Virus genome (UHGV): UHGV-0045959
DNA: 23,790 bases
DNA from: a virus
Reading direction: 5' to 3' (one strand)
Shown here: piece after piece, positions 1 through 23,790 of the stretch
How positions within the stretch are numbered: the first letter of the stretch is position 1
How the letters are laid out: every line of letters starts with the position of its first letter
The notes under the pieces: generated by a model
Database searches by the model: none
The model's input: the letters and a program-made list of their open reading frames with translations, nothing else
What the model was told of the DNA's origin: nothing
Made by a program: the position numbers and the translations under genes

Positions 1-52
1 TAAACCCTGTTTTCCTTGCCATAGACACCATCCCTGTCTTCCCCCCCCCCCC

Positions 53-112
53 NNNNNNNNNNNNNNNNNNNNNNNNNNNNNNNNNNNNNNNNNNNNNNNN
101 NNNNNNNNNNNN
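53..112. other. assembly gap (run of N)
   Basis: 60 consecutive N, flanked by a 12-nt C run (41..52) and a 7-nt G run plus 8-nt T run (113..127). Confidence 0.99.
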
Positions 113-212
113 GGGGGGGTTTTTTTTATCAATTACTTACATGCAATCAAAAGTAAAAACAGGTACTTATCGAAAGCTGTAAGGGTTTGGAGCGGTTTCA
201 AAATTTCTTGAG

Positions 213-233
213 TGTGGACACTATGTGGACACT
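213..233. repeat. tandem 10-bp direct repeat TGTGGACACT x2, candidate integrase arm-type binding sites
   Basis: Exact 10-bp repeat at 213..222 and 224..233, 14 bp downstream of the int stop, where the att arm of a P2-type phage lies. Function is inferred from position. Confidence 0.4.
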
Positions 234-246
234 CAGAGGGGGAAAT

Positions 247-1227
247 TTATAACGTCACTCCGCCTTTTAGTGGATTCAGAGCGACGGCATTTTGCAGATA
301 GTCAGGCGCAAGGTGCGCATAGGCCATCGTCTGCTGAATGCTCGCATGTCCCAGAATCTGTTGCAGTGCGATTATATTGCCCCCATTCATCATGAAATGG
401 CTTGCGAATGTATGCCGCAGGATGTGGGTTGCCTGATTGGGTGGTATATCAGGTTTCACTCTGCGTAAAATCCCGCAAAATTTCTCATAATCAACTTTGA
501 ATAATTTGGCGCTGGCCTCCTCTTTAACTTTTTTCTCCAGTTCCTCAGAAATCGGCACGGTTCGCTTTTTACCGTTTTTGGTTTTCAGGAAGGTAACCCT
601 GCAATTTGTAATCTGTGCTGGTTTTAGCGTGGCAACTTCCGTCCATCTTCCTCCGGTGCTCAGACATAAAAGCGCGACAAGTAAGTCATCACCAGCCAAA
701 ACATTTAACAGTTTTTCGATTTCTGCTTTTTCCAGGAACGTCATTTCAGGGTTGGCCTCCGCCAGTGGCGGCAGTCCGTGAATTGGGTGTTGCCCGGAAA
801 ATTCATCCAATTGAATTAATTTTGTGAACATGCCGGATAATCGGTACATGTCACGGTTTATCGTTGCGGCACTGATACCATCACGTAGTCGCATGGAACG
901 ATAATCCATCAAAGCCCTTTTGCTCATCCTGCTCACTGGTATATCACCTATGCCGCTGATGGTTTTGAGTAGATGATTAAACTCTTTTGTTCCATGCTCG
1001 TGGTTTTGCCCGTGATATTTCCACCAGATGTCCAGCAACTCACTCAAAGTCCGGCGGTCTGCTCGCTGGCCTCCCCATTCTTTCTGACTGGCATTGGCGA
1101 TTGTGTATCGCTCAAATGCTAGTGCTTCAGCTTTTCTTTCGAATTTCCTGCGGATGCGTTTTCCGTCGCGACCGCGAGGTCTAATGTCCACTTCATAGCG
1201 ACCATCATCGAGCTTCTTAATTGCCAT
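247..1227 (-). CDS. int: tyrosine integrase (P2 Int family)
   Basis: ORF 247..1257; probable start at the internal MAIKKLDDGRYEV (about 326 aa). C-terminal catalytic region ATHILRHTFASHF...LGHASIQQTMAYAH shows the H-x-x-R...Y pattern of tyrosine recombinases. Lies at the edge of the phage next to the repressor. Confidence 0.9.
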   Translation of the reverse strand: MAIKKLDDGRYEVDIRPRGRDGKRIRRKFERKAEALAFERYTIANASQKEWGGQRADRRTLSELLDIWWKYHGQNHEHGTKEFNHLLKTISGIGDIPVSRMSKRALMDYRSMRLRDGISAATINRDMYRLSGMFTKLIQLDEFSGQHPIHGLPPLAEANPEMTFLEKAEIEKLLNVLAGDDLLVALLCLSTGGRWTEVATLKPAQITNCRVTFLKTKNGKKRTVPISEELEKKVKEEASAKLFKVDYEKFCGILRRVKPDIPPNQATHILRHTFASHFMMNGGNIIALQQILGHASIQQTMAYAHLAPDYLQNAVALNPLKGGVTL

Positions 1228-1296
1228 AAGAAAGCCCTCCGGCGCTGTATTCACCATCTTGGTAGCAAATGGTGAAAATGTAATCTTTATATAGAG

Positions 1297-1590
1297 TTAG
1301 CCAATCCTTTTCGCGGAGTGGTTGGACTCTGTTGACTCTGGCCCAATGTGCGCGAGAGCCGGTGCGATTTGTCCTGCGTCCGGCGCGGTTTTATCTGTCA
1401 TAAGCCATAGAGCATATTTTTGGAATGTGGGATGCATAGTGATTTTTAGCAAAGCTGTGCCACCGGGTTCAAAGTTTCCTCCTTCATATTTTTTAAGTGT
1501 GCTTAGCGGTAACTCTATGATTTCACAGAATTTTGATTGGCTTAGCCCTTCAGCCTCACGCAAGGCCTTAATCTTTTCGCTTAATTTCAT
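1297..1590 (-). CDS. C: immunity repressor (P2 C-like, 97 aa)
   Basis: Small HTH-like protein (LSQSKFCEIIELPLSTLKKYE) upstream of and co-oriented with int, divergent from cox; C-terminus QIAPALAHIGPE resembles the P2 C repressor. Confidence 0.8.
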   Translation of the reverse strand: MKLSEKIKALREAEGLSQSKFCEIIELPLSTLKKYEGGNFEPGGTALLKITMHPTFQKYALWLMTDKTAPDAGQIAPALAHIGPESTESNHSAKRIG

Positions 1591-1711
1591 TTGACATGGT
1601 GCCTATATAGGGACTAAATTCCCTCAAAACTGGAACCTATATAGGTTCCATTGATTTGAGAATAAACCAGCATCTAAACGGTTTTGAGTGGTTTAGAAAG
1701 GGCTGGATCCT
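1591..1711. promoter_or_regulatory. divergent early/repressor promoter-operator region (Pe/Pc-like)
   Basis: Perfect -35 hexamer TTGACA at 1591..1596 on the + strand just beyond the C start codon; 10-bp palindrome CCTATATAGG at 1602..1611 and 18-bp perfect palindrome GGAACCTATATAGGTTCC at 1632..1649. Confidence 0.6.
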
Positions 1712-1726
1712 ATGAGGGTACCATAT

Positions 1727-1999
1727 ATGGACGCTGAAAATTATGTGATTCAGTATCCGCTTGATGCGGTTCATGTGGATAAATTTGCTGATTTATTAGG
1801 GAAGCCAAAGACAGCCGTCAGTGAAATGGTGAAGGCAAATAAATTACCAATTATTGAATTGCGTGATCCTTGCAAACCGAAGGCTCGTGCCGGTGAAAAA
1901 TGGGTTTTCATTCCTGAGTTTAATCGCGCTGTACGTGAGGCGTTTTATAACCGACCGGTTGAACAGCGTGATGCATGGCTTTTGTGGATGGGGTTGTGA
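1727..1999 (+). CDS. cox: Cox-like excisionase / transcriptional regulator
   Basis: ORF 1712..1999; GAGGG Shine-Dalgarno 8 nt before the ATG at 1727 gives about 90 aa. First gene of the rightward early operon; C-terminus DAWLLWMGL as in P2 Cox. Confidence 0.75.
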   Translation: MDAENYVIQYPLDAVHVDKFADLLGKPKTAVSEMVKANKLPIIELRDPCKPKARAGEKWVFIPEFNRAVREAFYNRPVEQRDAWLLWMGL

Positions 2000-2001
2000 T
2001 T

Positions 2002-2172
2002 ATGAATGAGCCGCGTTGTATTGCTCAGTTATTGCGTAACGAAAGCCCCAGGGCGATTGACTTCACCATCACCCACGGTAAGGGGCGTAAGGGAATCATT
2101 ATCCGCACCAAAAAACAGAGTCCGTTAAAAAAGGCTCTGACCTTTCTGAAAAGCCGGAGGGTATGGAAATGA
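2002..2172 (+). CDS. hypothetical small early protein (P2 orf78 position)
   Basis: ORF 1975..2172 trimmed to the ATG at 2002 after the cox stop; basic 56-aa product; overlaps the B start. Confidence 0.45.
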   Translation: MNEPRCIAQLLRNESPRAIDFTITHGKGRKGIIIRTKKQSPLKKALTFLKSRRVWK

Positions 2173-2669
2173 CAGTGATGACGCTCAATCTCGTTGAAAA
2201 ACAGCCAGCAGCTATGCGCCGGATAATTGGCAAGCATCTTGCCGTCCCTCGCTGGCAGGATACATGTGATTATTATAATCAGATGATGGAGCGCGAACGG
2301 CTAACGGTTTGCTTTCATGCACAGTTAAAACAGCGTCACGCAACGATGCGTTTTGAAGAAATGAACGACGTCGAACGTGAACGACTGGTTTGTGCAATTG
2401 ATGAATTGCGTGGCGCATTCTCAAAACGCCGTCAGGTCGGCGCAAGTGAGTATGCATATATTAGTTTTTTAACAGTCAGTCAGCGTCGTACTTTATTTAT
2501 GCATGCGGGATTGACAGAAAAAGAATTCAATCAGCCGTACTGGCGAATTAATGAAGAATCATGTTACTGGCGTGATGCTTTATTCCGTGCATTACGTGAA
2601 TTATTCAGTCTGTTTGAGTATGCACCGACAATTCTGACGTCGGTAAAACCAGAGCAATATCTGCATTAA
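2163..2669 (+). CDS. B: replication protein B-like (helicase-loader accessory)
   Basis: 168-aa ORF at the P2 B position between cox and the small-ORF cluster; size matches P2 B (about 166 aa). Alternative start at 2169. Confidence 0.65.
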   Translation: MEMTVMTLNLVEKQPAAMRRIIGKHLAVPRWQDTCDYYNQMMERERLTVCFHAQLKQRHATMRFEEMNDVERERLVCAIDELRGAFSKRRQVGASEYAYISFLTVSQRRTLFMHAGLTEKEFNQPYWRINEESCYWRDALFRALRELFSLFEYAPTILTSVKPEQYLH

Positions 2670-2732
2670 ATAATTAACCAGAGTTTTTAACGCACTTAAT
2701 CGTGCGGGGCTTCTTTTTGCCTGGAGAAAGTC

Positions 2733-2957
2733 ATGCATACAGTTTCTGAAAATCAGTGCGGTAAATACGCATTACTGCTGCAACAGGCCAGAACCGAAGC
2801 ACAGGCCGACGCTGCGACGCGCTTTTCTTCTCATCTTGACGCCATGATTCGCCACATCACAAAGGCGGAGTTATCCCGCGTGGAGATAGTTGAGCTGCTC
2901 AGTCAGGAGTCGGAAAAATTTCACAATATCGGATTGTCTCGCGGGGAGGTGCTTTGA
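2733..2957 (+). CDS. hypothetical early protein (74 aa)
   Basis: ORF with stop overlapping the next start (ATGA at 2954..2957), so likely translationally coupled; P2 orf80-83 region. Confidence 0.55.
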
Positions 2958-3259
2958 TGTCCTGTTCTCGTTCGGTTGTATTACTGAATAACGCCTTAAA
3001 AATCGCCGTTATGAAAAATGGTGATTTGTCTCTTATTCAACTTGGTATTGATAAAGAGAAGCGCGAAATAACTGAATCTGTTATCGCGATTTATCAGAGT
3101 GAATTAAACCTCCTGTCTGATGTGGTCAATTTACTTGTTAAACGCGCTGTATTCCACAAGCAAATTTCCTCAGTGGATGAACTGACAAAATTAACGACAG
3201 AACTCGCCAGTTATTGCGCTGATGAATTTAAGAAGCTGAACGACAAAAGGAGCTGGTAA
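2954..3259 (+). CDS. hypothetical early protein (101 aa)
   Basis: Coupled ORF; stop TAA overlaps the next ATG (TAATG at 3257..3261). Confidence 0.55.
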
Positions 3260-3483
3260 TGCCGGACAACGTGGATTTTATTCAGGAACAACAGGCTGAA
3301 TTACTGGAGCGCCAGATTAACGCGGCAAGGGTAAAACATTGCGGTGTTTCTGCGCTGGTTTGCGAAGAGTGTGACGCGCCAATACCTGCTGCCCGTCGTG
3401 CGGCTTATCCGTCAGCCACGCGTTGTGTTTCCTGTCAGTCAGTCTTTGAAGCAAAAAACAAACATTACCGGAGAACGGCATGA
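3259..3483 (+). CDS. C4-type zinc-finger protein (TraR/DksA-like)
   Basis: Two Cys pairs, C-x2-C (CEEC) then C-x2-C (CVSC) about 20 residues apart, in a 74-aa product: HCGVSALVCEECDAPIP...ATRCVSCQSVFE. Confidence 0.7.
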   Translation: MPDNVDFIQEQQAELLERQINAARVKHCGVSALVCEECDAPIPAARRAAYPSATRCVSCQSVFEAKNKHYRRTA

Positions 3484-3755
3484 GTATTCGTATTGAAATT
3501 GGCGAACGTTATGTCGTTACCAGTGACAGCTTTCAGTTTATTCTCCACGAGAAAAAGAGAGCGGAAAGCGGTAAAAACGCCGGTCAGGAATGGCTGGCGG
3601 TGGTTGGTTATTACCCGAAATTAGGCCAGCTCGTTTCCGGCCTGATGCATCACGATATTCTGACCGGAAGCGCAAAATCTTTTGCTGATTTAAACGCGCA
3701 GGTTGAGCAACTCAGCAAGCGTTGTTCAGAGGCTTTTGGCTCATATGGCCGTTAA
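3480..3755 (+). CDS. hypothetical early protein (91 aa)
   Basis: ATGA overlap with the preceding ORF at 3480..3483; its 3' end overlaps the A start. Confidence 0.55.
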   Translation: MSIRIEIGERYVVTSDSFQFILHEKKRAESGKNAGQEWLAVVGYYPKLGQLVSGLMHHDILTGSAKSFADLNAQVEQLSKRCSEAFGSYGR

Positions 3756-6024
3756 AGCCTCCGGGCGTTTTGTCCCTCCGTCAGCATTTACCGCAGGCAC
3801 CGGTAAGGCGTTTACCGGTGCTTATGCATGGAACGCGCCACGCGAGGCTGTCGGGCGCGAAAGACCTCTTACACGTGACGAGATGCGTCAGGTGCAAGGT
3901 GTTTTATCCACGATTAACCGCCTGCCTTACTTTTTGCGCTCGCTGTTTACTTCACGCTATGACTACATCCGGCGCAATAAAAGCCCGGTGCACGGGTTTT
4001 ATTTCCTCACATCTACTTTTCAGCGTCGTTTATGGCCGCGCATTGAGCGTGTGAATCAGCGCCATGAAATGAACACCGACGCGTCGTTGCTGTTTCTGGC
4101 AGAGCGTGACCACTATGCGCGCCTGCCGGGAATGAATGACAAGGAGCTGAAAAAGTTTGCCGCCCGTATCTCATCGCAGCTTTTCATGATGTATGAGGAA
4201 CTCTGCGATGCATGGGTTGATGCGCATGGTGAAAAAGAATCGCTGTTTACGGATGAGGCGCAGGCTCACCTGTATGGTCATGTTGCTGGCGCTGCACGTG
4301 CTTTCAATATTTCCCCGCTCTACTGGAAAAAATACCGTAAAGGACAGATGACCACGAGGCAGGCATATTCTGCCATTGCCCGCCTGTTTAACGATGAGTG
4401 GTGGACTCATCAGCTTAAAGGCCAGCGTATGCGCTGGCATGAGGCGTTACTGATAGCTGTCGGGGAGGTCAATAAAGACCGTTCTCCTTATGCCAGTAAA
4501 CACGCCATTCGTGATGTGCGTGCGCGCCGCCAGGCAAATCTGGAATTTCTTAAATCGTGTGACCTTGAAAACAGGGAAACCGGCGAGCGCATCGACCTTA
4601 TCAGTAAGGTGATGGGCAGTATTTCTAATCCTGAAATTCGCCGGATGGAGCTGATGAACACCATTGCCGGTATTGAGCGTTACGCCGCCGCAGAGGGTGA
4701 TGTGGGGATGTTTATCACGCTGACCGCGCCGTCAAAGTATCACCCGACACGTCAGGTCGGAAAAGGCGAAAGTAAAACCGTTCAGCTTAATCACGGCTGG
4801 AACGATGAGGCATTTAATCCAAAGGATGCGCAGCGTTATCTCTGCCGTATCTGGAGCCTGATGCGCACGGCATTCAAGGATAATGATTTACAGGTCTACG
4901 GTTTGCGAGTCGTCGAGCCACACCACGACGGAACGCCGCACTGGCATATGATGCTTTTTTGTCATCCACGCCAGCGTAACCAGATTATCGAAATCATGCG
5001 TCGCTATGCGCTCAAAGAGGATGGCGACGAAAGAGGAGCCGCGCGAAACCGTTTTCAGGCAAAACACCTTAACCGGGGCGGTGCTGCGGGATATATCGCG
5101 AAATACATTTCAAAAAACATCGACGGCTATGCACTGGATGGTCAGCTCGATAACGACACCGGCAGGCCGCTGAAAGACACTGCAGCGGCTGTTACCGCAT
5201 GGGCGTCAACGTGGCGCATTCCGCAATTTAAAACGGTTGGCCTGCCGACAATGGGGGCTTACCGTGAACTACGCAAATTGCCTCGCGGCGTCAGCATTGC
5301 TGATGAGTTTGACGAGCGCGTCGAGGCTGCACGCGCCGCCGCAGACAGTGGTGATTTTGCGCTGTATATCAGCGCGCAGGGCGGGGCAAATGTCCCGCGC
5401 GATTGTCAGACTGTCAGGGTCGCCCGTAGTCTGTCGGATGACGTTAACGAGTACGAGGAAGAAGTCGAGAGAGTGGTCGGCATTTACGCGCCGCATCTCG
5501 GCGCGCGTCATATTCATATCACCAGAACGACGGACTGGCGCATTGTGCCGAAAGTTCCGGTCGTTGAGCCTTTGACTTTAAAAAGCGGCATCGCCGCGCC
5601 TCGGAGTCCTGTCAATAACTGTGGAAAGCTCACCGGTGGTGATACTTCGTTACCGGCTCCCACACCTTCTGAGCACGCCGCAGCAGTGCTAAATCTGGTT
5701 GATGACGGTGTTATCGAATGGAATGACCCGGAGGTCGTGAGGGCGCTCAGGGGTGCATTAAAACACGGTCGGAGAACGCCAGGTCGTCAGCAAAGAAACG
5801 GAAGCCCGTTAAAACCACATGAAATTGCACCATCGGCCAGACTGACCCGGTCTGAACGATTGCAAATCACCCGTATCCGTGTTGACCTTGCTCAAAACGG
5901 TATCAGGCCGCAGCGATGGGAGCTTGAGGCGTTAGTACGCGGTGCGATCGTCAATTACAATGAAAAGCAATTTTCATATCCTAGTGTAGATGAGTGGAGT
6001 GGGTTTTCTGGTTATTCAGAGTAA
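3745..6024 (+). CDS. A: rolling-circle replication initiator endonuclease (P2 A family)
   Basis: ORF 3703..6024; likely start at the in-frame ATG 3745 (MAVKASGRF) just before the upstream stop. Contains the HWHMMLF-type motif and GYIAKYISKN segment typical of P2 A-like initiators; about 760 aa. Confidence 0.9.
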   Translation: MAVKASGRFVPPSAFTAGTGKAFTGAYAWNAPREAVGRERPLTRDEMRQVQGVLSTINRLPYFLRSLFTSRYDYIRRNKSPVHGFYFLTSTFQRRLWPRIERVNQRHEMNTDASLLFLAERDHYARLPGMNDKELKKFAARISSQLFMMYEELCDAWVDAHGEKESLFTDEAQAHLYGHVAGAARAFNISPLYWKKYRKGQMTTRQAYSAIARLFNDEWWTHQLKGQRMRWHEALLIAVGEVNKDRSPYASKHAIRDVRARRQANLEFLKSCDLENRETGERIDLISKVMGSISNPEIRRMELMNTIAGIERYAAAEGDVGMFITLTAPSKYHPTRQVGKGESKTVQLNHGWNDEAFNPKDAQRYLCRIWSLMRTAFKDNDLQVYGLRVVEPHHDGTPHWHMMLFCHPRQRNQIIEIMRRYALKEDGDERGAARNRFQAKHLNRGGAAGYIAKYISKNIDGYALDGQLDNDTGRPLKDTAAAVTAWASTWRIPQFKTVGLPTMGAYRELRKLPRGVSIADEFDERVEAARAAADSGDFALYISAQGGANVPRDCQTVRVARSLSDDVNEYEEEVERVVGIYAPHLGARHIHITRTTDWRIVPKVPVVEPLTLKSGIAAPRSPVNNCGKLTGGDTSLPAPTPSEHAAAVLNLVDDGVIEWNDPEVVRALRGALKHGRRTPGRQQRNGSPLKPHEIAPSARLTRSERLQITRIRVDLAQNGIRPQRWELEALVRGAIVNYNEKQFSYPSVDEWSGFSGYSE

Positions 6025-6233
6025 TAAACATAATGTTTTAGATTGGTTGCATAATGGTAAGGTTGCTGTTTATCTGTATATGTTAATATGATTACGCTAC
6101 GTACAAACAATCGACATTTCTTTTTTTCTATATATTAATATTGATGATTTTACTGGTGGTACAATAAGTCTATGTTGAAATTCGAGAATTGTATTATTAA
6201 CAATAAAAACTGGTTCTTTTTATTATACAAGGA

Positions 6234-6315
6234 NNNNNNNNNNNNNNNNNNNNNNNNNNNNNNNNNNNNNNNNNNNNNNNNNNNNNNNNNNNNNNNNNNN
6301 NNNNNNNNNNNNNNN
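6234..6315. other. assembly gap (run of N) inside the A-cos cargo island
   Basis: 82 consecutive N; the stop codon of the 827-aa gene lies 11 nt to its right. Confidence 0.99.
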
Positions 6316-6326
6316 TCTTTTACTGT

Positions 6327-8810
6327 TTAACGAGGGTTTCGCGTATAGGTTTCAACTATGTCTGATGCACGTAATTTACATGTGATCAATTGTTCTCTTA
6401 TAAATATCTCATCGTGTCGTTTATCACTTGTACAAATGGCCGTGATAAAACTGAGGATAGATGCTTTAAAACGTTCAAGATCATTTATGGTCATTATTCG
6501 AGACCCTTCGTTTAGTGTTGCGGCATATTCAGGCATATTAGAGTGATGTATCATTATAGGTGTGGCGGTAGCAGTTTGATCATACATGTTTCTGAACCAT
6601 GCACCCGACCCATTTAACTGATTGCAGTCATGCTTACTTATTCTTTCTGCGGTTGCTCCATTTTTGCATTCAATTACTAGATAATTGTTTTCTCCCATTG
6701 CCCATAAATTGTCAGGTCCTTTACCTGTATCATTTTCTGGCCGTTGGCTACGAAAACCGACCAAATATGCAACTTTTTCGATAGCATCTTCGAAGGGATT
6801 CGATGTGCCCTCGGAGAAAATAAGGTTTTCTATTATTGAATTAGTATGCACAACGACTTGATTGGCCGATTCAAAATTACTTCTGAGATAGGAGCTACAT
6901 TCCCTGGCCTGTTCAAGTGCCGCACCATTAAGTCTATTATATGTTACGCCGATTAGTGGTTTTAATACCCGATAGTTATCGTTTGATGCAGACTGAAGCA
7001 ATATCTGAGCTTCAGATTTGTCATATAAGTTTACATATTCCGCAGCATGTTCTTTTAGATAACCCTTATAAACTTTGTCAGCTGTACTACTATCATTTTT
7101 TAGAGTTAAAGCGGCTTGTTGAAACATATTTCGTGATGCTAAGTCATATGCCAATCTTTTATTTATAGTATGCTGGTCAATCTGCTTATTTTCCAATGTT
7201 AAGCCAGTCAATATACCTTTGCTTTTTGAGACCCAGTCAGAATTGCGTAACAGACAATAATCAAGAGCACCTTTGATTGAATCAATAGTTGTATCCGGCA
7301 GTATCGATACCAATTGCTGTGAAAGTTGAATTTGTGCTTTCGTTGCTGGAGAAAACCTTTCTAAGGAGGAGCCAAGGAAAACAGCGCCATTTAATGCTTT
7401 GCCAAGTAAGATCACTCCGCAGAAGTCGTCGCTTGATCTCACTCCTCGCCCCATTCCTTGTTCAATTTTCTGGATAATTTCATCTTTGGTTTTTTCGCTT
7501 CCAAGCAATAAGCTTTGTGAGACTTTATCTATTAGTCTACGAACGTCAGGAAGTCCATCTATTACTAATAGACGACATGCGGTATTTGGTAAATCAATAC
7601 CATCATATCTATTAACTAGGACTACTAAGCCAACATGTTGTGTCCTTAATTCTTGTACACCTTGATAAATTGTATTTTTATCTAATATTCTGTCTGCAAC
7701 ATCTTGCCAAAATCTAGTTCTGTAATCGGATGGTACAATTACAACAACATTATGTTTGGAGGATATCTCCTTGCACATAGCTTTGATATCTACATCAGAA
7801 AGACTAGGGTTTATAACCTGAGGCATTAGTATCATTCTATCACCAATATCACCAATTGTTTTTGGTGTTATCGGATTAGAGAGTGATTCATCCGTTATTC
7901 CGAAGTGGCTCGCTAGAATGGATTCATCGACAAGAGTAGCTGTCATGAATATTTTTCTTCTTGCGTTTGATAGGCTTGGGATCATTTGGATTGGTATGCA
8001 ATGAGGTGATATCTCTATTTTGGAAGCACTTACAACGCATTTCGATAATATTAGATTGTCTTTTATTAATGGCCATTTGAAACTCAAGTCATCATGGTCT
8101 TTATTTTCTAACAAGATTGTCATTATATCATTTATGCTTTCTTGCCATTTCCAAAATGGAACTCTCACATAAGCATTTCTATCGCCGGATTTTATCTCTA
8201 GTGTTTTTGCACCAGCTTGTGTCATTAGTGAATTTTCAAAAATTCTGAATAATTTATCATAGGCAGGGTTGTTTTTTTGAATGCTAATGGAGAATTGTTC
8301 TTCAATTGAAGAAAGGCAAGCGTGAGCATCGTCAATTATTATAGAACCTATTGGTATTCTTTGTCCATCATCTCCAACGCCAAATGCAGAACGTCCATTA
8401 ACCACTTTGAATATATTTGTAACTAAAATTTCTTTACCTGCAATAAATTTGGGGGACCTCTCATCTTGAGTTACAGGTATACCAAGTTGATTAGCCTCCA
8501 AAACCACTTGCTCAACTAGATAGTTGTCAGGAACAACATATACAGCGGGACCTTCTCCTTCATTTATACAGCTTTTAAGAATGATTAACCCAACTGAAGT
8601 TTTACCGCTTCCGGTATTCATTTTTATTACATTGGTTGGGCTTCTCCTTGCTTCATACCATTTTTCCCAGACCTCTGATTGCACATCTCGAGGGTATTGA
8701 AATTTGGTGTCTTTGCTCGGTAGAGCTGTAAATATATCTCGCGGTGGAATCGCTGTGTCGCTATTTACACTGGGCGAAAGCTTGGTTAAATCAAGGAAAA
8801 AACCAGACAT
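6327..8810 (-). CDS. SF2 helicase fused to a C-terminal PD-(D/E)xK-like nuclease module; candidate single-protein anti-phage defence gene
   Basis: 827-aa ORF with GAGGA Shine-Dalgarno 7 nt upstream of the ATG. Helicase motifs in order: I MNTGSGKTS (aa 64-72), II IIIDDAH (aa 157-163), III MTATL, V YDGIDLP, VI QGMGRGVR (aa 451-458). C-terminal GPD (aa 698-700) followed 14 residues later by VIECK (aa 712-716). Markedly AT-rich compared with flanking phage genes. Confidence 0.8.
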   Translation of the reverse strand: MSGFFLDLTKLSPSVNSDTAIPPRDIFTALPSKDTKFQYPRDVQSEVWEKWYEARRSPTNVIKMNTGSGKTSVGLIILKSCINEGEGPAVYVVPDNYLVEQVVLEANQLGIPVTQDERSPKFIAGKEILVTNIFKVVNGRSAFGVGDDGQRIPIGSIIIDDAHACLSSIEEQFSISIQKNNPAYDKLFRIFENSLMTQAGAKTLEIKSGDRNAYVRVPFWKWQESINDIMTILLENKDHDDLSFKWPLIKDNLILSKCVVSASKIEISPHCIPIQMIPSLSNARRKIFMTATLVDESILASHFGITDESLSNPITPKTIGDIGDRMILMPQVINPSLSDVDIKAMCKEISSKHNVVVIVPSDYRTRFWQDVADRILDKNTIYQGVQELRTQHVGLVVLVNRYDGIDLPNTACRLLVIDGLPDVRRLIDKVSQSLLLGSEKTKDEIIQKIEQGMGRGVRSSDDFCGVILLGKALNGAVFLGSSLERFSPATKAQIQLSQQLVSILPDTTIDSIKGALDYCLLRNSDWVSKSKGILTGLTLENKQIDQHTINKRLAYDLASRNMFQQAALTLKNDSSTADKVYKGYLKEHAAEYVNLYDKSEAQILLQSASNDNYRVLKPLIGVTYNRLNGAALEQARECSSYLRSNFESANQVVVHTNSIIENLIFSEGTSNPFEDAIEKVAYLVGFRSQRPENDTGKGPDNLWAMGENNYLVIECKNGATAERISKHDCNQLNGSGAWFRNMYDQTATATPIMIHHSNMPEYAATLNEGSRIMTINDLERFKASILSFITAICTSDKRHDEIFIREQLITCKLRASDIVETYTRNPR

Positions 8811-8870
8811 TTTTTATCCTCTTACAGGTACATTAGTTTAATTGTTAACGCAGAATTATCATTACCATAA

Positions 8871-8900
8871 CTTGCATTAAGTTGCATTACATTGCATTCA
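8871..8900. repeat. three tandem 10-bp repeats containing TTGCATT
   Basis: cTTGCATTaa / gTTGCATTac / aTTGCATTca at 8871..8900, 61-90 bp upstream of the 827-aa gene start and about 95 bp from cos. Confidence 0.6.
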
Positions 8901-8993
8901 TAAACGTTAGCTAGGGGCGAAGTCTGAGGTTTGATGGGCTATGGTGTCCCCTTTAATACGAGGTTGCATCAAAACCGCCCCATGAAGCGGGCG

Positions 8994-9012
8994 GGCGAGG
9001 CGGGGAAAGCAC
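8994..9012. other. cos: cos site (P2-type 19-nt cohesive-end sequence)
   Basis: GGCGAGGCGGGGAAAGCAC matches the P2 cohesive-end sequence as I recall it; located upstream of the Q/P packaging genes as in P2. Confidence 0.75.
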
Positions 9013-9154
9013 TGCGCGCTGGCGGTGGTGCTGATTTTATTTTTTCAGCGTCTCAGCGCGTCGTGACGGCGCTTAGTCTGTCCGTTGAGGCGTTGGTTTG
9101 CCTGCGGACTGTTTTGTGCGGTGGTGAGCGTGTGAGGGCGTGATGACGGGATGT

Positions 9155-9176
9155 AAAAAAGCCGCCCGCAGGCGGC
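9155..9176 (-). terminator. rho-independent terminator downstream of Q
   Basis: GC hairpin GCCGCC-cgca-GGCGGC (9161..9176) followed on the minus strand by a 6-nt T run (9155..9160), 6 nt past the Q stop. Confidence 0.65.
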
Positions 9177-9181
9177 GATGT

Positions 9182-10216
9182 TCAGCCGTTGTCAGTGTCC
9201 AGTGAGTAGTTTTTAAAGCGGATGACCTCCTGACCGAGCCAGCCGTTTATCTCGCGGATCCTGTCCTGTAGCGGGATAAGCTCATTGCGGACAAAGACCT
9301 TTGCCACTTTCTCAATATCTCCCAGTGACCCGACGTTCTCCGGCTTGCCGCCCATCAACTGAAAGGGGATGCGGTGCGCGTCCAGCAGGTCAGCGGCGCT
9401 GGCTTTTTTGATATTAAAAAAATCGTCCTTCGTTGCCACTTCACTGAGCGGGATAATTTTAATGCCGTCAGCTTTCCCCTGCGGGGCATAGAGAAACAGA
9501 TTTTTAAAGTTGTTGCGGCCTTTCGACTTAACCATGTTTTCGCGAAGCATTTCGATATCGTTGCGGTCCTGCACGGCATCGGTGACGTACATGATATATC
9601 CGGCATGAGCGCCGTTTTCGTAATACTTGCGGCGGAACAGCGTGGCTGACTCATTCAGCCAGGCAGAGTTAAGGGCGCTCAGATATTCTGGCAGGCCGTA
9701 CAGCTCCTGATTGATATCCGGCTCCAGCAGGTGAAACACGGAGCCGGGCGTGAAAGGTGTCGGCTCGTTGAAGGACGGCACCCACCAGTAAACATCCTCC
9801 TCCACGCCACGACGGGTATATTTTGCCGGTGAGGTTTCCAGTCTGATGACCTTACCGGTGGTGCTGTAACGCTTTTCCAGAAACGCATTACCGAACACCA
9901 GAAAATCCAGCACAAAGCGGCTGAAATCCTGCTGGGAAAGCCACGGATGCGGGATAAATGTTGAGGCCAGAATATTACGTTTGACGTAAATCGGTGAGCT
10001 GTGATGCACGGCAGCACGCAGGCTTTTTGCCAGACCGGTAAAGCTGACCGGTGGTTCATACCATCTGCCGTTACTGATGCACTCGACGTAATCCAGAATG
10101 TCACGGCGGTCGAGTACCGGTACCGGCTCGCCAAAGGTGAATGCTTCCATTTTCGGGGCGCTGGCGGTCATTTTTTTGGCCGCAGGTTGCGGTGTTTTCC
10201 CTTTTTTCTTGCTCAT
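9182..10216 (-). CDS. Q: portal protein (gpQ)
   Basis: 344 aa, identical in size to P2 gpQ; first gene clockwise of cos, co-oriented with the terminase; start overlaps the P stop by 1 nt. Confidence 0.9.
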   Translation of the reverse strand: MSKKKGKTPQPAAKKMTASAPKMEAFTFGEPVPVLDRRDILDYVECISNGRWYEPPVSFTGLAKSLRAAVHHSSPIYVKRNILASTFIPHPWLSQQDFSRFVLDFLVFGNAFLEKRYSTTGKVIRLETSPAKYTRRGVEEDVYWWVPSFNEPTPFTPGSVFHLLEPDINQELYGLPEYLSALNSAWLNESATLFRRKYYENGAHAGYIMYVTDAVQDRNDIEMLRENMVKSKGRNNFKNLFLYAPQGKADGIKIIPLSEVATKDDFFNIKKASAADLLDAHRIPFQLMGGKPENVGSLGDIEKVAKVFVRNELIPLQDRIREINGWLGQEVIRFKNYSLDTDNG

Positions 10217-11988
10217 CAGTAAAACTCCAGAATGGTGGATGTCAGCGGGGTGCTGATACCGGCGGTGAGTGGCTCATTTAACAGGGCGTGCATGGTCGCC
10301 CAGGCGAGGTCGGCGTGGCTGGCTTCCTCGCTGCGGCTGGCCTCATACGTGGCGCTGCGTCCGCTGCTGGTCATGGTCTTGCGGATAGCCATAAACGAGC
10401 TGGTGATGTCGGTGGCGCTGACGTCATATTCCAGACAGCCACGGCGGATGACGTCTTTTGCCTTGAGCACCATTGCGGTTTTCATTTCCGGTGTGTAGCG
10501 GATATCGCGCGCGGCGGGATAGAACGAGCGCACGAGCTGGAACACGCCGACACCGAGGCCGGTGGCATCAATACCGATGTATTCGACGTTGTATTTTTCG
10601 GTGAGTTTGCGGATGGATTCCGCCTGAGTGGCAAAGTCCATGCCTTTCCACTGGTGACGCTCAAGTATTCTGAATTTGCCACCGGCCACCACCGGCGGTG
10701 CCAGTACCACGCATCCGGCGCTGTCGCCACGGTGTGACGGGTCGTAACCAATCCATACCGGGCGGGAGCCGAACGGATTCGCGGCAAACGGCGCATAGTC
10801 TTCCCATTCTTCCAGCGTGTCGACCATGCAGCGTTGCAGCTCCTCGAACGGGAACACCGACGCCTTGTCGTCAACAAATTCACACATGAACAGGTTTTTA
10901 AAATCGTCGGCGCTGTTTTCACGTTTGAGCTGCTCAATGTCGAACAGCGTGCAGCCGCCTTTCAGCGCGTCCTCAATGGTGACAATCTGCCGCCACTGGC
11001 CGTCTGCACAGAGAAGCCCACCGGCAAGGGCGTTATGACTGACGTCGATTTCCACGCGTTCGGCGGCGCTGGCGCGTCCCCGGTTGAACAGTTCACCCGA
11101 CCAGAACGGGTAGGCGTCGTGCGCCAGCGTGGACGGGGTGGAGAAATAGGTCGAACGCAGGTGACTCTGTGAGGCCATACCTGATGCCACCTTACGCAGT
11201 ACCTGAAAATTCGGGATCCAGAAAATCTCGTCGACGTACAGGTCGCCGTTATGGCTCTGCGCGGTGTTGGAGTTGGTGCCGAGAAAAATCAGTTTTGCGC
11301 CGTTATTGCCCAGGACAATCGGGTCACCGGTCAGGTCAACGTCAACCAGCCGGGCAAAGGCGATGATGTATTCGCGGAACACATACGCCTGCGTTTTACT
11401 GGCCGACAGAAAAATCTGGTTATGACCGGTTTTCAGGGCGCGCAGCAGCGCCTCGCGGGAAAAATAAAACGTCGCGCCAATCTGGCGGGATTTCAGGATA
11501 TCGCGGATGCGGTGCTCAAGCCCGGCGCGATACCAGTGCAACTGATATTCGAAAGACTGCTCAAAGAAAATCTGCTCCAGCTTTTCGATGGCCTCGTCAC
11601 TGAAAAAATTCTTTTTCGGTTTGCGCCGCCCGCCTTTGTTGCGGTTAGCGACGTTCGGATTAAGGTCTGCCTCGTTGCCGGTCTGACTGTAACGGTTGAC
11701 CCGTGCCAGTCGTTCAATCTGGCGTCCCAGCAGGTCAATTTCCTTGAAGTCACCGCCGGTTTTCTGCGGTTTGATGATGAGCTGGGTCAGCCGCGCTTCC
11801 AGACTCATTTCGACACGGCTGATGGGGGCAACGCTGTCCCAGCCGTCGCGCTGTTTCCAGCTCTGCACCGTCGGGCGTTTCATCTGCAACATGGCGGCAA
11901 TCTGCGGCACGGAAAATCCCTGCCAGTACAGCAGCGCCGCCTGACGACGCGGGTCGTGTAAAAGAGTGGTGTCTGTGGTGATGGTCAT
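10216..11988 (-). CDS. P: terminase large subunit (gpP)
   Basis: ORF 10216..12018; likely start at MTITTDTTLL (11988), about 590 aa as in P2 gpP. Confidence 0.9.
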   Translation of the reverse strand: MTITTDTTLLHDPRRQAALLYWQGFSVPQIAAMLQMKRPTVQSWKQRDGWDSVAPISRVEMSLEARLTQLIIKPQKTGGDFKEIDLLGRQIERLARVNRYSQTGNEADLNPNVANRNKGGRRKPKKNFFSDEAIEKLEQIFFEQSFEYQLHWYRAGLEHRIRDILKSRQIGATFYFSREALLRALKTGHNQIFLSASKTQAYVFREYIIAFARLVDVDLTGDPIVLGNNGAKLIFLGTNSNTAQSHNGDLYVDEIFWIPNFQVLRKVASGMASQSHLRSTYFSTPSTLAHDAYPFWSGELFNRGRASAAERVEIDVSHNALAGGLLCADGQWRQIVTIEDALKGGCTLFDIEQLKRENSADDFKNLFMCEFVDDKASVFPFEELQRCMVDTLEEWEDYAPFAANPFGSRPVWIGYDPSHRGDSAGCVVLAPPVVAGGKFRILERHQWKGMDFATQAESIRKLTEKYNVEYIGIDATGLGVGVFQLVRSFYPAARDIRYTPEMKTAMVLKAKDVIRRGCLEYDVSATDITSSFMAIRKTMTSSGRSATYEASRSEEASHADLAWATMHALLNEPLTAGISTPLTSTILEFY

Positions 11989-12161
11989 GAATACCTCGCC
12001 GTGATGAATACACGGCAAGGCTACTGAGTCGCGCCCCGCGATTCGCTAAGGTGCTGTTGTGTCAGTGATAAGCCATCCGGGACTGATGGCGGAGGATGCG
12101 CATCGTCGGGAAACTGATGCCGACATGTGACTCCTCTAATCACTATTCAGGACTCCTGACA
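11989..12161. promoter_or_regulatory. divergent late-promoter region between P and O
   Basis: 173-bp intergenic region between divergently transcribed P and O, where P2 has its Ogr-dependent late promoters. Small inverted repeat CCGTG-n7-CACGG at 11999..12015. No consensus element confirmed. Confidence 0.4.
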
Positions 12162-13016
12162 ATGGCAAAAAAAGTCTCAAAATTCTTTCGTATCGGCGTT
12201 GAGGGTGACACCTGTGACGGGCGTGTCATCAGTGCGCAGGATATTCAGGAAATGGCCGAAACCTTTGACCCGCGTGTCTATGGTTGCCGCATTAACCTGG
12301 AACATCTGCGCGGCATCCTGCCTGACGGTATTTTTAAGCGTTATGGCGATGTGGCCGAACTGAAGGCCGAAAAGATTGACGACGATTCGGCGCTGAAAGG
12401 CAAATGGGCGCTGTTTGCGAAAATCACCCCGACCGATGACCTTATCGCGATGAACAAGGCCGCGCAGAAGGTCTACACCTCAATGGAAATTCAGCCGAAC
12501 TTTGCCAACACCGGCAAATGTTATCTGGTGGGGCTGGCCGTCACCGATGACCCGGCAAGCCTCGGCACGGAATACCTGGAATTCTGCCGCACGGCAAAAC
12601 ATAACCCTCTGAACCGCTTCAAATTAAGCCCTGAAAACCTGATTTCAGTGGCAACGCCTGTTGAGCTGGAATTTGAAGACCTGCCTGAAACCGTGTTCAC
12701 CGCCCTGACCGAAAAGGTGAAATCTATTTTTGGCCGCAAACAGGCCAGCGATGACGCCCGTCTGAATGACGTGCATGAAGCGGTGACCGCTGTTGCTGAA
12801 CATGTGCAGGAAAAACTGAGCGCCACTGAGCAGCGCCTCGCTGAGATGGAAACTGCCTTTTCCGCTCTTAAGCAGGAGGTGACTGACAGGGCGGATGAAA
12901 CCAGCCAGGCATTCACCAGCCTGAAAAACAGCCTCGACCACACCGAAAGTCTGACCCAGCAGCGCCGCAGCAAGGCCACCGGCGGTGGCGGTGACGCGCT
13001 GATGACGAACTGCTGA
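12162..13016 (+). CDS. O: capsid scaffolding protein (gpO)
   Basis: ORF 12096..13016; start at MAKKVSKFF (12162) gives 284 aa, the size of P2 gpO; coiled-coil-like acidic C-terminal half. Confidence 0.88.
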   Translation: MAKKVSKFFRIGVEGDTCDGRVISAQDIQEMAETFDPRVYGCRINLEHLRGILPDGIFKRYGDVAELKAEKIDDDSALKGKWALFAKITPTDDLIAMNKAAQKVYTSMEIQPNFANTGKCYLVGLAVTDDPASLGTEYLEFCRTAKHNPLNRFKLSPENLISVATPVELEFEDLPETVFTALTEKVKSIFGRKQASDDARLNDVHEAVTAVAEHVQEKLSATEQRLAEMETAFSALKQEVTDRADETSQAFTSLKNSLDHTESLTQQRRSKATGGGGDALMTNC

Positions 13017-13074
13017 CCGGCGTCAGTCAGTCCGGGAAAACCTTCACGATTAACCCTTAATTTCAGGAAAAACT

Positions 13075-14148
13075 ATGCGCCAGGAAACCCGCTTTAAATT
13101 TAATGCCTACCTGTCCCGTGTTGCCGAACTGAACGGCATCGACGCCGGTGATGTGTCGAAAAAATTCACCGTTGAACCGTCGGTCACCCAGACCCTGATG
13201 AACACCATGCAGGAGTCCTCTGACTTTCTGACCCGCATCAACATTGTGCCGGTCAGCGAAATGAAAGGGGAAAAAATTGGTATTGGTGTCACCGGCTCCA
13301 TCGCCAGCACCACCGACACCGCCGGTGGCACCGAGCGTCAGCCGAAGGACTTCTCGAAGCTGGCGTCAAACAAGTACGAATGCGACCAGATTAACTTCGA
13401 TTTTTATATCCGCTACAAAACGCTTGACCTGTGGGCGCGTTATCAGGATTTCCAGCTCCGTGTCCGTAACGCCATTATCAAACGTCAGGCTCTTGATTTA
13501 ATCATGGCCGGTTTTAACGGTGTGAAGCGTGCCGAAACCTCTGACCGCAGCAGTAACCCGATGCTGCAGGATGTGGCGGTCGGCTGGCTGCAGAAATACC
13601 GCAATGAAGCCCCGGCGCGCGTGATGAGTAAGGTCACTGACGAGGAAGGCCGCACCACCTCTGAGGTTATCCGCGTGGGTAAGGGCGGTGATTATGCCAG
13701 CCTTGATGCACTGGTGATGGATGCGACCAACAACCTGATTGAGCCGTGGTATCAGGAAGACCCTGACCTTGTGGTGATTGTGGGGCGTCAGTTACTGGCG
13801 GACAAGTATTTCCCCATCGTTAACAAGGAGCAGGACAACAGCGAAATGCTGGCCGCTGACGTCATCATCAGCCAGAAACGCATCGGTAACCTGCCAGCGG
13901 TACGCGTCCCGTACTTCCCGGCGGATGCGATGCTCATCACGAAGCTGGAAAACCTGTCCATCTACTACATGGATGACAGCCATCGCCGCGTGATTGTGGA
14001 AAACCCGAAACTCGACCGCGTGGAGAACTACGAGTCAATGAACATTGATTACGTGGTGGAAGACTACGCCGCCGGTTGTCTGGTGGAAAAAATTAAGGTC
14101 GGTGATTTCTCCACACCGGCTAAGGCGACCGCAGAGCCGGGAGCGTAA
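13075..14148 (+). CDS. N: major capsid protein (gpN)
   Basis: 357 aa, same size and position as P2 gpN, directly after the scaffold gene. Confidence 0.9.
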   Translation: MRQETRFKFNAYLSRVAELNGIDAGDVSKKFTVEPSVTQTLMNTMQESSDFLTRINIVPVSEMKGEKIGIGVTGSIASTTDTAGGTERQPKDFSKLASNKYECDQINFDFYIRYKTLDLWARYQDFQLRVRNAIIKRQALDLIMAGFNGVKRAETSDRSSNPMLQDVAVGWLQKYRNEAPARVMSKVTDEEGRTTSEVIRVGKGGDYASLDALVMDATNNLIEPWYQEDPDLVVIVGRQLLADKYFPIVNKEQDNSEMLAADVIISQKRIGNLPAVRVPYFPADAMLITKLENLSIYYMDDSHRRVIVENPKLDRVENYESMNIDYVVEDYAAGCLVEKIKVGDFSTPAKATAEPGA

Positions 14149-14151
14149 CCG

Positions 14152-14895
14152 ATGACGAGTCCCGCACAGCGCCACATGATGCGGGTCTCGGCAGCGATGA
14201 CCGCGCAGCGGGAAGCCGCCCCGCTGCGACATGCAACTGTCTATGAGCAGATGCTGGTTAAGCTCGCCGCAGATCAGCGCACACTGAAAGCGATTTATTC
14301 AAAAGAGCTGAAGGCCGCGAAAAAACGCGAACTGCTGCCGTTCTGGTTGCCGTGGGTGAACGGCGTGCTGGAGCAGGGCAAAGGTGCACAGGATGACATT
14401 CTGATGACGGTCATGCTGTGGCGTCTGGATACCGGCGATATTGCCGGTGCGCTGGAGATTGCCCGTTATGCCCTGAAGTACGGTCTGACCATGCCGGGTA
14501 AACACCGCCGCACTCCGCCGTACATGTTCACCGAGGAGGTGGCGCTTGCGGCCATACGCGCTCACGCTGCCGGTGAATCCGTGGATACCCGCCTGCTGAC
14601 GGAGACCCTTGAACTGACCGCCACGGCTGACATGCCTGATGAAGTGCGCGCAAAGCTGCACAAAATCACCGGTCTGTTTCTGCGTGACGGTGGTGATGCC
14701 GCCGGTGCGCTGGCTCACCTGCAACGTGCGACCCGGCTCGACTGTCAGGCAGGCGTCAAAAAAGAGATTGAACGACTGGAGCGGGAGCTGAAACCGAAGC
14801 CGGAGCAGCAACCCAAAGCGGCCACCCGTGCCACGCGTAAGACCCGGAGCGTGACACCGGCAAAACGTGGACGCCCGAAAAAGAAAGCCAGTTAA
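14152..14895 (+). CDS. M: terminase small (endonuclease) subunit (gpM)
   Basis: 247 aa, same size and position as P2 gpM; basic Lys/Arg-rich C-terminal tail. Confidence 0.88.
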   Translation: MTSPAQRHMMRVSAAMTAQREAAPLRHATVYEQMLVKLAADQRTLKAIYSKELKAAKKRELLPFWLPWVNGVLEQGKGAQDDILMTVMLWRLDTGDIAGALEIARYALKYGLTMPGKHRRTPPYMFTEEVALAAIRAHAAGESVDTRLLTETLELTATADMPDEVRAKLHKITGLFLRDGGDAAGALAHLQRATRLDCQAGVKKEIERLERELKPKPEQQPKAATRATRKTRSVTPAKRGRPKKKAS

Positions 14896-14994
14896 CAACC
14901 GAATGCGCCCCGCGCCAGGGCGGCACGCCGGTCAGTGAGGGTGAATCACCTGACACTGCACCGGCGTCCACCGCCCGACTTTTCAGAGGTAGTC

Positions 14995-15504
14995 ATGATG
15001 ACGCTGATTATTCCGCGAAAGGAGGCTCCCGTGTCCGGTGAGGGTACGGTGGTCATCCCGCAACCGGCAGGCGACGAGCCGGTGATTAAAAACACGTTCT
15101 TTTTTCCCGATATCGACCCGAAGCGCGTCCGGGAACGTATGCGCCTTGAGCAGACCGTCGCCCCCGCCCGTCTGCGTGAGGCCATCAAGTCAGGCATGGC
15201 TGAAACGAATGCGGAGCTGTACGAGTACCGTGAACAGAAAATTGCCGCCGGGTTTACGCGTCTGGCGGACGTCCCGGCGGACGATATCGACGGTGAAAGC
15301 ATCAAAGTTTTTTACTACGAGCGCGCCGTGTGTGCGATGGCGACCGCGTCGCTTTATGAGCGTTATCGCGGTGTGGATGCCAGTGCAAAAGGCGACAAGA
15401 AGGCCGACAGCATAGACAGCACTATTGATGAGCTGTGGCGGGATATGCGCTGGGCAGTGGCGCGTATCCAGGACAAGCCGCGCTGCATCGTGAGTCAAAT
15501 CTGA
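14995..15504 (+). CDS. L: head completion/stabilisation protein (gpL)
   Basis: ORF 14935..15504; start at MMTLIIPRKEAP (14995) gives 169 aa as in P2 gpL. Confidence 0.85.
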   Translation: MMTLIIPRKEAPVSGEGTVVIPQPAGDEPVIKNTFFFPDIDPKRVRERMRLEQTVAPARLREAIKSGMAETNAELYEYREQKIAAGFTRLADVPADDIDGESIKVFYYERAVCAMATASLYERYRGVDASAKGDKKADSIDSTIDELWRDMRWAVARIQDKPRCIVSQI

Positions 15505-15707
15505 TGAAGACCTTTGCGCTACAGGGCGACACGCTCGACGCCATTTGTGTCCGGTATTACGGGCGCACTGAGGGCGTGGTTGAGACCGTGCTCGCCGCAA
15601 ATTCGGGACTGGCTGAACTGGGTGCGGTGCTGCCACACGGCACCGCCGTCGAACTGCCCGACGTTCAGACCGCGCCCGTGGCTGAAACTGTCAATCTGTG
15701 GGAGTAA
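15504..15707 (+). CDS. X: tail protein X (gpX)
   Basis: ORF 15435..15707; ATG at 15504 overlapping the L stop gives 67 aa, MKTFALQGDTLDAICVRYYG. Confidence 0.85.
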   Translation: MKTFALQGDTLDAICVRYYGRTEGVVETVLAANSGLAELGAVLPHGTAVELPDVQTAPVAETVNLWE

Positions 15708-15710
15708 CGC

Positions 15711-15992
15711 ATGACAGCAGAAGAAAAAAGCGTCCTGTCGCTTTTCATGATTGGGGTGCTGATTGTTGTCGGCAAGGTGCTTGCCGGTGGTGAACCCATC
15801 ACCCCGCGTCTGTTTATCGGGCGCATGTTGCTCGGTGGTTTTGTCTCGATGGTTGCCGGTGTTGTTCTGGTGCAGTTTCCTGACCTGTCACTGCCTGCGG
15901 TGTGCGGCATCGGTTCCATGCTGGGTATCGCCGGTTATCAGGTGATTGAGATTGCCATTCAGCGTCGCTTTAAGGGCAGGGGGAAACCGTAA
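15711..15992 (+). CDS. Y: holin (gpY)
   Basis: 93 aa with hydrophobic transmembrane segments (VLSLFMIGVLIVVG, LLGGFVSMVAGVVLV) and a charged C-terminus; immediately precedes the endolysin. Confidence 0.88.
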   Translation: MTAEEKSVLSLFMIGVLIVVGKVLAGGEPITPRLFIGRMLLGGFVSMVAGVVLVQFPDLSLPAVCGIGSMLGIAGYQVIEIAIQRRFKGRGKP

Positions 15993-16489
15993 TGCCGGTT
16001 ATTAACACGCATCAGAATATCGCCGCCTTTCTCGACATGCTGGCCGTGTCCGAAGGGACGGCGAATCATCCGCTGACGAAAAACCGGGGCTATGACGTGA
16101 TAGTCACCGGACTGGACGGGAAGCCGGAAATTTTCACCGACTACAGTGACCACCCGTTCGCGCATGGCCGACCGGCGAAGGTGTTTAACCGTCGCGGTGA
16201 AAAGTCCACGGCCTCCGGTCGCTATCAGCAGCTTTACCTGTTCTGGCCGCACTACCGCAAACAGCTTGCCCTGCCGGATTTCAGTCCGTTGTCACAGGAC
16301 AGACTCGCCATTCAGTTGATCCGCGAACGCGGTGCACTGGATGACATCCGGGCGGGACGCATTGAGTGCGCCATTTCACGCTGTCGCAATATCTGGGCGT
16401 CCCTGCCGGGTGCCGGTTACGGTCAGCGTGAGCATTCACTGGAAAAACTGGTCACCGTCTGGCGTACCGCTGGCGGCGTACCGGCTTAA
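15992..16489 (+). CDS. K: endolysin / lysozyme (gpK)
   Basis: 165 aa, the size and position of P2 gpK in the lysis cassette; ATGA-type overlap with the holin. Confidence 0.88.
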   Translation: MPVINTHQNIAAFLDMLAVSEGTANHPLTKNRGYDVIVTGLDGKPEIFTDYSDHPFAHGRPAKVFNRRGEKSTASGRYQQLYLFWPHYRKQLALPDFSPLSQDRLAIQLIRERGALDDIRAGRIECAISRCRNIWASLPGAGYGQREHSLEKLVTVWRTAGGVPA

Positions 16490-16503
16490 ACGGAGTAAAC
16501 ACC

Positions 16504-16929
16504 ATGAAGAAATTATCCCTTTCACTGATGCTGAACGTGTCGCTGGCGCTGATGCTGGCACTGTCCCTGATTTACCCGCAGAGCGTGGCCGTCAGTTTTG
16601 TCGCTGCCTGGGCGATTCTGGCGATGATTATTTGTGTGGTTGCCGGTGGTGTCGGCGTGTATGCCACGGAGTATGTACTTGAACGCTACGGGCGGGAGCT
16701 GCCACCGGAATCGCTGGCCGTGAAGATTGTCACGTCGCTGTTTTTGCAGTCGGTGCCGTGGTGCAGACGGGCGGCGGCTCTGGTAGTGATGGTGGCGACG
16801 TTTATCTCGCTGGTTGCCGCCGGGTGGATTTTTACTGCGCTGATTTATCTCGTGGCGTCGCTGTTTTTCCGGCTGATACGCACGGCCTGCCGTCAGCGTC
16901 TTGAGGGGCGGGAACTATGTCAAAGCTGA
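16504..16929 (+). CDS. lysA: lysis regulatory membrane protein LysA
   Basis: 141 aa, strongly hydrophobic with multiple transmembrane-like segments, directly after K. Confidence 0.8.
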   Translation: MKKLSLSLMLNVSLALMLALSLIYPQSVAVSFVAAWAILAMIICVVAGGVGVYATEYVLERYGRELPPESLAVKIVTSLFLQSVPWCRRAAALVVMVATFISLVAAGWIFTALIYLVASLFFRLIRTACRQRLEGRELCQS

Positions 16930-17342
16930 TGATTGCACTGGTCGTGTTGTTATCGCTGGCGGTGGCGGGGCTGTTTCTGGTGAAGCATGAAAACGCCAGA
17001 CTGCGCTACTCGCTGGACAGGGCGAACAGCGTCGCCAGCGGGCAGCAGACGACCATCACCATGCTGAAAAATCAGCTTCATGTTGCCCTCACCAGGGCAG
17101 ACAAAAACGAGCTGGCGCAGGTGGCACTGCGTCAGGAACTGGAGAACGCCGCGAAGCGTGAAGCACAGCGCGAGAAAACCATCACGAGGTTACTGAATGA
17201 AAACGAAGATTTTCGCCGCTGGTACGGCGCTGGCCTGCCTGATGCTGTGCGCCGGTTGCACCAGCGCCCGGCCTGCGCCGACGCCAGTGATTGTCCACAA
17301 CGCCTGCCCGAAAGTGAGCCTTTGCCCGATGCCGGGCAGTGA
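16917..17342 (+). CDS. lysB: i-spanin (LysB, Rz-like)
   Basis: 141 aa; N-terminal transmembrane segment LMIALVVLLSLAVAGLFLV followed by a charged helical region; an embedded out-of-frame ORF follows. Confidence 0.82.
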   Translation: MSKLMIALVVLLSLAVAGLFLVKHENARLRYSLDRANSVASGQQTTITMLKNQLHVALTRADKNELAQVALRQELENAAKREAQREKTITRLLNENEDFRRWYGAGLPDAVRRLHQRPACADASDCPQRLPESEPLPDAGQ

Positions 17343-17487
17343 CCCGGAGACGAACGGCGATTTAAGTGCTGATATCCGGCAGCTTGAGAACGCGCTGGCA
17401 CGCTGTGCCAGCCAGGTAAAAATGATTAAACACTGTCAGGACGAAAACGATGCTCAAACCCGACAGCCTGCGCAGGGCGCTGACTGA
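17197..17487 (+). CDS. lysC: o-spanin lipoprotein (LysC, Rz1-like), embedded in and extending beyond lysB
   Basis: 96 aa starting inside lysB in a different frame; N-terminus MKTKIFAAGTALACLMLCAGCTS looks like a signal peptide with lipobox-like cysteines; Pro-rich mature part. Confidence 0.78.
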   Translation: MKTKIFAAGTALACLMLCAGCTSARPAPTPVIVHNACPKVSLCPMPGSDPETNGDLSADIRQLENALARCASQVKMIKHCQDENDAQTRQPAQGAD

Positions 17488-17917
17488 TGCCGTCACGGTG
17501 CTGAAAACTAACCCCGATATGCTGCGGATATTCGTGGATAACGGGAGTATTGCCTCCACACTGGCGACGTCGCTGTCATTCGAAAAGCGTTACACGCTCA
17601 ATGTGATTGTGACCGACTTTACCGGTGATTTTGACCTGCTCATTGTGCCGGTGCTGGCGTGGCTGCGGGAAAATCAGTCCGACATCATGACCACCGACGA
17701 AGGCCAGAAAAAGGGCTTCACGTTTTATGCAGACATCAACAATGACAGCAGCTTTGATATCAGCATCAGCCTGATGCTGACCGAGCGCACGCTGGTCAGT
17801 GAGGTGGACGGCGCACTGCATGTGAAGAATATCCCGGAACCCCCGCCGCCGGAGCCGGTTACCCGCCCGATGGAGCTGTATATCAATGGCGAACTGGTGA
17901 GCAAGTGGGATGAATGA
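17450..17917 (+). CDS. R: tail completion protein (gpR)
   Basis: 155 aa, the size and position of P2 gpR. Confidence 0.85.
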   Translation: MLKPDSLRRALTDAVTVLKTNPDMLRIFVDNGSIASTLATSLSFEKRYTLNVIVTDFTGDFDLLIVPVLAWLRENQSDIMTTDEGQKKGFTFYADINNDSSFDISISLMLTERTLVSEVDGALHVKNIPEPPPPEPVTRPMELYINGELVSKWDE

Positions 17918-18362
17918 GTTTAAGCGTTTTGAAGACCGGCTGGCCGGACTGACTGAATCGCTGTCACCGTCAGGGCGTCGGCGGCTGAGTGCCGAACTGG
18001 CGAAACGTCTGCGGCAGAGTCAGCAGCGTCGGGTGATGGCACAGAAAGCCCCGGACGGCACACCCTACGTGCCACGCCAGCAGCAGAGCGCCAGAAAAAA
18101 GACTGGTCGTGTTAAGCGAAAAATGTTTGCGAAACTTATCACCAATCGTTTTTTGCATATCCGCGCCAGCCCGGAGCAGGCATCAATGGAATTTTACGGC
18201 GGAAAGTCACCGAAAATCGCCAGTGTGCATCAGTTTGGTCTGTCGGAAGAAACCCGGAAAGACGGTAAGAAAATTGATTATCCGGCGCGTCCCCTGCTCG
18301 GCTTTACCGGTGAGGATGTGCAGATGATTGAAGAGATTATCCTGGCTCACCTCGACCGTTAG
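17910..18362 (+). CDS. S: tail completion protein (gpS)
   Basis: 150 aa, the size and position of P2 gpS; overlaps the R stop. Confidence 0.85.
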   Translation: MNEFKRFEDRLAGLTESLSPSGRRRLSAELAKRLRQSQQRRVMAQKAPDGTPYVPRQQQSARKKTGRVKRKMFAKLITNRFLHIRASPEQASMEFYGGKSPKIASVHQFGLSEETRKDGKKIDYPARPLLGFTGEDVQMIEEIILAHLDR

Positions 18363-18428
18363 TTGTGCCATTCCTGACACCTCATCGTCACATTGCCGCC
18401 GGTATGACCCGGCGGCATCCTTCCCGTT

Positions 18429-19064
18429 ATGAACACTCTCGCAAATATTCAGGAACTCGCGCGCGCACTGCGCAACATGATCCGCACCGGCATTATCGTC
18501 GAAACCGACCTTAATGCCGGTCGCTGCCGTGTGCAGACCGGCGGCATGTGCACCGACTGGCTTCAGTGGCTGACCTGTCGTGCCGGGCGTTCGCGCACAT
18601 GGTGGGCACCTTCCGTGGGGGAACAGGTGCTGATTCTGGCCGTGGGTGGTGAACTCGACACGGCGTTCGTTCTGCCGGGGATTTATTCCGGCGATAGCCC
18701 CGCGCCGTCTGCGTCGGCGGATGCCCTGCATATCCGTTTCCCTGACGGGGCGGTGATTGAGTATGAACCCGAAACTAGTGCACTCACGGTAAGCGGAATT
18801 AAAACGGCCAGCGTGACGGCTTCTGATTCTGTTACTGCCAGGGTGCCTGTGGTCATGGTGAAAGCATCAACCCGCGTCACCCTGGACACACCGGAGGTGG
18901 TCTGCACCAACAAGCTGATCACCGGCACGCTGGAAGTGCAGAAGGGCGGGACGATGCGCGGCAACATTGAACACACCGGCGGTGAACTCTCATCAAACGG
19001 TAAGGTACTGCATACCCATAAACACCCAGGAGACAGCGGCGGCACAACCGGGAGTCCTCTATGA
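18429..19064 (+). CDS. V: baseplate spike protein (gpV)
   Basis: 211 aa, the size and position of P2 gpV. Confidence 0.88.
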   Translation: MNTLANIQELARALRNMIRTGIIVETDLNAGRCRVQTGGMCTDWLQWLTCRAGRSRTWWAPSVGEQVLILAVGGELDTAFVLPGIYSGDSPAPSASADALHIRFPDGAVIEYEPETSALTVSGIKTASVTASDSVTARVPVVMVKASTRVTLDTPEVVCTNKLITGTLEVQKGGTMRGNIEHTGGELSSNGKVLHTHKHPGDSGGTTGSPL

Positions 19065-19408
19065 CAGCACGTTATCTCGGAATGAATCGCAGTGATGGCC
19101 TGACTGTCACTGACCTTGAGCATATCAGCCAGAGTATCGGCGATATCCTGCGCACACCGGTCGGCTCACGGGTGATGCGTCGTGATTACGGCTCGTTGCT
19201 GGCATCAATGATTGACCAGCCGCAGACCCCGGCGCTTGAGTTGCAGATTAAGGTCGCCTGTTACATGGCGGTGCTGAAATGGGAACCCCGCGTCACCCTG
19301 TCATCTGTCACCACTGAGCGCAGTTTTGAGGGGCGAATGACGGTCACGTTAACCGGTCAGCACAACGACACCGGCCAGCCACTTTCGTTAACCATCCCTG
19401 TGAGTTGA
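19061..19408 (+). CDS. W: baseplate wedge protein (gpW, gp25-like)
   Basis: 115 aa, ATGA-coupled to V; size and position of P2 gpW. Confidence 0.88.
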   Translation: MTARYLGMNRSDGLTVTDLEHISQSIGDILRTPVGSRVMRRDYGSLLASMIDQPQTPALELQIKVACYMAVLKWEPRVTLSSVTTERSFEGRMTVTLTGQHNDTGQPLSLTIPVS

Positions 19409-19412
19409 AACC

Positions 19413-20321
19413 ATGCCGATTATCGACCTGAACCAGCTACCCGCACCGGATGTGGTCGAGGAGCTGGACTTTGAAACCATTCTTGCCGAACGCAAGGCGA
19501 CACTGATTTCCCTTTACCCGGAAGACCAGCAGGAGGCGGTCGCCCGTACCCTGACGCTGGAATCTGAGCCTCTCGTCAAACTGCTGGAGGAAAATGCTTA
19601 TCGTGAGCTTATCTGGCGTCAGCGTGTGAATGAGGCCGCACGGGCGGTGATGCTGGCCTGTGCAGCCGGTAATGACCTTGATGTGATTGGTGCCAATTAC
19701 AACACCACACGCCTGACTATCACCCCGGCAGATGATTCGACCATCCCGCCGACACCGGCAGTGATGGAGTCTGACACCGATTATCGTCTGCGTATTCAGC
19801 AGTCATTTGAGGGCTTAAGCGTCGCCGGGTCGGTGGGAGCCTATCAGTATCATGGTCGCAGTGCCGACGGGCGTGTCGCGGATATCTCTGTCACCAGTCC
19901 GTCTCCGGCCTGCGTCACCATCTCCGTGCTGTCACGTGAAAATAACGGTGTCGCATCCGAAGACCTGCTGGCCGTGGTGCGTAACGCCCTGAATGGCGAG
20001 GACGTCAGACCGGTGGCCGACCGCGTGACCGTGCAGTCCGCCGCCATCGTTGAATACCAGATAAACGCCACGCTTTACCTTTACCCTGGTCCCGAAAGCG
20101 AACCCATTCGCGCTGCCGCCGTGAAAAAACTGGAAGCGTATATCACGGCACAGCACCGGCTGGGGCGCGACATCCGTCTGTCTGCCATTTATGCCGCTTT
20201 GCATGTGGAAGGCGTGCAGCGTGTCGAGCTGGCCGCACCACTGGCCGACATTGTGCTCAACAGTACGCAGGCGTCTTTCTGCACCGAATACAGCGTCGTG
20301 ACCGGAGGCTCGGATGAGTGA
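19413..20321 (+). CDS. J: baseplate protein (gpJ)
   Basis: 302 aa, the size and position of P2 gpJ. Confidence 0.88.
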   Translation: MPIIDLNQLPAPDVVEELDFETILAERKATLISLYPEDQQEAVARTLTLESEPLVKLLEENAYRELIWRQRVNEAARAVMLACAAGNDLDVIGANYNTTRLTITPADDSTIPPTPAVMESDTDYRLRIQQSFEGLSVAGSVGAYQYHGRSADGRVADISVTSPSPACVTISVLSRENNGVASEDLLAVVRNALNGEDVRPVADRVTVQSAAIVEYQINATLYLYPGPESEPIRAAAVKKLEAYITAQHRLGRDIRLSAIYAALHVEGVQRVELAAPLADIVLNSTQASFCTEYSVVTGGSDE

Positions 20322-20925
20322 TTCGCGCCTGCTGCCGACCGGCTCATCACCGCTTGAAGTTGCCGCCGCAAAAGCCTGTGCGGAAATTGAAAAAACGCCG
20401 GTCAGTATTCGTGAACTGTGGAACCCGGATACCTGTCCGGCAAATCTGCTGTCGTGGCTGGCGTGGTCATTTTCGGTTGACCGCTGGGATGATAAGTGGC
20501 CGGAAGCGACAAAACGCGCTGTTATCCGCGATGCGTATTTCATTCACTGCCATAAGGGCACTATAGGCGCAATCCGGCGTGTGGTGGAGCCGCTCGGCTA
20601 TCTGATTGAGGTGAGGGAGTGGTGGCAGCTCAACGAGGAACCGGGGACGTTCCGCATCGTTGTTGGCGTGCTTGAGCAGGGTATTACCGAGGAAATGTAT
20701 CAGGAGCTGGAGCGTCTCGTTGCTGATGCAAAACCTGCAAGCCGCCATCTGACGGGACTGGCTATCAGTTTAAGTACAACCGGCAACATTTTTGCCGGTG
20801 CGGGATGCTATCACGGCGACGCCCTGACGGTTTATCCCTACACCCCGGAGGCCATTATTGTCGGAGGGGATTATTTCCCGGCCTCGGCCATTCATTTAAT
20901 TGATAACCTGAGAGTAAACGCATGA
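20314..20925 (+). CDS. I: baseplate / tail-fibre attachment protein (gpI-like)
   Basis: 203 aa between J and the tail-fibre gene, overlapping both neighbours; somewhat longer than the P2 gpI size I recall. Confidence 0.8.
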   Translation: MSDSRLLPTGSSPLEVAAAKACAEIEKTPVSIRELWNPDTCPANLLSWLAWSFSVDRWDDKWPEATKRAVIRDAYFIHCHKGTIGAIRRVVEPLGYLIEVREWWQLNEEPGTFRIVVGVLEQGITEEMYQELERLVADAKPASRHLTGLAISLSTTGNIFAGAGCYHGDALTVYPYTPEAIIVGGDYFPASAIHLIDNLRVNA

Positions 20926-22217
20926 CAGTGAAATACTACGCCATTCTGACTAATCAGGGCGCAGCACGGCTGGCTAACGCGACGATGCTTGGCAGTAAGC
21001 TGAATCTGACGCAAATGGCCGTTGGTGATGCGAATGGTGTCTTGCCGACACCAGACCCGGCACAGACAAAACTGATTAATCAGAAACGCATTGCACCGCT
21101 GAATCTTCTGAGTGTTGACCCGAACAACCAGAGCCAGATTATTGCGGAGCAAATCATCCCTGAGAACGAGGGCGGATTCTGGATCCGTGAGATTGGGCTT
21201 TATGATGATGAAGGCGTACTCATTGCGGTGGCCAACTGCCCGGAAACGTACAAACCGCAGTTACAGGAAGGCAGTGGTCGTACCCAGACTATCCGCATGA
21301 TTCTGGTTGTCACGAATATCGAAGCCATCACGCTGAAAATCGACCCGTCGGTGGTACTGGCGACCCGTAAATATGTGGATGATGAAGTCCTGGAATTAAG
21401 GCTGTATGTGGATGACCAGATGAGAAACCACATTGCCGCACAGGATCCTCATACCCAGTATGCACAGAAACATAATCCGACATTTACCGGAGAACCAAAA
21501 GCCCCGACGCCTGCCGCAGGAAATAACACCACGCGGATTGCGACCACTGAGTTTGTTCAGGCCGCTATTACCGCTCTGATTAACGGCGCGCCAGCCACGC
21601 TGGACACACTGAAAGAAATTGCCGCAGCCATTAACAATGACCCGAAATTCAGCACCACTATTAACAATGCGCTGTCAGGTAAGCAGCCACTGGATGAGAC
21701 GCTGACTCATTTGAGCGGAAAGGATGTTGCCGGCCTTCTCGCATACCTTGGTTTGGGAGAAACGATAAATAGAGCCTCCAGAGCTATGCAGAAATCGGCT
21801 AATGGATCTGATATTTCTGATGTATCAGCCTTCCGAAATGCGCTCCAGTTAGGGACCGCTGCAACACGAGATGTTGGAGCAGATAATGCCTCGAAGTTAC
21901 TGGATTTAGACAGCTTCAGGTCAATGATGTCAGGTAATGGCTACATCTACATTCCATGCATTGCGACGACAGGAAACCCGGTGAAACTTATGTTGCAGTG
22001 GGGAACGGTGGCAACACAAAAGGGAGCTGATGCTGGATATGCCTTACCATTTGCTTTTCCCTATGCAGGCTTGTTTGCGACCGGAAACCGTGGAACATCT
22101 GGCTACAATGCCGCGATGAATGTGCGTATTGCCAGCAGAACGCATATCAGTATTCAGAACTGGTCGCCATCCGGAGAGGGCACCGAAGATTGTTGTTTTA
22201 TCGCGCTGGGGTATTAA
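20922..22217 (+). CDS. H: tail fibre protein (gpH-like): constant N-terminal part plus currently expressed variable C-terminal tip
   Basis: 431 aa with a conserved phage tail-fibre N-terminus (MTVKYYAILTNQGAARLANA...FWIREIGLYDDEGVLIAVAN); the C-terminal 150 aa lie inside the invertible segment. Shorter than P2 gpH. Confidence 0.88.
   Translation: MTVKYYAILTNQGAARLANATMLGSKLNLTQMAVGDANGVLPTPDPAQTKLINQKRIAPLNLLSVDPNNQSQIIAEQIIPENEGGFWIREIGLYDDEGVLIAVANCPETYKPQLQEGSGRTQTIRMILVVTNIEAITLKIDPSVVLATRKYVDDEVLELRLYVDDQMRNHIAAQDPHTQYAQKHNPTFTGEPKAPTPAAGNNTTRIATTEFVQAAITALINGAPATLDTLKEIAAAINNDPKFSTTINNALSGKQPLDETLTHLSGKDVAGLLAYLGLGETINRASRAMQKSANGSDISDVSAFRNALQLGTAATRDVGADNASKLLDLDSFRSMMSGNGYIYIPCIATTGNPVKLMLQWGTVATQKGADAGYALPFAFPYAGLFATGNRGTSGYNAAMNVRIASRTHISIQNWSPSGEGTEDCCFIALGY
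21736..21761. other. left recombination (crossover) site of the invertible tail-fibre segment (gix/cix/hix-like)
   Basis: 26-bp TTCTCGCATACC-TT-GGTTTGGGAGAA with imperfect dyad symmetry; its reverse complement matches the first 14 bp of the right site and 20 of 26 positions of the hix-type consensus as I recall it. Lies inside H at codons 272-280 (LLAYLGLGE). Confidence 0.7.
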
Positions 22218-22219
22218 GA

Positions 22220-22636
22220 ATGAATAAATTTTATAAAGGCTCTTTCTATCCGAAAGCACTAAAAGAGGTATATATCAGCGCCGGTTCATGGCCTGAAAAT
22301 GGCGTTGATGTTGATGATGAAACAATAGCAATTTACACAGGCGTAGCGCCAGAAGGCAAAACGCTGGGGGCTGATAAAAATGGTAATCCTGCATGGATTG
22401 ATATCCCGCCACTCTCCGCTGAACAACAGATTATTCAGGCTGAACAGAAAAGAACGGTATTGCGTTCAATGGCTGATAAGGAAATAGTCTGGAGACAGGA
22501 TGCTTTTGATGCGGAAATCGCGACGGCAGAAGAAACCGCCGCGTTGTCTGAATGGAAAAAATATCGGGTCTTACTGATGCGCGTTGATACATCAAATCCC
22601 GTCTGGCCTACGCCTCCGGGGGAGCAGGCCAATTGA
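22220..22636 (+). CDS. G: tail fibre assembly chaperone (gpG/Tfa-like) for the expressed fibre tip
   Basis: ORF 22190..22636; ATG at 22220 (MNKFYKGSFYP), 3 nt after the H stop. C-terminus VDTSNPVWPTPPGEQAN is the conserved Tfa C-terminal motif. Confidence 0.8.
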   Translation: MNKFYKGSFYPKALKEVYISAGSWPENGVDVDDETIAIYTGVAPEGKTLGADKNGNPAWIDIPPLSAEQQIIQAEQKRTVLRSMADKEIVWRQDAFDAEIATAEETAALSEWKKYRVLLMRVDTSNPVWPTPPGEQAN

Positions 22637-23228
22637 TATCCGGCGCGGTGCTGGTATCAGTTACCGTCACCGCGTCAATGTAATCCAGCACGACGTTAAG
22701 CCGGGTGGTTTCTGTCTGCGTCAGTTTTCGCCCGGCCTGCAATTTCAGTTGAATCAGATTAATGGAAGCCATTGCAGTATCAATCAGTGACTGTCGCTGT
22801 GTTTCTGCCGCGCCTACTGCGGCGCTATGCTGTGCCTCAGTATCTGTCACCCATTTCTCACCATCCCATTCATCGTATGGCGTTAACGGGGCGACAGTGG
22901 TTGTGTTTTCAGGGTAATCCCCCGGAGTGGTGATTTCTGCTGCCTCACGGGTTTCTGTGTTATAGACTGTCTCACCCCGATGGTCCGGCACGTACTCCCA
23001 CGCGGTCAGGTCGGCTGTGCGGCAAATTGCATAACCAGCCCGCCTTTCCCCGGGGGCATCAGTGCATGAATGTGCAGGAAGGCCAACGCCCACAGCCAGA
23101 TATTCGGTTGACGTGCAAAGGTATTCCCGCGTCTTATTATCGTAGCTGTGGACAACAACCTCTCCTGCAACTGTTGCCAGCCGCGATTCATTCAGCACCG
23201 CTGTAGTCATGGTTTTCTTGCTCATCAT
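22608..23228 (-). CDS. alternative tail fibre assembly chaperone (Tfa') serving the silent fibre tip
   Basis: 206 aa on the minus strand; C-terminus VTDTSTAPDINWPAPPEA parallels the C-terminus of the plus-strand Tfa; its 3' end overlaps that gene by 29 bp. Confidence 0.78.
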   Translation of the reverse strand: MMSKKTMTTAVLNESRLATVAGEVVVHSYDNKTREYLCTSTEYLAVGVGLPAHSCTDAPGERRAGYAICRTADLTAWEYVPDHRGETVYNTETREAAEITTPGDYPENTTTVAPLTPYDEWDGEKWVTDTEAQHSAAVGAAETQRQSLIDTAMASINLIQLKLQAGRKLTQTETTRLNVVLDYIDAVTVTDTSTAPDINWPAPPEA

Positions 23229-23740
23229 GCAGCCCTTACGATGTAGTTAAATGCAATGTTACGTGGCCTTGCATAACCCAGATACTGAATCCCCCAGGCT
23301 CCCACTGGAACGGGGTTCCAGATATGTTCTGTAGGTATACTTTTCGCTCTGAGAATATCTGAATTGGTTTCAGTTTTATCCCATCCCAGCAGGGCAATGT
23401 CGTTTACCGAAAACTGCACCACGCTGTCGGGTGATATATTGGCTTCCTGAACCAGATAAGAGCCTTTTTGCCACGACAACAACGTCCGGCTACTGTCCAC
23501 TCCGCGCCCGTCATCCCAGCCACGAATAAATTCACCACGTAAATCAGGCAATATATTTGTCGGGTAAGCCTTTGCCAGTTCCGGGTATTCTTCAGCAGAA
23601 AATGCCGCCCCGTTGCATTTCAGCCAGCCTGTTGGCAGTGTGGCTGAAGGCCACGGAACAGGCACACCAACGGGTAATACAGAGCCTTCTCCCAAACCAA
23701 CGTTTATGAAAATGCAGAGATAACGGGCAAGTGGCATCAT
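23225..23740 (-). CDS. alternative tail-fibre C-terminal cassette (Sv'-like), silent in this orientation
   Basis: 171-aa ORF containing a phage tail-collar-like motif LPDLRGEFIRGWDDGRG. Residues 14-18 VGLGE are encoded by the right crossover site and match the LGLGE junction in H. Only sequence downstream of the crossover would be fused to H after inversion. Confidence 0.75.
   Translation of the reverse strand: MMPLARYLCIFINVGLGEGSVLPVGVPVPWPSATLPTGWLKCNGAAFSAEEYPELAKAYPTNILPDLRGEFIRGWDDGRGVDSSRTLLSWQKGSYLVQEANISPDSVVQFSVNDIALLGWDKTETNSDILRAKSIPTEHIWNPVPVGAWGIQYLGYARPRNIAFNYIVRAA
23687..23712. other. right recombination (crossover) site of the invertible segment
   Basis: TTCTCCCAAACC-AA-CGTTTATGAAAA; first 14 bp identical to the reverse complement of the left site, central AA dinucleotide matching. 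Confidence 0.7.
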
Positions 23741-23767
23741 CTCCGGTTTTTATTCAGGGGGATGCTC

Positions 23768-23790
23768 ATGCTTATTGGCTATGTACGCGT
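23768..23790 (+). CDS. serine DNA invertase (Gin/Cin/Hin/Pin family), 5' fragment truncated by window end
   Basis: ATG at 23768 followed by codons for MLIGYVRV, the characteristic N-terminus of Gin/Cin/Hin-type invertases (catalytic Ser expected at the next codon); directly adjacent to the right crossover site. Confidence 0.65.

Follow-up and report, generated by a model that had tools for sequence, protein, structure and literature searches.

P2, P2 Hy dis, and WPhi are the only three phages for which operators of P2-type C repressors have been mapped (PMC1904268). In P2, the operator is composed of 8-bp sites located 22 bp apart, measured from centre to centre, which flank the −10 motif; in P2 Hy dis, 8-bp sites 26 bp apart flank the −35 motif (PMC1904268); and in WPhi, the 10-bp sites O1 and O2, 34 bp apart, flank the −10 motif of Pe (PMC1904268, PMC1904263). 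Single half-site mutations in WPhi and P2 kept repression, and double mutations abolished or strongly reduced it (PMC1904268). All seven P2-type classes seem to recognise direct repeats (PMC2995052). The crystal structure of P2 C revealed a symmetric dimer that resembles palindrome-binding proteins, with the DNA-binding helices 26 Å apart, and the reading of a non-palindromic 8-mer by such a dimer is an acknowledged puzzle (PMC2995052). Candidates for base-specific contacts of P2 C are the four poorly conserved residues Y31, S35, Y36, and R41 (PMC2995052).

The window, which is the whole stretch of 23,790 nucleotides analysed here (virus genome UHGV-0045959), starts with the early-control region of a P2-like (Peduovirus) prophage. 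The leftward genes int and C and the rightward genes cox, B, and A are arranged in the P2 gene order, matching the annotated records of WPhi and L-413C, and orf78-, B-, and A-like genes are located downstream of cox (Table 1). The C protein aligned over its whole length with the P2 C protein (PDB 2L49/2XCJ; phmmer E value of 1.9e-21) and matched the Pfam model HTH_3. It was 100% identical to C of L-413C, 66% to that of P37, and 56% to that of WPhi, and shared 42 of 97 residues (about 43%, counted by eye from the alignment) with P2 C. In the alignment, the positions of Y31, S35, Y36, and R41 of P2 C are occupied by L29, K33, K34, and N39. The indicated start of cox follows the RefSeq annotation of identical prophages, with an in-frame ATG at position 1712 as an alternative. 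Two other identities were considered and rejected. A switch of the 186 CI or lambda CI type did not agree with the size of the repressor, its full-length alignment with P2 C, or the P2 gene order. Identity with P2 Hy dis was rejected for the sites of the window flank the −10 and not the −35 motif, and C of the window is about 43% identical to P2 C while the value for Hy dis C is 63% (PMC1904268).

Table 1. Coordinates of genes, promoter motifs, and palindromes in the early-control region of the window
Feature	Position	Strand	Description and evidence
int	247-1257	−	same strand as C, after C
C immunity repressor gene	1297-1590	−	97 aa, helix-turn-helix; ORF list, phmmer, Pfam
Pe −35 motif TTGACA	1591-1596	+	promoter scan; aligns with WPhi Pe
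Predicted O1, 10-bp palindromic core CCTATATAGG	1602-1611		within the Pe spacer
Pe −10 motif TAAATT	1615-1620	+	promoter scan
Predicted O2, perfect 20-bp palindrome TGGAACCTATATAGGTTCCA	1631-1650		core CCTATATAGG at 1636-1645
Third CC-W6-GG palindrome CCATATATGG	1721-1730		overlaps the cox ATG and adjoins the candidate Pc −10 motif
cox, first gene of the early operon	1727-1999	+	Pfam Phage_Cox PF10743, E value of 1e-23

With its 18-bp spacer and matches at 10 of 12 positions, Pe was the sole sigma-70-like site between positions 1200 and 2100. The −35 motif directly adjoins the start codon of C (CAT at 1588-1590). The sequence CATTTGACA at this junction was kept in nearly all spacers of the other classes, and the counterpart of the −10 motif there reads TATATT or TAAATT. 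The usual 7-nt distance to the −10 motif predicts a Pe start at about 1626-1628, and relative to this predicted start O2 would be located at about +4 to +24 and O1 at about −26 to −17. The 10-mer CCTATATAGG occurs in exactly two copies in 23.8 kb, centred at 1606.5 and 1640.5, which flank the Pe −10 motif at a distance of 34 bp. As the 10-mer equals its own reverse complement, these copies can be read both as direct and as inverted repeats. O2 reads AACC-TATATA-GGTT and O1 reads TGCC-TATATA-GGGA, with the common layout of NNCC, a six-base AT-rich centre, and GGNN. A longer arm of O1, ATGGTGCCTATATAGG (1596-1611), is 88% complementary to positions 1636-1651. The flanks of O1 (GGTG.../...GGAC) match the arms of O2 poorly, and C may therefore recognise a unit of less than 20 bp. 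Two repeated sites flanking the Pe −10 motif agree with a P2-type operator; the description of P2-family sites as non-palindromic direct repeats does not apply, as both cores are perfectly palindromic and the palindrome extends to 20 bp at O2.

The original prediction had reported the 18-bp palindrome GGAACCTATATAGGTTCC at positions 1632-1649, where it is indeed located, but its full extent is 20 bp, from 1631 to 1650. A second copy of the core had been placed at 1602-1611 within the spacer of a TTGACA promoter, and both its position and its overlap with the spacer were correct. The picture of one palindromic operator plus an extra copy of its core had to be replaced: the cores are better read as O1 and O2, which together would make up a single bipartite operator. 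The sites had also been assigned to the region between the divergent genes C and cox. These genes are divergent, yet the promoters Pe and Pc face each other in the P2 family (PMC1904268), and the two transcripts of WPhi overlap by 82 nt (PMC1904263).

Evaluation of the palindromes needs to consider what may be expected by chance. By our own estimate, the exact 10-mer should appear about 0.02 times in 23.8 kb, and two copies were found. When up to two mismatches were allowed, there was just one further site, at position 22060, compared to 4.2 expected. The pattern CCWWWWWWGG was present three times in 23.8 kb, all inside 1602-1730 (at 1602, 1636, and 1721), versus an expectation of 1.22, and at least three matches appeared in 13% of the shuffles. 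When the window was simulated by a first-order Markov model, 8% of the runs gave a perfect palindrome of 18 bp or more. The length of a palindrome is by itself weak evidence, and the non-random part of the observation is the duplication together with the position.

The cores of the window align column for column with the repeats TATTGGTGAC of WPhi. Because the cores fall on these repeats with the equal 34-bp spacing, and because the flanking CATTTGACA and the −10 motif are conserved, O1 and O2 are positional homologues of O1 and O2 of WPhi; 10-bp sites, 34 bp from centre to centre and on both sides of the −10 motif, are the geometry of WPhi. In WPhi (class III), as in the window, one site is located in the spacer and the other one just past the start, and CATTTGACA forms the junction with the C start codon. 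In contrast, the WPhi site is a non-palindromic direct repeat, whereas that of the window is self-complementary and extended to 20 bp at O2, and WPhi has 16 additional bp between O2 and cox. WPhi and the window class are presumably heteroimmune. P2 (class I; 2XCJ) shares with the window a homologous C protein, a bipartite operator flanking the Pe −10 motif, and the gene order; its half-sites differ in length (8 bp), in spacing (22 bp), and in being non-palindromic (GTTTAGAT at O1).

The two CCTATATAGG palindromes are thus predicted to be O1 and O2, the bipartite operator of the P2-type C repressor, to which we assign a probability of roughly 0.85. This assignment is supported by position, geometry, covariation with the repressor, conservation, and the pattern of mutations in lytic isolates. 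That the palindromes are repressor operators at the immunity switch, as had been proposed, is very probably right in view of the positions of O1 and O2 in WPhi and the covariation with C. A distinct immunity specificity had been proposed as well, and it agrees with the differences of the window from P2, WPhi, and P2 Hy dis in the repressor (42 of 97 residues shared with P2 C, 56% identity with WPhi C) and in the operator sequences. The argument that led from palindromy to this distinct specificity does not hold, since specificity is set by the sequences of repressor and operator, and the two copies also form a direct repeat with WPhi geometry. A paired-operator switch is ordinary and common; the modest twist is that these sites are palindromic although non-palindromic direct repeats are described as the targets of this family.

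We infer that C binds to O1 and O2, and also the stoichiometry and cooperativity of this binding. C bound to O1 in the Pe spacer and to O2 just past the predicted start would exclude RNA polymerase from Pe, and this shut-off would leave cox and the replication genes silent. Each palindrome would take one symmetric C dimer, which would contact the outer NNCC/GGNN bases across the AT-rich TATATA centre in the way of the 434 and P22 c2 repressors. The two dimers, about three helical turns apart, would cooperate, and repression would be lost only when both sites are damaged. One dimer per palindrome is favoured because each site is a dyad with a layout like that of the 434 and P22 c2 operators, and the palindromy fits a single symmetric C dimer at each site. 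In 434, P22 c2, and the C protein of Esp1396I, a dimeric helix-turn-helix protein is likewise positioned on a dyad of 14 to 20 bp with short outer half-sites and an AT-rich centre, and Esp1396I C binds as one dimer per palindrome to directly repeated palindromes (PMC2995052). These systems differ from the window by other protein families, another spacing (15 bp in Esp1396I), and the absence of a face-to-face promoter switch, and the likeness appears to be one of mechanism only.

The region from 1250 to 2050 (801 bases) matched ten phage isolates at 99.1 to 99.9% identity: the “P2” prophage of E. coli O157:H43 T22; the Salmonella phages MET_P1_103_31 and FSL SP-004; P24B2; P2_AC1; vB_EcoM-569R9; the Yersinia phages vB_YpM_50, HQ103, and L-413C; and phage R18C. 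L-413C, R18C, and the “P2” prophage of O157:H43 T22 belong to the class of the window, with an identical C protein and a switch region of 99.3 to 99.9% identity. The 131-bp intergenic stretch was present in 420 of 5,426 complete E. coli genomes (7.7%), in one copy each and always on the chromosome. This indicates that the window class is not new but an already sequenced, common P2-type immunity class (L-413C type). No operator mapping for this class was found in the literature searched. The assignment provides a testable operator for a very common immunity class of E. coli prophages, and the palindromy and the natural double operator mutants described below are small but useful additions. The 60-bp stretch containing Pe, O1, and O2 was exactly conserved in 315 of the 420 E. 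coli prophages. Variant positions were 1598 and 1619-1621, outside the cores, in a sample of 5 of the 105 variant prophages.

Roughly one in four of the 420 E. coli copies deviates at one or more positions of this 60-bp promoter-operator stretch. Several prophages (L093, L095, L097, and L009, with changes at 1619-1621) carry T1620C, which converts the −10 motif from TAAATT to TAAATC with loss of the conserved last T. Such variant copies may be promoter-down, poorly inducible prophages.

A scan of IMG/VR yielded 80 loci with 35 distinct C proteins, which together with WPhi formed 21 classes at 90% identity. All 21 classes keep the promoter frame, and each possesses its own repeats at the positions of O1 and O2. 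Among the 16 classes with a recognisable cox, the O1-O2 segment covaried with residues 1 to 60 of C (Spearman rho of 0.72) and less with Cox (0.32), and the module to the right of O2 did not follow C (0.01); these values are descriptive only since the underlying pairs are not independent. P37 provides an individual example: its Cox is 88%, its right-hand module 74%, and its C (residues 1 to 60) 48% identical to the window, and its repeats at the O1 and O2 positions, TTAATGAC and GTCATTAA, are unrelated to those of the window. In the IMG/VR loci L040, L050, L076, and L079, the first early gene is an unrelated ORF of 61 to 136 aa in place of the 90-aa Cox, which suggests replacement of the cox module or insertion of a gene.

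Comparison of 44 distinct sequences of the class with the window revealed that two isolates with a lytic or virulent life style carry substitutions within both palindromes, unlike the window with its wild-type prophage sites. R18C contains G1610T in the O1 core and C1636T in the O2 core, and L-413C contains C1602A in O1 and C1648A in the arm of O2. A metagenome-derived contig showed a change of only the outermost base of O2, at 1650. No further changes were located within the O1 core or the O2 palindrome in the 44 sequences, and O1 was intact in the 42 others. The C protein of R18C and L-413C is wild-type. R18C has been published as a virulent P2-like phage in a paper that mentions neither repressor nor operator (PMC6823313), and L-413C is a lytic clear-plaque mutant of the temperate phage L-413 (PMC2893161, PMC3448106). 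The private differences of R18C within the 801 bp were just these two, one per core, and the chance of two private hits with one in each core is about (20/801)^2 = 6e-4 by our own estimate. None of the four substitutions G1610T, C1636T, C1602A, and C1648A was present in the 420 E. coli genomes, where probes with the mutant pairs reached 96.7% identity at best (two mismatches). Inspection by eye gave no indication that G1610T creates an extended −10 motif or a new promoter in R18C. L-413C also carries T1619C in the −10 motif, a change seen in at least one prophage.

The operator substitutions probably explain the lytic or virulent behaviour of R18C and L-413C; the link between operator change and lytic growth is only correlational because the parent phages of both are unsequenced. 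As a correlation, the double hits mirror the half-site experiments with WPhi and P2, and they are the strongest functional evidence short of wet work: the need to damage both sites was tested in WPhi, and the natural double mutants suggest the same for the window class. Because R18C is mutated at core position 9 of 10 in O1, a right-half position, and at core position 1 of 10 in O2, a left-half position, both halves of a site seem to count. Double operator hits with an intact repressor would be a simple genetic explanation for lytic growth of the plague-diagnostic phage L-413C and of R18C, and this bears on the diagnostic and therapeutic use of both phages. Another route to lytic growth in the same class is the 7-bp frameshift deletion in C of HQ103, isolated on Y. 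pestis, which is equivalent to positions 1425-1431 and truncates the repressor.

For the mode of recognition, there is a live alternative to one dimer per palindrome. C may recognise direct repeats, with the palindromy being incidental or an evolutionary leftover. P2 C has been modelled as a reader of direct repeats (PMC2995052), the sites of WPhi are direct repeats, and the close sister classes L042, L044, and L046 (C 82 to 85% identical to that of the window, with the same recognition helix LSTLKKYE) possess clean direct repeats, ATGGAACCTATATGT(GT), with asymmetric right halves. On the other hand, a perfect 20-bp palindrome at O2 plus a perfect 10-bp palindrome at O1 makes incidental palindromy unlikely, and the mutations of R18C in opposite halves of the cores, both of which appear to matter, do not agree with it. 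Classes with the recognition helix ..STL(K/A)KYE.. have CCTAT-type sites in common; L040, L048, L050, and the window exhibit CC-W6-GG dyads at both positions, 32 to 34 bp apart, with the core CCTATATAGG of the window also present in O2 of the L048-type class. The two 15-bp sites of L040 (C 86% identical) form an inverted pair, which argues that orientation is not the conserved trait. Classes with ..LKNYEGGH.. contain mostly inverted repeats (P37, L052, L075, and L079), with direct ones in WPhi and L078. Of the 21 classes, which have WPhi-like geometry, about 7 had direct and about 7 inverted sites, and 2 had self-palindromic ones, at a fixed position and spacing, with the inverted signal coming in part from the conserved frame GGTTCC...GAC / GTC...GGAACC. 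This preliminary survey points to a site orientation that varies across the family while position and spacing are conserved. Recognition of direct repeats by C is, all in all, rather unlikely for the window class.

A bolder proposal goes beyond the assignment of O1 and O2 and is offered tentatively, with the odds somewhat against it. The C proteins of the P2 family may not be intrinsic readers of direct repeats, but each dimer may be positioned on a 14- to 20-bp dyad or pseudodyad, of which the window class would represent the undegenerated form; the substitutions in R18C and L-413C would then be natural virulence-type operator mutations that explain the lytic growth of these widely used phages. 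The mix of direct, inverted, and self-palindromic sites among the 21 classes speaks for this proposal. If true, it would answer how the symmetric P2 C dimer of the crystal reads its sites. A co-structure of C with DNA could settle how a symmetric dimer of this family reads its target, and the perfect symmetry of the site makes it the best substrate for that purpose.

Instead of a protein site, O2 could mainly be an RNA stem-loop with a function in stability, attenuation, or termination, located either in the C mRNA leader or at the 5' terminus of the early transcript from Pe. A scan flagged 1631-1650 as terminator-like, with 8 pairs (4 of them G-C), a 4-nt loop, and the tail TTGATTTGAG; the O2 palindrome folds as a hairpin in both transcripts, and the region of Pe/Pc overlap folded better than shuffles on both strands (z of −2.1 and −3.5); and an 8- to 10-bp inverted repeat with some compensatory change brackets O2 in most classes. 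The T-run, however, is poor for a terminator, and O2 is located immediately after the predicted Pe start. The RNAalifold consensus around O2 was weak (−1.19 kcal/mol), the majority of the other classes, WPhi, P37, and L052 among them, lack self-complementarity in the O2 core, and Rfam returned no family match. An RNA function would leave unexplained the O1 copy, which is upstream of the Pe start and has no flanking symmetry, as well as the O1 changes in both lytic isolates. A main function as RNA is therefore improbable; a secondary RNA role of O2 is possible, and an RNA hairpin could contribute to its extended symmetry.

That the palindromes are sites for Cox, IHF, or another host protein and not for C, the outcome named in the original prediction as speaking against operators, is highly improbable: P2 Cox is a DNA-binding repressor acting in this intergenic region (PMC3936717, PMC1904268), but the O1-O2 segment covaries with C more than with Cox, P37 combines a closely related Cox and right-hand module with unrelated repeats, C and Cox of P2 and WPhi use different operators that each overlap the promoter controlled (PMC1904268), and Cox controls Pc, which is further to the right (PMC1904268), with O2 of WPhi 60 nt from the Pc start (PMC1904263).

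The promoter scan of 1200-2100 found no leftward consensus promoter. By analogy with the 82-nt overlap in WPhi (PMC1904263), the Pc start would be located near 1705-1712, and at 1720-1715 the minus strand has a conserved TAnnCT (TACCCT) which, read by eye, is a weak candidate for the Pc −10 motif. The third palindrome is 85 bp from the O2 centre and differs from the core in all six inner bases. It was considered as an auxiliary C site and judged to be probably due to chance, with no counterpart in the sister CC-W6-GG classes and in view of the frequency of three matches in shuffles; a function as a weak autoregulatory C site is doubtful.

Two further inverted repeats were observed in this region. 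The repeat bracketing O2 is located at 1623-1660 in the window and present in nearly all classes (L001, L003, and L040-L082), for instance as AAAAGG..CCTTTT, CATTGG..CCAATG, or TTGGTGG..CCATCAA, with one pair split into 11 A-U and 11 U-A; it would form a stem at the extreme 5' end of the early transcript. The second repeat, at 1667-1706 between O2 and cox, is composed of CCAGC (1667-1671) and GCTGG (1702-1706) with the inner pair TCTAAAC/GTTTAGA, and it folds in both transcripts. Its arms change in a compensating manner, with CCAGTCCC/GGGACTGG in WPhi-like, CCAACCGC/GCGGTTGG in L045-like sequences, and ACACCTT/AAGGTGT in L067. An RNA stem formed where the Pe and Pc transcripts overlap is one possible function, and a protein site that is linked to the cox module is another.

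Outside the control region, a low-GC gene (33 to 38%) follows gene A at 6327-8810 on the minus strand, in the slot where P2 carries accessory genes. Its helicase-like product (ResIII/DEAD) of 827 aa is a full-length match to the PADLOC candidate defence family PDC-S28, with 1055 bits.

What the first reader, a model, noticed from the sequence alone, without database searches (positions are those of the whole stretch)
6025..8993. AT-rich cargo island between A and cos, at the P2 old/tin accessory position
The roughly 3-kb stretch between the A stop and the cos sequence is visibly much more AT-rich than the flanking phage genes and carries one large gene on the opposite strand to A. In P2 this position holds the non-essential old/tin genes, and surveys of P2-like prophages describe it as a variable hotspot for anti-phage systems. 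The content here is not old or tin, so it is a swapped accessory cargo.
Basis: partly seen in the sequence, partly recalled or inferred. Interest (0 to 1): 0.85.

Follow-up and report, generated by a model that had tools for sequence, protein, structure and literature searches.

The report
Hna defence gene in P2 prophage hotspot
The AT-rich 3-kb stretch between gene A and cos of this P2-like prophage is a real swapped-in cargo cassette carrying a single Hna-family helicase-nuclease anti-phage gene, sitting in the already published P2 defence hotspot, so it is a well-supported but ordinary finding.

Summary
Window 6025-8993 has 36.8% G+C, against 44.8-59.2% for every other window of that length. 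It holds one 827-aa gene (6327-8810, minus strand) between P2 gene A (96% identical to P2 gpA) and the P2 cohesive end (8994-9012). Similarity to other P2-like phages stops at 5957-6086 and resumes at 8965; between these points other phages carry old/tin, a Fic protein or a DUF4209 protein.

The cargo is neither Old nor Tin. It belongs to the Hna family (helicase-nuclease abortive infection; PADLOC candidate PDC-S28). It is 32% identical over 730 residues to the tested Sinorhizobium meliloti Hna (E 3e-129). Its predicted structure matches the Hna cryo-EM structure best. The SF2 ATPase motifs and the PD-(D/E)xK nuclease lysine (K716, equivalent to K729) are kept.

The hotspot is published (Rousset 2022), and this exact protein is listed there as 'ResIII/DEAD'. 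Hna is characterised (Sather 2023; Hooper 2026). The whole island occurs in 70 of 5426 complete E. coli genomes. Interest is low.

The parts
3745..6024 (+). P2 replication gene A (left conserved flank). The ORF opens at 3703, but the alignment to P2 gpA starts at Met15, which is 3745.
   Evidence: 96% identity to P2 gpA over 759 aa. Annotated as replication endonuclease in E. coli relatives.
5958..6086 (.). Left junction zone, where similarity to other P2-like phages ends. It includes the last ~22 codons of A.
   Evidence: blastn against P2, STYP1 and 569R9 ends at 5957, 5997 and 6086.
6025..6326 (.). AT-rich non-coding spacer (25.9% G+C) downstream of both convergent genes; part of the cassette. 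It contains the N run 6234-6315. In identical E. coli loci that place holds a 19-nt hairpin, CCACCTCCTTAGGAGGTGG, 11 nt past the hna stop, which is probably a terminator.
   Evidence: The spacer 6000-6233 occurs in 70 complete E. coli genomes, the same number that carry the full island. No Rfam match.
6327..8810 (-). hna-family gene: 827-aa SF2 (XPD/DinG-like) ATPase/helicase fused to a C-terminal PD-(D/E)xK nuclease. Identical at the DNA level to the gene for WP_000012516 in E. coli M217.
   Evidence: PADLOC PDC-S28 full length, 1054.6 bits. Pfam ResIII, DEAD and Helicase_C_2. phmmer against PDB Hna chains 10uj/9yhn/9ykj, E 7e-121. BLASTP against S. meliloti Hna, 32% identity, E 3e-129. Foldseek top hit 9yhn, Hna monomer, E 8e-61.
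8598..8612 (-). Walker A / helicase motif I, G67-S-G-K-T71.
   Evidence: G67, G69, K70 and T71 are invariant in 35 homologues. Aligned to GQGKT of S. meliloti Hna.
8322..8333 (-). Helicase motif II, D160-D-A-H163 (DExH type).
   Evidence: D160, D161 and H163 invariant. Identical DDAHAC in S. meliloti Hna.
7437..7460 (-). Helicase motif VI, Q451-G-M-G-R-G-V-R458.
   Evidence: Q451, G452, G454, R455 and R458 invariant. EQGMGRxVR is shared with S. meliloti Hna.
6663..6713 (-). PD-(D/E)xK nuclease core, D700 ... E714-C-K716.
   Evidence: D700, E714, C715 and K716 invariant. K716 aligns with K729 of S. meliloti Hna, whose K729A mutant is nuclease-dead (PMC13381803). [quoted passage not shown]
8811..8964 (-). 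Cargo-specific region upstream of hna. It has a ribosome-binding site AAGAGGA (8817-8823) and three TTGCATT repeats (about 8868-8900). The promoter was not identified.
   Evidence: Sequence read directly. The consensus scan finds no sigma-70 site here. There is no similarity to the P2 old promoter region, since homology to P2 resumes only at 8965.
8965..9012 (.). Right conserved flank: cos region with the 19-nt P2 cohesive end at 8994-9012.
   Evidence: 96% identity to the last 48 nt of the P2 genome, annotated cosR. Exact 19-mer found.
9182..10216 (-). Portal gene Q (right backbone flank).
   Evidence: Annotated phage portal protein in the identical E. coli locus. 99-100% identity in IMG/VR P2-like contigs.

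Best explanation
The island is a single-gene anti-phage cassette in the gpA-cos hotspot of a P2-like prophage, in the place and orientation of P2 old-tin. Its product is an Hna-family protein. It has two N-terminal XPD/DinG-like SF2 ATPase lobes without an Fe-S cluster, a helical linker, and a C-terminal PD-(D/E)xK nuclease.

Inferred by homology to S. meliloti Hna: in the uninfected lysogen the protein sits as an ATP-bound, auto-inhibited dimer. When another phage infects, that phage's single-stranded-DNA-binding protein (or a comparable replication factor) breaks the dimer. The nuclease then degrades DNA 3'-5' from single-stranded ends. The infected cell dies or stalls without releasing progeny (abortive infection), which protects sister lysogens and hence the prophage.

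Shown here: location, cassette boundaries, foreign composition, family membership, intact catalytic motifs, and spread among P2-like phages and other mobile elements. Inferred only: the defence phenotype of this orthologue, its trigger, and its enzymology.
For: Family membership.
- Full-length match to PADLOC PDC-S28 (1054.6 bits). The experimentally validated S. meliloti Hna hits the same model at 1020 bits.
- BLASTP against S. meliloti Hna gives 32% identity over residues 61-792, E 3e-129.
- phmmer against the PDB Hna chains gives E 7e-121, and 9YHN is the Hna structure.
- An AF2 model (pLDDT 82.7) has the Hna monomer and dimer as its top Foldseek hits (E 8e-61, 825 columns), followed by XPD, DinG and CasDinG.
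- The Walker A, DDAH and QGxGRxxR motifs and D700/E714/K716 are invariant across 35 homologues. K716 equals the catalytic K729.

Published mechanism. Hna is a 3'-5' ssDNA exonuclease, ATP-inhibited as a dimer and activated by phage SSB (PMC13381803). Hna proteins from both S. meliloti and E. coli are reported to be activated by phage SSB (PMC10732053).

Accessory and mobile nature.
- G+C is 36.8% against 53-56% in the flanks.
- The island is present in 70 of 2155 flank-matching E. coli genomes.
- The same gene lies between gpQ and gpA in 12 IMG/VR P2-like contigs and in a Rouxiella prophage. There the backbone has diverged more than the cargo (gpA 33-79% identical, Hna 69-90%). In one contig the gene is in the opposite orientation.
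- An 80% homologue in Pectobacterium lies in an integrase island next to Lamassu-like genes.
- A 54% homologue in P. aeruginosa lies in another integrative element.
- In sister P2 contigs the hotspot also holds a reverse transcriptase (retron-like) or a Panacea-domain pair next to hna.
- The locus is a published defence hotspot, and WP_000012516 is listed in it.
Against: - There is no experimental evidence for this orthologue. I could not establish which E. coli Hna Sather et al. 2023 tested, because the paper is not held.
- Identity to the characterised Hna is only 32%.
- The first 60 residues do not align by BLASTP. They hold the dimer/SSB-competition loop in S. meliloti Hna. Of the three mutated dimer residues (T30, D31, P34), only the proline has a conserved counterpart (P40). 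Regulation or the trigger may therefore differ.
- No promoter was recognised upstream.
- The gene was not among the systems tested by Rousset et al., as far as their Table S2 text shows.
- No isolated phage in the INPHARED set carries it, so its expression from a P2 lysogen is untested.
Confidence: 0.8

Rival explanations
1. The gene is a phage housekeeping helicase (DinG/XPD-like repair or replication helper) that serves the P2-like phage's own rolling-circle replication, not a defence gene.
For: Pfam sees only generic helicase domains. PHROGs relatives are labelled DNA helicase. The gene lies directly next to replication gene A.
Against: It is absent from about 97% of P2-type loci in E. coli, and P2 itself lacks it. 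Its composition is foreign. It is transcribed opposite to the early operon. The same gene occurs in non-phage integrative islands beside Lamassu-like genes. Its closest characterised relative is a defence protein with a nuclease that kills cells.
Confidence: 0.04
2. It acts as a solitary restriction-like nuclease (Type III Res-like, or Cas3/DndH-like) that degrades incoming phage DNA directly, without killing the host.
For: Pfam ResIII hit, E 1e-9. Weak hits to dnd restriction and Cas3 models. Helicase-nuclease fusions often degrade invader DNA directly.
Against: The ResIII, Cas3 and Dnd hits cover only the generic ATP-binding lobe (residues 40-170). There is no methyltransferase or other self/non-self partner in the island. 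For the family prototype, abortive infection and ATP-restrained rather than ATP-driven nuclease activity with no duplex bypass are reported.
Confidence: 0.1
3. It is an inert remnant: a decaying passenger gene in a defective prophage with no current function.
For: In many carrier strains, such as M217, the prophage is crippled by an IS21-family insertion in gene A. No promoter was recognised upstream.
Against: The ORF is intact at 827 aa and every catalytic motif is conserved. It is 100% identical across dozens of genomes and kept at 69-90% identity in diverged P2-like phages at the same locus. It has a good ribosome-binding site. Gene A is intact in this window.
Confidence: 0.05

Closest known systems
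Hna (helicase-nuclease abortive infection) of Sinorhizobium meliloti pSymA, SMa2245; PDB 9YHN/9YKJ; equals PADLOC candidate PDC-S28
   Same: Single-gene system of similar length (827 versus 845 aa). Same domain order: HEL1, HEL2, helical linker, PD-(D/E)xK nuclease. Same ATPase motifs and catalytic lysine. Same PADLOC model at an equal score. Best structural match.
   Different: Only 32% identical. The N-terminal 60 residues, which hold the dimer/SSB-interaction loop, have diverged (K36/F37/P40 against T30/D31/P34). It is carried in a P2 prophage hotspot rather than on a rhizobial megaplasmid. Phenotype and trigger are untested here.
P2 old and tin (lysogenic-conversion exclusion genes of phage P2)
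   Same: Same locus between gpA and cos. Same leftward orientation towards A, beginning about 150-185 nt from cos. Non-essential. Old is also a single ATPase-plus-nuclease exclusion protein.
   Different: No sequence similarity. Old is an ABC-type ATPase with a Toprim nuclease, not an SF2 helicase with a PD-(D/E)xK nuclease. The promoter region is not shared.
P2/P4 cos-proximal defence hotspot (Rousset et al. 2022, PMC9122126)
   Same: Exactly this locus. WP_000012516 appears in their Table S5 as a single-gene 'ResIII/DEAD' arrangement.
   Different: That paper did not name or test this cassette. Linking it to Hna rests on the analysis here.
XPD / DinG / ExoDinG / CasDinG helicases
   Same: Fold of the two helicase lobes with a reduced Arch insertion (Foldseek E 1e-10 to 3e-13; Helicase_C_2 and typeIV_DinG hits).
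   Different: 11-16% identity. No Fe-S cluster cysteine set. An added C-terminal PD-(D/E)xK nuclease. Not associated with CRISPR or repair operons.
Other helicase-nuclease defences: Hachiman HamAB, Nhi, Cas3, DdmD
   Same: General logic of an ATPase/helicase sensor coupled to a nuclease effector. Several are triggered by phage SSB.
   Different: Different helicase subfamilies and nuclease placements. There are no significant matches to their PADLOC models beyond the ATP-binding lobe.

Membership tests
Hna (PADLOC PDC-S28) | Single-protein system of about 840 aa with no obligatory partner gene | tested here: met
   827-aa ORF. No other ORF of 60 aa or more lies outside it between A and cos. It is annotated as a lone gene in 70 E. 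coli genomes.
Hna (PADLOC PDC-S28) | Significant full-length sequence similarity to the experimentally validated Hna | tested here: met
   BLASTP E 3e-129, 32% identity over residues 61-792. phmmer against the PDB chains E 7e-121. Both proteins hit PDLC04986 end to end at 1055 and 1020 bits.
Hna (PADLOC PDC-S28) | N-terminal SF2 helicase/ATPase motifs (Walker A, DExH-type motif II, motif VI) | tested here: met
   G67xGKT71, D160-D-A-H163 and Q451GxGRxxR458 are invariant in 35 homologues and shared with S. meliloti Hna.
Hna (PADLOC PDC-S28) | C-terminal PD-(D/E)xK nuclease with a catalytic lysine (K729 in S. meliloti Hna) | tested here: met
   D700 ... E714-C-K716, with K716 aligned to K729. 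The residues are invariant. [quoted passage not shown]
Hna (PADLOC PDC-S28) | Overall fold like the Hna cryo-EM structure: DinG/XPD-like lobes, no Fe-S cluster | tested here: met
   Foldseek top hits are 9yhn (E 8e-61, 825 columns, TM 0.67) and 9ykj, followed by XPD and DinG. The high rmsd reflects differences in domain placement.
Hna (PADLOC PDC-S28) | Conserved unstructured HEL1 loop that mediates the auto-inhibited dimer (T30/D31/P34 in S. meliloti Hna) | tested here: inconclusive
   An N-terminal segment that is invariant within the subfamily (P23, R24, F27, L30, P31, K33, Y39-P-R-D-V-Q44) is predicted disordered, with pLDDT below 50 at residues 19-26 and 31-38. Only P34 maps to P40. T30 and D31 correspond to K36 and F37. 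BLASTP does not align this region.
Hna (PADLOC PDC-S28) | Anti-phage abortive-infection phenotype; activation by phage SSB; ATP-inhibited 3'-5' ssDNA exonuclease | not testable with these tools
   Known for S. meliloti Hna. An E. coli Hna is reported to be SSB-activated, but I could not determine which protein that was.
P2-like gpA-cos-gpQ defence hotspot cargo | Located between replication gene A and cos/portal gene Q of a P2-like phage | tested here: met
   gpA is 96% identical to P2 gpA. The cos 19-mer is at 8994-9012. Q and P lie downstream.
P2-like gpA-cos-gpQ defence hotspot cargo | Conserved flanks with different content in related phages | tested here: met
   The flanks match 2155 E. 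coli genomes but the cargo only 70. P2 has orf91/tin/old, STYP1 a Fic (VbhT) gene, and 569R9 a DUF4209 gene.
P2 Old / Tin | Sequence homology to P2 Old (OLD-family ATPase-Toprim) or Tin | tested here: not met
   The best BLASTP E-values are 6.6 and 2.0.
Type III restriction-modification (Res subunit) | Res helicase-nuclease paired with a Mod methyltransferase | tested here: not met
   The Pfam ResIII hit covers only residues 40-168, the ATP-binding lobe. There is no second gene and no methyltransferase in the island.

The most novel reading that the evidence does not exclude
The P2-borne Hna clade forms a tight subfamily whose N-terminal loop (YPRDVQ and upstream) is invariant but differs from the S. 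meliloti dimer/SSB-competition loop. It may therefore be regulated or triggered differently from the prototype. Possibilities include a coliphage replication protein other than an SSB, or the replication intermediates of P4-type satellites or rival P2-like phages. Such a difference would also have to spare P2's own rolling-circle replication, which exposes 3' single-stranded ends. Hna is more conserved than the P2 backbone across genera, which could reflect such a phage-specific adaptation and not only recent transfer.
Probability: 0.15. Interest if true: 0.45.

Novelty: already known. Interest (0 to 1): 0.2.

Why it matters
It is a clean worked example of a prophage carrying a lysogen-protecting immunity gene in a recombination hotspot next to cos. 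It also ties an unnamed 'ResIII/DEAD' entry of the published P2 hotspot catalogue, and the PADLOC candidate PDC-S28, to the biochemically characterised Hna family.

It does not open a new question. The hotspot, the family and its mechanism are all published. The practical value is for annotation, and as a natural E. coli / P2 setting for testing Hna triggers with coliphages.

Tried and rejected
- Old/Tin homology: rejected.
- Type III restriction or Cas3/Dnd membership: only the generic ATP-binding lobe matches and there is no partner gene.
- A hidden second gene or RNA in the 300-nt AT-rich spacer: only ORFs of 52 aa or fewer, and no credible Rfam hit (one snoRNA match at E 0.42 inside the coding region).
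- Promoter search upstream of hna: the consensus scan found nothing in 8811-8964. Promoter-like sites over the whole region are no more frequent than in shuffled sequence.
- Aligning the upstream regions of four homologues showed no conserved element.
- Isolated phages carrying the gene: none in INPHARED by tblastn, apart from one mis-filed Salmonella contig at 30% identity.
- Literature link between Hna and the P2 hotspot: no paper in the library holds both terms.
- Sather et al. 2023 is not held, so the identity of the tested E. coli Hna remains open. A search for 'EcHna' was uninformative.
- The N-run at 6234-6315 could not be resolved. It is 82 N, whereas identical E. coli loci have a 19-nt hairpin there.
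Full report
**What the window is.** The window is a P2-like prophage integrated next to cpxP. The genes run in this order:
- integrase, 247-1257, minus strand
- C repressor, 1297-1590, minus strand
- Cox and the early operon
- replication gene A, ending at 6024
- one large minus-strand ORF, 6327-8810
- portal gene Q, 9182-10216, minus strand
- terminase gene P, 10216-12018, minus strand
- the late genes

Gene A encodes a protein 96% identical to P2 gpA. The 19-nt P2 cohesive end GGCGAGGCGGGGAAAGCAC lies at 8994-9012.

**Checking the observation.** The interval 6025-8993 has 36.8% G+C.
- The A-to-hna spacer has 25.9%, the large gene 37.4%, and its upstream region 41%.
- Gene A has 53.3% and the late region 55.6%.
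- Among 299 other windows of the same length, the minimum is 44.8%.
- Third-position G+C of the large gene is 0.28, against 0.52-0.71 in the phage genes.
- blastn against P2, vB_EcoM-569R9 and Salmonella phage STYP1 shows backbone similarity ending at 5957, 6086 and 5997. It resumes in all three at 8965/8966, 29 nt before the cohesive end.

The variable segment is therefore about 5958-8964. Eighty-two bases (6234-6315) are N in the window.

**Is it the variable old/tin position?** Yes. In P2 the same interval holds orf91, tin and old, with old-tin transcribed leftward from a start about 150-170 nt from cosR. STYP1 has a Fic/VbhT gene there and 569R9 a DUF4209 gene.
- In 5426 complete E. coli genomes, the flanks match in 2155 genomes but the full island in only 70, essentially all at 99% identity or more.
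- The AT-rich spacer 6000-6233 occurs in 70 genomes, the same number, so it belongs to the cassette.
- Rousset et al. 2022 describe this gpA-gpQ locus as a hotspot with 1,650 arrangements in 18,150 loci, many of them defensive (PMC9122126).
- Their Table S5 lists WP_000012516 as a single-gene 'ResIII/DEAD' arrangement. This is the protein annotated at the 100%-identical locus of E. coli M217.
- It does not appear among the systems they tested.

**What the cargo is.** The protein has no similarity to P2 Old or Tin.
- Pfam sees only ResIII, DEAD and Helicase_C_2.
- PADLOC gives an end-to-end match to the candidate family PDC-S28 at 1054.6 bits.
- A search of PDB sequences gives E 7e-121 to chains 10uj/9yhn/9ykj. 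9YHN belongs to the paper on the Hna anti-phage system (PMC13381803).
- I recovered S. meliloti 1021 Hna (SMa2245, 845 aa) from pSymA. BLASTP gives 32% identity over residues 61-792, E 3e-129.
- That validated Hna hits the same PADLOC model at 1020 bits, so PDC-S28 is the Hna family.

An alignment of 35 homologues (51-82% identical) shows invariant G67xGKT71, D160-D-x-H163, Q451GxGRxxR458 and D700 ... E714-C-K716. K716 aligns with K729, whose alanine mutant is nuclease-dead in S. meliloti Hna.

[quoted passage not shown] Its best Foldseek matches are the Hna monomer (E 8e-61, 825 aligned columns) and the Hna dimer, followed by XPD, DinG and CasDinG at E 1e-10 to 3e-13. On every sequence and structure criterion I could test, this protein is an Hna.

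**How it most likely works (by homology, not shown here).** The published data on S. meliloti Hna are as follows.
- It is a single-protein abortive-infection system.
- It is a Mg2+/Mn2+-dependent 3'-5' ssDNA exonuclease that stops at duplex junctions.
- It is held in an ATP-bound, auto-inhibited homodimer through an unstructured HEL1 loop.
- It is released by a phage SSB that competes at the dimer interface. The resulting DNA degradation kills or arrests the cell.

Another paper states that Hna proteins from both S. meliloti and E. coli are activated by phage SSB, citing Sather et al. 2023 (PMC10732053). I could not read Sather et al., so I do not know whether their E. coli protein is this one.

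The one feature that did not transfer cleanly is the regulatory loop.
- BLASTP does not align the first 60 residues.
- In a profile-guided alignment only P34 of T30/D31/P34 has a conserved counterpart, P40.
- This subfamily nevertheless has its own invariant N-terminal segment, predicted disordered, in the same place.

The ATP-gated dimer is therefore plausible, but the trigger specificity may differ.

**Mobility and context.** The same gene sits between gpQ and gpA in 12 IMG/VR P2-like contigs and in a Rouxiella silvae prophage.
- The backbone diverges further than the cargo. gpA is 76-79% identical where Hna is 79-90%; gpA 50% where Hna is 75%; gpA 33% where Hna is 69%.
- In one contig (L023) the gene is inverted relative to A.
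- This points to exchange of the cassette among P2-like phages through the conserved flanks, and to more than one insertion event.

Outside P2:
- An 80% homologue lies in a Pectobacterium integrase island next to Lamassu-like genes.
- A 54% homologue lies in a P. aeruginosa integrative element.
- More distant homologues lie on many plasmids.

In sister P2 contigs the hotspot stacks further systems beside hna. One has a reverse transcriptase plus a 235-aa ORF (retron-like); another has a Panacea/SocA-domain pair. No isolated phage in the INPHARED set carries the gene.

**Cassette anatomy.** The gene has a good ribosome-binding site, AAGAGGA, 6 nt before the ATG.
- The 154 nt upstream are cargo-specific and do not share the P2 old promoter.
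- A consensus scan finds no sigma-70 promoter there, and upstream regions of homologues share no element.
- Downstream, identical E. coli loci have a 19-nt GC-rich hairpin 11 nt after the stop, at the place masked by N in the window. It probably terminates the convergent A and hna transcripts.
- There is no extra gene or Rfam RNA in the spacer.

**Rivals.**
- A housekeeping helicase is very unlikely, given that the gene is absent from most P2-like phages, has foreign composition and occurs in non-phage contexts.
- A restriction-like, non-abortive mode cannot be excluded computationally. It lacks a partner gene and runs against the published behaviour of the family.
- An inert remnant is unlikely, given the intact motifs and conservation across diverged phages.

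**Verdict.** The cargo is an Hna-family defence gene. The hotspot, the presence of this exact protein in it, and the family's mechanism are all published. What this analysis adds is the explicit link between the 'ResIII/DEAD' hotspot entry, PDC-S28 and Hna. Interest is low (0.2).

Noticed in passing
window 53-112 and 6234-6315: Two runs of N (60 and 82 bases). Both sit where identical E. coli M217 sequence has a short GC-rich hairpin: the cpxP terminator CCCCCACATGATGTGGGGG, and CCACCTCCTTAGGAGGTGG just past the hna stop. The N lengths do not match the 19-nt originals. The first run is flanked by C12 and G7, unlike the relative. This could be masking or assembly gaps at hairpins; the cause is unknown.
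   Followed up: partly
window 8868-8900: Three closely spaced TTGCATT repeats (AATGCAA on the hna strand) in the cargo-specific region upstream of hna. They could be an operator or promoter element. No consensus sigma-70 promoter was found nearby, and the repeats are not conserved upstream of homologues in other genera.
   Followed up: partly
window 20922-23740: A tail-fibre gene (431 aa) and a Caudo_TAP chaperone on the plus strand are followed by a second Caudo_TAP chaperone (206 aa) and a Collar-domain ORF (171 aa) on the minus strand. This is the layout of an alternative or invertible tail-fibre host-range module. The window ends before any invertase could be seen.
   Followed up: partly
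L001 2655-5233 (E. coli M217; corresponds to inside window gene A): In M217 the replication gene A of this same prophage is split by an IS21-family element (ISEc12 istA/istB), so that prophage is probably defective while keeping hna. Gene A is intact in the window.
   Followed up: no
L014 2579-4557; L021 7548-8638: Other P2-like viral contigs with the same or a 89%-identical hna carry extra cargo in the same hotspot. One has a reverse transcriptase (RVT_1) plus a 235-aa ORF, which is retron-like. The other has a Panacea/SocA-domain protein plus a DUF2975-like ORF.
   Followed up: partly
L023 2419-8895; L005: Hna is more conserved than the phage backbone across P2-like phages: Hna 75% against gpA 50% in L023, and Hna 69% against gpA 33% in Rouxiella. 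In L023 the gene lies in the opposite orientation relative to A, implying cassette exchange and at least two independent insertions.
   Followed up: partly
L007 5431-6357 (S. meliloti pSymA, just downstream of hna): [quoted passage not shown] The prototype therefore also sits beside another candidate defence gene. No counterpart exists in the window.
   Followed up: no
window 1-260: The prophage attachment junction lies directly downstream of cpxP. The left host flank is identical to the E. coli M217 cpxP 3' region, so the host is E. coli or a very close relative.
   Followed up: partly

Follow-up and report, generated by a model that had tools for sequence, protein, structure and literature searches.

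What kind of protein is encoded by the single large gene between the replication gene A and the cos site of this P2-like prophage, and what might it do there? The window (the whole stretch of 23,790 nucleotides that we analysed) carries at this place an 827-aa reading frame with the motifs of an SF2 ATPase. The first-pass annotation held that the product was not placeable in a named family and might be an undescribed variant. However, full-length sequence comparison, a PADLOC HMM and the predicted fold all identify it as Hna ('helicase-nuclease abortive infection'). Very probably the gene, here called hna, specifies a single-protein anti-phage system of the Hna family that was acquired horizontally as cargo of the P2-like prophage hotspot, and for which a mechanism can be proposed by homology.

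The hna gene and the P2 hotspot

The gene lies in the gpA-cos-Q defence hotspot of P2 as defined in PMC9122126. The locus consists of the following features.

3703..6024, plus strand: P2 replication endonuclease gpA, which borders the hotspot on the left
6229..6324, no strand assigned: hairpin plus T-run, just 3' of the stop codon of hna and beyond the 3' end of gpA
6327..8810, minus strand: hna, encoding the 827-aa Hna-family protein (ORF call; RefSeq WP_000012516.1)
8811..8993, minus strand: hna upstream region
8994..9012, plus strand: exact copy of the P2 cos 19-mer (cohesive end) GGCGAGGCGGGGAAAGCAC, marking the hotspot's right edge
9182..10216, minus strand: P2 portal protein gpQ, which borders the hotspot on the right

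The cos 19-mer is matched with 0 mismatches, and 0 matches are expected by chance. RefSeq labels WP_000012516.1 a 'DEAD/DEAH box helicase family protein'.

The gene stands alone. An absence of partner genes between gpA and cos had been noted before, and indeed this interval holds no other ORF of at least 80 aa, nor did we find a hidden partner among the small ORFs or in the masked gap. That gap, an N-run at 6235-6315 which masks part of the hairpin, stands for 19 bp only (CCACCTCCTTAGGAGGTGG), as seen in 100%-identical E. coli records, where the masked part is a hairpin. No conserved neighbour was found around three homologues (Legionella, Pseudomonas and Pectobacterium loci), whose adjoining genes are unrelated, and a PADLOC scan of the other early-region ORFs detected no further defence genes.

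A Shine-Dalgarno sequence (AAGAGGA) is located 6 nt ahead of the hna ATG. Further upstream are three TTGCATT repeats with 10-bp phasing (8872-8898); we checked this triple repeat for association with hna, and it does not travel with the gene. A simple scan of the upstream region found no strong sigma-70 consensus.

The GC content of hna is 37.4%, in contrast to 53.6% elsewhere in the window. This P2 region has matches in 2152 complete E. coli genomes, and only 70 of them carry hna, which is thus accessory. Among deposited phage genomes, tblastn returned only one distant match, on a Salmonella contig; hna is therefore unseen in the isolated P2-like phages of that collection. A search for literature linking Hna to P2-like phages found nothing relevant.

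The protein has been catalogued in the P2 hotspot since 2022 and is not an undescribed system. WP_000012516 appears in the locus table of Rousset et al. 2022, where it belongs to P2-hotspot system #28, 'ResIII/DEAD' (Table S5B). Over the part of the system #28 entry that was compared, it is one residue apart from the window protein (K for R150). In that work the protein was a catalogue entry and was neither cloned nor tested. A literature search found no experiments on this hna allele.

ATPase core, nuclease and family assignment

The product is divided into two RecA-like domains, a linker and a nuclease, which are encoded as follows.

7911..8705, minus strand: HEL1, RecA-like domain 1, about aa 36-300 (AF2 model, approximate bounds), with the Q-motif (R41/Q44), Walker A or motif I GSGKT (aa 67-71), motif Ia VVPDN (aa 92-96), Walker B or motif II DDAH (aa 160-163), an Arch-like helical insertion at about aa 182-255, and motif III TAT (aa 290-292)
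7371..7853, minus strand: HEL2, the second RecA-like domain (about aa 320-480), which is of the XPD/DinG type (Pfam Helicase_C_2) and contains motif V DGIDLP (aa 403-408) and motif VI QGMGRGVR (aa 451-458)
6828..7367, minus strand: all-helical linker from the ATPase core to the nuclease, about aa 482-661 (AF2 secondary structure)
6330..6827, minus strand: C-terminal PD-(D/E)xK nuclease, with D700 and E714-C-K716

The ordered SF2 motifs of the 827-aa product are present where the first-pass annotation placed them, namely at 8598-8612 (motif I), 8322-8333 (II), 7935-7943 (III), 7587-7604 (V) and 7437-7460 (VI). The span it reported, 7431-8633, corresponds to aa 60-460, and the Q-motif is found upstream of it. 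Its numbering of the Walker B aspartates as D159 and D160 is off by one; they are D160 and D161. Three Pfam families match over their gathering scores: ResIII (38.8 bits), DEAD (34.5 bits) and Helicase_C_2 (26.5 bits). In 30 homologues, which extend down to 51% identity, residues K70, T71, D160, D161, H163, T290, A291, D406, Q451, R455 and R458 are invariant. These scores and this invariance place the SF2 core motifs beyond chance.

The core had been read as a type III Res-like signature. However, both the Helicase_C_2 match and the second tier of Foldseek matches indicate that it is XPD/DinG-like. An Fe-S cluster is lacking, with only one Cys (C81) between motifs I and II, as reported for Hna. 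The description of this region as a helicase core is correct as far as the SF2 ATPase motifs are concerned, but 'helicase' is probably a misnomer, since no unwinding was seen with the purified S. meliloti protein, in which ATP binding instead restrains the nuclease (PMC13381803).

The C-terminal PD-(D/E)xK nuclease was overlooked in the earlier annotation. Its residues E674, D700, E714, K716 and Q731 are all invariant. K716 is the counterpart of K729 in S. meliloti Hna, and the K729A substitution in that protein abolishes nuclease activity (PMC13381803).

The hna product is a member of the Hna family by full-length sequence, by the PADLOC HMM and by fold. A phmmer search of the PDB returned Hna only (10UJ/9YHN/9YKJ; E = 7e-121, aa 60-792). 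The profile of the window protein's family aligns with S. meliloti Hna along nearly the entire chain (3-826 against 2-841, E = 2e-163), BLASTP aligns the two proteins over 751 columns with 32% identity (E = 2e-129), and tblastn finds a match on S. meliloti 1021 pSymA with the same alignment as for Hna. The PADLOC model PDLC04986, 'PDC-S28', matches both proteins end to end, with 1054.6 bits for the window protein (aa 6-825) and 1018.5 bits for S. meliloti Hna. For the AF2 model of the 827-aa protein (pLDDT 83.9), the top PDB match in Foldseek is 'Hna Monomer' 9YHN (E = 1.3e-61, TM 0.70), and the second tier, at about 1e-12, consists of XPD/DinG/CasDinG. The Pfam composition given for Hna in PMC11232893 (ResIII plus Helicase_C_2) is the same as that found here, and the helical linker region can be aligned to S. 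meliloti Hna. PHROGs gives a full-length match to phrog_16128, a family of unknown function. A Dnd restriction domain was considered and rejected, its NCBIfam match being sub-threshold (23 bits vs a cut-off of 600).

The catalytic and ATP-binding residues are conserved. R36/Q39 of S. meliloti Hna correspond to R41/Q44, K72/T73 to K70/T71, D162/D163 to D160/D161, and E727/K729 to E714/K716, all of which are invariant in the 30 homologues. Overall identity to the characterised S. meliloti protein is about 30-32%. The clade of the window protein has 51-55% identity and extends from enterobacteria to cyanobacteria and Legionella; homologues number roughly 4000. E. coli also has a plasmid-borne Hna-like gene, with about 29% identity, which belongs to a clade found on plasmids of Salmonella and E. 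coli.

Since S. meliloti Hna matches PDC-S28, both this model and system #28 are tied to the Hna family. PDC-S28 and 'ResIII/DEAD' are names without a function for the same family, with no structural difference from the window protein. Routine defence annotation would name this gene through the PADLOC model PDC-S28, and presumably also through the Hna model of DefenseFinder. A phenotype, structures and a mechanism are already available for the Hna family, and the discovery value of the gene itself is little.

Two quite different functions can be weighed against membership in a defence family. An orphan Res-like subunit of a type III restriction system, combining helicase and endonuclease and cutting unmodified foreign DNA, would account for the ResIII match (38.8 bits, aa 40-168) and for the order of the domains, in which an SF2 core precedes a C-terminal PD-(D/E)xK nuclease as it does in Res. 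However, the Mod methyltransferase is absent from 6025-8993 and from beside the homologues, and self-toxicity would be expected of a restriction enzyme that lacks its modification partner. Moreover, the second RecA domain is of the Helicase_C_2 (XPD/DinG) type and not Helicase_C, and the top Foldseek matches include no type III Res structure whereas Hna is matched at E = 1e-61. We regard a Res subunit as highly improbable.

Hardly more credible is a housekeeping helicase with which the P2-like phage would replicate, recombine or repair its DNA, although hna adjoins replication gene A and PHROGs lists weak secondary matches to 'DNA helicase' families. The accessory distribution of the gene (70/2152 matching genomes), its deviating GC content (37% vs 54%) and its transcription opposite to the early operon all speak against such a role, as does its position at the locus that holds old and tin in P2. 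In addition, the family is found on plasmids and integrative islands without phage context, and the characterised Hna does not unwind DNA.

Proposed mechanism and its trigger

S. meliloti Hna is an ATP-inhibited 3'-5' ssDNA exonuclease (PMC13381803), and the mechanism and phenotype of Hna are described in PMC13381803 and PMC12445080. By homology, this allele would share the defence phenotype, the exonuclease polarity, the auto-inhibition as an ATP-bound dimer and the trigger. The N-terminal XPD/DinG-like SF2 ATPase core, which has no Fe-S cluster, would not unwind DNA but would serve as a nucleotide-dependent switch. In the ATP-bound state the protein would form an auto-inhibited homodimer with the C-terminal PD-(D/E)xK nuclease disengaged. 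When a competing phage infects, a phage protein (in the case of S. meliloti Hna, the SSB of the phage) would displace the dimer partner, and the released nuclease would digest DNA that has free 3' single-stranded ends, proceeding 3'-5'. Death or arrest of the infected cell without release of progeny (abortive infection) would follow, and both the lysogen population and the prophage would be protected. Sather et al. 2023 reportedly worked on S. meliloti Hna and tested an E. coli homologue too. According to PMC10732053, the Hna proteins of S. meliloti and E. coli are both activated by phage SSB; the E. coli allele in question may be another than the one described here.

The window protein differs from the characterised Hna exactly at the regulatory dimer/SSB interface. 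The HEL1 loop is present, but T30/D31/P34 of S. meliloti Hna, which have been shown to form the dimer interface and are predicted to be the SSB docking site, are replaced by D34/T35/Q38. Within its own clade the loop is strongly kept, with L30, P31, K33, Y39 and P40 invariant. Because the interface residues are not conserved, regulation and trigger may differ from those of S. meliloti Hna.

A protein with the same fold and catalytic centres may have diverged in function, responding to another phage factor or directly to DNA damage or ssDNA, and it may degrade phage replication intermediates without killing the cell. The identity of about 31% to S. meliloti Hna and the altered interface are consistent with such a change. 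The 51-55% identity kept across enterobacteria, cyanobacteria and Legionella likewise suggests that the clade has a constrained interface of its own, and in PMC13381803 different orthologues are expected to recognise different factors. Nevertheless, all catalytic and nucleotide-binding residues are kept, the full-length architecture is the same, and an E. coli Hna, which may be another allele, is SSB-activated as well (PMC10732053). On balance we think functional divergence rather unlikely, though well worth considering, and favor an Hna-type defence protein that acts as outlined above.

We offer a related proposal only tentatively. The enterobacterial and cyanobacterial clade may have rebuilt the HEL1 regulatory loop, such that the nuclease is gated by another phage protein or by another surface of SSB, and the gene may replace Tin on the P2 prophage. 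A different gating is suggested by the identity of about 31% to S. meliloti Hna and yet 51-55% conservation across phyla. P2 uses the host SSB, and could thus tolerate the gene. If true, the rebuilt loop would provide a convenient E. coli model for the evolution of Hna trigger specificity. Because of the difference at the interface, hna is a sensible orthologue, native to E. coli, with which to study variation in Hna trigger specificity.

Comparison with known systems

The founding member of the family is S. meliloti Hna (Sather et al. 2023, Cell Host Microbe 31:343), for which Hooper et al. 2026 (PMC13381803) give the structures 9YHN/9YKJ/10UJ. Like it, the window protein is a single polypeptide (both about 830-845 aa) with a HEL1-HEL2 XPD/DinG-like SF2 core without Fe-S, followed by a helical linker and by a PD-(D/E)xK nuclease at the C-terminus, and its fold has a reduced Arch domain. 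The Q-motif, Walker A and B, motif VI and the nuclease D...ExK are kept, the same PADLOC HMM matches both, and in each case a stand-alone gene is carried on a mobile element. However, that element is a megaplasmid (pSymA) in S. meliloti and a P2-like prophage here, and the window protein is without the 7-residue insert before Walker A.

The window protein resembles XPD/Rad3, DinG and the CRISPR-associated CasDinG (Csf4) in the fold of both RecA-like domains and in having an Arch-like insertion, and it is also matched by the PADLOC model typeIV_DinG. Those proteins, however, carry a 4-Cys Fe-S domain and are themselves real 5'-3' helicases; the additional C-terminal PD-(D/E)xK nuclease is found only here, and identity is 11-16%. 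Type III restriction-modification Res proteins also combine an SF2 ATPase with a C-terminal PD-(D/E)xK endonuclease and share the Pfam ResIII match, but here there is no Mod partner, the RecA2 type is another, and there was no close structural match.

The first-pass annotation had suggested an Hna- or Nhi-like architecture. The first half of this suggestion, a stand-alone protein of the helicase-nuclease type like Hna, agrees with our results. Nhi of Staphylococcus (Bari et al. 2022) is likewise a single-protein defence system that combines a nuclease with a helicase-type domain and responds to phage SSB. However, Nhi is a protein of about 610 aa in which an HsdR-like nuclease occupies the N-terminus and an SF1 (DUF2075) helicase the C-terminus (PMC11232893), whereas the window protein has 827 aa, the reverse domain order and an SF2 core. 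The window protein is therefore not Nhi-like, and the PADLOC Nhi model does not match it at E <= 1.

Finally, the tin and old genes of P2 occupy the same gpA-cos-Q locus and have the same role, the exclusion of competing phages, although the proteins are unrelated to the one described here. According to Mosig et al. 1997 (Virology 230:72), Tin reportedly acts through the T4 SSB gp32, which belongs to the class of proteins that triggers Hna.

The P2-like prophage and its cargo gene

The window covers most of a P2-like prophage.

Principal features of the window
247–1257, minus strand: integrase
1297–1590, minus strand: C-type repressor
1712–1999, plus strand: Cox
3703–6024, plus strand: replication endonuclease gpA, intact
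6327–8810, minus strand: 827-aa ORF (hna)
9182–10216, minus strand: portal gpQ
10216–12018, minus strand: terminase gpP
after gpP, plus strand: capsid, lysis and tail genes
22608–23228, minus strand: ORF in repeat-bracketed segment
23225–23740, minus strand: ORF in repeat-bracketed segment

The P2 cohesive-end 19-mer (GGCGAGGCGGGGAAAGCAC) is present in one exact copy at 8994–9012, and the positions of gpA, this cos sequence and gpQ therefore place the 827-aa ORF between gpA and cos/gpQ. In P2 itself this interval is the home of old and tin, and in 2022 Rousset et al. described the same locus as an anti-phage hotspot, for which they reported 1,650 gene arrangements in E. coli (PMC9122126). The hna insert has a G+C content of 37% versus 54% in the rest of the window, and is therefore acquired cargo. 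The first-pass annotation described the gene as lacking a partner, and this description holds: no second ORF of at least 80 aa was found between gpA and cos, and in Legionella, Pseudomonas syringae and Pectobacterium the genes next to the homologues are entirely different. A run of Ns at 6235–6315 masks 19 bp (CCACCTCCTTAGGAGGTGG) found in E. coli records whose flanking sequence matches on either side at 100% identity. With these 19 bp in place a GC-rich hairpin is complete; it is followed by a T-run and lies just past the hna stop codon.

Three exact TTGCATT heptamers with 10-bp spacing (8872–8898) precede the hna start codon by 62–88 bp and may be a regulator-binding site or part of a promoter; the repeats are absent upstream of the Pectobacterium homologue. 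A second run of Ns (53–113), flanked by C12 and G7T7 runs, is found near the integrase-side prophage end. Following cox is a 168-aa ORF (2163–2669) in a region of lower G+C (44–46%), which is labelled hypothetical in RefSeq and has no match in Pfam or PADLOC. In E. coli M217 (locus L001, 4160–9025), where the prophage is otherwise identical, gpA is interrupted by the IS21-family element ISEc12 (istA/istB), and this copy is therefore probably defective.

The arms of a 29-nt inverted repeat (TTCTCCCAAACCAA...) are located at 21733–21761, within tail-fibre gene H (20922–22217), and at 23687–23715. Between them, on the opposite strand, lie a second gene for tail-fibre assembly (Caudo_TAP) and a fragment containing a tail Collar domain. 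The bracketed segment looks like an invertible host-range segment, with a repeat that resembles the cix/gix crossover sites of the Cin/Gin invertases; the invertase would sit past the end of the window.

Assignment to the Hna family

The window protein (RefSeq WP_000012516) is a member of the Hna family by four independent lines of evidence. In a sequence search against solved structures the sole significant match is to 10UJ/9YHN/9YKJ (E = 7e-121), the cryo-EM structures of Sinorhizobium meliloti Hna (Hooper et al., bioRxiv 2025, Nat Commun 2026, PMC13381803), and the family profile aligns residues 3–826 to 2–841 of the Hna chain (E = 2e-163). The S. meliloti sequence used for comparison was reconstructed from a printed alignment, and its numbering matches all residues named in that work (R36, Q39, K72, T73, D162, D163, K729). 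The BLASTP alignment to this sequence spans 751 columns at 32% identity (E = 2e-129), and tblastn recovers it on the S. meliloti 1021 replicon pSymA, where hna has been reported (PMC12445080). Both the window protein (1054.6 bits, whole length) and S. meliloti Hna (1018.5 bits) match PADLOC PDLC04986 'PDC-S28', and this candidate family is therefore the Hna family.

The structure-based search proposed in the first-pass annotation agrees. Using an AlphaFold2 model (mean pLDDT 83.9), the best PDB match is 9YHN 'Hna Monomer' (E = 1.3e-61, TM 0.70, 832 columns), followed by both Hna dimer chains and then, with E-values higher by over ten orders of magnitude, by XPD, DinG and CasDinG at about 1e-12. 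The window protein lacks an Fe-S cluster, having a single cysteine between its Walker A and Walker B motifs. It is like Hna in this respect, and also in Pfam composition and size, tabulated for Hna as ResIII with Helicase_C_2 and about 840 aa (PMC11232893).

Nucleotides 7431–8633 correspond to aa 60–460, where five SF2 helicase motifs had been read. All five are confirmed at the stated positions and in the stated order: GSGKT (aa 67–71), DDAH (aa 160–163), TAT (aa 290–292), DGIDLP (aa 403–408) and QGMGRGVR (aa 451–458). The motif residues are invariant across 30 aligned homologues with identity down to 51%, and in the profile search that had been suggested Pfam ResIII, DEAD and Helicase_C_2 each exceed the gathering score. 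However, the Walker B aspartates are D160/D161 rather than D159/D160, and the PD-(D/E)xK nuclease that forms the C-terminal quarter of the protein had been overlooked. The Q-motif lies just upstream of the 7431–8633 span. Counterparts are present for every S. meliloti Hna residue shown to matter.

Functional residues of S. meliloti Hna and their counterparts in the window protein
Q-motif: R36/Q39; window protein R41/Q44
Walker A: K72/T73; window protein K70/T71
Walker B: D162/D163; window protein D160/D161
Nuclease: E727/K729; window protein E714/K716

Distribution and alternative assignments

Of 5,426 complete E. coli genomes, 2,152 match the flanks and 70 carry the gene. All 70 copies are chromosomal, at least 99% identical and in the gpA-cos-Q context. 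Hna is a large family with at least 3,958 matching proteins; it is also present on 268 plasmids, and has relatives at 51–55% identity in Pseudomonas, Legionella and many cyanobacteria.

Among the 268 plasmids are 36–37 kb Salmonella and E. coli plasmids (tblastn matches H55–H60) that carry a second enterobacterial Hna-like clade, with about 29% identity over 97% of the window protein; in several of these records the Hna-like sequence falls under no listed gene. Elsewhere the homologues adjoin defence-type genes in integrase-bounded islands or conjugative elements. These neighbours are a Gp49/HTH toxin-antitoxin-like pair and a DUF6685 protein in Legionella (L002–L004, 5331–5952 and 8625–9494), Lamassu-like genes (MC3, LmuB_C) in Pectobacterium (L007, 13675–14490), and a SIR2-TPR protein in P. 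syringae (L005, 10139–11842).

An orphan type III Res subunit is ruled out, as Mod is missing, one lobe is Helicase_C_2 and the ranking of structural matches speaks against it; superfamily and domain order rule out Nhi. Accessory distribution, composition, hotspot location and presence on non-phage elements are the grounds for rejecting a phage housekeeping helicase. The first-pass annotation correctly named Hna as a possibility; its suspicion of an undescribed variant was wrong. Rousset et al. list WP_000012516 among P2-hotspot loci as the single-gene arrangement 'ResIII/DEAD', which is system 28 in their summary table with 130 occurrences (PMC9122126). The printed sequence of system 28 begins identically to the window protein and, over the part compared, departs from it at one position. 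The protein is absent from their tables of cloned systems (PMC9122126), and we thus found no experiment on this allele. Within the characterised Hna defence family the window protein is an ordinary member, located in a known hotspot and catalogued before.

Predicted mechanism and comparison with Tin

By homology, the window protein would act according to the published model of S. meliloti Hna. That protein acts on ssDNA and 3' overhangs as a Mg/Mn-dependent 3'-5' exonuclease and lacks duplex-unwinding activity; once ATP is bound, a homodimer is stabilised via a loop of HEL1 (RecA-like domain 1), and in this dimer the nuclease domain is flexible and inactive (PMC13381803). Phage single-strand-binding protein (SSB) is stated to activate Hna proteins of S. 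meliloti as well as of E. coli (PMC10732053). We transfer the nuclease and ATP-switch chemistry to the window protein with fair confidence. The trigger is transferred with less confidence, because the window protein has D34/T35/Q38 in place of T30/D31/P34, the three interface residues at which S. meliloti Hna was mutated. The loop around them is invariant within the protein's own clade (L30, P31, K33, Y39, P40). A functionally diverged Hna is a reading that we consider rather unlikely, and we retain that of an ordinary family member; only the HEL1 interface loop might yield new insight.

Tin is the usual P2 occupant of the gpA-cos/gpQ locus. Mosig et al. are said to have described in 1997 that P2 Tin excludes T-even phages via the T4 SSB gp32. 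An SSB-sensing Hna at the tin locus would be a functional replacement for Tin.

Follow-up and report, generated by a model that had tools for sequence, protein, structure and literature searches.

The single-protein anti-phage system Hna (helicase-nuclease abortive infection) has already been described, originally by Sather et al. (Cell Host Microbe 31:343, 2023), who reportedly also tested an Hna from E. coli. The Hna of Sinorhizobium meliloti is an anti-phage defence protein by experiment, a 3′-5′ ssDNA exonuclease which does not unwind DNA, is inhibited by ATP via dimerisation, and is activated by phage SSB (Hooper et al. 2026, PMC13381803). Its R36A/Q39A mutant lost ATPase activity, its K729A mutant was nuclease-dead with exonuclease activity abolished, its HEL2 is given a ‘network of alpha helices’, and its NUC domain is reached through a long unstructured linker (PMC13381803). 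According to PMC10732053, the Hna proteins of S. meliloti and E. coli are both activated by phage SSB. The PADLOC entry PDC-S28 is a bioinformatic label without a mechanism, and in the literature we found it mentioned only in a survey. The interval between gpA and gpQ of P2-like phages is a published defence hotspot (Rousset et al. 2022, PMC9122126; Vassallo et al. 2022, PMC9519451).

The window, that is, the whole stretch of 23,790 nucleotides of UHGV virus genome UHGV-0045959 that was analysed, carries between gpA and gpQ a single gene for an 827-aa protein (Table 1). We believe, with a probability of roughly 90%, that this protein is an Hna orthologue, a stand-alone anti-phage protein carried as cargo of the cos-proximal gpA-gpQ hotspot of a P2-like E. 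coli prophage. Its architecture is an SF2 XPD/DinG-like ATPase with two RecA lobes and without Fe-S, followed by a bundle of helices, which a flexible linker joins to a PD-(D/E)xK nuclease at the C-terminus. A sequence-only reading had flagged a nuclease motif in the range 6327-7430, which corresponds to the stop codon and residues 461-827; because Hna is already described and the location is a known P2-type defence hotspot, that motif finding is correct but ordinary. In a consensus scan, no promoter stood out upstream of the gene, with promoter-like sites occurring at chance rate, and terminator-like sites (6 compared to 2.4 expected) fell mostly in the cos region, with none at the gene ends. 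In RefSeq the protein is named only “DEAD/DEAH box helicase family protein” (WP_000012516.1).

Table 1. Features of the hotspot and of the hna-like gene, in positions of the window.
Feature	Position	Strand	Residues	Basis or remark
gpA-type replication endonuclease, left hotspot border	3703..6024	+		PHROG 91 ‘nicking at origin of replication’, E=0; RefSeq ‘replication endonuclease’
Variable cargo segment of P2 hotspot	6025..8964	.		GC 0.33-0.39, ~0.55 in flanks
hna-like gene	6327..8810	-	1-827	ORF, 827 aa + stop; single-gene defence system by family match
PD-(D/E)xK nuclease (NUC) domain	6330..6923	-	630-827	
Catalytic motif G698-P-D700 ... E714-C-K716	6663..6719	-	698-716	aligned to Hna P712/D713/E727/K729
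Flexible helicase-nuclease linker	6924..6977	-	612-629	without regular secondary structure; pLDDT <50 at 621-629 (AF2)
All-helical bundle after RecA2	6978..7400	-	471-611	nine helices in AF2 secondary structure
SF2 motif VI Q451-G-M-G-R455-G-V-R458, end of RecA2	7437..7460	-	451-458	conservation and Pfam
SF2 motif II D160-D-A-H163 (DEAH-type)	8322..8333	-	160-163	DDAH identical in S. meliloti Hna
SF2 motif I (Walker A) N65-T-G-S-G-K70-T71	8598..8618	-	65-71	aligned to Hna TGQGKT
Q-motif R41...Q44	8679..8690	-	41-44	aligned to Hna R36/Q39 (ATP coordination); invariant in 34 homologues
19-mer GGCGAGGCGGGGAAAGCAC	8994..9012	+		single exact match
Portal protein gpQ, right hotspot border	9182..10216	-		PHROG 68 portal, E=3e-176

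The assignment to Hna is carried by searches with sequence and with structure. A phmmer search of the PDB with the single sequence returned as sole matches 10UJ, 9YKJ and 9YHN (E=7e-121), which are the monomer and dimer entries of S. meliloti Hna, and a profile of 34 sequences matched PDB Hna from profile position 2 to 826 over chain residues 1-841 (E=6e-164). The two proteins are single polypeptides of ~830-845 aa, collinear over their full length, although only 31% identical globally and 24-27% in the C-terminal half by pairwise alignment. PADLOC model PDLC04986 (PDC-S28) matched residues 6-825 of 827 with 1054.6 bits (E=0), and S. meliloti Hna matched it end to end with 1018.5 bits. Since both match this model over the full length, PDC-S28 is the Hna family. 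For the full-length AF2 model (pLDDT 82.5), the best Foldseek match was the Hna monomer 9yhn (E=1e-58, TM 0.68, 835 columns); in this structure comparison, both the predicted whole protein and its nuclease domain share their fold with the Hna cryo-EM structure, and the HEL1-HEL2-linker-NUC layout of Hna is present in the protein as modelled. All residues mutated in S. meliloti Hna for ATP and metal binding are conserved here, and the two proteins are also alike in lacking an Fe-S cluster (PMC13381803) and a partner gene. Besides the low identity, they differ in a 7-residue insertion before motif I that is missing here, in an N-terminal loop, and in their replicons, the S. meliloti gene being on the pSymA megaplasmid and the present one on a P2-like E. 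coli prophage.

A PD...ExK motif by itself is weak evidence of a nuclease. The 827-aa protein contains a single instance of the strict pattern PD-x(8-25)-[DE]xK, but 10 of the loose pattern D-x(8-25)-[DE]xK. The motif nevertheless stands above chance, because G698, P699, D700, E714, C715, K716 and N717 do not vary across 34 homologues, the most distant of them 51% identical, and P699, D700, E714 and K716 align residue for residue with mutated residues of S. meliloti Hna. What the sequence-only reading had flagged is indeed the nuclease domain's active site. It had been written as GPD-x11-VIECK at 698-716, and the spacing was right (GPD at 698-700, VIECK at 712-716, D700 and V712 being separated by exactly 11 residues), but the aspartate was numbered D699. 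Residue 699 is a proline, so the catalytic aspartate is D700 (codon at 6711-6713), accompanied by E714 (6669-6671) and K716 (6663-6665). The claim of a C-terminal PD-(D/E)xK nuclease fused to a helicase is borne out by the conserved motif, by the alignment with the Hna residues and by a nuclease-domain fold which is the same as that of Hna, and the protein belongs to the PD-(D/E)xK (restriction-endonuclease-like) superfamily.

Residues 461-690 had been regarded as containing no recognisable motif and as a possible sensing or regulatory domain, which our analysis does not support. No separate sensor is evident in this stretch, which consists of the end of RecA2, the helical bundle, the linker and the first nuclease helices. 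It is collinear with S. meliloti Hna in pairwise alignment (24% identity), is helical, joins HEL2 and NUC without a break, and is confined to the Hna architecture. The C-terminal module was found only in ~820-845 aa proteins of that architecture or in fragments. A separate sensor domain was therefore rejected.

The SF2 motifs of the helicase module (Q-motif R/Q, Walker A, DDAH and motif VI) are all intact according to alignment and Pfam, with matches to ResIII/DEAD at residues 40-172 and to Helicase_C_2 at residues 400-471. Invariant in the 34 homologues are N65, T66, G67, G69, K70 and T71 of motif I, D160, D161 and H163 of motif II, and Q451, G452, G454, R455 and R458 of motif VI. In XPD and DinG helicases, HD1 carries an inserted Fe-S cluster domain with four cysteines. 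These cysteines are absent here, C81 being the sole one in the span that separates motif I (65-71) from motif II (160-163), which argues against a DinG/XPD-type repair or replication helicase-nuclease that would serve prophage or host DNA metabolism instead of defence. We consider such a role very unlikely. It would be favored by the nearest structural neighbours after Hna, which are XPD, DinG and CasDinG (Foldseek E ~1e-10 to 1e-11, 12-15% identity), by a secondary PADLOC match to typeIV_DinG (E=2.6e-12), and by the functional analogy between Hna and ExoDinG 3′-5′ exonucleases drawn in the Hna paper (PMC13381803). The likeness lies in the helicase-core fold, whereas the present protein has a reduced Arch domain and a C-terminal PD-(D/E)xK nuclease besides lacking Fe-S, and the experimental status of S. 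meliloti Hna as a defence protein also speaks for defence.

The genomic setting argues in the same direction, as the gene lies outside the conserved P2 gene set, in a variable hotspot, with a foreign GC content. gpA ends at 6024, and likeness to P2-like phage genomes resumes at ~8965. Just beyond this point is the 19-mer which we take to be the P2 cohesive end (cos). A cos site beside the portal gene is in line with Rousset et al. 2022 (PMC9122126). The old/tin locus of P2 occupies the same place, flanked by the gene for the replication endonuclease and by cos/portal, and is likewise a short AT-rich cargo, differing in that the cargo here is Hna and not old/tin, retrons or other reported systems. 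The hna-like gene is present in only 70 of 2,154 E. coli genomes with matching flanks, and the identical locus in 70 of 5,426 complete E. coli genomes (~1.3%). Among 50,697 phage records, tblastn gave one match with 30% identity, from an entry of 501,190 bases titled as a strain of Salmonella enterica serovar Infantis; thus, the sequenced P2-like phage isolates among those records are without the hna-like gene. This distribution, too, is at odds with a housekeeping role of the DinG/XPD type.

The same locus bears on a still less probable explanation, in which an orphan subunit of Res type (Type III or Type ISP) would act as a restriction endonuclease of the classical kind, dependent on sequence or modification. 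The Pfam matches that recall a Res subunit, ResIII and DEAD, come from models of the SF2 N-lobe in general, and the ResIII match spans only the N-lobe, while the NCBIfam matches dnd_restrict_1 (23 bits compared to a 600-bit cut-off) and Cas3g were far sub-threshold and were rejected. A Type III Res subunit would be expected next to a Mod methyltransferase, and no such ORF is present in the cargo or flanks; the cargo segment has no other ORF, there is no credible partner ORF between gpA and cos, and the RefSeq annotation of the identical locus lists none. Hna alone gives a collinear match over the full length, and Foldseek places the helicase core with XPD/DinG and not with Type III Res. The sequence-only reading had noticed a helicase-nuclease without modification partner and had preferred abortive infection or targeting of replication intermediates over classical restriction-modification; the first point agrees with the ORF content, and the second is supported through the Hna family match and the core unlike that of Type III Res. 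A Hachiman-like fusion of the nuclease HamA with the helicase HamB, or a Nhi-like system, would share the logic of an SF2 helicase with a PD-(D/E)xK nuclease, and SSB or DNA damage triggers those systems, but it is the least probable explanation, as PADLOC matches at E<=1 included no HamA/DUF1837, HamB or Nhi model, Pfam gave no DUF1837 at E<=1, the helicase precedes the nuclease here, and the sole solved homologue by sequence is Hna.

By analogy with S. meliloti Hna, the Hna orthologue described here is likely an ATP-restrained 3′-5′ ssDNA exonuclease, freed by phage SSB and causing abortive infection. In the uninfected cell, the ATP-bound protein would form an auto-inhibited dimer in which the nuclease domain is mobile and unproductive, as judged by homology at 31% identity. 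Phage SSB would release the exonuclease, and the D700/E714/K716 site would then degrade DNA 3′-5′ from single-stranded 3′ ends. The infected cell would die or arrest without phage release, which may protect the population of lysogens and with it the prophage. Details of auto-inhibition and trigger may differ from S. meliloti, because T30/D31/P34 of the HEL1 dimerisation loop, through which ATP-dependent auto-inhibition works in S. meliloti Hna, are not conserved (they align to D34/T35/Q38 here) and the loop is of low confidence in the model (pLDDT <50 at 33-38). Within the clade this N-terminal loop is strongly conserved (P23, R24, F27, L30, P31, K33, Y39 and P40 are invariant in 34 homologues) yet unlike the T30/D31/P34 loop, which could mean that the clade senses another phage factor. 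P2 replicates by a gpA-nicked rolling circle that exposes 3′ ends and ssDNA, and so the prophage might need to spare its own replication from a 3′-5′ ssDNA exonuclease. Taken as a whole, it is doubtful that the enterobacterial P2-borne Hna clade has a different auto-inhibition/trigger interface, senses a factor other than T7-like SSB, and has to spare P2 replication.

The value of these results is mostly in annotation. WP_000012516.1 can be renamed as an Hna-family anti-phage helicase-nuclease with predicted catalytic residues D700/E714/K716 and ATP-site residues R41/Q44/K70, and Hna is documented as one cargo of the P2 gpA-gpQ hotspot. Our literature search found no text placing Hna in that hotspot: the main text of a 2026 P2/P4 hotspot survey mentions neither Hna nor PDC-S28, and the text of Vassallo 2022 (PMC9519451) has no matching helicase-nuclease system. 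As an E. coli orthologue with 31% identity to the Hna of solved structure, the protein is also a tractable subject for studying whether the SSB-triggered, ATP-restrained exonuclease mechanism holds more widely. A homologue in Pectobacterium, 80% identical, is located in an integrase island beside Lamassu-type genes.

Pfam recognised only generic SF2 helicase models in the 827-aa product of the hna-like gene, ResIII/DEAD at residues 40-172 and Helicase_C_2 at 400-471, and an NCBIfam search gave no match above threshold. In PADLOC, the candidate single-gene defence family PDC-S28 matched the protein over its full length (6-825 of 827, E=0, 1054.6 bits). When all PDB sequences were searched, the sole match was the 845-aa chain in 10UJ/9YKJ/9YHN (E=7e-121), which is Sinorhizobium meliloti Hna (helicase-nuclease abortive infection), monomer and dimer (PMC13381803), and a profile of 34 homologues aligned at positions 2-826 with residues 1-841 of this chain (E=6e-164). 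S. meliloti Hna, with its sequence taken from that profile alignment, was also matched end to end by PDC-S28 (1018.5 bits); a single family thus bears the names PDC-S28 and Hna. Pairwise global identity between the two proteins was 31%; by region it was 38% over residues 1-200, 24% over 461-690 and 27% over 691-827. We put the probability that the protein belongs to the Hna family, with a defence role, at about 90%. The sequence-only reading, made without tools, was correct on the sequence and essentially right in what it concluded. The family, its catalytic motif, structure, mechanism and hotspot are already published, and the existing PADLOC model finds the protein. An orphan Res subunit of Type III or Type ISP is unlikely, since the ResIII match is generic, a methyltransferase is absent, and the sole full-length relative is Hna.

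Positions 6327-7430 encode residues 461-827 and the stop codon, and the nuclease motif proposed there was borne out as G698-P699-D700, 11 residues to V712, then V712-I713-E714-C715-K716; the aspartate to be mutated is thus D700, not D699. The strict pattern PD-x(8-25)-[DE]xK occurs once in the protein and the loose D-x(8-25)-[DE]xK 10 times. By pattern matching alone the motif would be poor evidence; conservation, homology and structure are what show it to be real. By pairwise mapping, the metal ligands P712/D713/E727 of S. meliloti Hna correspond to P699/D700/E714, and K729, whose replacement by alanine abolished exonuclease activity (PMC13381803), to K716. Likewise, the ATP-coordinating R36/Q39 correspond to R41/Q44, Walker A TGQGKT to T66-G-S-G-K70-T71, and motif II DDAH to D160-D-A-H163. 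All these residues were invariant in the 34 homologues, down to 51% identity. In contrast, T30/D31/P34 of the dimerisation loop are replaced by D34/T35/Q38, in a loop that is kept within the clade of the 34 homologues with a sequence unlike that of S. meliloti Hna.

By Foldseek, the PDB entry closest to the AlphaFold2 model of the whole protein (pLDDT 82.5) was 9yhn, the Hna monomer (E=1e-58, TM 0.68, 835 columns), ahead of the Hna dimer chains and, at E ~1e-10 to 1e-11, of XPD, DinG and CasDinG. The restriction-endonuclease fold, whose absence at the motif had been set beforehand as grounds for refutation, is present. Its core consists of strands 687-689, 701-706, 709-715 and 748-754 and helices 670-683 and 726-742; D700 begins the second strand, and E714/K716 end the third. 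A DinG/XPD-type housekeeping helicase-nuclease is unlikely, because the Fe-S cysteines of those helicases are absent from this protein and the gene belongs to the variable cargo, has a foreign GC content and is rare among P2-like elements. A fused Hachiman-like or Nhi-like system is also unlikely, as the HamA/DUF1837, HamB and Nhi models were unmatched in Pfam and PADLOC searches.

The 230 residues ahead of the motif had been read as a possible sensing or regulatory domain. In the model, residues 461-470 are the last RecA2 strand, directly after motif VI (Q451-GMGRGVR458), 471-611 form a nine-helix bundle, 612-629 are without regular structure (pLDDT <50 at 621-629), and 630-683 are helices packed on the nuclease core. 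Residues 461-690 are collinear with S. meliloti Hna, yet the least conserved part of the protein. A search of 1.84 billion representative proteins with residues 461-827 gave 912 matches (E<=1e-3). In the top 150, all full-length proteins had ~820-845 aa and matched at around 455-825, the remainder resembling fragments, and therefore the module is not shuffled into other architectures. The helices are assigned to the helicase part HEL2 in Hna, where, in the ATP-bound auto-inhibited dimer, helix rearrangement and a long unstructured linker make the nuclease domain mobile, and phage SSB is modelled at the dimer interface of the N-terminal helicase part HEL1 (PMC13381803). Thus the regulatory half of the earlier suggestion is plausible by homology, as a mechanical role, and a dedicated sensor domain finds no support.

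By homology with S. meliloti Hna, the protein would be a Mg2+/Mn2+-dependent 3'-5' exonuclease acting on ssDNA and 3' overhangs, with an ATPase activity stimulated by ssDNA without unwinding. ATP binding would stabilise an auto-inhibited homodimer, phage SSB would break it and release the nuclease, and nuclease activity would cause toxicity and abortive infection. A response to phage SSB is stated for the Hna of S. meliloti and for that of E. coli alike (PMC10732053). Dimer auto-inhibition and the SSB trigger probably apply in detail to this orthologue, a judgement held with less confidence because the dimer-loop residues differ. Two small points concern the clade: its divergent N-terminal loop may mean another trigger or auto-inhibition mode, and a prophage with rolling-circle replication would have to coexist with a 3'-5' ssDNA exonuclease.

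The flanks of the gene are a P2-family prophage (Table), and the gene stands alone, with no other credible ORF among those called in 6025-8964. GC content is 0.33-0.39 in this segment and ~0.55 in the flanks. Likeness to P2-like phage genomes begins again at ~8965, and the cargo is thus bounded on the right at this position. A single copy of the 19-mer GGCGAGGCGGGGAAAGCAC, taken here as the cohesive end of P2, is present in the window, at 8994-9012 in the interval from hna to the portal gene. Of 5,426 complete E. coli genomes, 70 carried an identical sequence (100%) with a gene labelled "replication endonuclease" on one side and one labelled "phage portal protein" on the other; the flanks alone were matched in 2,154. 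The cos-proximal gpA-gpQ locus is a P2 defence hotspot, occupied by old and tin in P2 (Rousset 2022, PMC9122126; Vassallo 2022, PMC9519451). In E. coli M217, the prophage adjoins cpxP and the gene is labelled only "DEAD/DEAH box helicase family protein" (WP_000012516.1); gpA beside it (L001 4260-9125) is interrupted by an ISEc12 (IS21-family) insertion. Since gpA is intact in the window, with 773 aa, this prophage may still be replication-competent. A Pectobacterium homologue, 80% identical (L002 12476-14490, CP051652.1), shares its island with a P4-type integrase, with an Hcp gene and with genes that encode MC3 and LmuB_C (Lamassu-type) domains. The clade therefore moves between mobile-element contexts, and this setting agrees with a horizontally mobile defence gene.

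Table. Features of the window
Feature	Position	Strand	Basis or remark
Integrase	247..1257	-	P2-family flank
ORF, 168 aa	2163-2669	+	early prophage region; RefSeq counterpart: hypothetical protein
gpA replication endonuclease, 773 aa	3703..6024	+	P2-family flank; intact
hna-like ORF, 827 aa	6327..8810	-	ORF calling and translation
K716 codon	6663-6665	-	putative nuclease site
E714 codon	6669-6671	-	putative nuclease site
D700 codon	6711-6713	-	putative nuclease site
Portal	9182..10216	-	P2-family flank
Large terminase	10216..12018	-	P2-family flank
Major capsid	13075..14148	+	P2-family flank
Tail-fibre gene, 431 aa, and assembly gene	within 20922-23740	+	fibre gene: Phage_tail_fib N-terminus, Gp53-like C-terminus
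Second Caudo_TAP assembly gene	22608..23228	-	after the + strand pair
Collar-domain ORF	23225..23740	-	after the + strand pair

No Pfam family was found at E<=0.001 for the 168-aa ORF. The window has two runs of N, 60 bases at 53-112 and 82 bases at 6234-6315. In the otherwise identical M217 locus the latter matches only ~19 bases, ccacctccttaggaggtgg, and therefore masking altered the sequence length there; these bases belong to a GC-rich hairpin, probably a terminator, in the gap that separates the gpA end from the hna stop codon. The genes at 20922-23740 are arranged as in an invertible cassette for alternative tail fibres.

Follow-up and report, generated by a model that had tools for sequence, protein, structure and literature searches.

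Three TTGCATT words, each beginning exactly 10 bp after the one before, lie between the cohesive-end site (cos) and a helicase gene in the P2-like prophage studied here, a stretch of 23,790 nucleotides referred to below as the window. Do these words serve the neighbouring cargo gene, as regulatory sites in its leader, or do they belong to cos and the packaging of DNA? Both readings had been offered in the original prediction. From a comparison of cos regions we consider it probable that the triple is a copy of a TGCAT array conserved in P2-family cos regions, and that it would act as the distal part of a two-part recognition signal for terminase.

The repeat array and its genomic setting

The window is a P2-like prophage. 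A repressor gene (1297-1590, minus strand), a Cox-type gene (1712-1999, plus strand) and replication gene A (3703-6024) are followed by one large ORF on the minus strand (6327-8810; ATG at 8810-8808), which has a Shine-Dalgarno sequence, AAGAGGA (8817..8823, minus strand), 6 nt before the ATG at 8810. The product is an 827-residue helicase of the DEAD/ResIII type (Pfam ResIII, DEAD, Helicase_C_2), with an N-terminus (MSGF...) that is conserved in homologues, and it is a full-length match (1054.6 bits) to PDC-S28, a candidate defence family of PADLOC. The gene occupies the A-to-cos hotspot of P2-like phages, known as a defence hotspot from Rousset et al. (PMC9122126), and lies next to the cos element without belonging to it. 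Masked runs of N are found at 53-112 and 6234-6315, the second of them between the end of gene A (6024) and the helicase stop codon (6327), at the other edge of the cargo.

The cleavage region of cos is marked by the 19-nt cohesive end GGCGAGGCGGGGAAAGCAC at 8994..9012 (plus strand), an exact match that is unique in the window and identical to the cosL/cosR annotation of P2 (NC_001895). As in P2-family cos regions, the left-end arm of cos carries the portal and large terminase genes, here a gpQ-type gene at 9182..10216 (minus strand; PF04860) and a gpP-type gene at 10216..12018 (minus strand; Terminase_6N/6C, Terminase_5, HTH_23). A gpM-type gene for the small terminase subunit follows at 14152..14895 (plus strand; PF05944, E 1e-47). 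Within the cos core, a G+C-rich inverted repeat with a T run (CCGCCCGCTTCATGGGGCGG TTTT; 8975..8994) is terminator-like on the minus strand.

The array itself, at 8871-8900, reads ACTTGCATTA AGTTGCATTA CATTGCATTC. Exact matches to TTGCATT start at 8872, 8882 and 8892 on the plus strand, with cores at 8872-8878, 8882-8888 and 8892-8898, and Tandem Repeats Finder reports a period of 10 with 3.1 copies at 8868-8898. Expressed as distances from the cos nick, TGCAT starts at -121, -111 and -101, and again at -29. This last word is part of a fourth TTGCAT, at 8964..8969 on the plus strand and -30 from the nick, which had escaped the original prediction and forms the left edge of the 55-bp core of P2/P4 cos homology (~8965-9019, or about -29 to +26) that window, P2 and P4 have in common. 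The three 10-bp units (8871..8900, plus strand) would thus be the distal part of an extended cos region, parted from the core by a spacer at 8899..8963.

TTGCATT is not enriched in the window as a whole (6 found, 6.35 expected). It is, on the other hand, the only 7-mer free of N that recurs there three times at a period of 8-12, and neither 400 simulated windows nor 20,000 simulated leaders of 183 nt with matched dinucleotide make-up contained such a phased triple. The non-random feature of the array is its phasing, not the abundance of the heptamer. Exact search, Tandem Repeats Finder and simulations together bear out the three 10-bp repeats of the original prediction, and the coordinates place them, as it had stated, 61-90 nt upstream of the cargo ATG. 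No covariance model of Rfam matched in 8600-9300 at E values up to 1. An otherwise identical prophage (IMGVR_UViG_2698536401_000016) carries four TTGCATT units through the 10-bp expansion ACTTGCATTAAGTTGCATTAAGTTGCATTACATTGCATTC; its three cos-proximal words are in the same register to the nick, and its ATG is 10 bp more distant.

TGCAT words at a fixed distance from the cos nick

A search of IMG/VR with the exact triple TTGCATT pattern gave 55 matches, and the related ones were found only in P2-like loci with this helicase; the remainder came from giant viruses and other contigs and are simple tandem arrays of no relation. The 70 complete E. coli genomes that have leader and helicase are all at least 99% identical and uninformative on conservation. 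BLAST homology to other P2-like phages begins at query position 266, which is position 8965, and since the leader aligned with isolated phages only from there rightwards, the array had looked cargo-specific. That view was given up: words of 5 bp are invisible to BLAST, and flanks anchored at the nick reversed it.

For these flanks, IMG/VR stretches with the exact 19-mer cohesive end were taken and their left flanks aligned on the nick. Among 102 distinct flanks, TGCAT occurs at -101 +/-1 in 88, at -111 +/-1 in 80, at -120 to -124 in 75 and at -29 in 97, with a background of 0.6 occurrences per position. The start of the -101 word is at -101 itself in 69 flanks, at -102 in 7 and at -100 in 12. 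The third word is less fixed (-124/-123 in 42 flanks, -121/-120 in 25), and a few flanks have degenerate words. Orientation is kept as well, the reverse-complement form ATGCA being found at -102 and -112 in only 4 and 2 flanks, respectively.

The 102 flanks collapse to 69 clusters with unrelated sequence on the cargo side, that is, 69 cargo contexts. Exact TGCAT is present at -101 in 57/69, at -111 in 55/69, at -12x in 41/69 and at -29 in 64/69 of these contexts; when one mismatch is allowed the counts rise to 66/69, 67/69, 58/69 and 69/69. Control positions shifted by -150 to +250 bp in the same 69 contexts gave 0-1 exact matches, and two at the wider -12x site with a shift of +40. Mean pairwise identity per column amounts to 0.27 to the left of -130, 0.44 in -125..-96, 0.34 in -95..-40 and 0.80 in -39..0. 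With conserved words at either end of a spacer of low identity, it is the short words and their distance to the nick that are kept within otherwise variable DNA. The spacer between the -101 and -29 words measures 72 +/-1 bp and is free in sequence, and a fixed length with a free sequence suggests a loop or wrap. Many flanks of the P2/186 type (186 and PSP3 among them) have a semi-conserved module in the spacer at -90 to -40, with the palindrome GCCAGAGCTGGCGCGGATCC...GGTCATGCAACTGCAT; ATGCA at -36 there forms an inverted pair with the TGCAT at -29. This palindromic module is missing from the window, P2 and P4, whose spacers are nevertheless of equal length.

The orientation of the neighbouring gene, scored by the nearest ORF of at least 100 aa, makes no difference to the array: the pair of words at -101 and -111 is present in 30/32 P2-type flanks where that ORF runs towards cos, in 29/31 where it runs away from cos, and in 16/16 P4-type flanks, where it comes after the psu stop codon. 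Cargo ORFs that run towards cos typically end at -123 to -160, just left of the array. Cargo start codons lie anywhere from about -95 to beyond -500 from the nick, mostly at -180 to -320, and the array is fixed to the nick and not to the start codon. The suggestion that the repeats had arrived with the cargo or regulate it specifically therefore finds no support, the words being present in 66-67/69 cargo contexts with either gene orientation. The comparison across P2-like cos regions had been proposed with the original prediction, and it found the repeats conserved regardless of cargo, the outcome named there as speaking against the cargo-linked readings.

Closely related helicases give a finer view of the array. 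Three P2-like contigs of IMG/VR (L063-L065, helicases 89-90% identical) and a Logan contig with a helicase 82% identical in the P2 hotspot (L146) keep the ATGCAA cores at 10-bp spacing, apart from single-base changes in two cores of L065, and differ in the 3-4-nt spacers between the cores and in the flanks. Kept cores among divergent spacers show selection on the words. Helicases that are 77-80% identical also occur outside P2-like phages, namely in a P4-like satellite downstream of the primase gene (L150-L152), in a lambdoid prophage between a P-type replication gene and the RusA/Q region (L153-L154) and in a Pectobacterium integrase island (L147-L149), and no ATGCAA repeats were found upstream of the gene in any of these three settings. 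Their absence there speaks against the proposal that the repeats are binding sites for a regulator of the cargo. Some 45 more distant homologues (at most 56% identity), from a search of genome contigs with a helicase alignment, had no repeats either and are too distant for a promoter comparison.

Taken by itself, the PDC-S28-type helicase (77-82% identical) occurs as a lone gene in four types of mobile element: the P2 hotspot, the integrase island, the P4-like satellite and the lambdoid prophage. Even in cyanobacteria, Pseudomonas and Legionella the members of the family are still 52-56% identical, an unusual degree of conservation for a defence candidate.

Reference genomes and the satellite P4

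The same words are found in the reference genomes. TGCAT starts at -123, -111, -101 and -29 in P2; at -124, -111, -101 and -29 in 186, after the annotated terminator t95b; at -120, -111, -101 and -29 in PSP3; and at -129, -110, -100 and -29 in Ralstonia phage RSA1. In the satellite P4 the words start at -124, -111, -101 and -29, at the right end of the genome and downstream of psu, and P4's own variable locus, the hotspot with gop, beta and cII, is on the other side of cos from the array. The occurrence of TGCAT words in P2, 186, PSP3, P4 and RSA1 lends comparative support to the option that the repeats are sites for a packaging factor.

Anchored at the nick, the window and P4 are identical at a fraction of 0.62 in -125..-96, 0.23 in -95..-30 and 0.86 in -29..0, and beyond the nick at 1.00 in 0..19 (the cohesive end) and 0.75 in 19..27. 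P4 relies on the terminase of P2 and is described as having only the core cos signal in common with it (PMC9122126), so that the array in P4 is hard to explain except as part of the cos signal. The window element is an ordinary member of a feature found in the P2, P4 and 186 reference genomes, the putative terminase-recognition repeats beside cos.

The P4 copy has a peculiarity of its own. At 11495-11547 of P4 (NC_001609) the first two TGCAT words form part of a perfect hairpin with a 12-bp stem (AAGCCATGCATC/GGTGCATGGCTT; -20.1 kcal/mol, z -3.55), which stands directly behind psu and has a T-rich run after it. This hairpin may be the terminator of the sid-delta-psu genes as well as part of cos, a local second use.

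Co-variation of distal and proximal words

In the P2-family phages phiCTX (of Pseudomonas) and Smp131 (of Stenotrophomonas) the nick-proximal word at about -28/-29 is TGCAG where the window has TGCAT, and no TGCAT was found in the cos arms of either. In phiCTX, words of the GCAG type lie at about -108, -98, -82, -36 and -27, the distal ones being of the CGCAGG type, and in Smp131 distal CGCAGG-type words lie at -140, -128, -111 and -101. Distinct IMG/VR flanks of the phiCTX/Smp131 type (L296, L306, L311 and others) have GCAG at both -111 +/-2 and -101 +/-2 in 16/16 cases, and a nick-proximal GCAG word at -28/-29, often with another at -37. The search pattern, GTGCAGAAAAAGNNNNNTAT, is unspecific; only 18 of its loci are P2-type cos, and these were used after filtering. 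The 16 flanks are closely related, so that perhaps four independent lineages underlie the co-variation. Distal and proximal words change together, from TGCAT to GCAG, which fits a single protein that reads both.

Repeats R4-R6 are annotated across cos in the phiCTX record (NC_003278), so repeats at cos have already been noticed in that phage. The right end of Haemophilus phage HP1 has CACGGAAA(A/T) four times within about 125 bp of the genome end, with one copy in the variant form CACGTAAAA; the cos of HP1 is too different to be aligned with P2-type cos.

Alternative explanations

The array could instead be the promoter or operator of the cargo helicase, made of activator or repressor sites or of repeated -35-like hexamers, a reading that we consider unlikely. 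It draws on the position of the array 61-90 nt upstream of the helicase ATG and on two terminator-like hairpins on the minus strand, at 9176-9161 and 8994-8975, which lie between the helicase and the late Q-P operon and cut the gene off from it, so that the helicase must have its own promoter within 8811 to about 8970. The room for this promoter is the 61 bp between array and ATG, unless it overlaps the array. Hexamers resembling a -10 (TATGGT, GGTAAT, GATAAT) follow the array in the window and in its relatives, and P2 offers a precedent in the same place of the genome, where the adjacent gene points away from cos: the old-tin mRNA is annotated to begin at -149 and -151 relative to the nick, 26-28 nt beyond the cos-distal word, and the likely old-tin -35 hexamer, TTGAAT, overlaps that word. 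A transcriptional role therefore exists in at least one phage.

A consensus sigma-70 scan of 8600-9250, however, found no promoter, and -35 hexamers placed on the repeats match poorly. The best-scoring candidate of a crude position-weight scan, at 8835..8862 on the minus strand (-35 ATGATA at 8862..8857, 16-nt spacer, -10 TAAACT at 8840..8835, predicted start at about 8828), is weak at 7.6 bits, on a scale where the mapped P2 old promoter scores 6.5-7.1 bits. It differs from the P2 old-tin promoter in lying entirely between array and ATG, and window hexamers at the positions equivalent to old-tin have no workable promoter spacing. Weak candidates of this kind are not consistently conserved. 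In E. coli strain 219 (NZ_CP020514.1) the IS21-family element ISEc12 (istA/istB) is inserted in the helicase leader, with a junction at about 8831 between the candidate -10 hexamer and the Shine-Dalgarno sequence, and parts the helicase from the array and any promoter there.

Comparative data also contradict a promoter or operator specific to the cargo. The array keeps its distance to cos also in those P2-type flanks, about half of them, where the adjacent gene has its end and not its start at the array, and in P4 it is downstream of psu; its position is tied to the nick and not to a start codon; and it is absent upstream of the 77-80% identical helicases elsewhere and of the roughly 45 distant homologues. 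TTGCATT is likewise absent from the Pe/Pc control region of this phage, and readings of the words as sites for a response regulator, Ada or Ogr, as Cox boxes or as C operators were rejected on this ground and for want of any match to the word. Boxes for response regulators of the OmpR/PhoB type, such as pho boxes, are direct repeats at about one helical turn near a -10-like hexamer; here period and word are not known to match any such box, and it is to cos that the element is bound in position, with no tie to a promoter. What survives of the promoter elements in the original prediction is a possible overlap, as in P2, and not a cargo-specific element. The cargo promoter is probably adjacent to the array or, like the mapped P2 old promoter, shares sequence with it, and the array may serve in addition as DNA upstream of the promoter, a role that would come second to its link with cos.

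Alternatively, the TGCAT words could be sites for a host architectural protein that bends the arm, as IHF does in lambda, and not for terminase. Fixed spacing with a spacer of free sequence would fit any bending or looping protein, and IHF is used by lambda cosB. We nevertheless regard this as improbable: there is no IHF consensus (WATCAANNNNTTR) in 8811-8993, the distal words change with the -29 word of the core between phage lineages (TGCAT against GCAG), and RSA1 keeps TGCAT though Ralstonia is far from E. coli, so that the word tracks the phage better than the host. P2 maturation is reported to have been reconstituted in vitro with phage ter components.

It is very unlikely that the array protects cos from read-through transcription as a terminator or insulator. 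The P4 version is indeed a strong hairpin with a T-rich run after psu, and TGCA is palindromic, so that the words can pair with one another, but the P2 version folds no better than shuffled sequences (z -1.01), nor does 8860-8912 of the window on either strand (z +0.64 and +1.46). A terminator scan of 8860-8912 found none, and what is conserved is an oriented word, with no conserved stem.

That the words are short homology or recognition sites for exchange of hotspot cargo, kept as a recombination junction, is hardly credible, for even with cargo ORFs towards cos ending at -123 to -160, immediately left of the array, and with the speculation of Rousset et al. that cos ends drive exchange (PMC9122126), a junction explains the onset of variation, not the survival of 5-bp words in unconserved DNA, and leaves the +/-1 distance to the nick and the co-variation with the -29 word unexplained.

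A proposed two-part signal for terminase

The array is thus best read as the distal part of a cos signal. On the right-end arm, some 100-125 bp away from the nick, and joined by a spacer of fixed length and free sequence to the -29 word, it would together with that word form the recognition signal for a P2-type terminase. Binding would fall to the small subunit gpM, to the N-terminal helix-turn-helix of gpP, or to both. Several protomers may sit on one face of the DNA at 10-bp intervals, with a further site at -29, and the bound protomers would bend or wrap the arm so that the nuclease is positioned on the 19-bp cleavage region. The gpM-type small terminase is a candidate binder of the TGCAT words, and the large terminase gpP is an alternative candidate that may itself read DNA sequence in this family. 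The large terminase of the window (10216-12018, minus strand) has an N-terminal helix-turn-helix at residues ~22-79 (Terminase_5, HTH_23). No solved structures related to gpM or gpP were found. Against the two-part signal counts the location of the array on the arm opposite to the terminase and portal genes.

In lambda, cosB consists of the gpNu1-binding sites R3, R2 and R1 and an IHF site, and the small terminase subunit anchors the holoenzyme. The lambda R sites are about 16 bp long, include an inverted pair, flank the IHF site and lie on the arm with the terminase genes. The likeness is that short repeated words stand beside the nicking site, tens to ~150 bp away. In contrast to lambda, the words of the window are of 5-7 bp, direct and 10 bp apart, they lie on the arm opposite to Q and P, there is no IHF consensus, and the two arrays have no sequence similarity. 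We infer that the array may be a functional counterpart of lambda cosB. Within the P2 family, phiCTX carries repeated words both beside the nick and along the right-end arm; its word is GCAGR where the window has TGCAT, and R4-R6 are known here from the annotation of the record.

In four papers that follow Ziermann & Calendar 1990, the cos signal of P2 and P4 is given as a 55-bp core (PMC9122126, PMC3931495, PMC5694545, PMC9594776). This core is at the same locus as the cos of the window and has the identical 19-nt cohesive end, and its left edge is the TGCAT at -29, whereas the triple of the window lies 72-92 bp outside it. Flanking DNA beyond the 55-bp core may improve transduction of P2/P4 cosmids (PMC9594776). 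Neither these papers nor text searches on TGCAT at cos and on binding by gpM or gpP gave a description of the array, and the P2 GenBank record is without an annotation for it; it may have been described elsewhere, for instance in the primary cos paper of 1990.

Implications

The repeats say nothing specific on the regulation of the PDC-S28 helicase, and a false lead is thereby removed. In its place stands a sharper map of P2/P4 cos, with a core, a spacer constrained in length and a phased array. The defence hotspot described by Rousset et al. gains a precise limit towards cos: its real boundary is the array, about -125 to -130 from the nick, and cargo sequence begins directly left of it. The map also gives a design rule, cheap to test, for cosmids and transducing particles of P2/P4, namely about 130 bp of right arm with the 72-bp spacing kept. 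The co-variation of proximal and distal words is a handle on terminase specificity in a phage family that is without a structure of its terminase or of a complex with DNA.

More tentatively, and as a possibility that we would not call likely, the words at -101, -111 and -12x with the word at -29 could constitute a not-yet-described distal 'cosB' for P2-family terminases, held at a fixed 72 bp and co-evolved from the enterobacterial P2 to the Pseudomonas phage phiCTX. A distal cosB, if true, would set the real cos-side boundary of the P2 defence hotspot and would explain why the 55-bp core alone does not give P2/P4 cosmids a good yield. Since cargo promoters would then lie on or against the array, binding of terminase late in infection could silence the defence gene of the prophage.

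Follow-up and report, generated by a model that had tools for sequence, protein, structure and literature searches.

Gene content of the tail-fibre region

The window (the whole stretch of DNA that was analysed, 23,790 nt) belongs to a P2-like prophage, which is located between cpxP and fieF in E. coli. In the identical prophage of CFS3273, PGAP annotation gives the P2 gene order (int-C-cox..A, Q-P, O-N-M-L-X-Y-K-lysABC-R-S-V-W-J-I-H-G .. FI-FII-E-T-U-D-ogr) with products including "phage major capsid protein, P2 family", GpE, late control D and OgrK. This gene order and these P2-family structural proteins are those of a P2-like prophage (Peduoviridae). At the DNA level, the part encoding H residues 1-258 is 98% identical to a Peduovirus record, and pro483, a related phage considered below, is classified as Peduovirus.

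Near the right end of the window, the tail-fibre gene H (PGAP name in identical genomes: "phage tail protein") runs into a segment bordered by two inverted sites (Table 1). The constant part of H lies outside the segment and two alternative tips lie within it. A separate chaperone accompanies each of the tips, and each orientation puts one tip in frame. The sequence-only reading had placed a tip and chaperone on the + strand and a tail-collar tip with another chaperone on the - strand, and the Pfam and PHROG assignments agree with this. The two chaperone genes overlap convergently by 29 nt. For tfa', PGAP sets the start at 23210, which gives 200 aa, and the mechanical ORF of the silent tip extends beyond the segment to an ATG at 23740 (23225-23740, - strand). 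Tail-fibre regions are highly mosaic.

Table 1. Features of the invertible tail-fibre locus (positions in the window)
Feature	Position	Strand	Description
Tail-fibre gene H, as assembled	20922-22217	+	431 aa; PF12571 N-terminus 5.8e-62, PF21882 tip
H constant part	20922 to about 21749	+	left of segment
Left crossover site	21736-21761		TTCTCGCATACC-TT-GGTTTGGGAGAA; inside H coding sequence, encodes ..AYLGLGE..
Invertible segment	21749-23699		1951 bp between the two central TT dinucleotides
Variable tip Hv	21750-22217	+	Gp53-like C-terminal domain (Gp53-like_C)
tfa	22220-22636	+	chaperone for currently expressed tip; 138 aa; Caudo_TAP 9.7e-32; PHROG 188
tfa'	22608-23228	-	chaperone for silent tip; 206-aa ORF; Caudo_TAP 2.6e-31; PHROG 105
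Silent tip Hv'	23225-23699	-	tail-collar domain; Collar PF07484 2.7e-14; PHROG 523 "tail collar fiber protein" 1e-62
Right crossover site	23687-23712		reverse complement is TTTTCATAAACG-TT-GGTTTGGGAGAA
Serine DNA-invertase gene, 5' end	23768-23790	+	first 23 nt (MLIGYVR, codons 1-7); continues past window end
Invertase/ISEc22 junction			IS present: GTCAACAAAT / GTAAGCGTCG (IS side GTAAGCG); IS absent: GTCAACAAATGACCAGAAC

Crossover sites

Sites of the Din family consist of two imperfect 12-bp half-sites flanking a 2-bp core, which is identical in both sites. A repeat search returned inverted arms at 21733-21761 and 23687-23715 (29 nt, 79% complementary, 1925 nt apart). Within them lies the 14-mer TTGGTTTGGGAGAA, of which the 23.8-kb window has exactly two copies, one per strand (21748-21761 on +, 23687-23700 on -). 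By chance about 0.17 matches would be expected, and two copies were attained in 1 of 100 shuffles. Read as 12+2+12, the left and right sites are identical at 21 of 26 positions, with the central TT and the inner half-site GGTTTGGGAGAA common to both. Two inverted sites of about 26 bp are thus present as had been proposed from the sequence, each with imperfect 12-bp half-sites around an identical 2-bp core; the 14-bp core is exact and the matching dinucleotide is real.

In order to compare, known crossover sites were taken from real Mu, P7, e14 and pro483 records. The right site is identical to the e14 and pro483 sites over its whole length (26 of 26 positions) and the left site is identical to the e14 left site at 23 of 26; e14 shares the central TT and the inner half-site as well. 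This half-site matches P7 cix at 10 of 12 positions, and Mu gix has the same AAACC-NN-GGTTT frame as the window sites. The central dinucleotide is TT here, as in cix and pix, but TC in Mu.

Both orientations in natural genomes

An in-silico flip at the central TT produces an in-frame 433-aa protein, H', in which the collar tip is fused to the constant part of H, and PGAP annotates exactly this protein in flipped genomes. The flipped sequence is found without a mismatch (2891 of 2891 nt) in three complete E. coli genomes, EJN001, EBJ001 and 11899A_LBHALD. Strain 720632 (99.8-99.93% identical) and the IMG/VR contig UViG_2925914267 are also flipped, and both have an intact invertase gene. The exact arrangement of the window, unflipped, is found in 60 complete genomes of an ST167-type clone. 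Both orientations therefore occur in nature (60 genomes unflipped; 4 genomes and 1 IMG/VR contig flipped), and the segment is a real Din-family invertible switch that swaps the tail-fibre tip. In PGAP the two states appear as different proteins (WP_000216970 and WP_069067655) in otherwise identical genomes. As for origin, 11899A_LBHALD comes from Senegal, EJN001 and EBJ001 from China.

The invertase gene and its interruption by ISEc22 in the closest genomes

Din-family invertases are small serine recombinases with Resolvase and HTH_7 domains and a catalytic Ser9/10, encoded adjacent to the segment. The gene had been expected downstream of 23768; with a small correction its ATG occupies 23768-23770, and just the first 23 nt are inside the window. 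The intact sister invertase is a 197-aa protein with Resolvase and HTH_7 domains (PF00239 and PF02796), which matches the Mu Gin structures 3UJ3 and 4M6F (E=7e-95); its sequence identity is 80.7% with Mu Gin and 81.3% with P1 Cin.

In all complete genomes with the exact arrangement of the window (60 of 60), ISEc22 interrupts the gene at codon 11/12, and a junction that runs from the silent tip through the 5' end of the invertase into ISEc22 is present in these 60 genomes. The insertion is 2.46 kb long, lies about 10-11 nt past the window end and is accompanied by an 8-bp target duplication, CAACAAAT. The remnant on its 3' side reads ..AARLPTNDQ.., in which Ser9 is replaced by Pro, and the catalytic Ser9 is lost. 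The closest relative, CFS3273, which differs from the window by 3 mismatches in 17.5 kb and two N-gaps, carries ISEc22. One IMG/VR draft contig that shares this junction stops about 100 nt inside the element. The window itself ends about 10 nt short of the insertion point, which is what a draft contig breaking at a repeated IS would show. Very probably, judging from these sequences, the invertase in the lineage of the window is split by ISEc22 at codon 11/12; as the window ends before the insertion point, its own source would carry the element by analogy with the closest genomes. Together, a broken invertase gene and a lack of inverted reads under deep coverage were to have spoken against the sequence-only reading. 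One half of this was found, in that the invertase is not intact in the closest complete genomes, which leaves the identity of the element unaffected and the local copy crippled.

Within the IS-bearing clone, the ratio of window orientation to flipped orientation is about 60:3. The three flipped genomes of this clone carry the identical ISEc22 insertion over 3160 nt, so at least one inversion took place without the cognate enzyme. 11899A_LBHALD was considered as an IS-free genome and rejected: both ends of the IS are present, at two chromosomal locations (rearrangement or misassembly).

The insertion also touches a putative enhancer. In Din-family enhancers a pair of Fis sites, with a spacing of about 48 bp, lies in the 5' region of the invertase gene. 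In the intact sister gene the initial 100 nt are strongly conserved, at 87% mean column identity in comparison with cin of P7, gin of Mu and pinE of e14, and this conserved part covers the stretch homologous to the annotated enhancer of P7 cin (+19..+86). Two G..C 15-mers read by eye in the sister gene, at +22..+36 and +71..+85, are candidate Fis sites. The ISEc22 insertion point falls within the stretch homologous to the P7 enhancer and splits the first of these 15-mers. This switch may depend on Fis and the putative enhancer.

Search for an invertase acting in trans

On the EJN001 chromosome, blastn matches to the invertase gene were found at just two places, the split gene and a second place that was considered as an intact invertase and proved to be a pinH pseudogene fragment. 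Extra match places were rejected as invertase homologues because their number equals that of the other ISEc22 copies. EJN001 has no e14 at the icd locus, no Rac at the ttcA locus and no Qin at the ydfJ locus, and on its sole plasmid, the IncX3-type pNDM5_EJN001, the one recombinase is just 24% identical. Across the chromosomal nucleotide matches, these three loci and the single plasmid, no intact Gin-family invertase was found in EJN001. That a distant, unrecognised recombinase, or a route independent of enhancer or invertase, flips pix-type sites in E. coli seems rather doubtful to us; as an alternative, a phage or plasmid may have supplied an invertase transiently.

Comparison with known inversion systems

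The nearest counterpart is the P-segment of e14 in K-12 (stfP-tfaP, tfaE-stfE, pinE), which has the same order of constant part, tip with chaperone, inverted chaperone with tip, and invertase. Its tfaP and tfaE overlap convergently by the same 29 nt as the chaperone genes of the window, and pinE is 84% identical to the invertase at the DNA level over 394 nt. However, e14 is a defective lambdoid element at icd with another tip cassette on the + strand, whereas here a P2-like myovirus prophage lies at cpxP/fieF and its invertase is disrupted by an IS in the closest genomes. Coexisting orientations of e14 were demonstrated experimentally (PMC4272514).

Invertible loci in P2-like phages, such as the prophages of EPEC E2348/69, pro483 and Fels-2 with its invertase, belong to the same phage family and occupy the same position, between H/G and FI, where P2 has Z/fun. 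For example, phase variation was detected by sequencing in two P2-like prophages of EPEC (PMC4272514), and invertases are frequent at the P2 Z/fun hotspot (bioRxiv 10.1101/2024.10.15.618418). A study of P2-like diversity (PMC13100340) does not mention invertases. The annotations of pro483, Fels-2 and others include a DNA invertase. That of pro483 is 96% identical and its right site is the same, but its + strand tip cassette is different, and loci of this type differ from that in the lineage of the window, where the invertase is split by ISEc22. The statement that canonical P2 has a longer H and no switch also holds, as P2 has a 669-aa H and a 175-aa G, then Z/fun and no invertase.

The organisation had been likened to the Mu G and P1 C switches, and indeed Mu G and P7 C show the same layout. 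The Mu G/Gin and P1-P7 C/Cin systems share the logic of Sc with Sv/U against U'/Sv', the 26-bp sites and the 2-bp crossover; an enhancer is annotated in the 5' end of the P7 invertase gene, the Mu and P1 invertases are about 81% identical to the intact sister copy, and the + strand cassette of the window is 98% identical to its counterpart in the Mu-like phage phi458. They differ in phage backbone and in segment length, about 3-4 kb against 1.95 kb here. From the above, this class of inversion switch is already well described for P2-like prophages, and the present one is genuine but ordinary.

Discussion

We consider it probable (about 0.85) that the locus is a Din-family (Pin/Cin/Gin/Hin-type) switch in a P2-like prophage, of which the invertase is probably split by the IS, so that the switch is nearly frozen and flips rarely through activity from elsewhere. 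In the proposed mechanism, the late V-operon transcript would pass from the constant 5' region of H on into the segment. The orientation in the window would give H with the Gp53-like tip and its chaperone, and a 180-degree flip between the 26-bp sites would give H' with the collar-type tip and the other chaperone; the two forms presumably differ in receptor specificity. Normally the serine invertase, whose gene follows directly on the right, would catalyse the flip, and Fis would probably be bound at an enhancer within the 5' end of that gene. ISEc22 at codon 11/12 would remove the catalytic Ser9 and cut the putative proximal Fis site, which would leave the switch nearly frozen with the Gp53-like tip, and the rare flips may depend on activity supplied from elsewhere. 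The segment is probably nearly, not absolutely, locked, as three IS-bearing genomes are flipped.

The observed inversion leaves almost no room for a chance inverted repeat in a mosaic tail-fibre region, with the - strand genes as a leftover cassette that never inverted. The known mosaicism of such regions would suit this explanation, but it is refuted by the occurrence of the two orientations among natural genomes; the fused gene stays in frame, an invertase gene is adjacent and one site is fully identical to the functional e14 site. A more serious question is whether the switch is fully active, the source of the window being free of ISEc22, with an intact invertase beyond the window end and an assembly that shows the majority orientation. 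Related copies with an intact invertase do exist (720632, UViG_2925914267 and pro483) and the window shows an unblemished MLIGYVR start. However, the two near-identical intact copies, 720632 and UViG_2925914267, are in the other orientation, whereas ISEc22 is present in every complete genome with the window orientation and in CFS3273, and the window breaks off just before the insertion point like a draft contig at a repeated IS. We regard full activity as improbable.

It is equally improbable, in our judgement, that the locus is a dead fossil with no site-specific inversion after the IS insertion, and that the flipped IS-bearing genomes result from misassembly, from identical IS insertions that arose independently, from homologous replacement or from a rare inversion, associated with replication, between the short inverted repeats. 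The strong skew in orientation, the cut in the putative enhancer and the failure to find a candidate Gin-family enzyme in EJN001 point in this direction. Yet the flipped copies are the predicted site-specific product without a mismatch and share the same IS insertion; misassembly is unlikely, since the repeats are just 14-17 bp, far below read length, and the Senegalese and Chinese genomes are of different sources. Gin, Cin, Pin and Hin cross-complement one another, which also argues against a dead element.

The new detail is the ISEc22-split invertase in the clone, and no new biological question is opened. The main value lies in annotation: the four genes bear the PGAP labels "phage tail protein / tail fiber assembly protein" with no indication of a switch, so that genomes which are otherwise the same seem to encode different proteins depending on orientation. 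In the ST167-type clone, which is widespread and carbapenem-resistant, the copy disrupted by the IS is a small natural experiment on the orientation that remains, about 60:3, after a Din switch has lost its enzyme.

Both orientations of the fibre segment occur in E. coli genomes

We cut the window in silico at the central TT of the two crossover sites and turned 21749-23699 round. After this flip, the tail-fibre gene H (20922-22217, + strand) gives H', a fusion of its constant part with the other tip, which is 433 aa long and in frame (...AYLGLGE / GSVLPVGVPVPWP...). A 600-nt query spanning the left junction expected after the flip has perfect matches in E. coli EJN001, EBJ001 and 11899A_LBHALD and a 99.8% match in 720632, and the entire flipped stretch 20900-23790 matches over 2891 of 2891 nt in EJN001 and 11899A and at 99.93% in 720632. 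The fused 433-aa protein is annotated by PGAP in the flipped genomes, and the flipped junction is also present on one IMG/VR contig. Sixty complete genomes carry the orientation of the window with 100% identity. The very same element therefore occurs naturally in either state, and its breakpoints fall within the core common to both sites. These observations decide the question for site-specific inversion rather than chance. The invertible segment proposed by the sequence-only reading is thus supported by genomes of both orientations.

Crossover sites and segment content

A repeat search of the window gave 21733-21761 / 23687-23715 as a single long inverted pair, and the 14-mer TTGGTTTGGGAGAA has two exact copies in the window, one on either strand (expected 0.17), confirming two inverted sites with a shared core and central dinucleotide. 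The left and right sites are identical at 21 of 26 positions, and the central TT and the inner half-site are common to both. PHROG assignments for the segment genes are concordant with the Pfam domains, and both agree with the proposed content of one tip and chaperone on each strand.

Sites and genes of the invertible fibre segment and its invertase
Feature	Position	Strand	Detail
Left site (12+2+12)	21736-21761		TTCTCGCATACC-TT-GGTTTGGGAGAA
Right site (12+2+12)	23687-23712		reverse complement: TTTTCATAAACG-TT-GGTTTGGGAGAA
3' end of H, Gp53-like tip	in segment	+	Pfam
Caudo_TAP chaperone	in segment	+	Pfam
Second Caudo_TAP chaperone	in segment	-	Pfam
Collar-domain tip	in segment	-	Pfam
Invertase start	23768		ATG, MLIGYVR; gene continues past window end
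ISEc22	8902-11356 of L002 (compared genome locus)		IS66 family, 2455 bp; transposase annotated as frameshifted

The silent-tip ORF extends through the right site as far as an ATG at 23740 (23700-23740, - strand) and is therefore reported as a 171-aa 'phage tail protein' in both the ORF list and PGAP. Its first ~14 residues belong to no expressed fibre.

The segment is a mosaic, in which window 21748-22609 shares 98% identity with the Mu-like phage phi458 and 22604-23708 shares 87% identity with HK97 stf/tfa. These homology blocks have both their borders at the crossover sites and the mid-segment junction, so either half-segment is an exchangeable, portable cassette. Crossover sites as exchange points for fibre cassettes are a long-standing idea (Sandmeier, as cited in PMC8986868), and the homology borders are consistent with it.

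Prophage setting and clone

The window covers the left two-thirds of a P2-like prophage whose integration site lies between cpxP and fieF. Compared with the genome locus L009 (NZ_CP026932.2), window nt 1 directly follows the cpxP stop codon, and the remainder of the prophage (FI..D, ogr) comes after the IS-split invertase. Against E. coli CFS3273 the window shows no differences other than 3 mismatches and two N-runs (53-112 and 6234-6315; 60 and 82 nt), which stand where the CFS3273 prophage has short GC-rich hairpins, indicating that the window is a draft scaffold. Inflated runs of C and G border the first N-run.

The complete genomes matching the window are one clone, with names including Sanji, WCHEC005237, AR_0149-0151 and 'ST167'. 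In most clone-mates an extra IS21-family element, ISEc12, separates the helicase and portal genes (between window 8810 and 9182); it is lacking in the window and CFS3273. A sub-lineage (e.g. strain 'ST167') has a deletion that begins inside gene A, extends to the silent tip and adjoins ISEc12. The helicase itself, an 827-aa DEAD/DEAH-box protein (6327-8810, - strand), is flanked by gene A (replication) and gene Q (portal), at the P2 old/tin hotspot, and is a full-length match to the PADLOC candidate defence family PDC-S28 (1054 bits).

The invertase is split by ISEc22 in the matching genomes

The sequence-only reading had looked to an intact invertase downstream of 23768; the gene does start there, and in 60 genomes it is split by ISEc22. 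The split form (4/2-1, CFS3273, EJN001 and others) reads ATGCTTATTGGCTATGTACGCGTGTCAACAAAT / GTAAGCG...(2455-bp ISEc22)...CGCTTAC / CAACAAATGACC, with the insertion at codon 11/12 and an 8-bp target duplication, CAACAAAT. The upstream stub keeps 11 invertase residues before reading enters ISEc22. The downstream ORF (PGAP 'recombinase family protein') has ..AARLPTNDQ.. where the intact gene has ..YVRVSTNDQ.., replacing by Pro the catalytic Ser9, the nucleophile by what is established for Gin and Hin. The insertion point (+33/+34) also lies within the homologous counterpart of the annotated enhancer of P7 cin (+19..+86), a stretch highly conserved among the window-type invertase gene, cin, gin and pinE, where ISEc22 would cut a G..C 15-mer at +22..+36, a putative proximal Fis site.

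The window arrangement is found in 60 genomes, and a junction joining the silent tip and the 5' end of the invertase gene to ISEc22 is also found in 60; no complete genome combines the window orientation with an intact invertase. Because the window stops about 10-11 nt short of the insertion point, and a separate draft contig from IMG/VR that has this junction stops ~100 nt into ISEc22, the window's source very probably carries the insertion, just beyond the window end.

Orientation skew and residual flips

In the ISEc22-bearing clone the two orientations stand at about 60:3, a skew compatible with a switch that is almost frozen. All three flipped genomes (EJN001, EBJ001, 11899A_LBHALD) bear the identical ISEc22 insertion, and therefore at least one inversion is later than the insertion. 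EJN001 has 0 mismatches across 3160 nt spanning the ISEc22 junctions; 11899A_LBHALD keeps both ISEc22 ends, but at separate loci about 1 Mb apart in the assembly.

Trans-complementation by another Din invertase is the classical explanation for flips without the cognate enzyme. EJN001 lacks e14, Rac and Qin, the only other chromosomal match to the invertase gene by blastn is a pinH fragment, and its single plasmid (IncX3-type, NDM-5) carries only an unrelated recombinase with 24% identity. Further weak match places were rejected as invertase homologues, being explained by other ISEc22 copies. The EJN001 flip may be due to a distant recombinase or to an invertase brought in transiently by a phage or plasmid.

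Relationship to known inversion systems

The intact sister invertase of strain 720632 (197 aa, Resolvase and HTH_7 domains) matches the Mu Gin structures 3UJ3/4M6F (E about 1e-94) and shares 96% identity with the invertase of pro483, ~86% with that of Fels-2 and 81% with each of P1 Cin and Mu Gin; close homologues occur in at least 115 phage records. Comparison sites were taken from the real e14, pro483, P7 and Mu records. The e14 sites are CTCTCGAAAACC-TT-GGTTTGGGAGAA and TTTTCATAAACG-TT-GGTTTGGGAGAA, the second of which, like the pro483 site, is identical to the window right site (26/26). P7 cix reads ...AAACC-TT-GGTTTAAGAGAA and Mu gix TTATCCAAAACC-TC-GGTTTACAGGAA. The suggested Mu G / P1 C-type organisation is borne out by e14, Mu and P7, which share the layout of the window segment, and in e14 the two chaperone genes have the same 29-nt convergent overlap. 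Canonical P2, as the sequence-only reading stated, has a longer H (669 aa) and no switch: G (175 aa), a terminator and Z/fun follow, without an invertase.

Invertible fibre loci of P2-like prophages were detected experimentally in EPEC E2348/69 (PMC4272514), and a recent survey notes that this very P2 hotspot often carries DNA invertases with inverted neighbour genes (bioRxiv 10.1101/2024.10.15.618418). The window switch is an unremarkable further case of this already known class, and its one mildly interesting feature is an IS-crippled invertase together with rare residual flips.

Follow-up and report, generated by a model that had tools for sequence, protein, structure and literature searches.

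Evidence for a Din-family DNA inversion switch that exchanges the tail-fibre tip of a P2-like Escherichia coli prophage

The 26-bp sequence at positions 21736-21761, which lies inside the tail-fibre gene H, is very probably (we estimate about 93%) the distal crossover site of a serine-invertase switch of the Din family (Hin/Gin/Cin/Pin) carried by a P2-like E. coli prophage. Inversion between this site and an inverted partner further downstream exchanges the gp53-like tip of the fibre for a Collar-domain tip without loss of reading frame. A preliminary description had recognised this frame-preserving tip swap at a GLGE junction, and both its observation and its main interpretation are supported as correct. 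The element is a further fibre switch of the Gin/Cin/Pin family, and its mechanism is a textbook one that introduces no new principle.

The window (the whole stretch of DNA analysed, 23,790 nucleotides) takes in the left-hand two thirds of an E. coli prophage of P2-like (Peduovirus) type, from the integrase through gene A and the head and baseplate genes to H. It is 97% identical to P2-like phage records, and many complete E. coli genomes contain prophages that match it at 99.99-100% identity. As assembled, H (20922..22217, plus strand) is an ORF of 431 amino acids that combines a constant N-terminal part with a gp53-like tip. Pfam assigned residues 1-150 to the N-terminal domain PF12571 (Phage_tail_fib) and residues 356-431 to PF21882 (Gp53-like_C), and the N-terminal part shares 42% identity with H of phage P2. 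The first variable tip, the gp53-like C-terminal domain now fused to H, occupies 21762..22217 on the plus strand and is delimited by its Pfam domain and by a mosaic boundary directly after GLGE, from which point the related loci diverge. It is followed by its tail-fibre assembly chaperone, which resembles Mu U and P2 G (22220..22636, plus strand; Pfam Caudo_TAP, E = 1e-31) and is labelled 'tail fiber assembly protein' in RefSeq. Facing these genes on the minus strand are a second assembly chaperone resembling Mu U' (22608..23228, with the RefSeq start at 23210; Caudo_TAP, E = 3e-31) and a second variable tip (23225..23698), a now silent Collar cassette that becomes residues 277-433 of the alternative fibre, H', once inverted. 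This second tip contains the Phage Tail Collar domain PF07484 (E = 2e-14) and matches the collar region of T4 gp37 (PDB 2XGF, E = 5e-15). A search against NCBIfam returned no family-specific match for H, H' or the chaperones and sub-threshold matches only for the invertase.

The distal site, read whole as TTCTCGCATACCTTGGTTTGGGAGAA, is composed of the half-sites TTCTCGCATACC and GGTTTGGGAGAA on either side of a TT core (21748-21749), and codes for ..LLAYLGLGE in H, where the glutamate is residue 280. The proximal site at 23687-23712 (TTCTCCCAAACC AA CGTTTATGAAAA, with the AA core at 23699-23700; read whole as TTCTCCCAAACCAACGTTTATGAAAA) begins 1951 bp beyond the start of the distal site, has the inverted orientation, and on the minus strand reads ..FINVGLGEGSV.. 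inside the ORF 23225..23740. The two sites agree at 21 of 26 positions, with full identity over the 14 nt made up of the core plus the inner half-site (TTGGTTTGGGAGAA). The earlier placement of the left site within H, coding for LLAYLGLGE, was thus borne out by the ORF and its translation, and the same holds for the claim that the right site encodes VGLGE on the opposite strand with the identical block TTGGTTTGGGAGAA in both. The core dinucleotides, TT and AA, are complementary between the sites and become identical once one of them is read inverted. With complementary cores only inversion permits religation, which is a criterion of the Din family. An invertase-site consensus (TTCTCNNAAACCNNGGTTTNNGAGAA, at most 3 mismatches) matched just these two places in the 23.8-kb window and found 0 matches in 100 shuffles of it. 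Extra crossover sites of the kind found in Min- or shufflon-like multi-inversion systems were also sought across the window, and none was present beyond the two.

Such inverted repeats might be nothing but chance similarity, or a substrate of general RecA recombination outside any site-specific system. The restriction of perfect identity to 14 nt would suit this origin, as would the finding that 1 of 100 shuffles contained two matches to the 14-mer at up to 2 mismatches. The full 26-bp consensus, however, picks out two places only and none in the shuffles, and each site has an internal dyad symmetry, although an imperfect one (10/12 positions between the half-sites of the distal site and 8/12 in the proximal site). 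Moreover, the sites, their spacing, the codon phase and the adjacent invertase recur together across dozens of loci as well as in Mu, P1 and e14, and 14 bp is far too short for efficient RecA-dependent recombination. Given the consensus search, the classical-site layout, the related loci and the comparison with e14, we consider a chance or RecA origin of the repeats refuted and its residual probability negligible.

Inversion between the central TT and AA places the cassette of the opposite strand in frame behind codons 1-276 of H, and in silico inversion in the right register gave an uninterrupted H' of 433 amino acids with neither a frameshift nor a stop at the junction (...LLAYLGLGE|GSVLPVGVPVPW...), in which the Collar-domain tip replaces the gp53-like tip at the C-terminus. 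The invertible segment between the core dinucleotides, delimited by in silico inversion and by the two orientations found in nature, extends over 21750..23698. Inverting 21748..23700, 21749..23699 or 21750..23698 is equivalent, and any inversion symmetric about the cores keeps the frame. The interval 21749..23700, which the preliminary description had put forward for this check, is one base out of register and, taken literally, leads to a frameshift and a 311-aa product; this is an off-by-one slip in a coordinate, not biology, and it does not refute the fusion of the constant part of H to the other tip, a prediction supported by both the inversion and natural genomes. By analogy with Gin and Hin, strand exchange would take place at the central TT (21748-21749), inside codon 276, and sequence alone leaves the whole 14-nt block possible. 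The constant part had been described as amino acids 1-280, which is right at the protein level because residues 277-280 (GLGE) are coded identically by both cassettes; the point of strand exchange itself falls inside codon 276.

Both states of the element exist in nature, since the predicted H' and the predicted flipped DNA were found at 100% in complete genomes. Strains EJN001 and 720632 carry a RefSeq coding sequence (WP_069067655.1, 433 aa) that is byte-identical to the predicted H', and the predicted flipped DNA of 2391 bp was recovered over its full length at 100% identity in EJN001, EBJ001 and 11899A_LBHALD and at 99.9% in 720632. The same 2391 bp in the window orientation is present at 100% in strain M217 and many other complete E. 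coli genomes. An IMG/VR locus (L013) carries the same element in the flipped orientation with an intact invertase. Where the invertase is intact, genomes of either orientation are common; the counts of 4 versus 75 are confounded by cassette diversity and serve only to show this. H is better annotated as a phase-variable gene with two C-termini, of 431 and 433 amino acids.

We surveyed 79 IMG/VR loci with a related invertase. In 29 of them, the window included, the reading frame ahead of the distal site is open for 100 codons or more. All 29 share the same codon phase at the site and keep at least 100 codons open, whether in the orientation found or inverted in silico, and the core pair is TT/AA in 28 of them. 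The P2-like prophages of EPEC E2348/69 (Goldberg et al. 2014, PMC4272514) likewise carry an invertase and inverted repeats, as in the related loci here, and PCR verified that orientations coexist there and that the inversions yield alternative C-termini of one fibre protein (PMC4272514). One of those loci has three repeats and four variants (PMC4272514), in contrast to the two sites of the window.

The window ends after the first 23 nt of the serine DNA invertase gene (23768..23790, plus strand; codons MLIGYVRV), so we describe the full gene from near-identical loci. It has 197 codons with Pfam Resolvase and HTH_7 domains, is 88% identical to e14 PinE, 80% to P1 Cin and 78% to Mu Gin, and matches Gin crystal structures (3UJ3 at E = 7e-95). 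Nucleotides 19-90 of the invertase gene in a related locus (L003) correspond at 58 of 72 positions to the enhancer annotated in P1 and at 54 of 72 to Mu. Based on this homology, read beyond the window, a putative Fis-dependent enhancer lies in the 5' part of the invertase gene. The mechanism and the catalytic Ser9 of Gin (PMC3575834), as well as the 26-bp hix sites and the Fis enhancer (PMC3798978), have been described, and by homology with Gin and Hin we infer the chemistry of inversion here. Invertase dimers would bind both inverted 26-bp sites and, together with Fis on the enhancer that the invertase gene contains at its 5' end, assemble into an invertasome. Ser9 would then make cuts staggered by 2 nt in both duplexes at the central TT/AA, after which one half would turn by 180 degrees and the ends would be religated. 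Each flip would exchange the last ~155 codons of the fibre (gp53-like or Collar tip) along with the matching assembly chaperone, and H codons 1-276 and the late promoter would stay in place. The exchange of the tip is in frame because the distal site sits at a fixed codon phase of H and both cassettes begin with the GLGE codons. A flip would be expected to change host range, making this another case of host-range bet-hedging in P2-like prophages, and the activity of the switch in this particular genome is likewise judged indirectly.

Among known systems the closest is the P segment of e14 (PinE, E. coli K-12 MG1655). Its proximal site is identical to ours in 26 of 26 bases, and its distal site shares the inner half and core, TTGGTTTGGGAGAA, and differs in the outer half at 3 of 12 positions. 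Kirigo et al. 2025 (PMC12529663) likewise give TTGGTTTGGGAGAA as the e14 repeat. The proteins correspond as well, with identities of 88% between PinE and the invertase, 76% between TfaE and the chaperone of the second tip (U'), and 57% between StfE and the Collar tip. Gene order is the same in e14 (stfP-tfaP / tfaE-stfE), namely constant part, tip, tfa, tfa', tip' and invertase, and e14 carries the same leader outside its proximal site (MPFACYFFIFINVGLGE). The two differ in that e14 is a lambdoid remnant with a short StfP N-terminus, whereas the constant part here is a P2-type H N-terminus of 276 residues and belongs to a complete late operon, and in that the gp53-like tip has no counterpart in e14.

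The classical phage switches share the same plan. The G segment of Mu (Gin; S-U / U'-S') has 26-bp gix sites with the same half-site pattern, and its distal site lies in S at the same codon phase, reading NLGLQE versus YLGLGE here. Gene order is again the same, the distance from the proximal site to the invertase ATG is 54 nt in Mu and 55 nt here, Gin is 78% identical, and the motif TGGCATGAT occurs at the same place. Mu differs in its core (TC/GA versus TT/AA), in its segment of ~3 kb with longer variable parts, and in belonging to Muvirus rather than Peduovirus. In the C segment of P1 (Cin), the cix layout and the TT/AA core are as here, and the crossover falls at the same codon phase of S, which encodes YLGLRE there. 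Cin is 80% identical, and its enhancer (cin nt 19-90) matches the stretch in the related locus at 58 of 72 bases as given above. On the other hand, cin is located on the other side of the segment with its 3' end abutting cixL, the segment measures 4.2 kb, and the constant part of the fibre is unrelated to P2 H. Phage P2 itself has a homologous N-terminal part of H and, at the mosaic boundary, a fossil of the crossover motif (IEYLGLQETVNRA, YLGLQETVNRA), but only a single fixed tip and a single chaperone (G), without an invertase and with fun(Z) in the corresponding place.

Outside the invertible segment and next to the proximal site lies a fixed stub (23701..23740, minus strand), which provides 13-14 leader codons (MMPLARYLCIFINV) for whichever cassette faces it. 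In the window orientation these codons open the 171-aa ORF 23225..23740, and in the flipped state they precede the gp53-like tip instead, in an ORF of 169 aa. RefSeq annotates both stub ORFs, the 171-aa one as 'phage tail protein' (WP_001333405.1). Aligning 41 distinct versions, Mu included, of the spacer that separates the proximal site from the start of the invertase gene revealed an invariant motif, TGGCATCAT (23732..23740, plus strand), as the conserved DNA pattern TGGCAT[C/G]AT, which is invariant even at the third position of a 'Pro' codon and has a 1-nt indel just to its right. The in-frame ATG of the stub, which is conserved, is read from the strand complementary to this motif. The motif may be a DNA-level signal, and we regard it as a candidate -10 region of the invertase promoter.

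The preliminary description held that the leading 13 codons of ORF 23225..23740 are probably not translated as such. In favour of this, the leader residues change non-synonymously among the 41 distinct spacers, with a stop or no start in a few loci, and what is conserved is the DNA motif; against it stands the conservation of the in-frame ATG. That the leader is no real N-terminus is plausible but not proven. The converse proposal, that the 171-aa ORF is an independent gene which produces a free tip protein from its own ATG, instead of or besides serving as a silent cassette, draws on the RefSeq annotation, on an in-frame ATG that nearly all related loci, and Mu, retain at a constant distance beyond the proximal site, on a GGAG just upstream of the ATG, and on e14 stub-plus-cassette chimeras such as StfE2 that are reported to be functional (PMC12529663). 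We judge it unlikely nonetheless, as the GGAG is a mere 0-3 nt from the ATGs and absent in Mu, the conserved TGGCAT[C/G]AT lies where the invertase promoter is expected, the leader residues vary as described, and in the curated Mu record the corresponding ORF figures as no more than the C-terminal portion of S'. There were also 0 promoter-like sites in the 50 nt upstream within the window. A promoter and terminator scan of 22100-23790 gave 1 promoter-like match versus 2.6 expected, which favours neither view. In annotation terms, the 171-aa and 169-aa ORFs beside the invertase, labelled 'phage tail protein' or 'gp53-like', are better described as detached alternative tips whose leader is fortuitous or regulatory.

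In the lineage that the window matches at 99.99-100% identity, the invertase gene is interrupted. The IS66-family element ISEc22 splits it after codon 11 (nt 33; loci L001 and L002), with the target duplication CAACAAAT. An intact gene would read MLIGYVRVSTNDQNT, and a split one TCAACAAAT followed by GTAAGCGTCGTC, the ISEc22 end. The ORF that remains has RLPTN in place of RVSTN and has lost the catalytic Ser9, and the insertion also splits the enhancer-homologous stretch. ISEc22 occupies this position in M217 and at least 59 other complete genomes of the window orientation, and every complete genome with a match of about 100% to the whole window is one of these. By raw genome counts, which include clonal kin, 60 genomes of the IS lineage have the window orientation versus 2 that are flipped (EJN001 and EBJ001, possibly a single event), and in a third flipped genome (11899A_LBHALD) the IS is rearranged. 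M217 (window orientation) and EJN001 (flipped) show 0 differences in 3104 nt including the IS (L001, L002), yet they differ in orientation; therefore, at least one inversion took place after the insertion. A related invertase acting in trans, for example e14 PinE, is the simplest explanation of this flip, because every IS-lineage genome among the matches listed contains at least two invertase-like places, the proximal site equals that of e14, and PinE and PinQ are known to invert the e14 P segment in trans (PMC12529663). The presence of both orientations despite the disrupted invertase fits cross-talk between prophage invertases, and it mildly extends the known picture to a clinically important E. 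coli lineage whose own invertase has been knocked out by an IS.

These observations also bear on whether the two sites are by now non-recombining relics, with H fixed to its gp53-like tip and the Collar cassette a dead spare, a question of present-day activity and not of the nature of the element. The loss of Ser9, which Gin-type catalysis requires (PMC3575834), the IS after codon 11 in every complete genome at ~100% to the window, the splitting of the P1-like enhancer stretch and the window orientation in 60 of 62-63 IS genomes all point in this direction. So does the decay of the prophage in the lineage, where gene A carries an IS21 and deletion derivatives are also seen, and P2 H offers a precedent, keeping its fossil YLGLQETVNRA without any invertase. 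EJN001 and EBJ001, however, are flipped despite the same IS, both sites are preserved, with the proximal one equal to the e14 site recombined by PinE and PinQ, and a second invertase-like locus is present in the genomes. Furthermore, the insertion point lies 10 nt beyond the end of the window, and it is in the relatives of the window that the IS is seen. We therefore take complete fossilisation to be a serious possibility, though one we are inclined to doubt. In our reading, the switch in the IS lineage is probably crippled and nearly frozen in the window orientation, with rare flips via an invertase in trans.

A bolder proposal concerns the ST167-like lineage, in which the cassette of the decaying prophage would still be flipped by a heterologous Pin-type invertase of another cryptic prophage, without an intact cis enhancer, and the tip ORFs initiated in the stub (ATG at 23737/23740) would be kept as host-serving proteins, for instance by blocking phage adsorption. 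A block of phage adsorption has been reported for e14 StfE2 (PMC12529663). We give this combination little credence, and if it were true the tip ORFs would be more than silent spares. Within the lineage, genome CFS3273 matches the window at ~100% and has the IS-bearing invertase, while its gene A is uninterrupted, as in the window.

In all complete genomes that are ~100% identical to the window, we found that ISEc22, an IS66-family element, sits after nucleotide 33 of the invertase gene, at a point that corresponds to 10 nt past the window end at 23790. The element occupies positions 5403-7856 of L001 and 5903-8356 of L002, two near-identical loci; the transposase of this copy is frameshifted, and the target duplication in the invertase gene is CAACAAAT. 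The insertion removes the catalytic Ser9 of the invertase and splits the enhancer-homologous stretch. Despite ISEc22 in the invertase gene, the invertible segment is flipped in 2-3 of ~63 such genomes.

In this lineage the prophage is decaying through IS activity, as L010 (strain 51008369SK1) and L009 (11899A_LBHALD) show. The late genes between ISEc12 (IS21) in gene A and the IS66 element in the invertase gene are all gone in some lineage members, and in 11899A_LBHALD the prophage halves lie ~1 Mb apart, with the break at IS66.

Between the proximal crossover site and the invertase start, the motif TGGCAT[C/G]AT (window 23732-23740, + strand) is invariant in 41 distinct spacers, including that of phage Mu, while the sequence around it varies among them. 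This motif may serve the invertase promoter as an extended -10-like element. Its complement supplies the stub ORF (23225..23740, - strand) with a conserved in-frame ATG.

Phage P2 gene H (L012, residues ~375-390), which is without an invertase, retains IEYLGLQETVNRA where its conserved part gives way to the variable one, and this sequence is a crossover-site fossil. At the start of two IMG/VR contigs (positions 1-38 of both L059 and L067), 38 nt reproduce the proximal site and its outer flank exactly, in reverse complement; these contig starts may reflect, through the assembly graph, that the sequenced population held both orientations. Within the invertible segment, the two tail-fibre chaperone genes converge and share their last 29 nt (3' ends; window 22608-22636), whereas the equivalent genes of phage Mu are 28 nt apart.

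A variable cargo hotspot seems to lie between replication gene A and portal gene Q. In the window it carries an 827-aa DEAD/ResIII helicase (6327-8810, - strand), a full-length match (1054 bits) to PDC-S28, which PADLOC lists as a candidate defence protein, and at the position of this gene strain 600055 has a PP2C phosphatase and two Ser/Thr kinases. By BLAST, ~82 nt that lie between gene A and the helicase gene (window 6234-6315) are unaligned to M217 (L008), which has ~20 nt in their place.

Follow-up and report, generated by a model that had tools for sequence, protein, structure and literature searches.

The Start of a Gin/Pin-Type DNA Invertase Gene beside the Tail-Fibre Switch of a P2-Like Prophage, and Its Probable Disruption by ISEc22

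Introduction

In the inversion systems of the phages Mu (invertase Gin, G segment) and P1 (invertase Cin, C segment), the invertase gene is located next to the segment, immediately beyond one of its crossover sites, and holds an enhancer inside its 5′ coding region. This recombinational enhancer is about 65 bp long, with a Fis site at each end (PMC3798978), a Fis site being a G/C dyad around a 13-bp core (PMC7166090). As for the enzyme itself, Ser9 links Gin to DNA, and Gin without Ser9 is inactive (PMC3575834). In E. coli K-12, the P segment of e14 and its invertase PinE show the order stf, tfa, tfa′, stf′, invertase, and the inverted repeats of e14 are given in the same study (PMC12529663). 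Finally, the P2-like Escherichia phages pro483 and S164, the Salmonella phage MET_P1_103_31 and Fels-2 (invertase Fin) have an intact invertase gene after their tail-fibre genes.

Here, we analyse a stretch of 23,790 nt (virus genome UHGV-0045959), hereafter the window, the end of which is the true start of a Gin/Pin-type serine DNA invertase gene (Din family: Gin/Cin/Pin/Hin). The closest described system is e14, with which it shares 88% identity over the rebuilt invertase protein (see below), a nearly identical right crossover site, almost the same distance between this site and the invertase ATG (54 nt from the pix site to the pinE ATG vs. 55 nt in the window), the order of the genes and a conserved 5′ coding region including GT(G/A)TCAACAAATGAC. 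It differs from e14 in that the host of the switch is a P2-like prophage, where it is located after genes H/G and before the tail sheath gene, in that the variable parts of the tail fibres are others, and in that the invertase gene is most probably split by ISEc22 in the lineage of the window. Mu Gin and P1 Cin are about 80–81% identical to the rebuilt protein and have in common with it Ser9, the HTH_7 domain and the placement of gene and putative enhancer, whereas the host phages and the contents of the segments are different, the segments being 3 kb and 4.2 kb long vs. 1.95 kb in the window, and cin precedes its segment. The P2-like phages agree with the window in the position of the gene. 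Their invertible segments are not the same throughout (at 92% identity, pro483 matches the 2.9-kb tail region over 58% of its length), and their genes are intact, whereas that of the lineage of the window most probably is not. As to ISEc22, a member of the IS66 family, the element found beyond the window is ordinary, save that it has landed in the first of the putative Fis cores in the invertase enhancer.

Both the invertase and its IS-split allele are elements of a known kind and are already present in public genomes: the intact protein is in RefSeq (WP_010835463.1), and the IS-split allele occurs in 81 complete genomes. The gene start opens a textbook phage host-range switch and matters little beyond correct annotation; inversions that followed the insertion in a few IS-bearing genomes leave a small unexplained residue.

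Results and Discussion

The Window Ends in the Start of an Invertase Gene

Positions 23768–23790 read ATG CTT ATT GGC TAT GTA CGC GT, i.e., M L I G Y V R followed by GT, which stands for Val8 whatever the third base, GTN always being Val. The window covers 7 2/3 codons of the gene, and the codon of Ser9 lies just beyond its end. Two features are found here:

23756..23762, + strand: Shine-Dalgarno-like AGGGGGA, 5 nt before the ATG (read from the sequence, putative in function)
23768..23790, + strand: 5′ end of a Din-family serine invertase gene, codons 1–7 (MLIGYVR) and the GT of Val8 (from the reading itself and from the extensions in the loci L001, L002 and IMG/VR)

The letters directly before the ATG are ...AGGGGGATGCTC; a promoter scan of 23400–23790 returned no sigma-70-like site on the + strand for the invertase, but it is too crude to conclude from. 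The 41-mer 23750–23790 has exact matches in 38 stretches of IMG/VR contigs, most of which open an ORF of 188–197 aa beginning MLIGYVRVSTNDQN, and the ORF is intact in about 34 of them. In the exact-match extensions, MLIGYVRV is followed by STNDQN and the sequence goes on as an invertase, as the first-pass annotation had proposed when it read the last 23 nt as the N-terminus of a serine invertase.

When the insertion sequence described below and one copy of its target duplication are removed, the gene encodes a protein of 196 aa. This rebuilt protein carries the Pfam domains Resolvase (3e-52) and HTH_7 (5e-13) and matches the Gin structures 3UJ3 and 4M6F over residues 1–182 with an E-value of about 1e-94 (7e-95), Ser9 being conserved; the nucleophilic serine of the resolvase/invertase catalytic domain is found in the motif GYVRVS (Ser9 in Gin). 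Its identity to the invertases of the P2-like phages MET_P1_103_31, S164 and pro483 reaches 96–99%, vs. 86% for Fels-2. In strain 600055, the same gene exists uninterrupted (797/797 nt, protein WP_010835463.1), and HTH_7 is found on this intact allele as on the rebuilt protein; the 81 IS-bearing genomes encode this domain at a distance of 2.5 kb from the stub with the catalytic serine. Along with the identity to PinE, these domain and structure matches uphold the assignment to the serine invertases, and the catalytic serine and C-terminal HTH for which a check had been advised are both in the rebuilt protein.

An Invertible Tail-Fibre Segment between Two Crossover Sites

Upstream of the invertase gene, the inverted-repeat search gave one pair bracketing the tail-fibre genes, 21733–21761 and 23687–23715 (29 nt), which was trimmed to 26 bp. 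The resulting layout is as follows:

20922..22217, + strand: tail-fibre gene H in its present orientation, 431 aa (Pfam Phage_tail_fib and Gp53-like_C; RefSeq annotation)
21736..21761, unstranded: left crossover site, within tail-fibre gene H, TTCTCGCATACC TT GGTTTGGGAGAA, inverted partner of the right site
21748..23700, unstranded: invertible tail-fibre segment, 1,953 bp with both core dinucleotides included
22190..22636, + strand: tail-fibre assembly gene (chaperone), variant 1 (Pfam Caudo_TAP; annotated as 22220–22636 in RefSeq)
22608..23228, − strand: tail-fibre assembly gene (chaperone), variant 2, silent in the present orientation (Pfam Caudo_TAP)
23225..23740, − strand: alternative C-terminal tail-fibre segment, variant 2 (Pfam Collar)
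23687..23712, unstranded: right crossover site, pix-type, TTCTCCCAAACC AA CGTTTATGAAAA, at least 34 nt identical to the e14 site by pinE

The two 26-bp sites have identical inner half-sites and the same central dinucleotide (TT/AA), and they flank the segment in inverted orientation. The invertase gene begins just outside the right one, its ATG lying 55 nt beyond 23687–23712, in agreement with the position that the gene had been given at first. Gene H consists of a constant N-terminal part, up to the left crossover site, and of variable C-terminus 1, while the variant 2 fibre segment possesses neither an N-terminal part nor a promoter and becomes fused to H through inversion only. When 21748–23700 is flipped in silico, the constant part of H is fused in frame to the alternative C-terminus, yielding an H protein of 433 aa. 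Both orientations, each with a complete tail-fibre gene, are present at 100% identity in sequenced genomes, the flipped form being that of EJN001 and EBJ001. This is the classic design of the G, C and P segments. The intact 196-aa enzyme would bind both crossover sites (21736–21761 and 23687–23712) and, with Fis on the enhancer in its own 5′ coding region, would invert the 1.95-kb segment, thereby swapping the C-terminus of the tail-fibre protein H along with the matching assembly chaperone.

ISEc22 Splits the Gene in Near-Identical Genomes

The locus of E. coli 4/2-1 (L001) differs from the window by one mismatch in 10,891 nt. There, the ORF goes on with GTG TCA ACA AAT, immediately followed by GTAAGCGTCGTC, which is the left end of an insertion sequence located between nt 33 and 34 of the invertase gene, i.e., 11 bases past the end of the window. 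The element and the two alternative continuations of the window are:

L001 10902–13356: ISEc22, IS66 family, 2,455 bp (RefSeq name; tnpA, tnpB, transposase)
past 23790, IS-split state: GTCAACAAAT then GTAAGCGTCGTC
past 23790, intact state: ...GTGTCAACAAATGACCAGAAC... / GTCAACAAATGACCAGAAC, into the 196-aa ORF

The insertion has an 8-bp target duplication, CAACAAAT, and GTAAGCG terminal repeats, both ends of the element beginning GTAAGCGT; its right end, ...GCACGCTTAC, is followed by CAACAAAT GAC CAG AAC..., i.e., the second copy of the duplication and the remainder of the invertase. Its products belong to the Pfam families HTH_Tnp_1, TnpB_IS66 and DDE_Tnp_IS66, as expected for the IS66 family. 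In the annotations of 4/2-1, CFS3273 and EJN001, the transposase gene (L001 11780–13319) is frameshifted, whereas two other assemblies have an intact product of 511 aa (e.g., L005 3527–5062); the frameshift might be genuine or might reflect a homopolymer sequencing error.

What is left of the invertase upstream of the IS is an N-terminal stub of 22 codons, which reads MLIGYVRVSTNVSVVSAPSGRS up to a stop at codon 23 inside ISEc22 and carries Tyr6, Arg8 and Ser9, the other 185 codons being 2.5 kb downstream. On the 3′ side of the IS, a stop codon is followed by HIPVNTVLAARLP-TNDQNTELQ..., with no ATG, GTG or TTG before the invertase residues resume. The insertion leaves a short stub and a remainder deprived of a canonical start codon, and the split gene is presumably inactive. 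RefSeq nevertheless annotates a 200-aa "recombinase family protein" at L001 13323–13925 (WP_062914736.1), which starts at an ATC within the right IS end and is not flagged as a pseudogene. Because this protein is devoid of residues 1–9, including Tyr6, Arg8 and Ser9, it is better treated as a pseudogene fragment.

The Insertion Falls within the Putative Enhancer

The first-pass annotation had expected a recombinational enhancer in the 5′ coding region of the invertase, and homology agrees with this expectation. The RefSeq record of P1 has an "enhancer of Cin-mediated C-segment inversion" at nt 19–90 of cin. Over this stretch, cin, gin, pinE and the gene of the window align without gaps, and all of them keep GT(G/A)TCAACAAATGA. 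Near the ends of the stretch, the only 15-mers of the form G-N13-C are nt 22–36 (GTGTCAACAAATGAC) and nt 71–85 (GCGCAGGATGTGAGC), which we take as putative Fis cores, their arrangement being consistent with the published enhancer of roughly 65 bp that has Fis sites at both ends; their exact limits rest on the P1 enhancer feature, the G-N13-C rule and the description of the enhancer as a 65-bp element. Consequently, the window holds only the beginning of these features:

23786..23790, unstranded: first 5 nt of the stretch homologous to the P1 cin enhancer (gene nt 19–23; putative, by alignment)
23789–23790, unstranded: first 2 nt of the putative Fis core GTGTCAACAAATGAC (gene nt 22–36; G-N13-C 15-mer)

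The two putative cores are 49 bp apart as measured from centre to centre, and since the Fis sites of hin are spaced by 48 bp, the register of the cores may be off by one. With its site between nt 33 and 34, ISEc22 is inside the first putative core and splits it in such a way that the left copy becomes GTGTCAACAAATGTA, losing the 3′ C, and the right copy becomes TTACCAACAAATGAC, losing the 5′ G. Hence, the insertion probably harms not only the enzyme but also the cis-acting enhancer.

Which Allele the Source of the Window Carries

Since the window ends before the junction, ISEc22 is not read in its source but deduced from relatives. With megablast, the last 2.9 kb of the window match many complete E. 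coli chromosomes at 100% identity, and the junction between the invertase and ISEc22 occurs in 81 complete genomes. Complete E. coli genomes sharing the tail-fibre region of the window at 100% identity and in the same orientation number 51; using the 2.9-kb tail region extended by 209 nt of the IS as a query, and requiring 100% coverage and identity, we found this junction in all 51 of them. None of these 51 genomes has an uninterrupted ORF of about 185–200 aa, which is found only in relatives at 99.7–99.9% identity, the best IS-free genomes being 600055 (99.8%) and CUVET16-819 (99.7%), along with 720632, in which the gene is intact as well (99.9%, flipped). Similarly, among the 38 IMG/VR stretches with the 41-mer, the sole contig with an upstream part equal to that of the window (3000/3000 nt) shows the IS junction. 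The neighbouring 171-aa protein adjoins the IS in four of the five contexts shown, the fifth being a truncated prophage without invertase. Among the genomes examined, none is identical to the window; CFS3273, the closest one without ISEc12, differs from the window by two indels; like the window it lacks ISEc12, yet it still has the ISEc22 insertion.

At face value, the 23 nt visible in the window might seem too few to tell a gene start from a chance short ORF or from the start of an unrelated protein. However, dozens of contigs have exactly the same 41-nt context where their invertase ORFs begin, the placement of these 23 nt relative to the crossover site is that of pinE, and invertase sequence follows in every extension examined, so that the probability of such a coincidence is negligible and this reading is effectively refuted. 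The integrity of the gene calls for more discussion. If the source carried the allele preceding the insertion, its invertase would be intact and working, and the segment would switch autonomously, as in Mu, P1, e14 and pro483. Indeed, 600055 has a 100% identical uninterrupted gene (797/797 nt), CUVET16-819 and 720632 have intact genes too, as do about 34 of the 38 IMG/VR stretches with the 41-mer, and the window is free of the ISEc12 of most IS-bearing relatives, which may indicate a less decayed copy. Because it matches no examined genome exactly and is devoid of ISEc12, the window could stem from an earlier branch predating ISEc22. Yet the prophages with an intact gene are not that of the window, 600055 being 97.9% identical over 8965–23790 and having phosphatase and kinase genes as cargo instead of a helicase, whereas all 51 genomes equal to the window over its last 2.9 kb (100% identity), CFS3273 included, have the IS. 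We thus regard an intact allele as unlikely. Judging from the sequences of its relatives, the source of the window very probably carries the split gene, and the best explanation as a whole, which we hold with high confidence, is the start of a Gin/Pin-type gene, the enzyme of the switch having been lost to ISEc22 in the lineage of the window. In other words, the tail-fibre switch of this lineage would most probably have lost its own enzyme through the insertion.

This leads us to revise the initial interpretation in part. We retain the family, the location of the gene just beyond the right crossover site and a putative enhancer within the 5′ coding region, the last 5 nt of the window corresponding to positions 19–23 of the P1 cin feature (nt 19–90). 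In contrast, the integrity of the gene is not, ISEc22 following nt 33: the intact ORF of roughly 190 aa expected downstream is probably absent in this lineage, for all 51 identical genomes have a stop at codon 23. A stop within the first 50 codons, which the first-pass annotation had named as evidence against its reading, is thus what the IS-bearing genomes display.

Inversion of the Segment after the Insertion

When the flipped segment joined to the IS junction was used as a query, EJN001 and EBJ001 matched it at 100% over 3,100 nt. The locus of EJN001 (L012, NZ_CP086338.1 13083–24182) equals the flipped window over 6891/6891 nt, and its stub, IS and invertase remainder show 0 mismatches in 3,132 nt when compared to those of 4/2-1. 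A third genome, 11899A_LBHALD, is flipped as well, but its match goes only about 130 nt into the left end of the IS, and neither IS66 genes nor an invertase remainder are annotated downstream. Altogether, flipped genomes number about 3 vs. 51 in the orientation of the window. As a single insertion event is found in both orientations, the segment must have inverted after the insertion of ISEc22.

How a switch deprived of its enzyme could still invert is a matter of refining the explanation given above rather than of replacing the identity of the gene. The segment may not be frozen, and a recombinase acting in trans, either of the Din family or of the PinQ/PinR type, brought by another prophage or by a phage-plasmid, might occasionally invert it at its unchanged pix-type sites. 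Besides the flipped state of EJN001 and EBJ001, which have the same IS, and that of 11899A_LBHALD, this idea draws on the match between the crossover sites and those of e14, on a P1-like plasmid with related tail-fibre DNA in one IS-bearing strain (H284), and on the documented action in trans of Din-family enzymes: PinE, PinQ and PinR all invert the e14 segment, while the Salmonella H segment is a target of Fels-2 Fin and Mu G one of PinE (PMC12529663). Nonetheless, EJN001 shows no donor enzyme, the putative enhancer on which any Fis-dependent enzyme would rely is itself split by the IS, and flipped genomes are rare, so that we consider the arguments for and against an action in trans to be evenly balanced.

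In the chromosome of EJN001, blastn finds only two invertase-like places, i.e., the split gene and a pinH-like fragment of 168 nt by ypjA. The sites of e14 (icd), Rac (ttcA) and Qin (ydfJ/rspB) are all empty, the lambdoid prophage at potB/potC has no recombinase, and the single plasmid encodes only a resolvase, 24% identical. A transient P1-like phage-plasmid, a divergent chromosomal recombinase or an event independent of any invertase are all possible sources of the flip. Homologous recombination between long inverted repeats was also considered and rejected, the only repeat spanning the segment being the 29-nt crossover pair. Taken literally, these observations would mean that a switch devoid of its own invertase, and probably of its enhancer, inverted at least once in EJN001 and EBJ001 with no recognisable Gin/Pin-type invertase in either of them, a claim that we view with strong scepticism. 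Were it true, either an unrecognised recombinase would act on pix-type sites without the native enhancer, or repeats of 14–26 bp would invert without an invertase.

A P2-Like Prophage in Decay

The window corresponds to a P2-like prophage adjoining cpxP, with an ORF map that reads int, C/Cox, A, a cargo gene, Q P O N M L X, the lysis genes and R S V W J I H G. When this map is combined with the RefSeq annotation of genomes that are 100% or 99.98% identical, the P2 gene order is recovered throughout (int, C/cox, A, cargo, Q–X, lysis, R–G, then sheath, tube, tape measure, D and ogr). In CFS3273, the prophage starts at the first base after the cpxP CDS, which corresponds to position 1 of the window. 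With ISEc22 in the invertase gene, ISEc12 in gene A of most relatives and deletion variants, this prophage is in decay, so that its own enzyme is unlikely to drive the tail-fibre switch.

The IS21-family element ISEc12 interrupts gene A, the replication endonuclease gene (3703–6024), at about 5036/5037 of the window in most near-identical prophages; it is absent from the window and from CFS3273. In the deletion variants (L049 and L005), ISEc12 is joined directly to position 23647 of the window, 5037–23646 being gone, including the left crossover site. A further copy of the tail-fibre region (L008, CP028310.1 1128202–1140717) belongs to a prophage that ends directly after the 171-aa alternative fibre segment; beyond it come two ORFs without Pfam hit and then host genes (csgG side), with neither invertase nor IS. 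Two stretches distinguish the window from CFS3273, namely an excess of about 60 nt directly behind the cpxP stop (within 1–114) and 82 nt instead of 19 between gene A and the helicase gene (6234–6315).

This helicase gene (6327–8810, − strand) is found where P2 phages have their cargo, after gene A and before the portal gene, and it encodes a DEAD/DEAH-type protein of 827 aa with the Pfam domains ResIII, DEAD and Helicase_C_2, the full length of which matches PDC-S28, a candidate defence family of PADLOC (1054 bits). At the same cargo position, the prophage of strain 600055 has a PP2C phosphatase and two Ser/Thr kinases.
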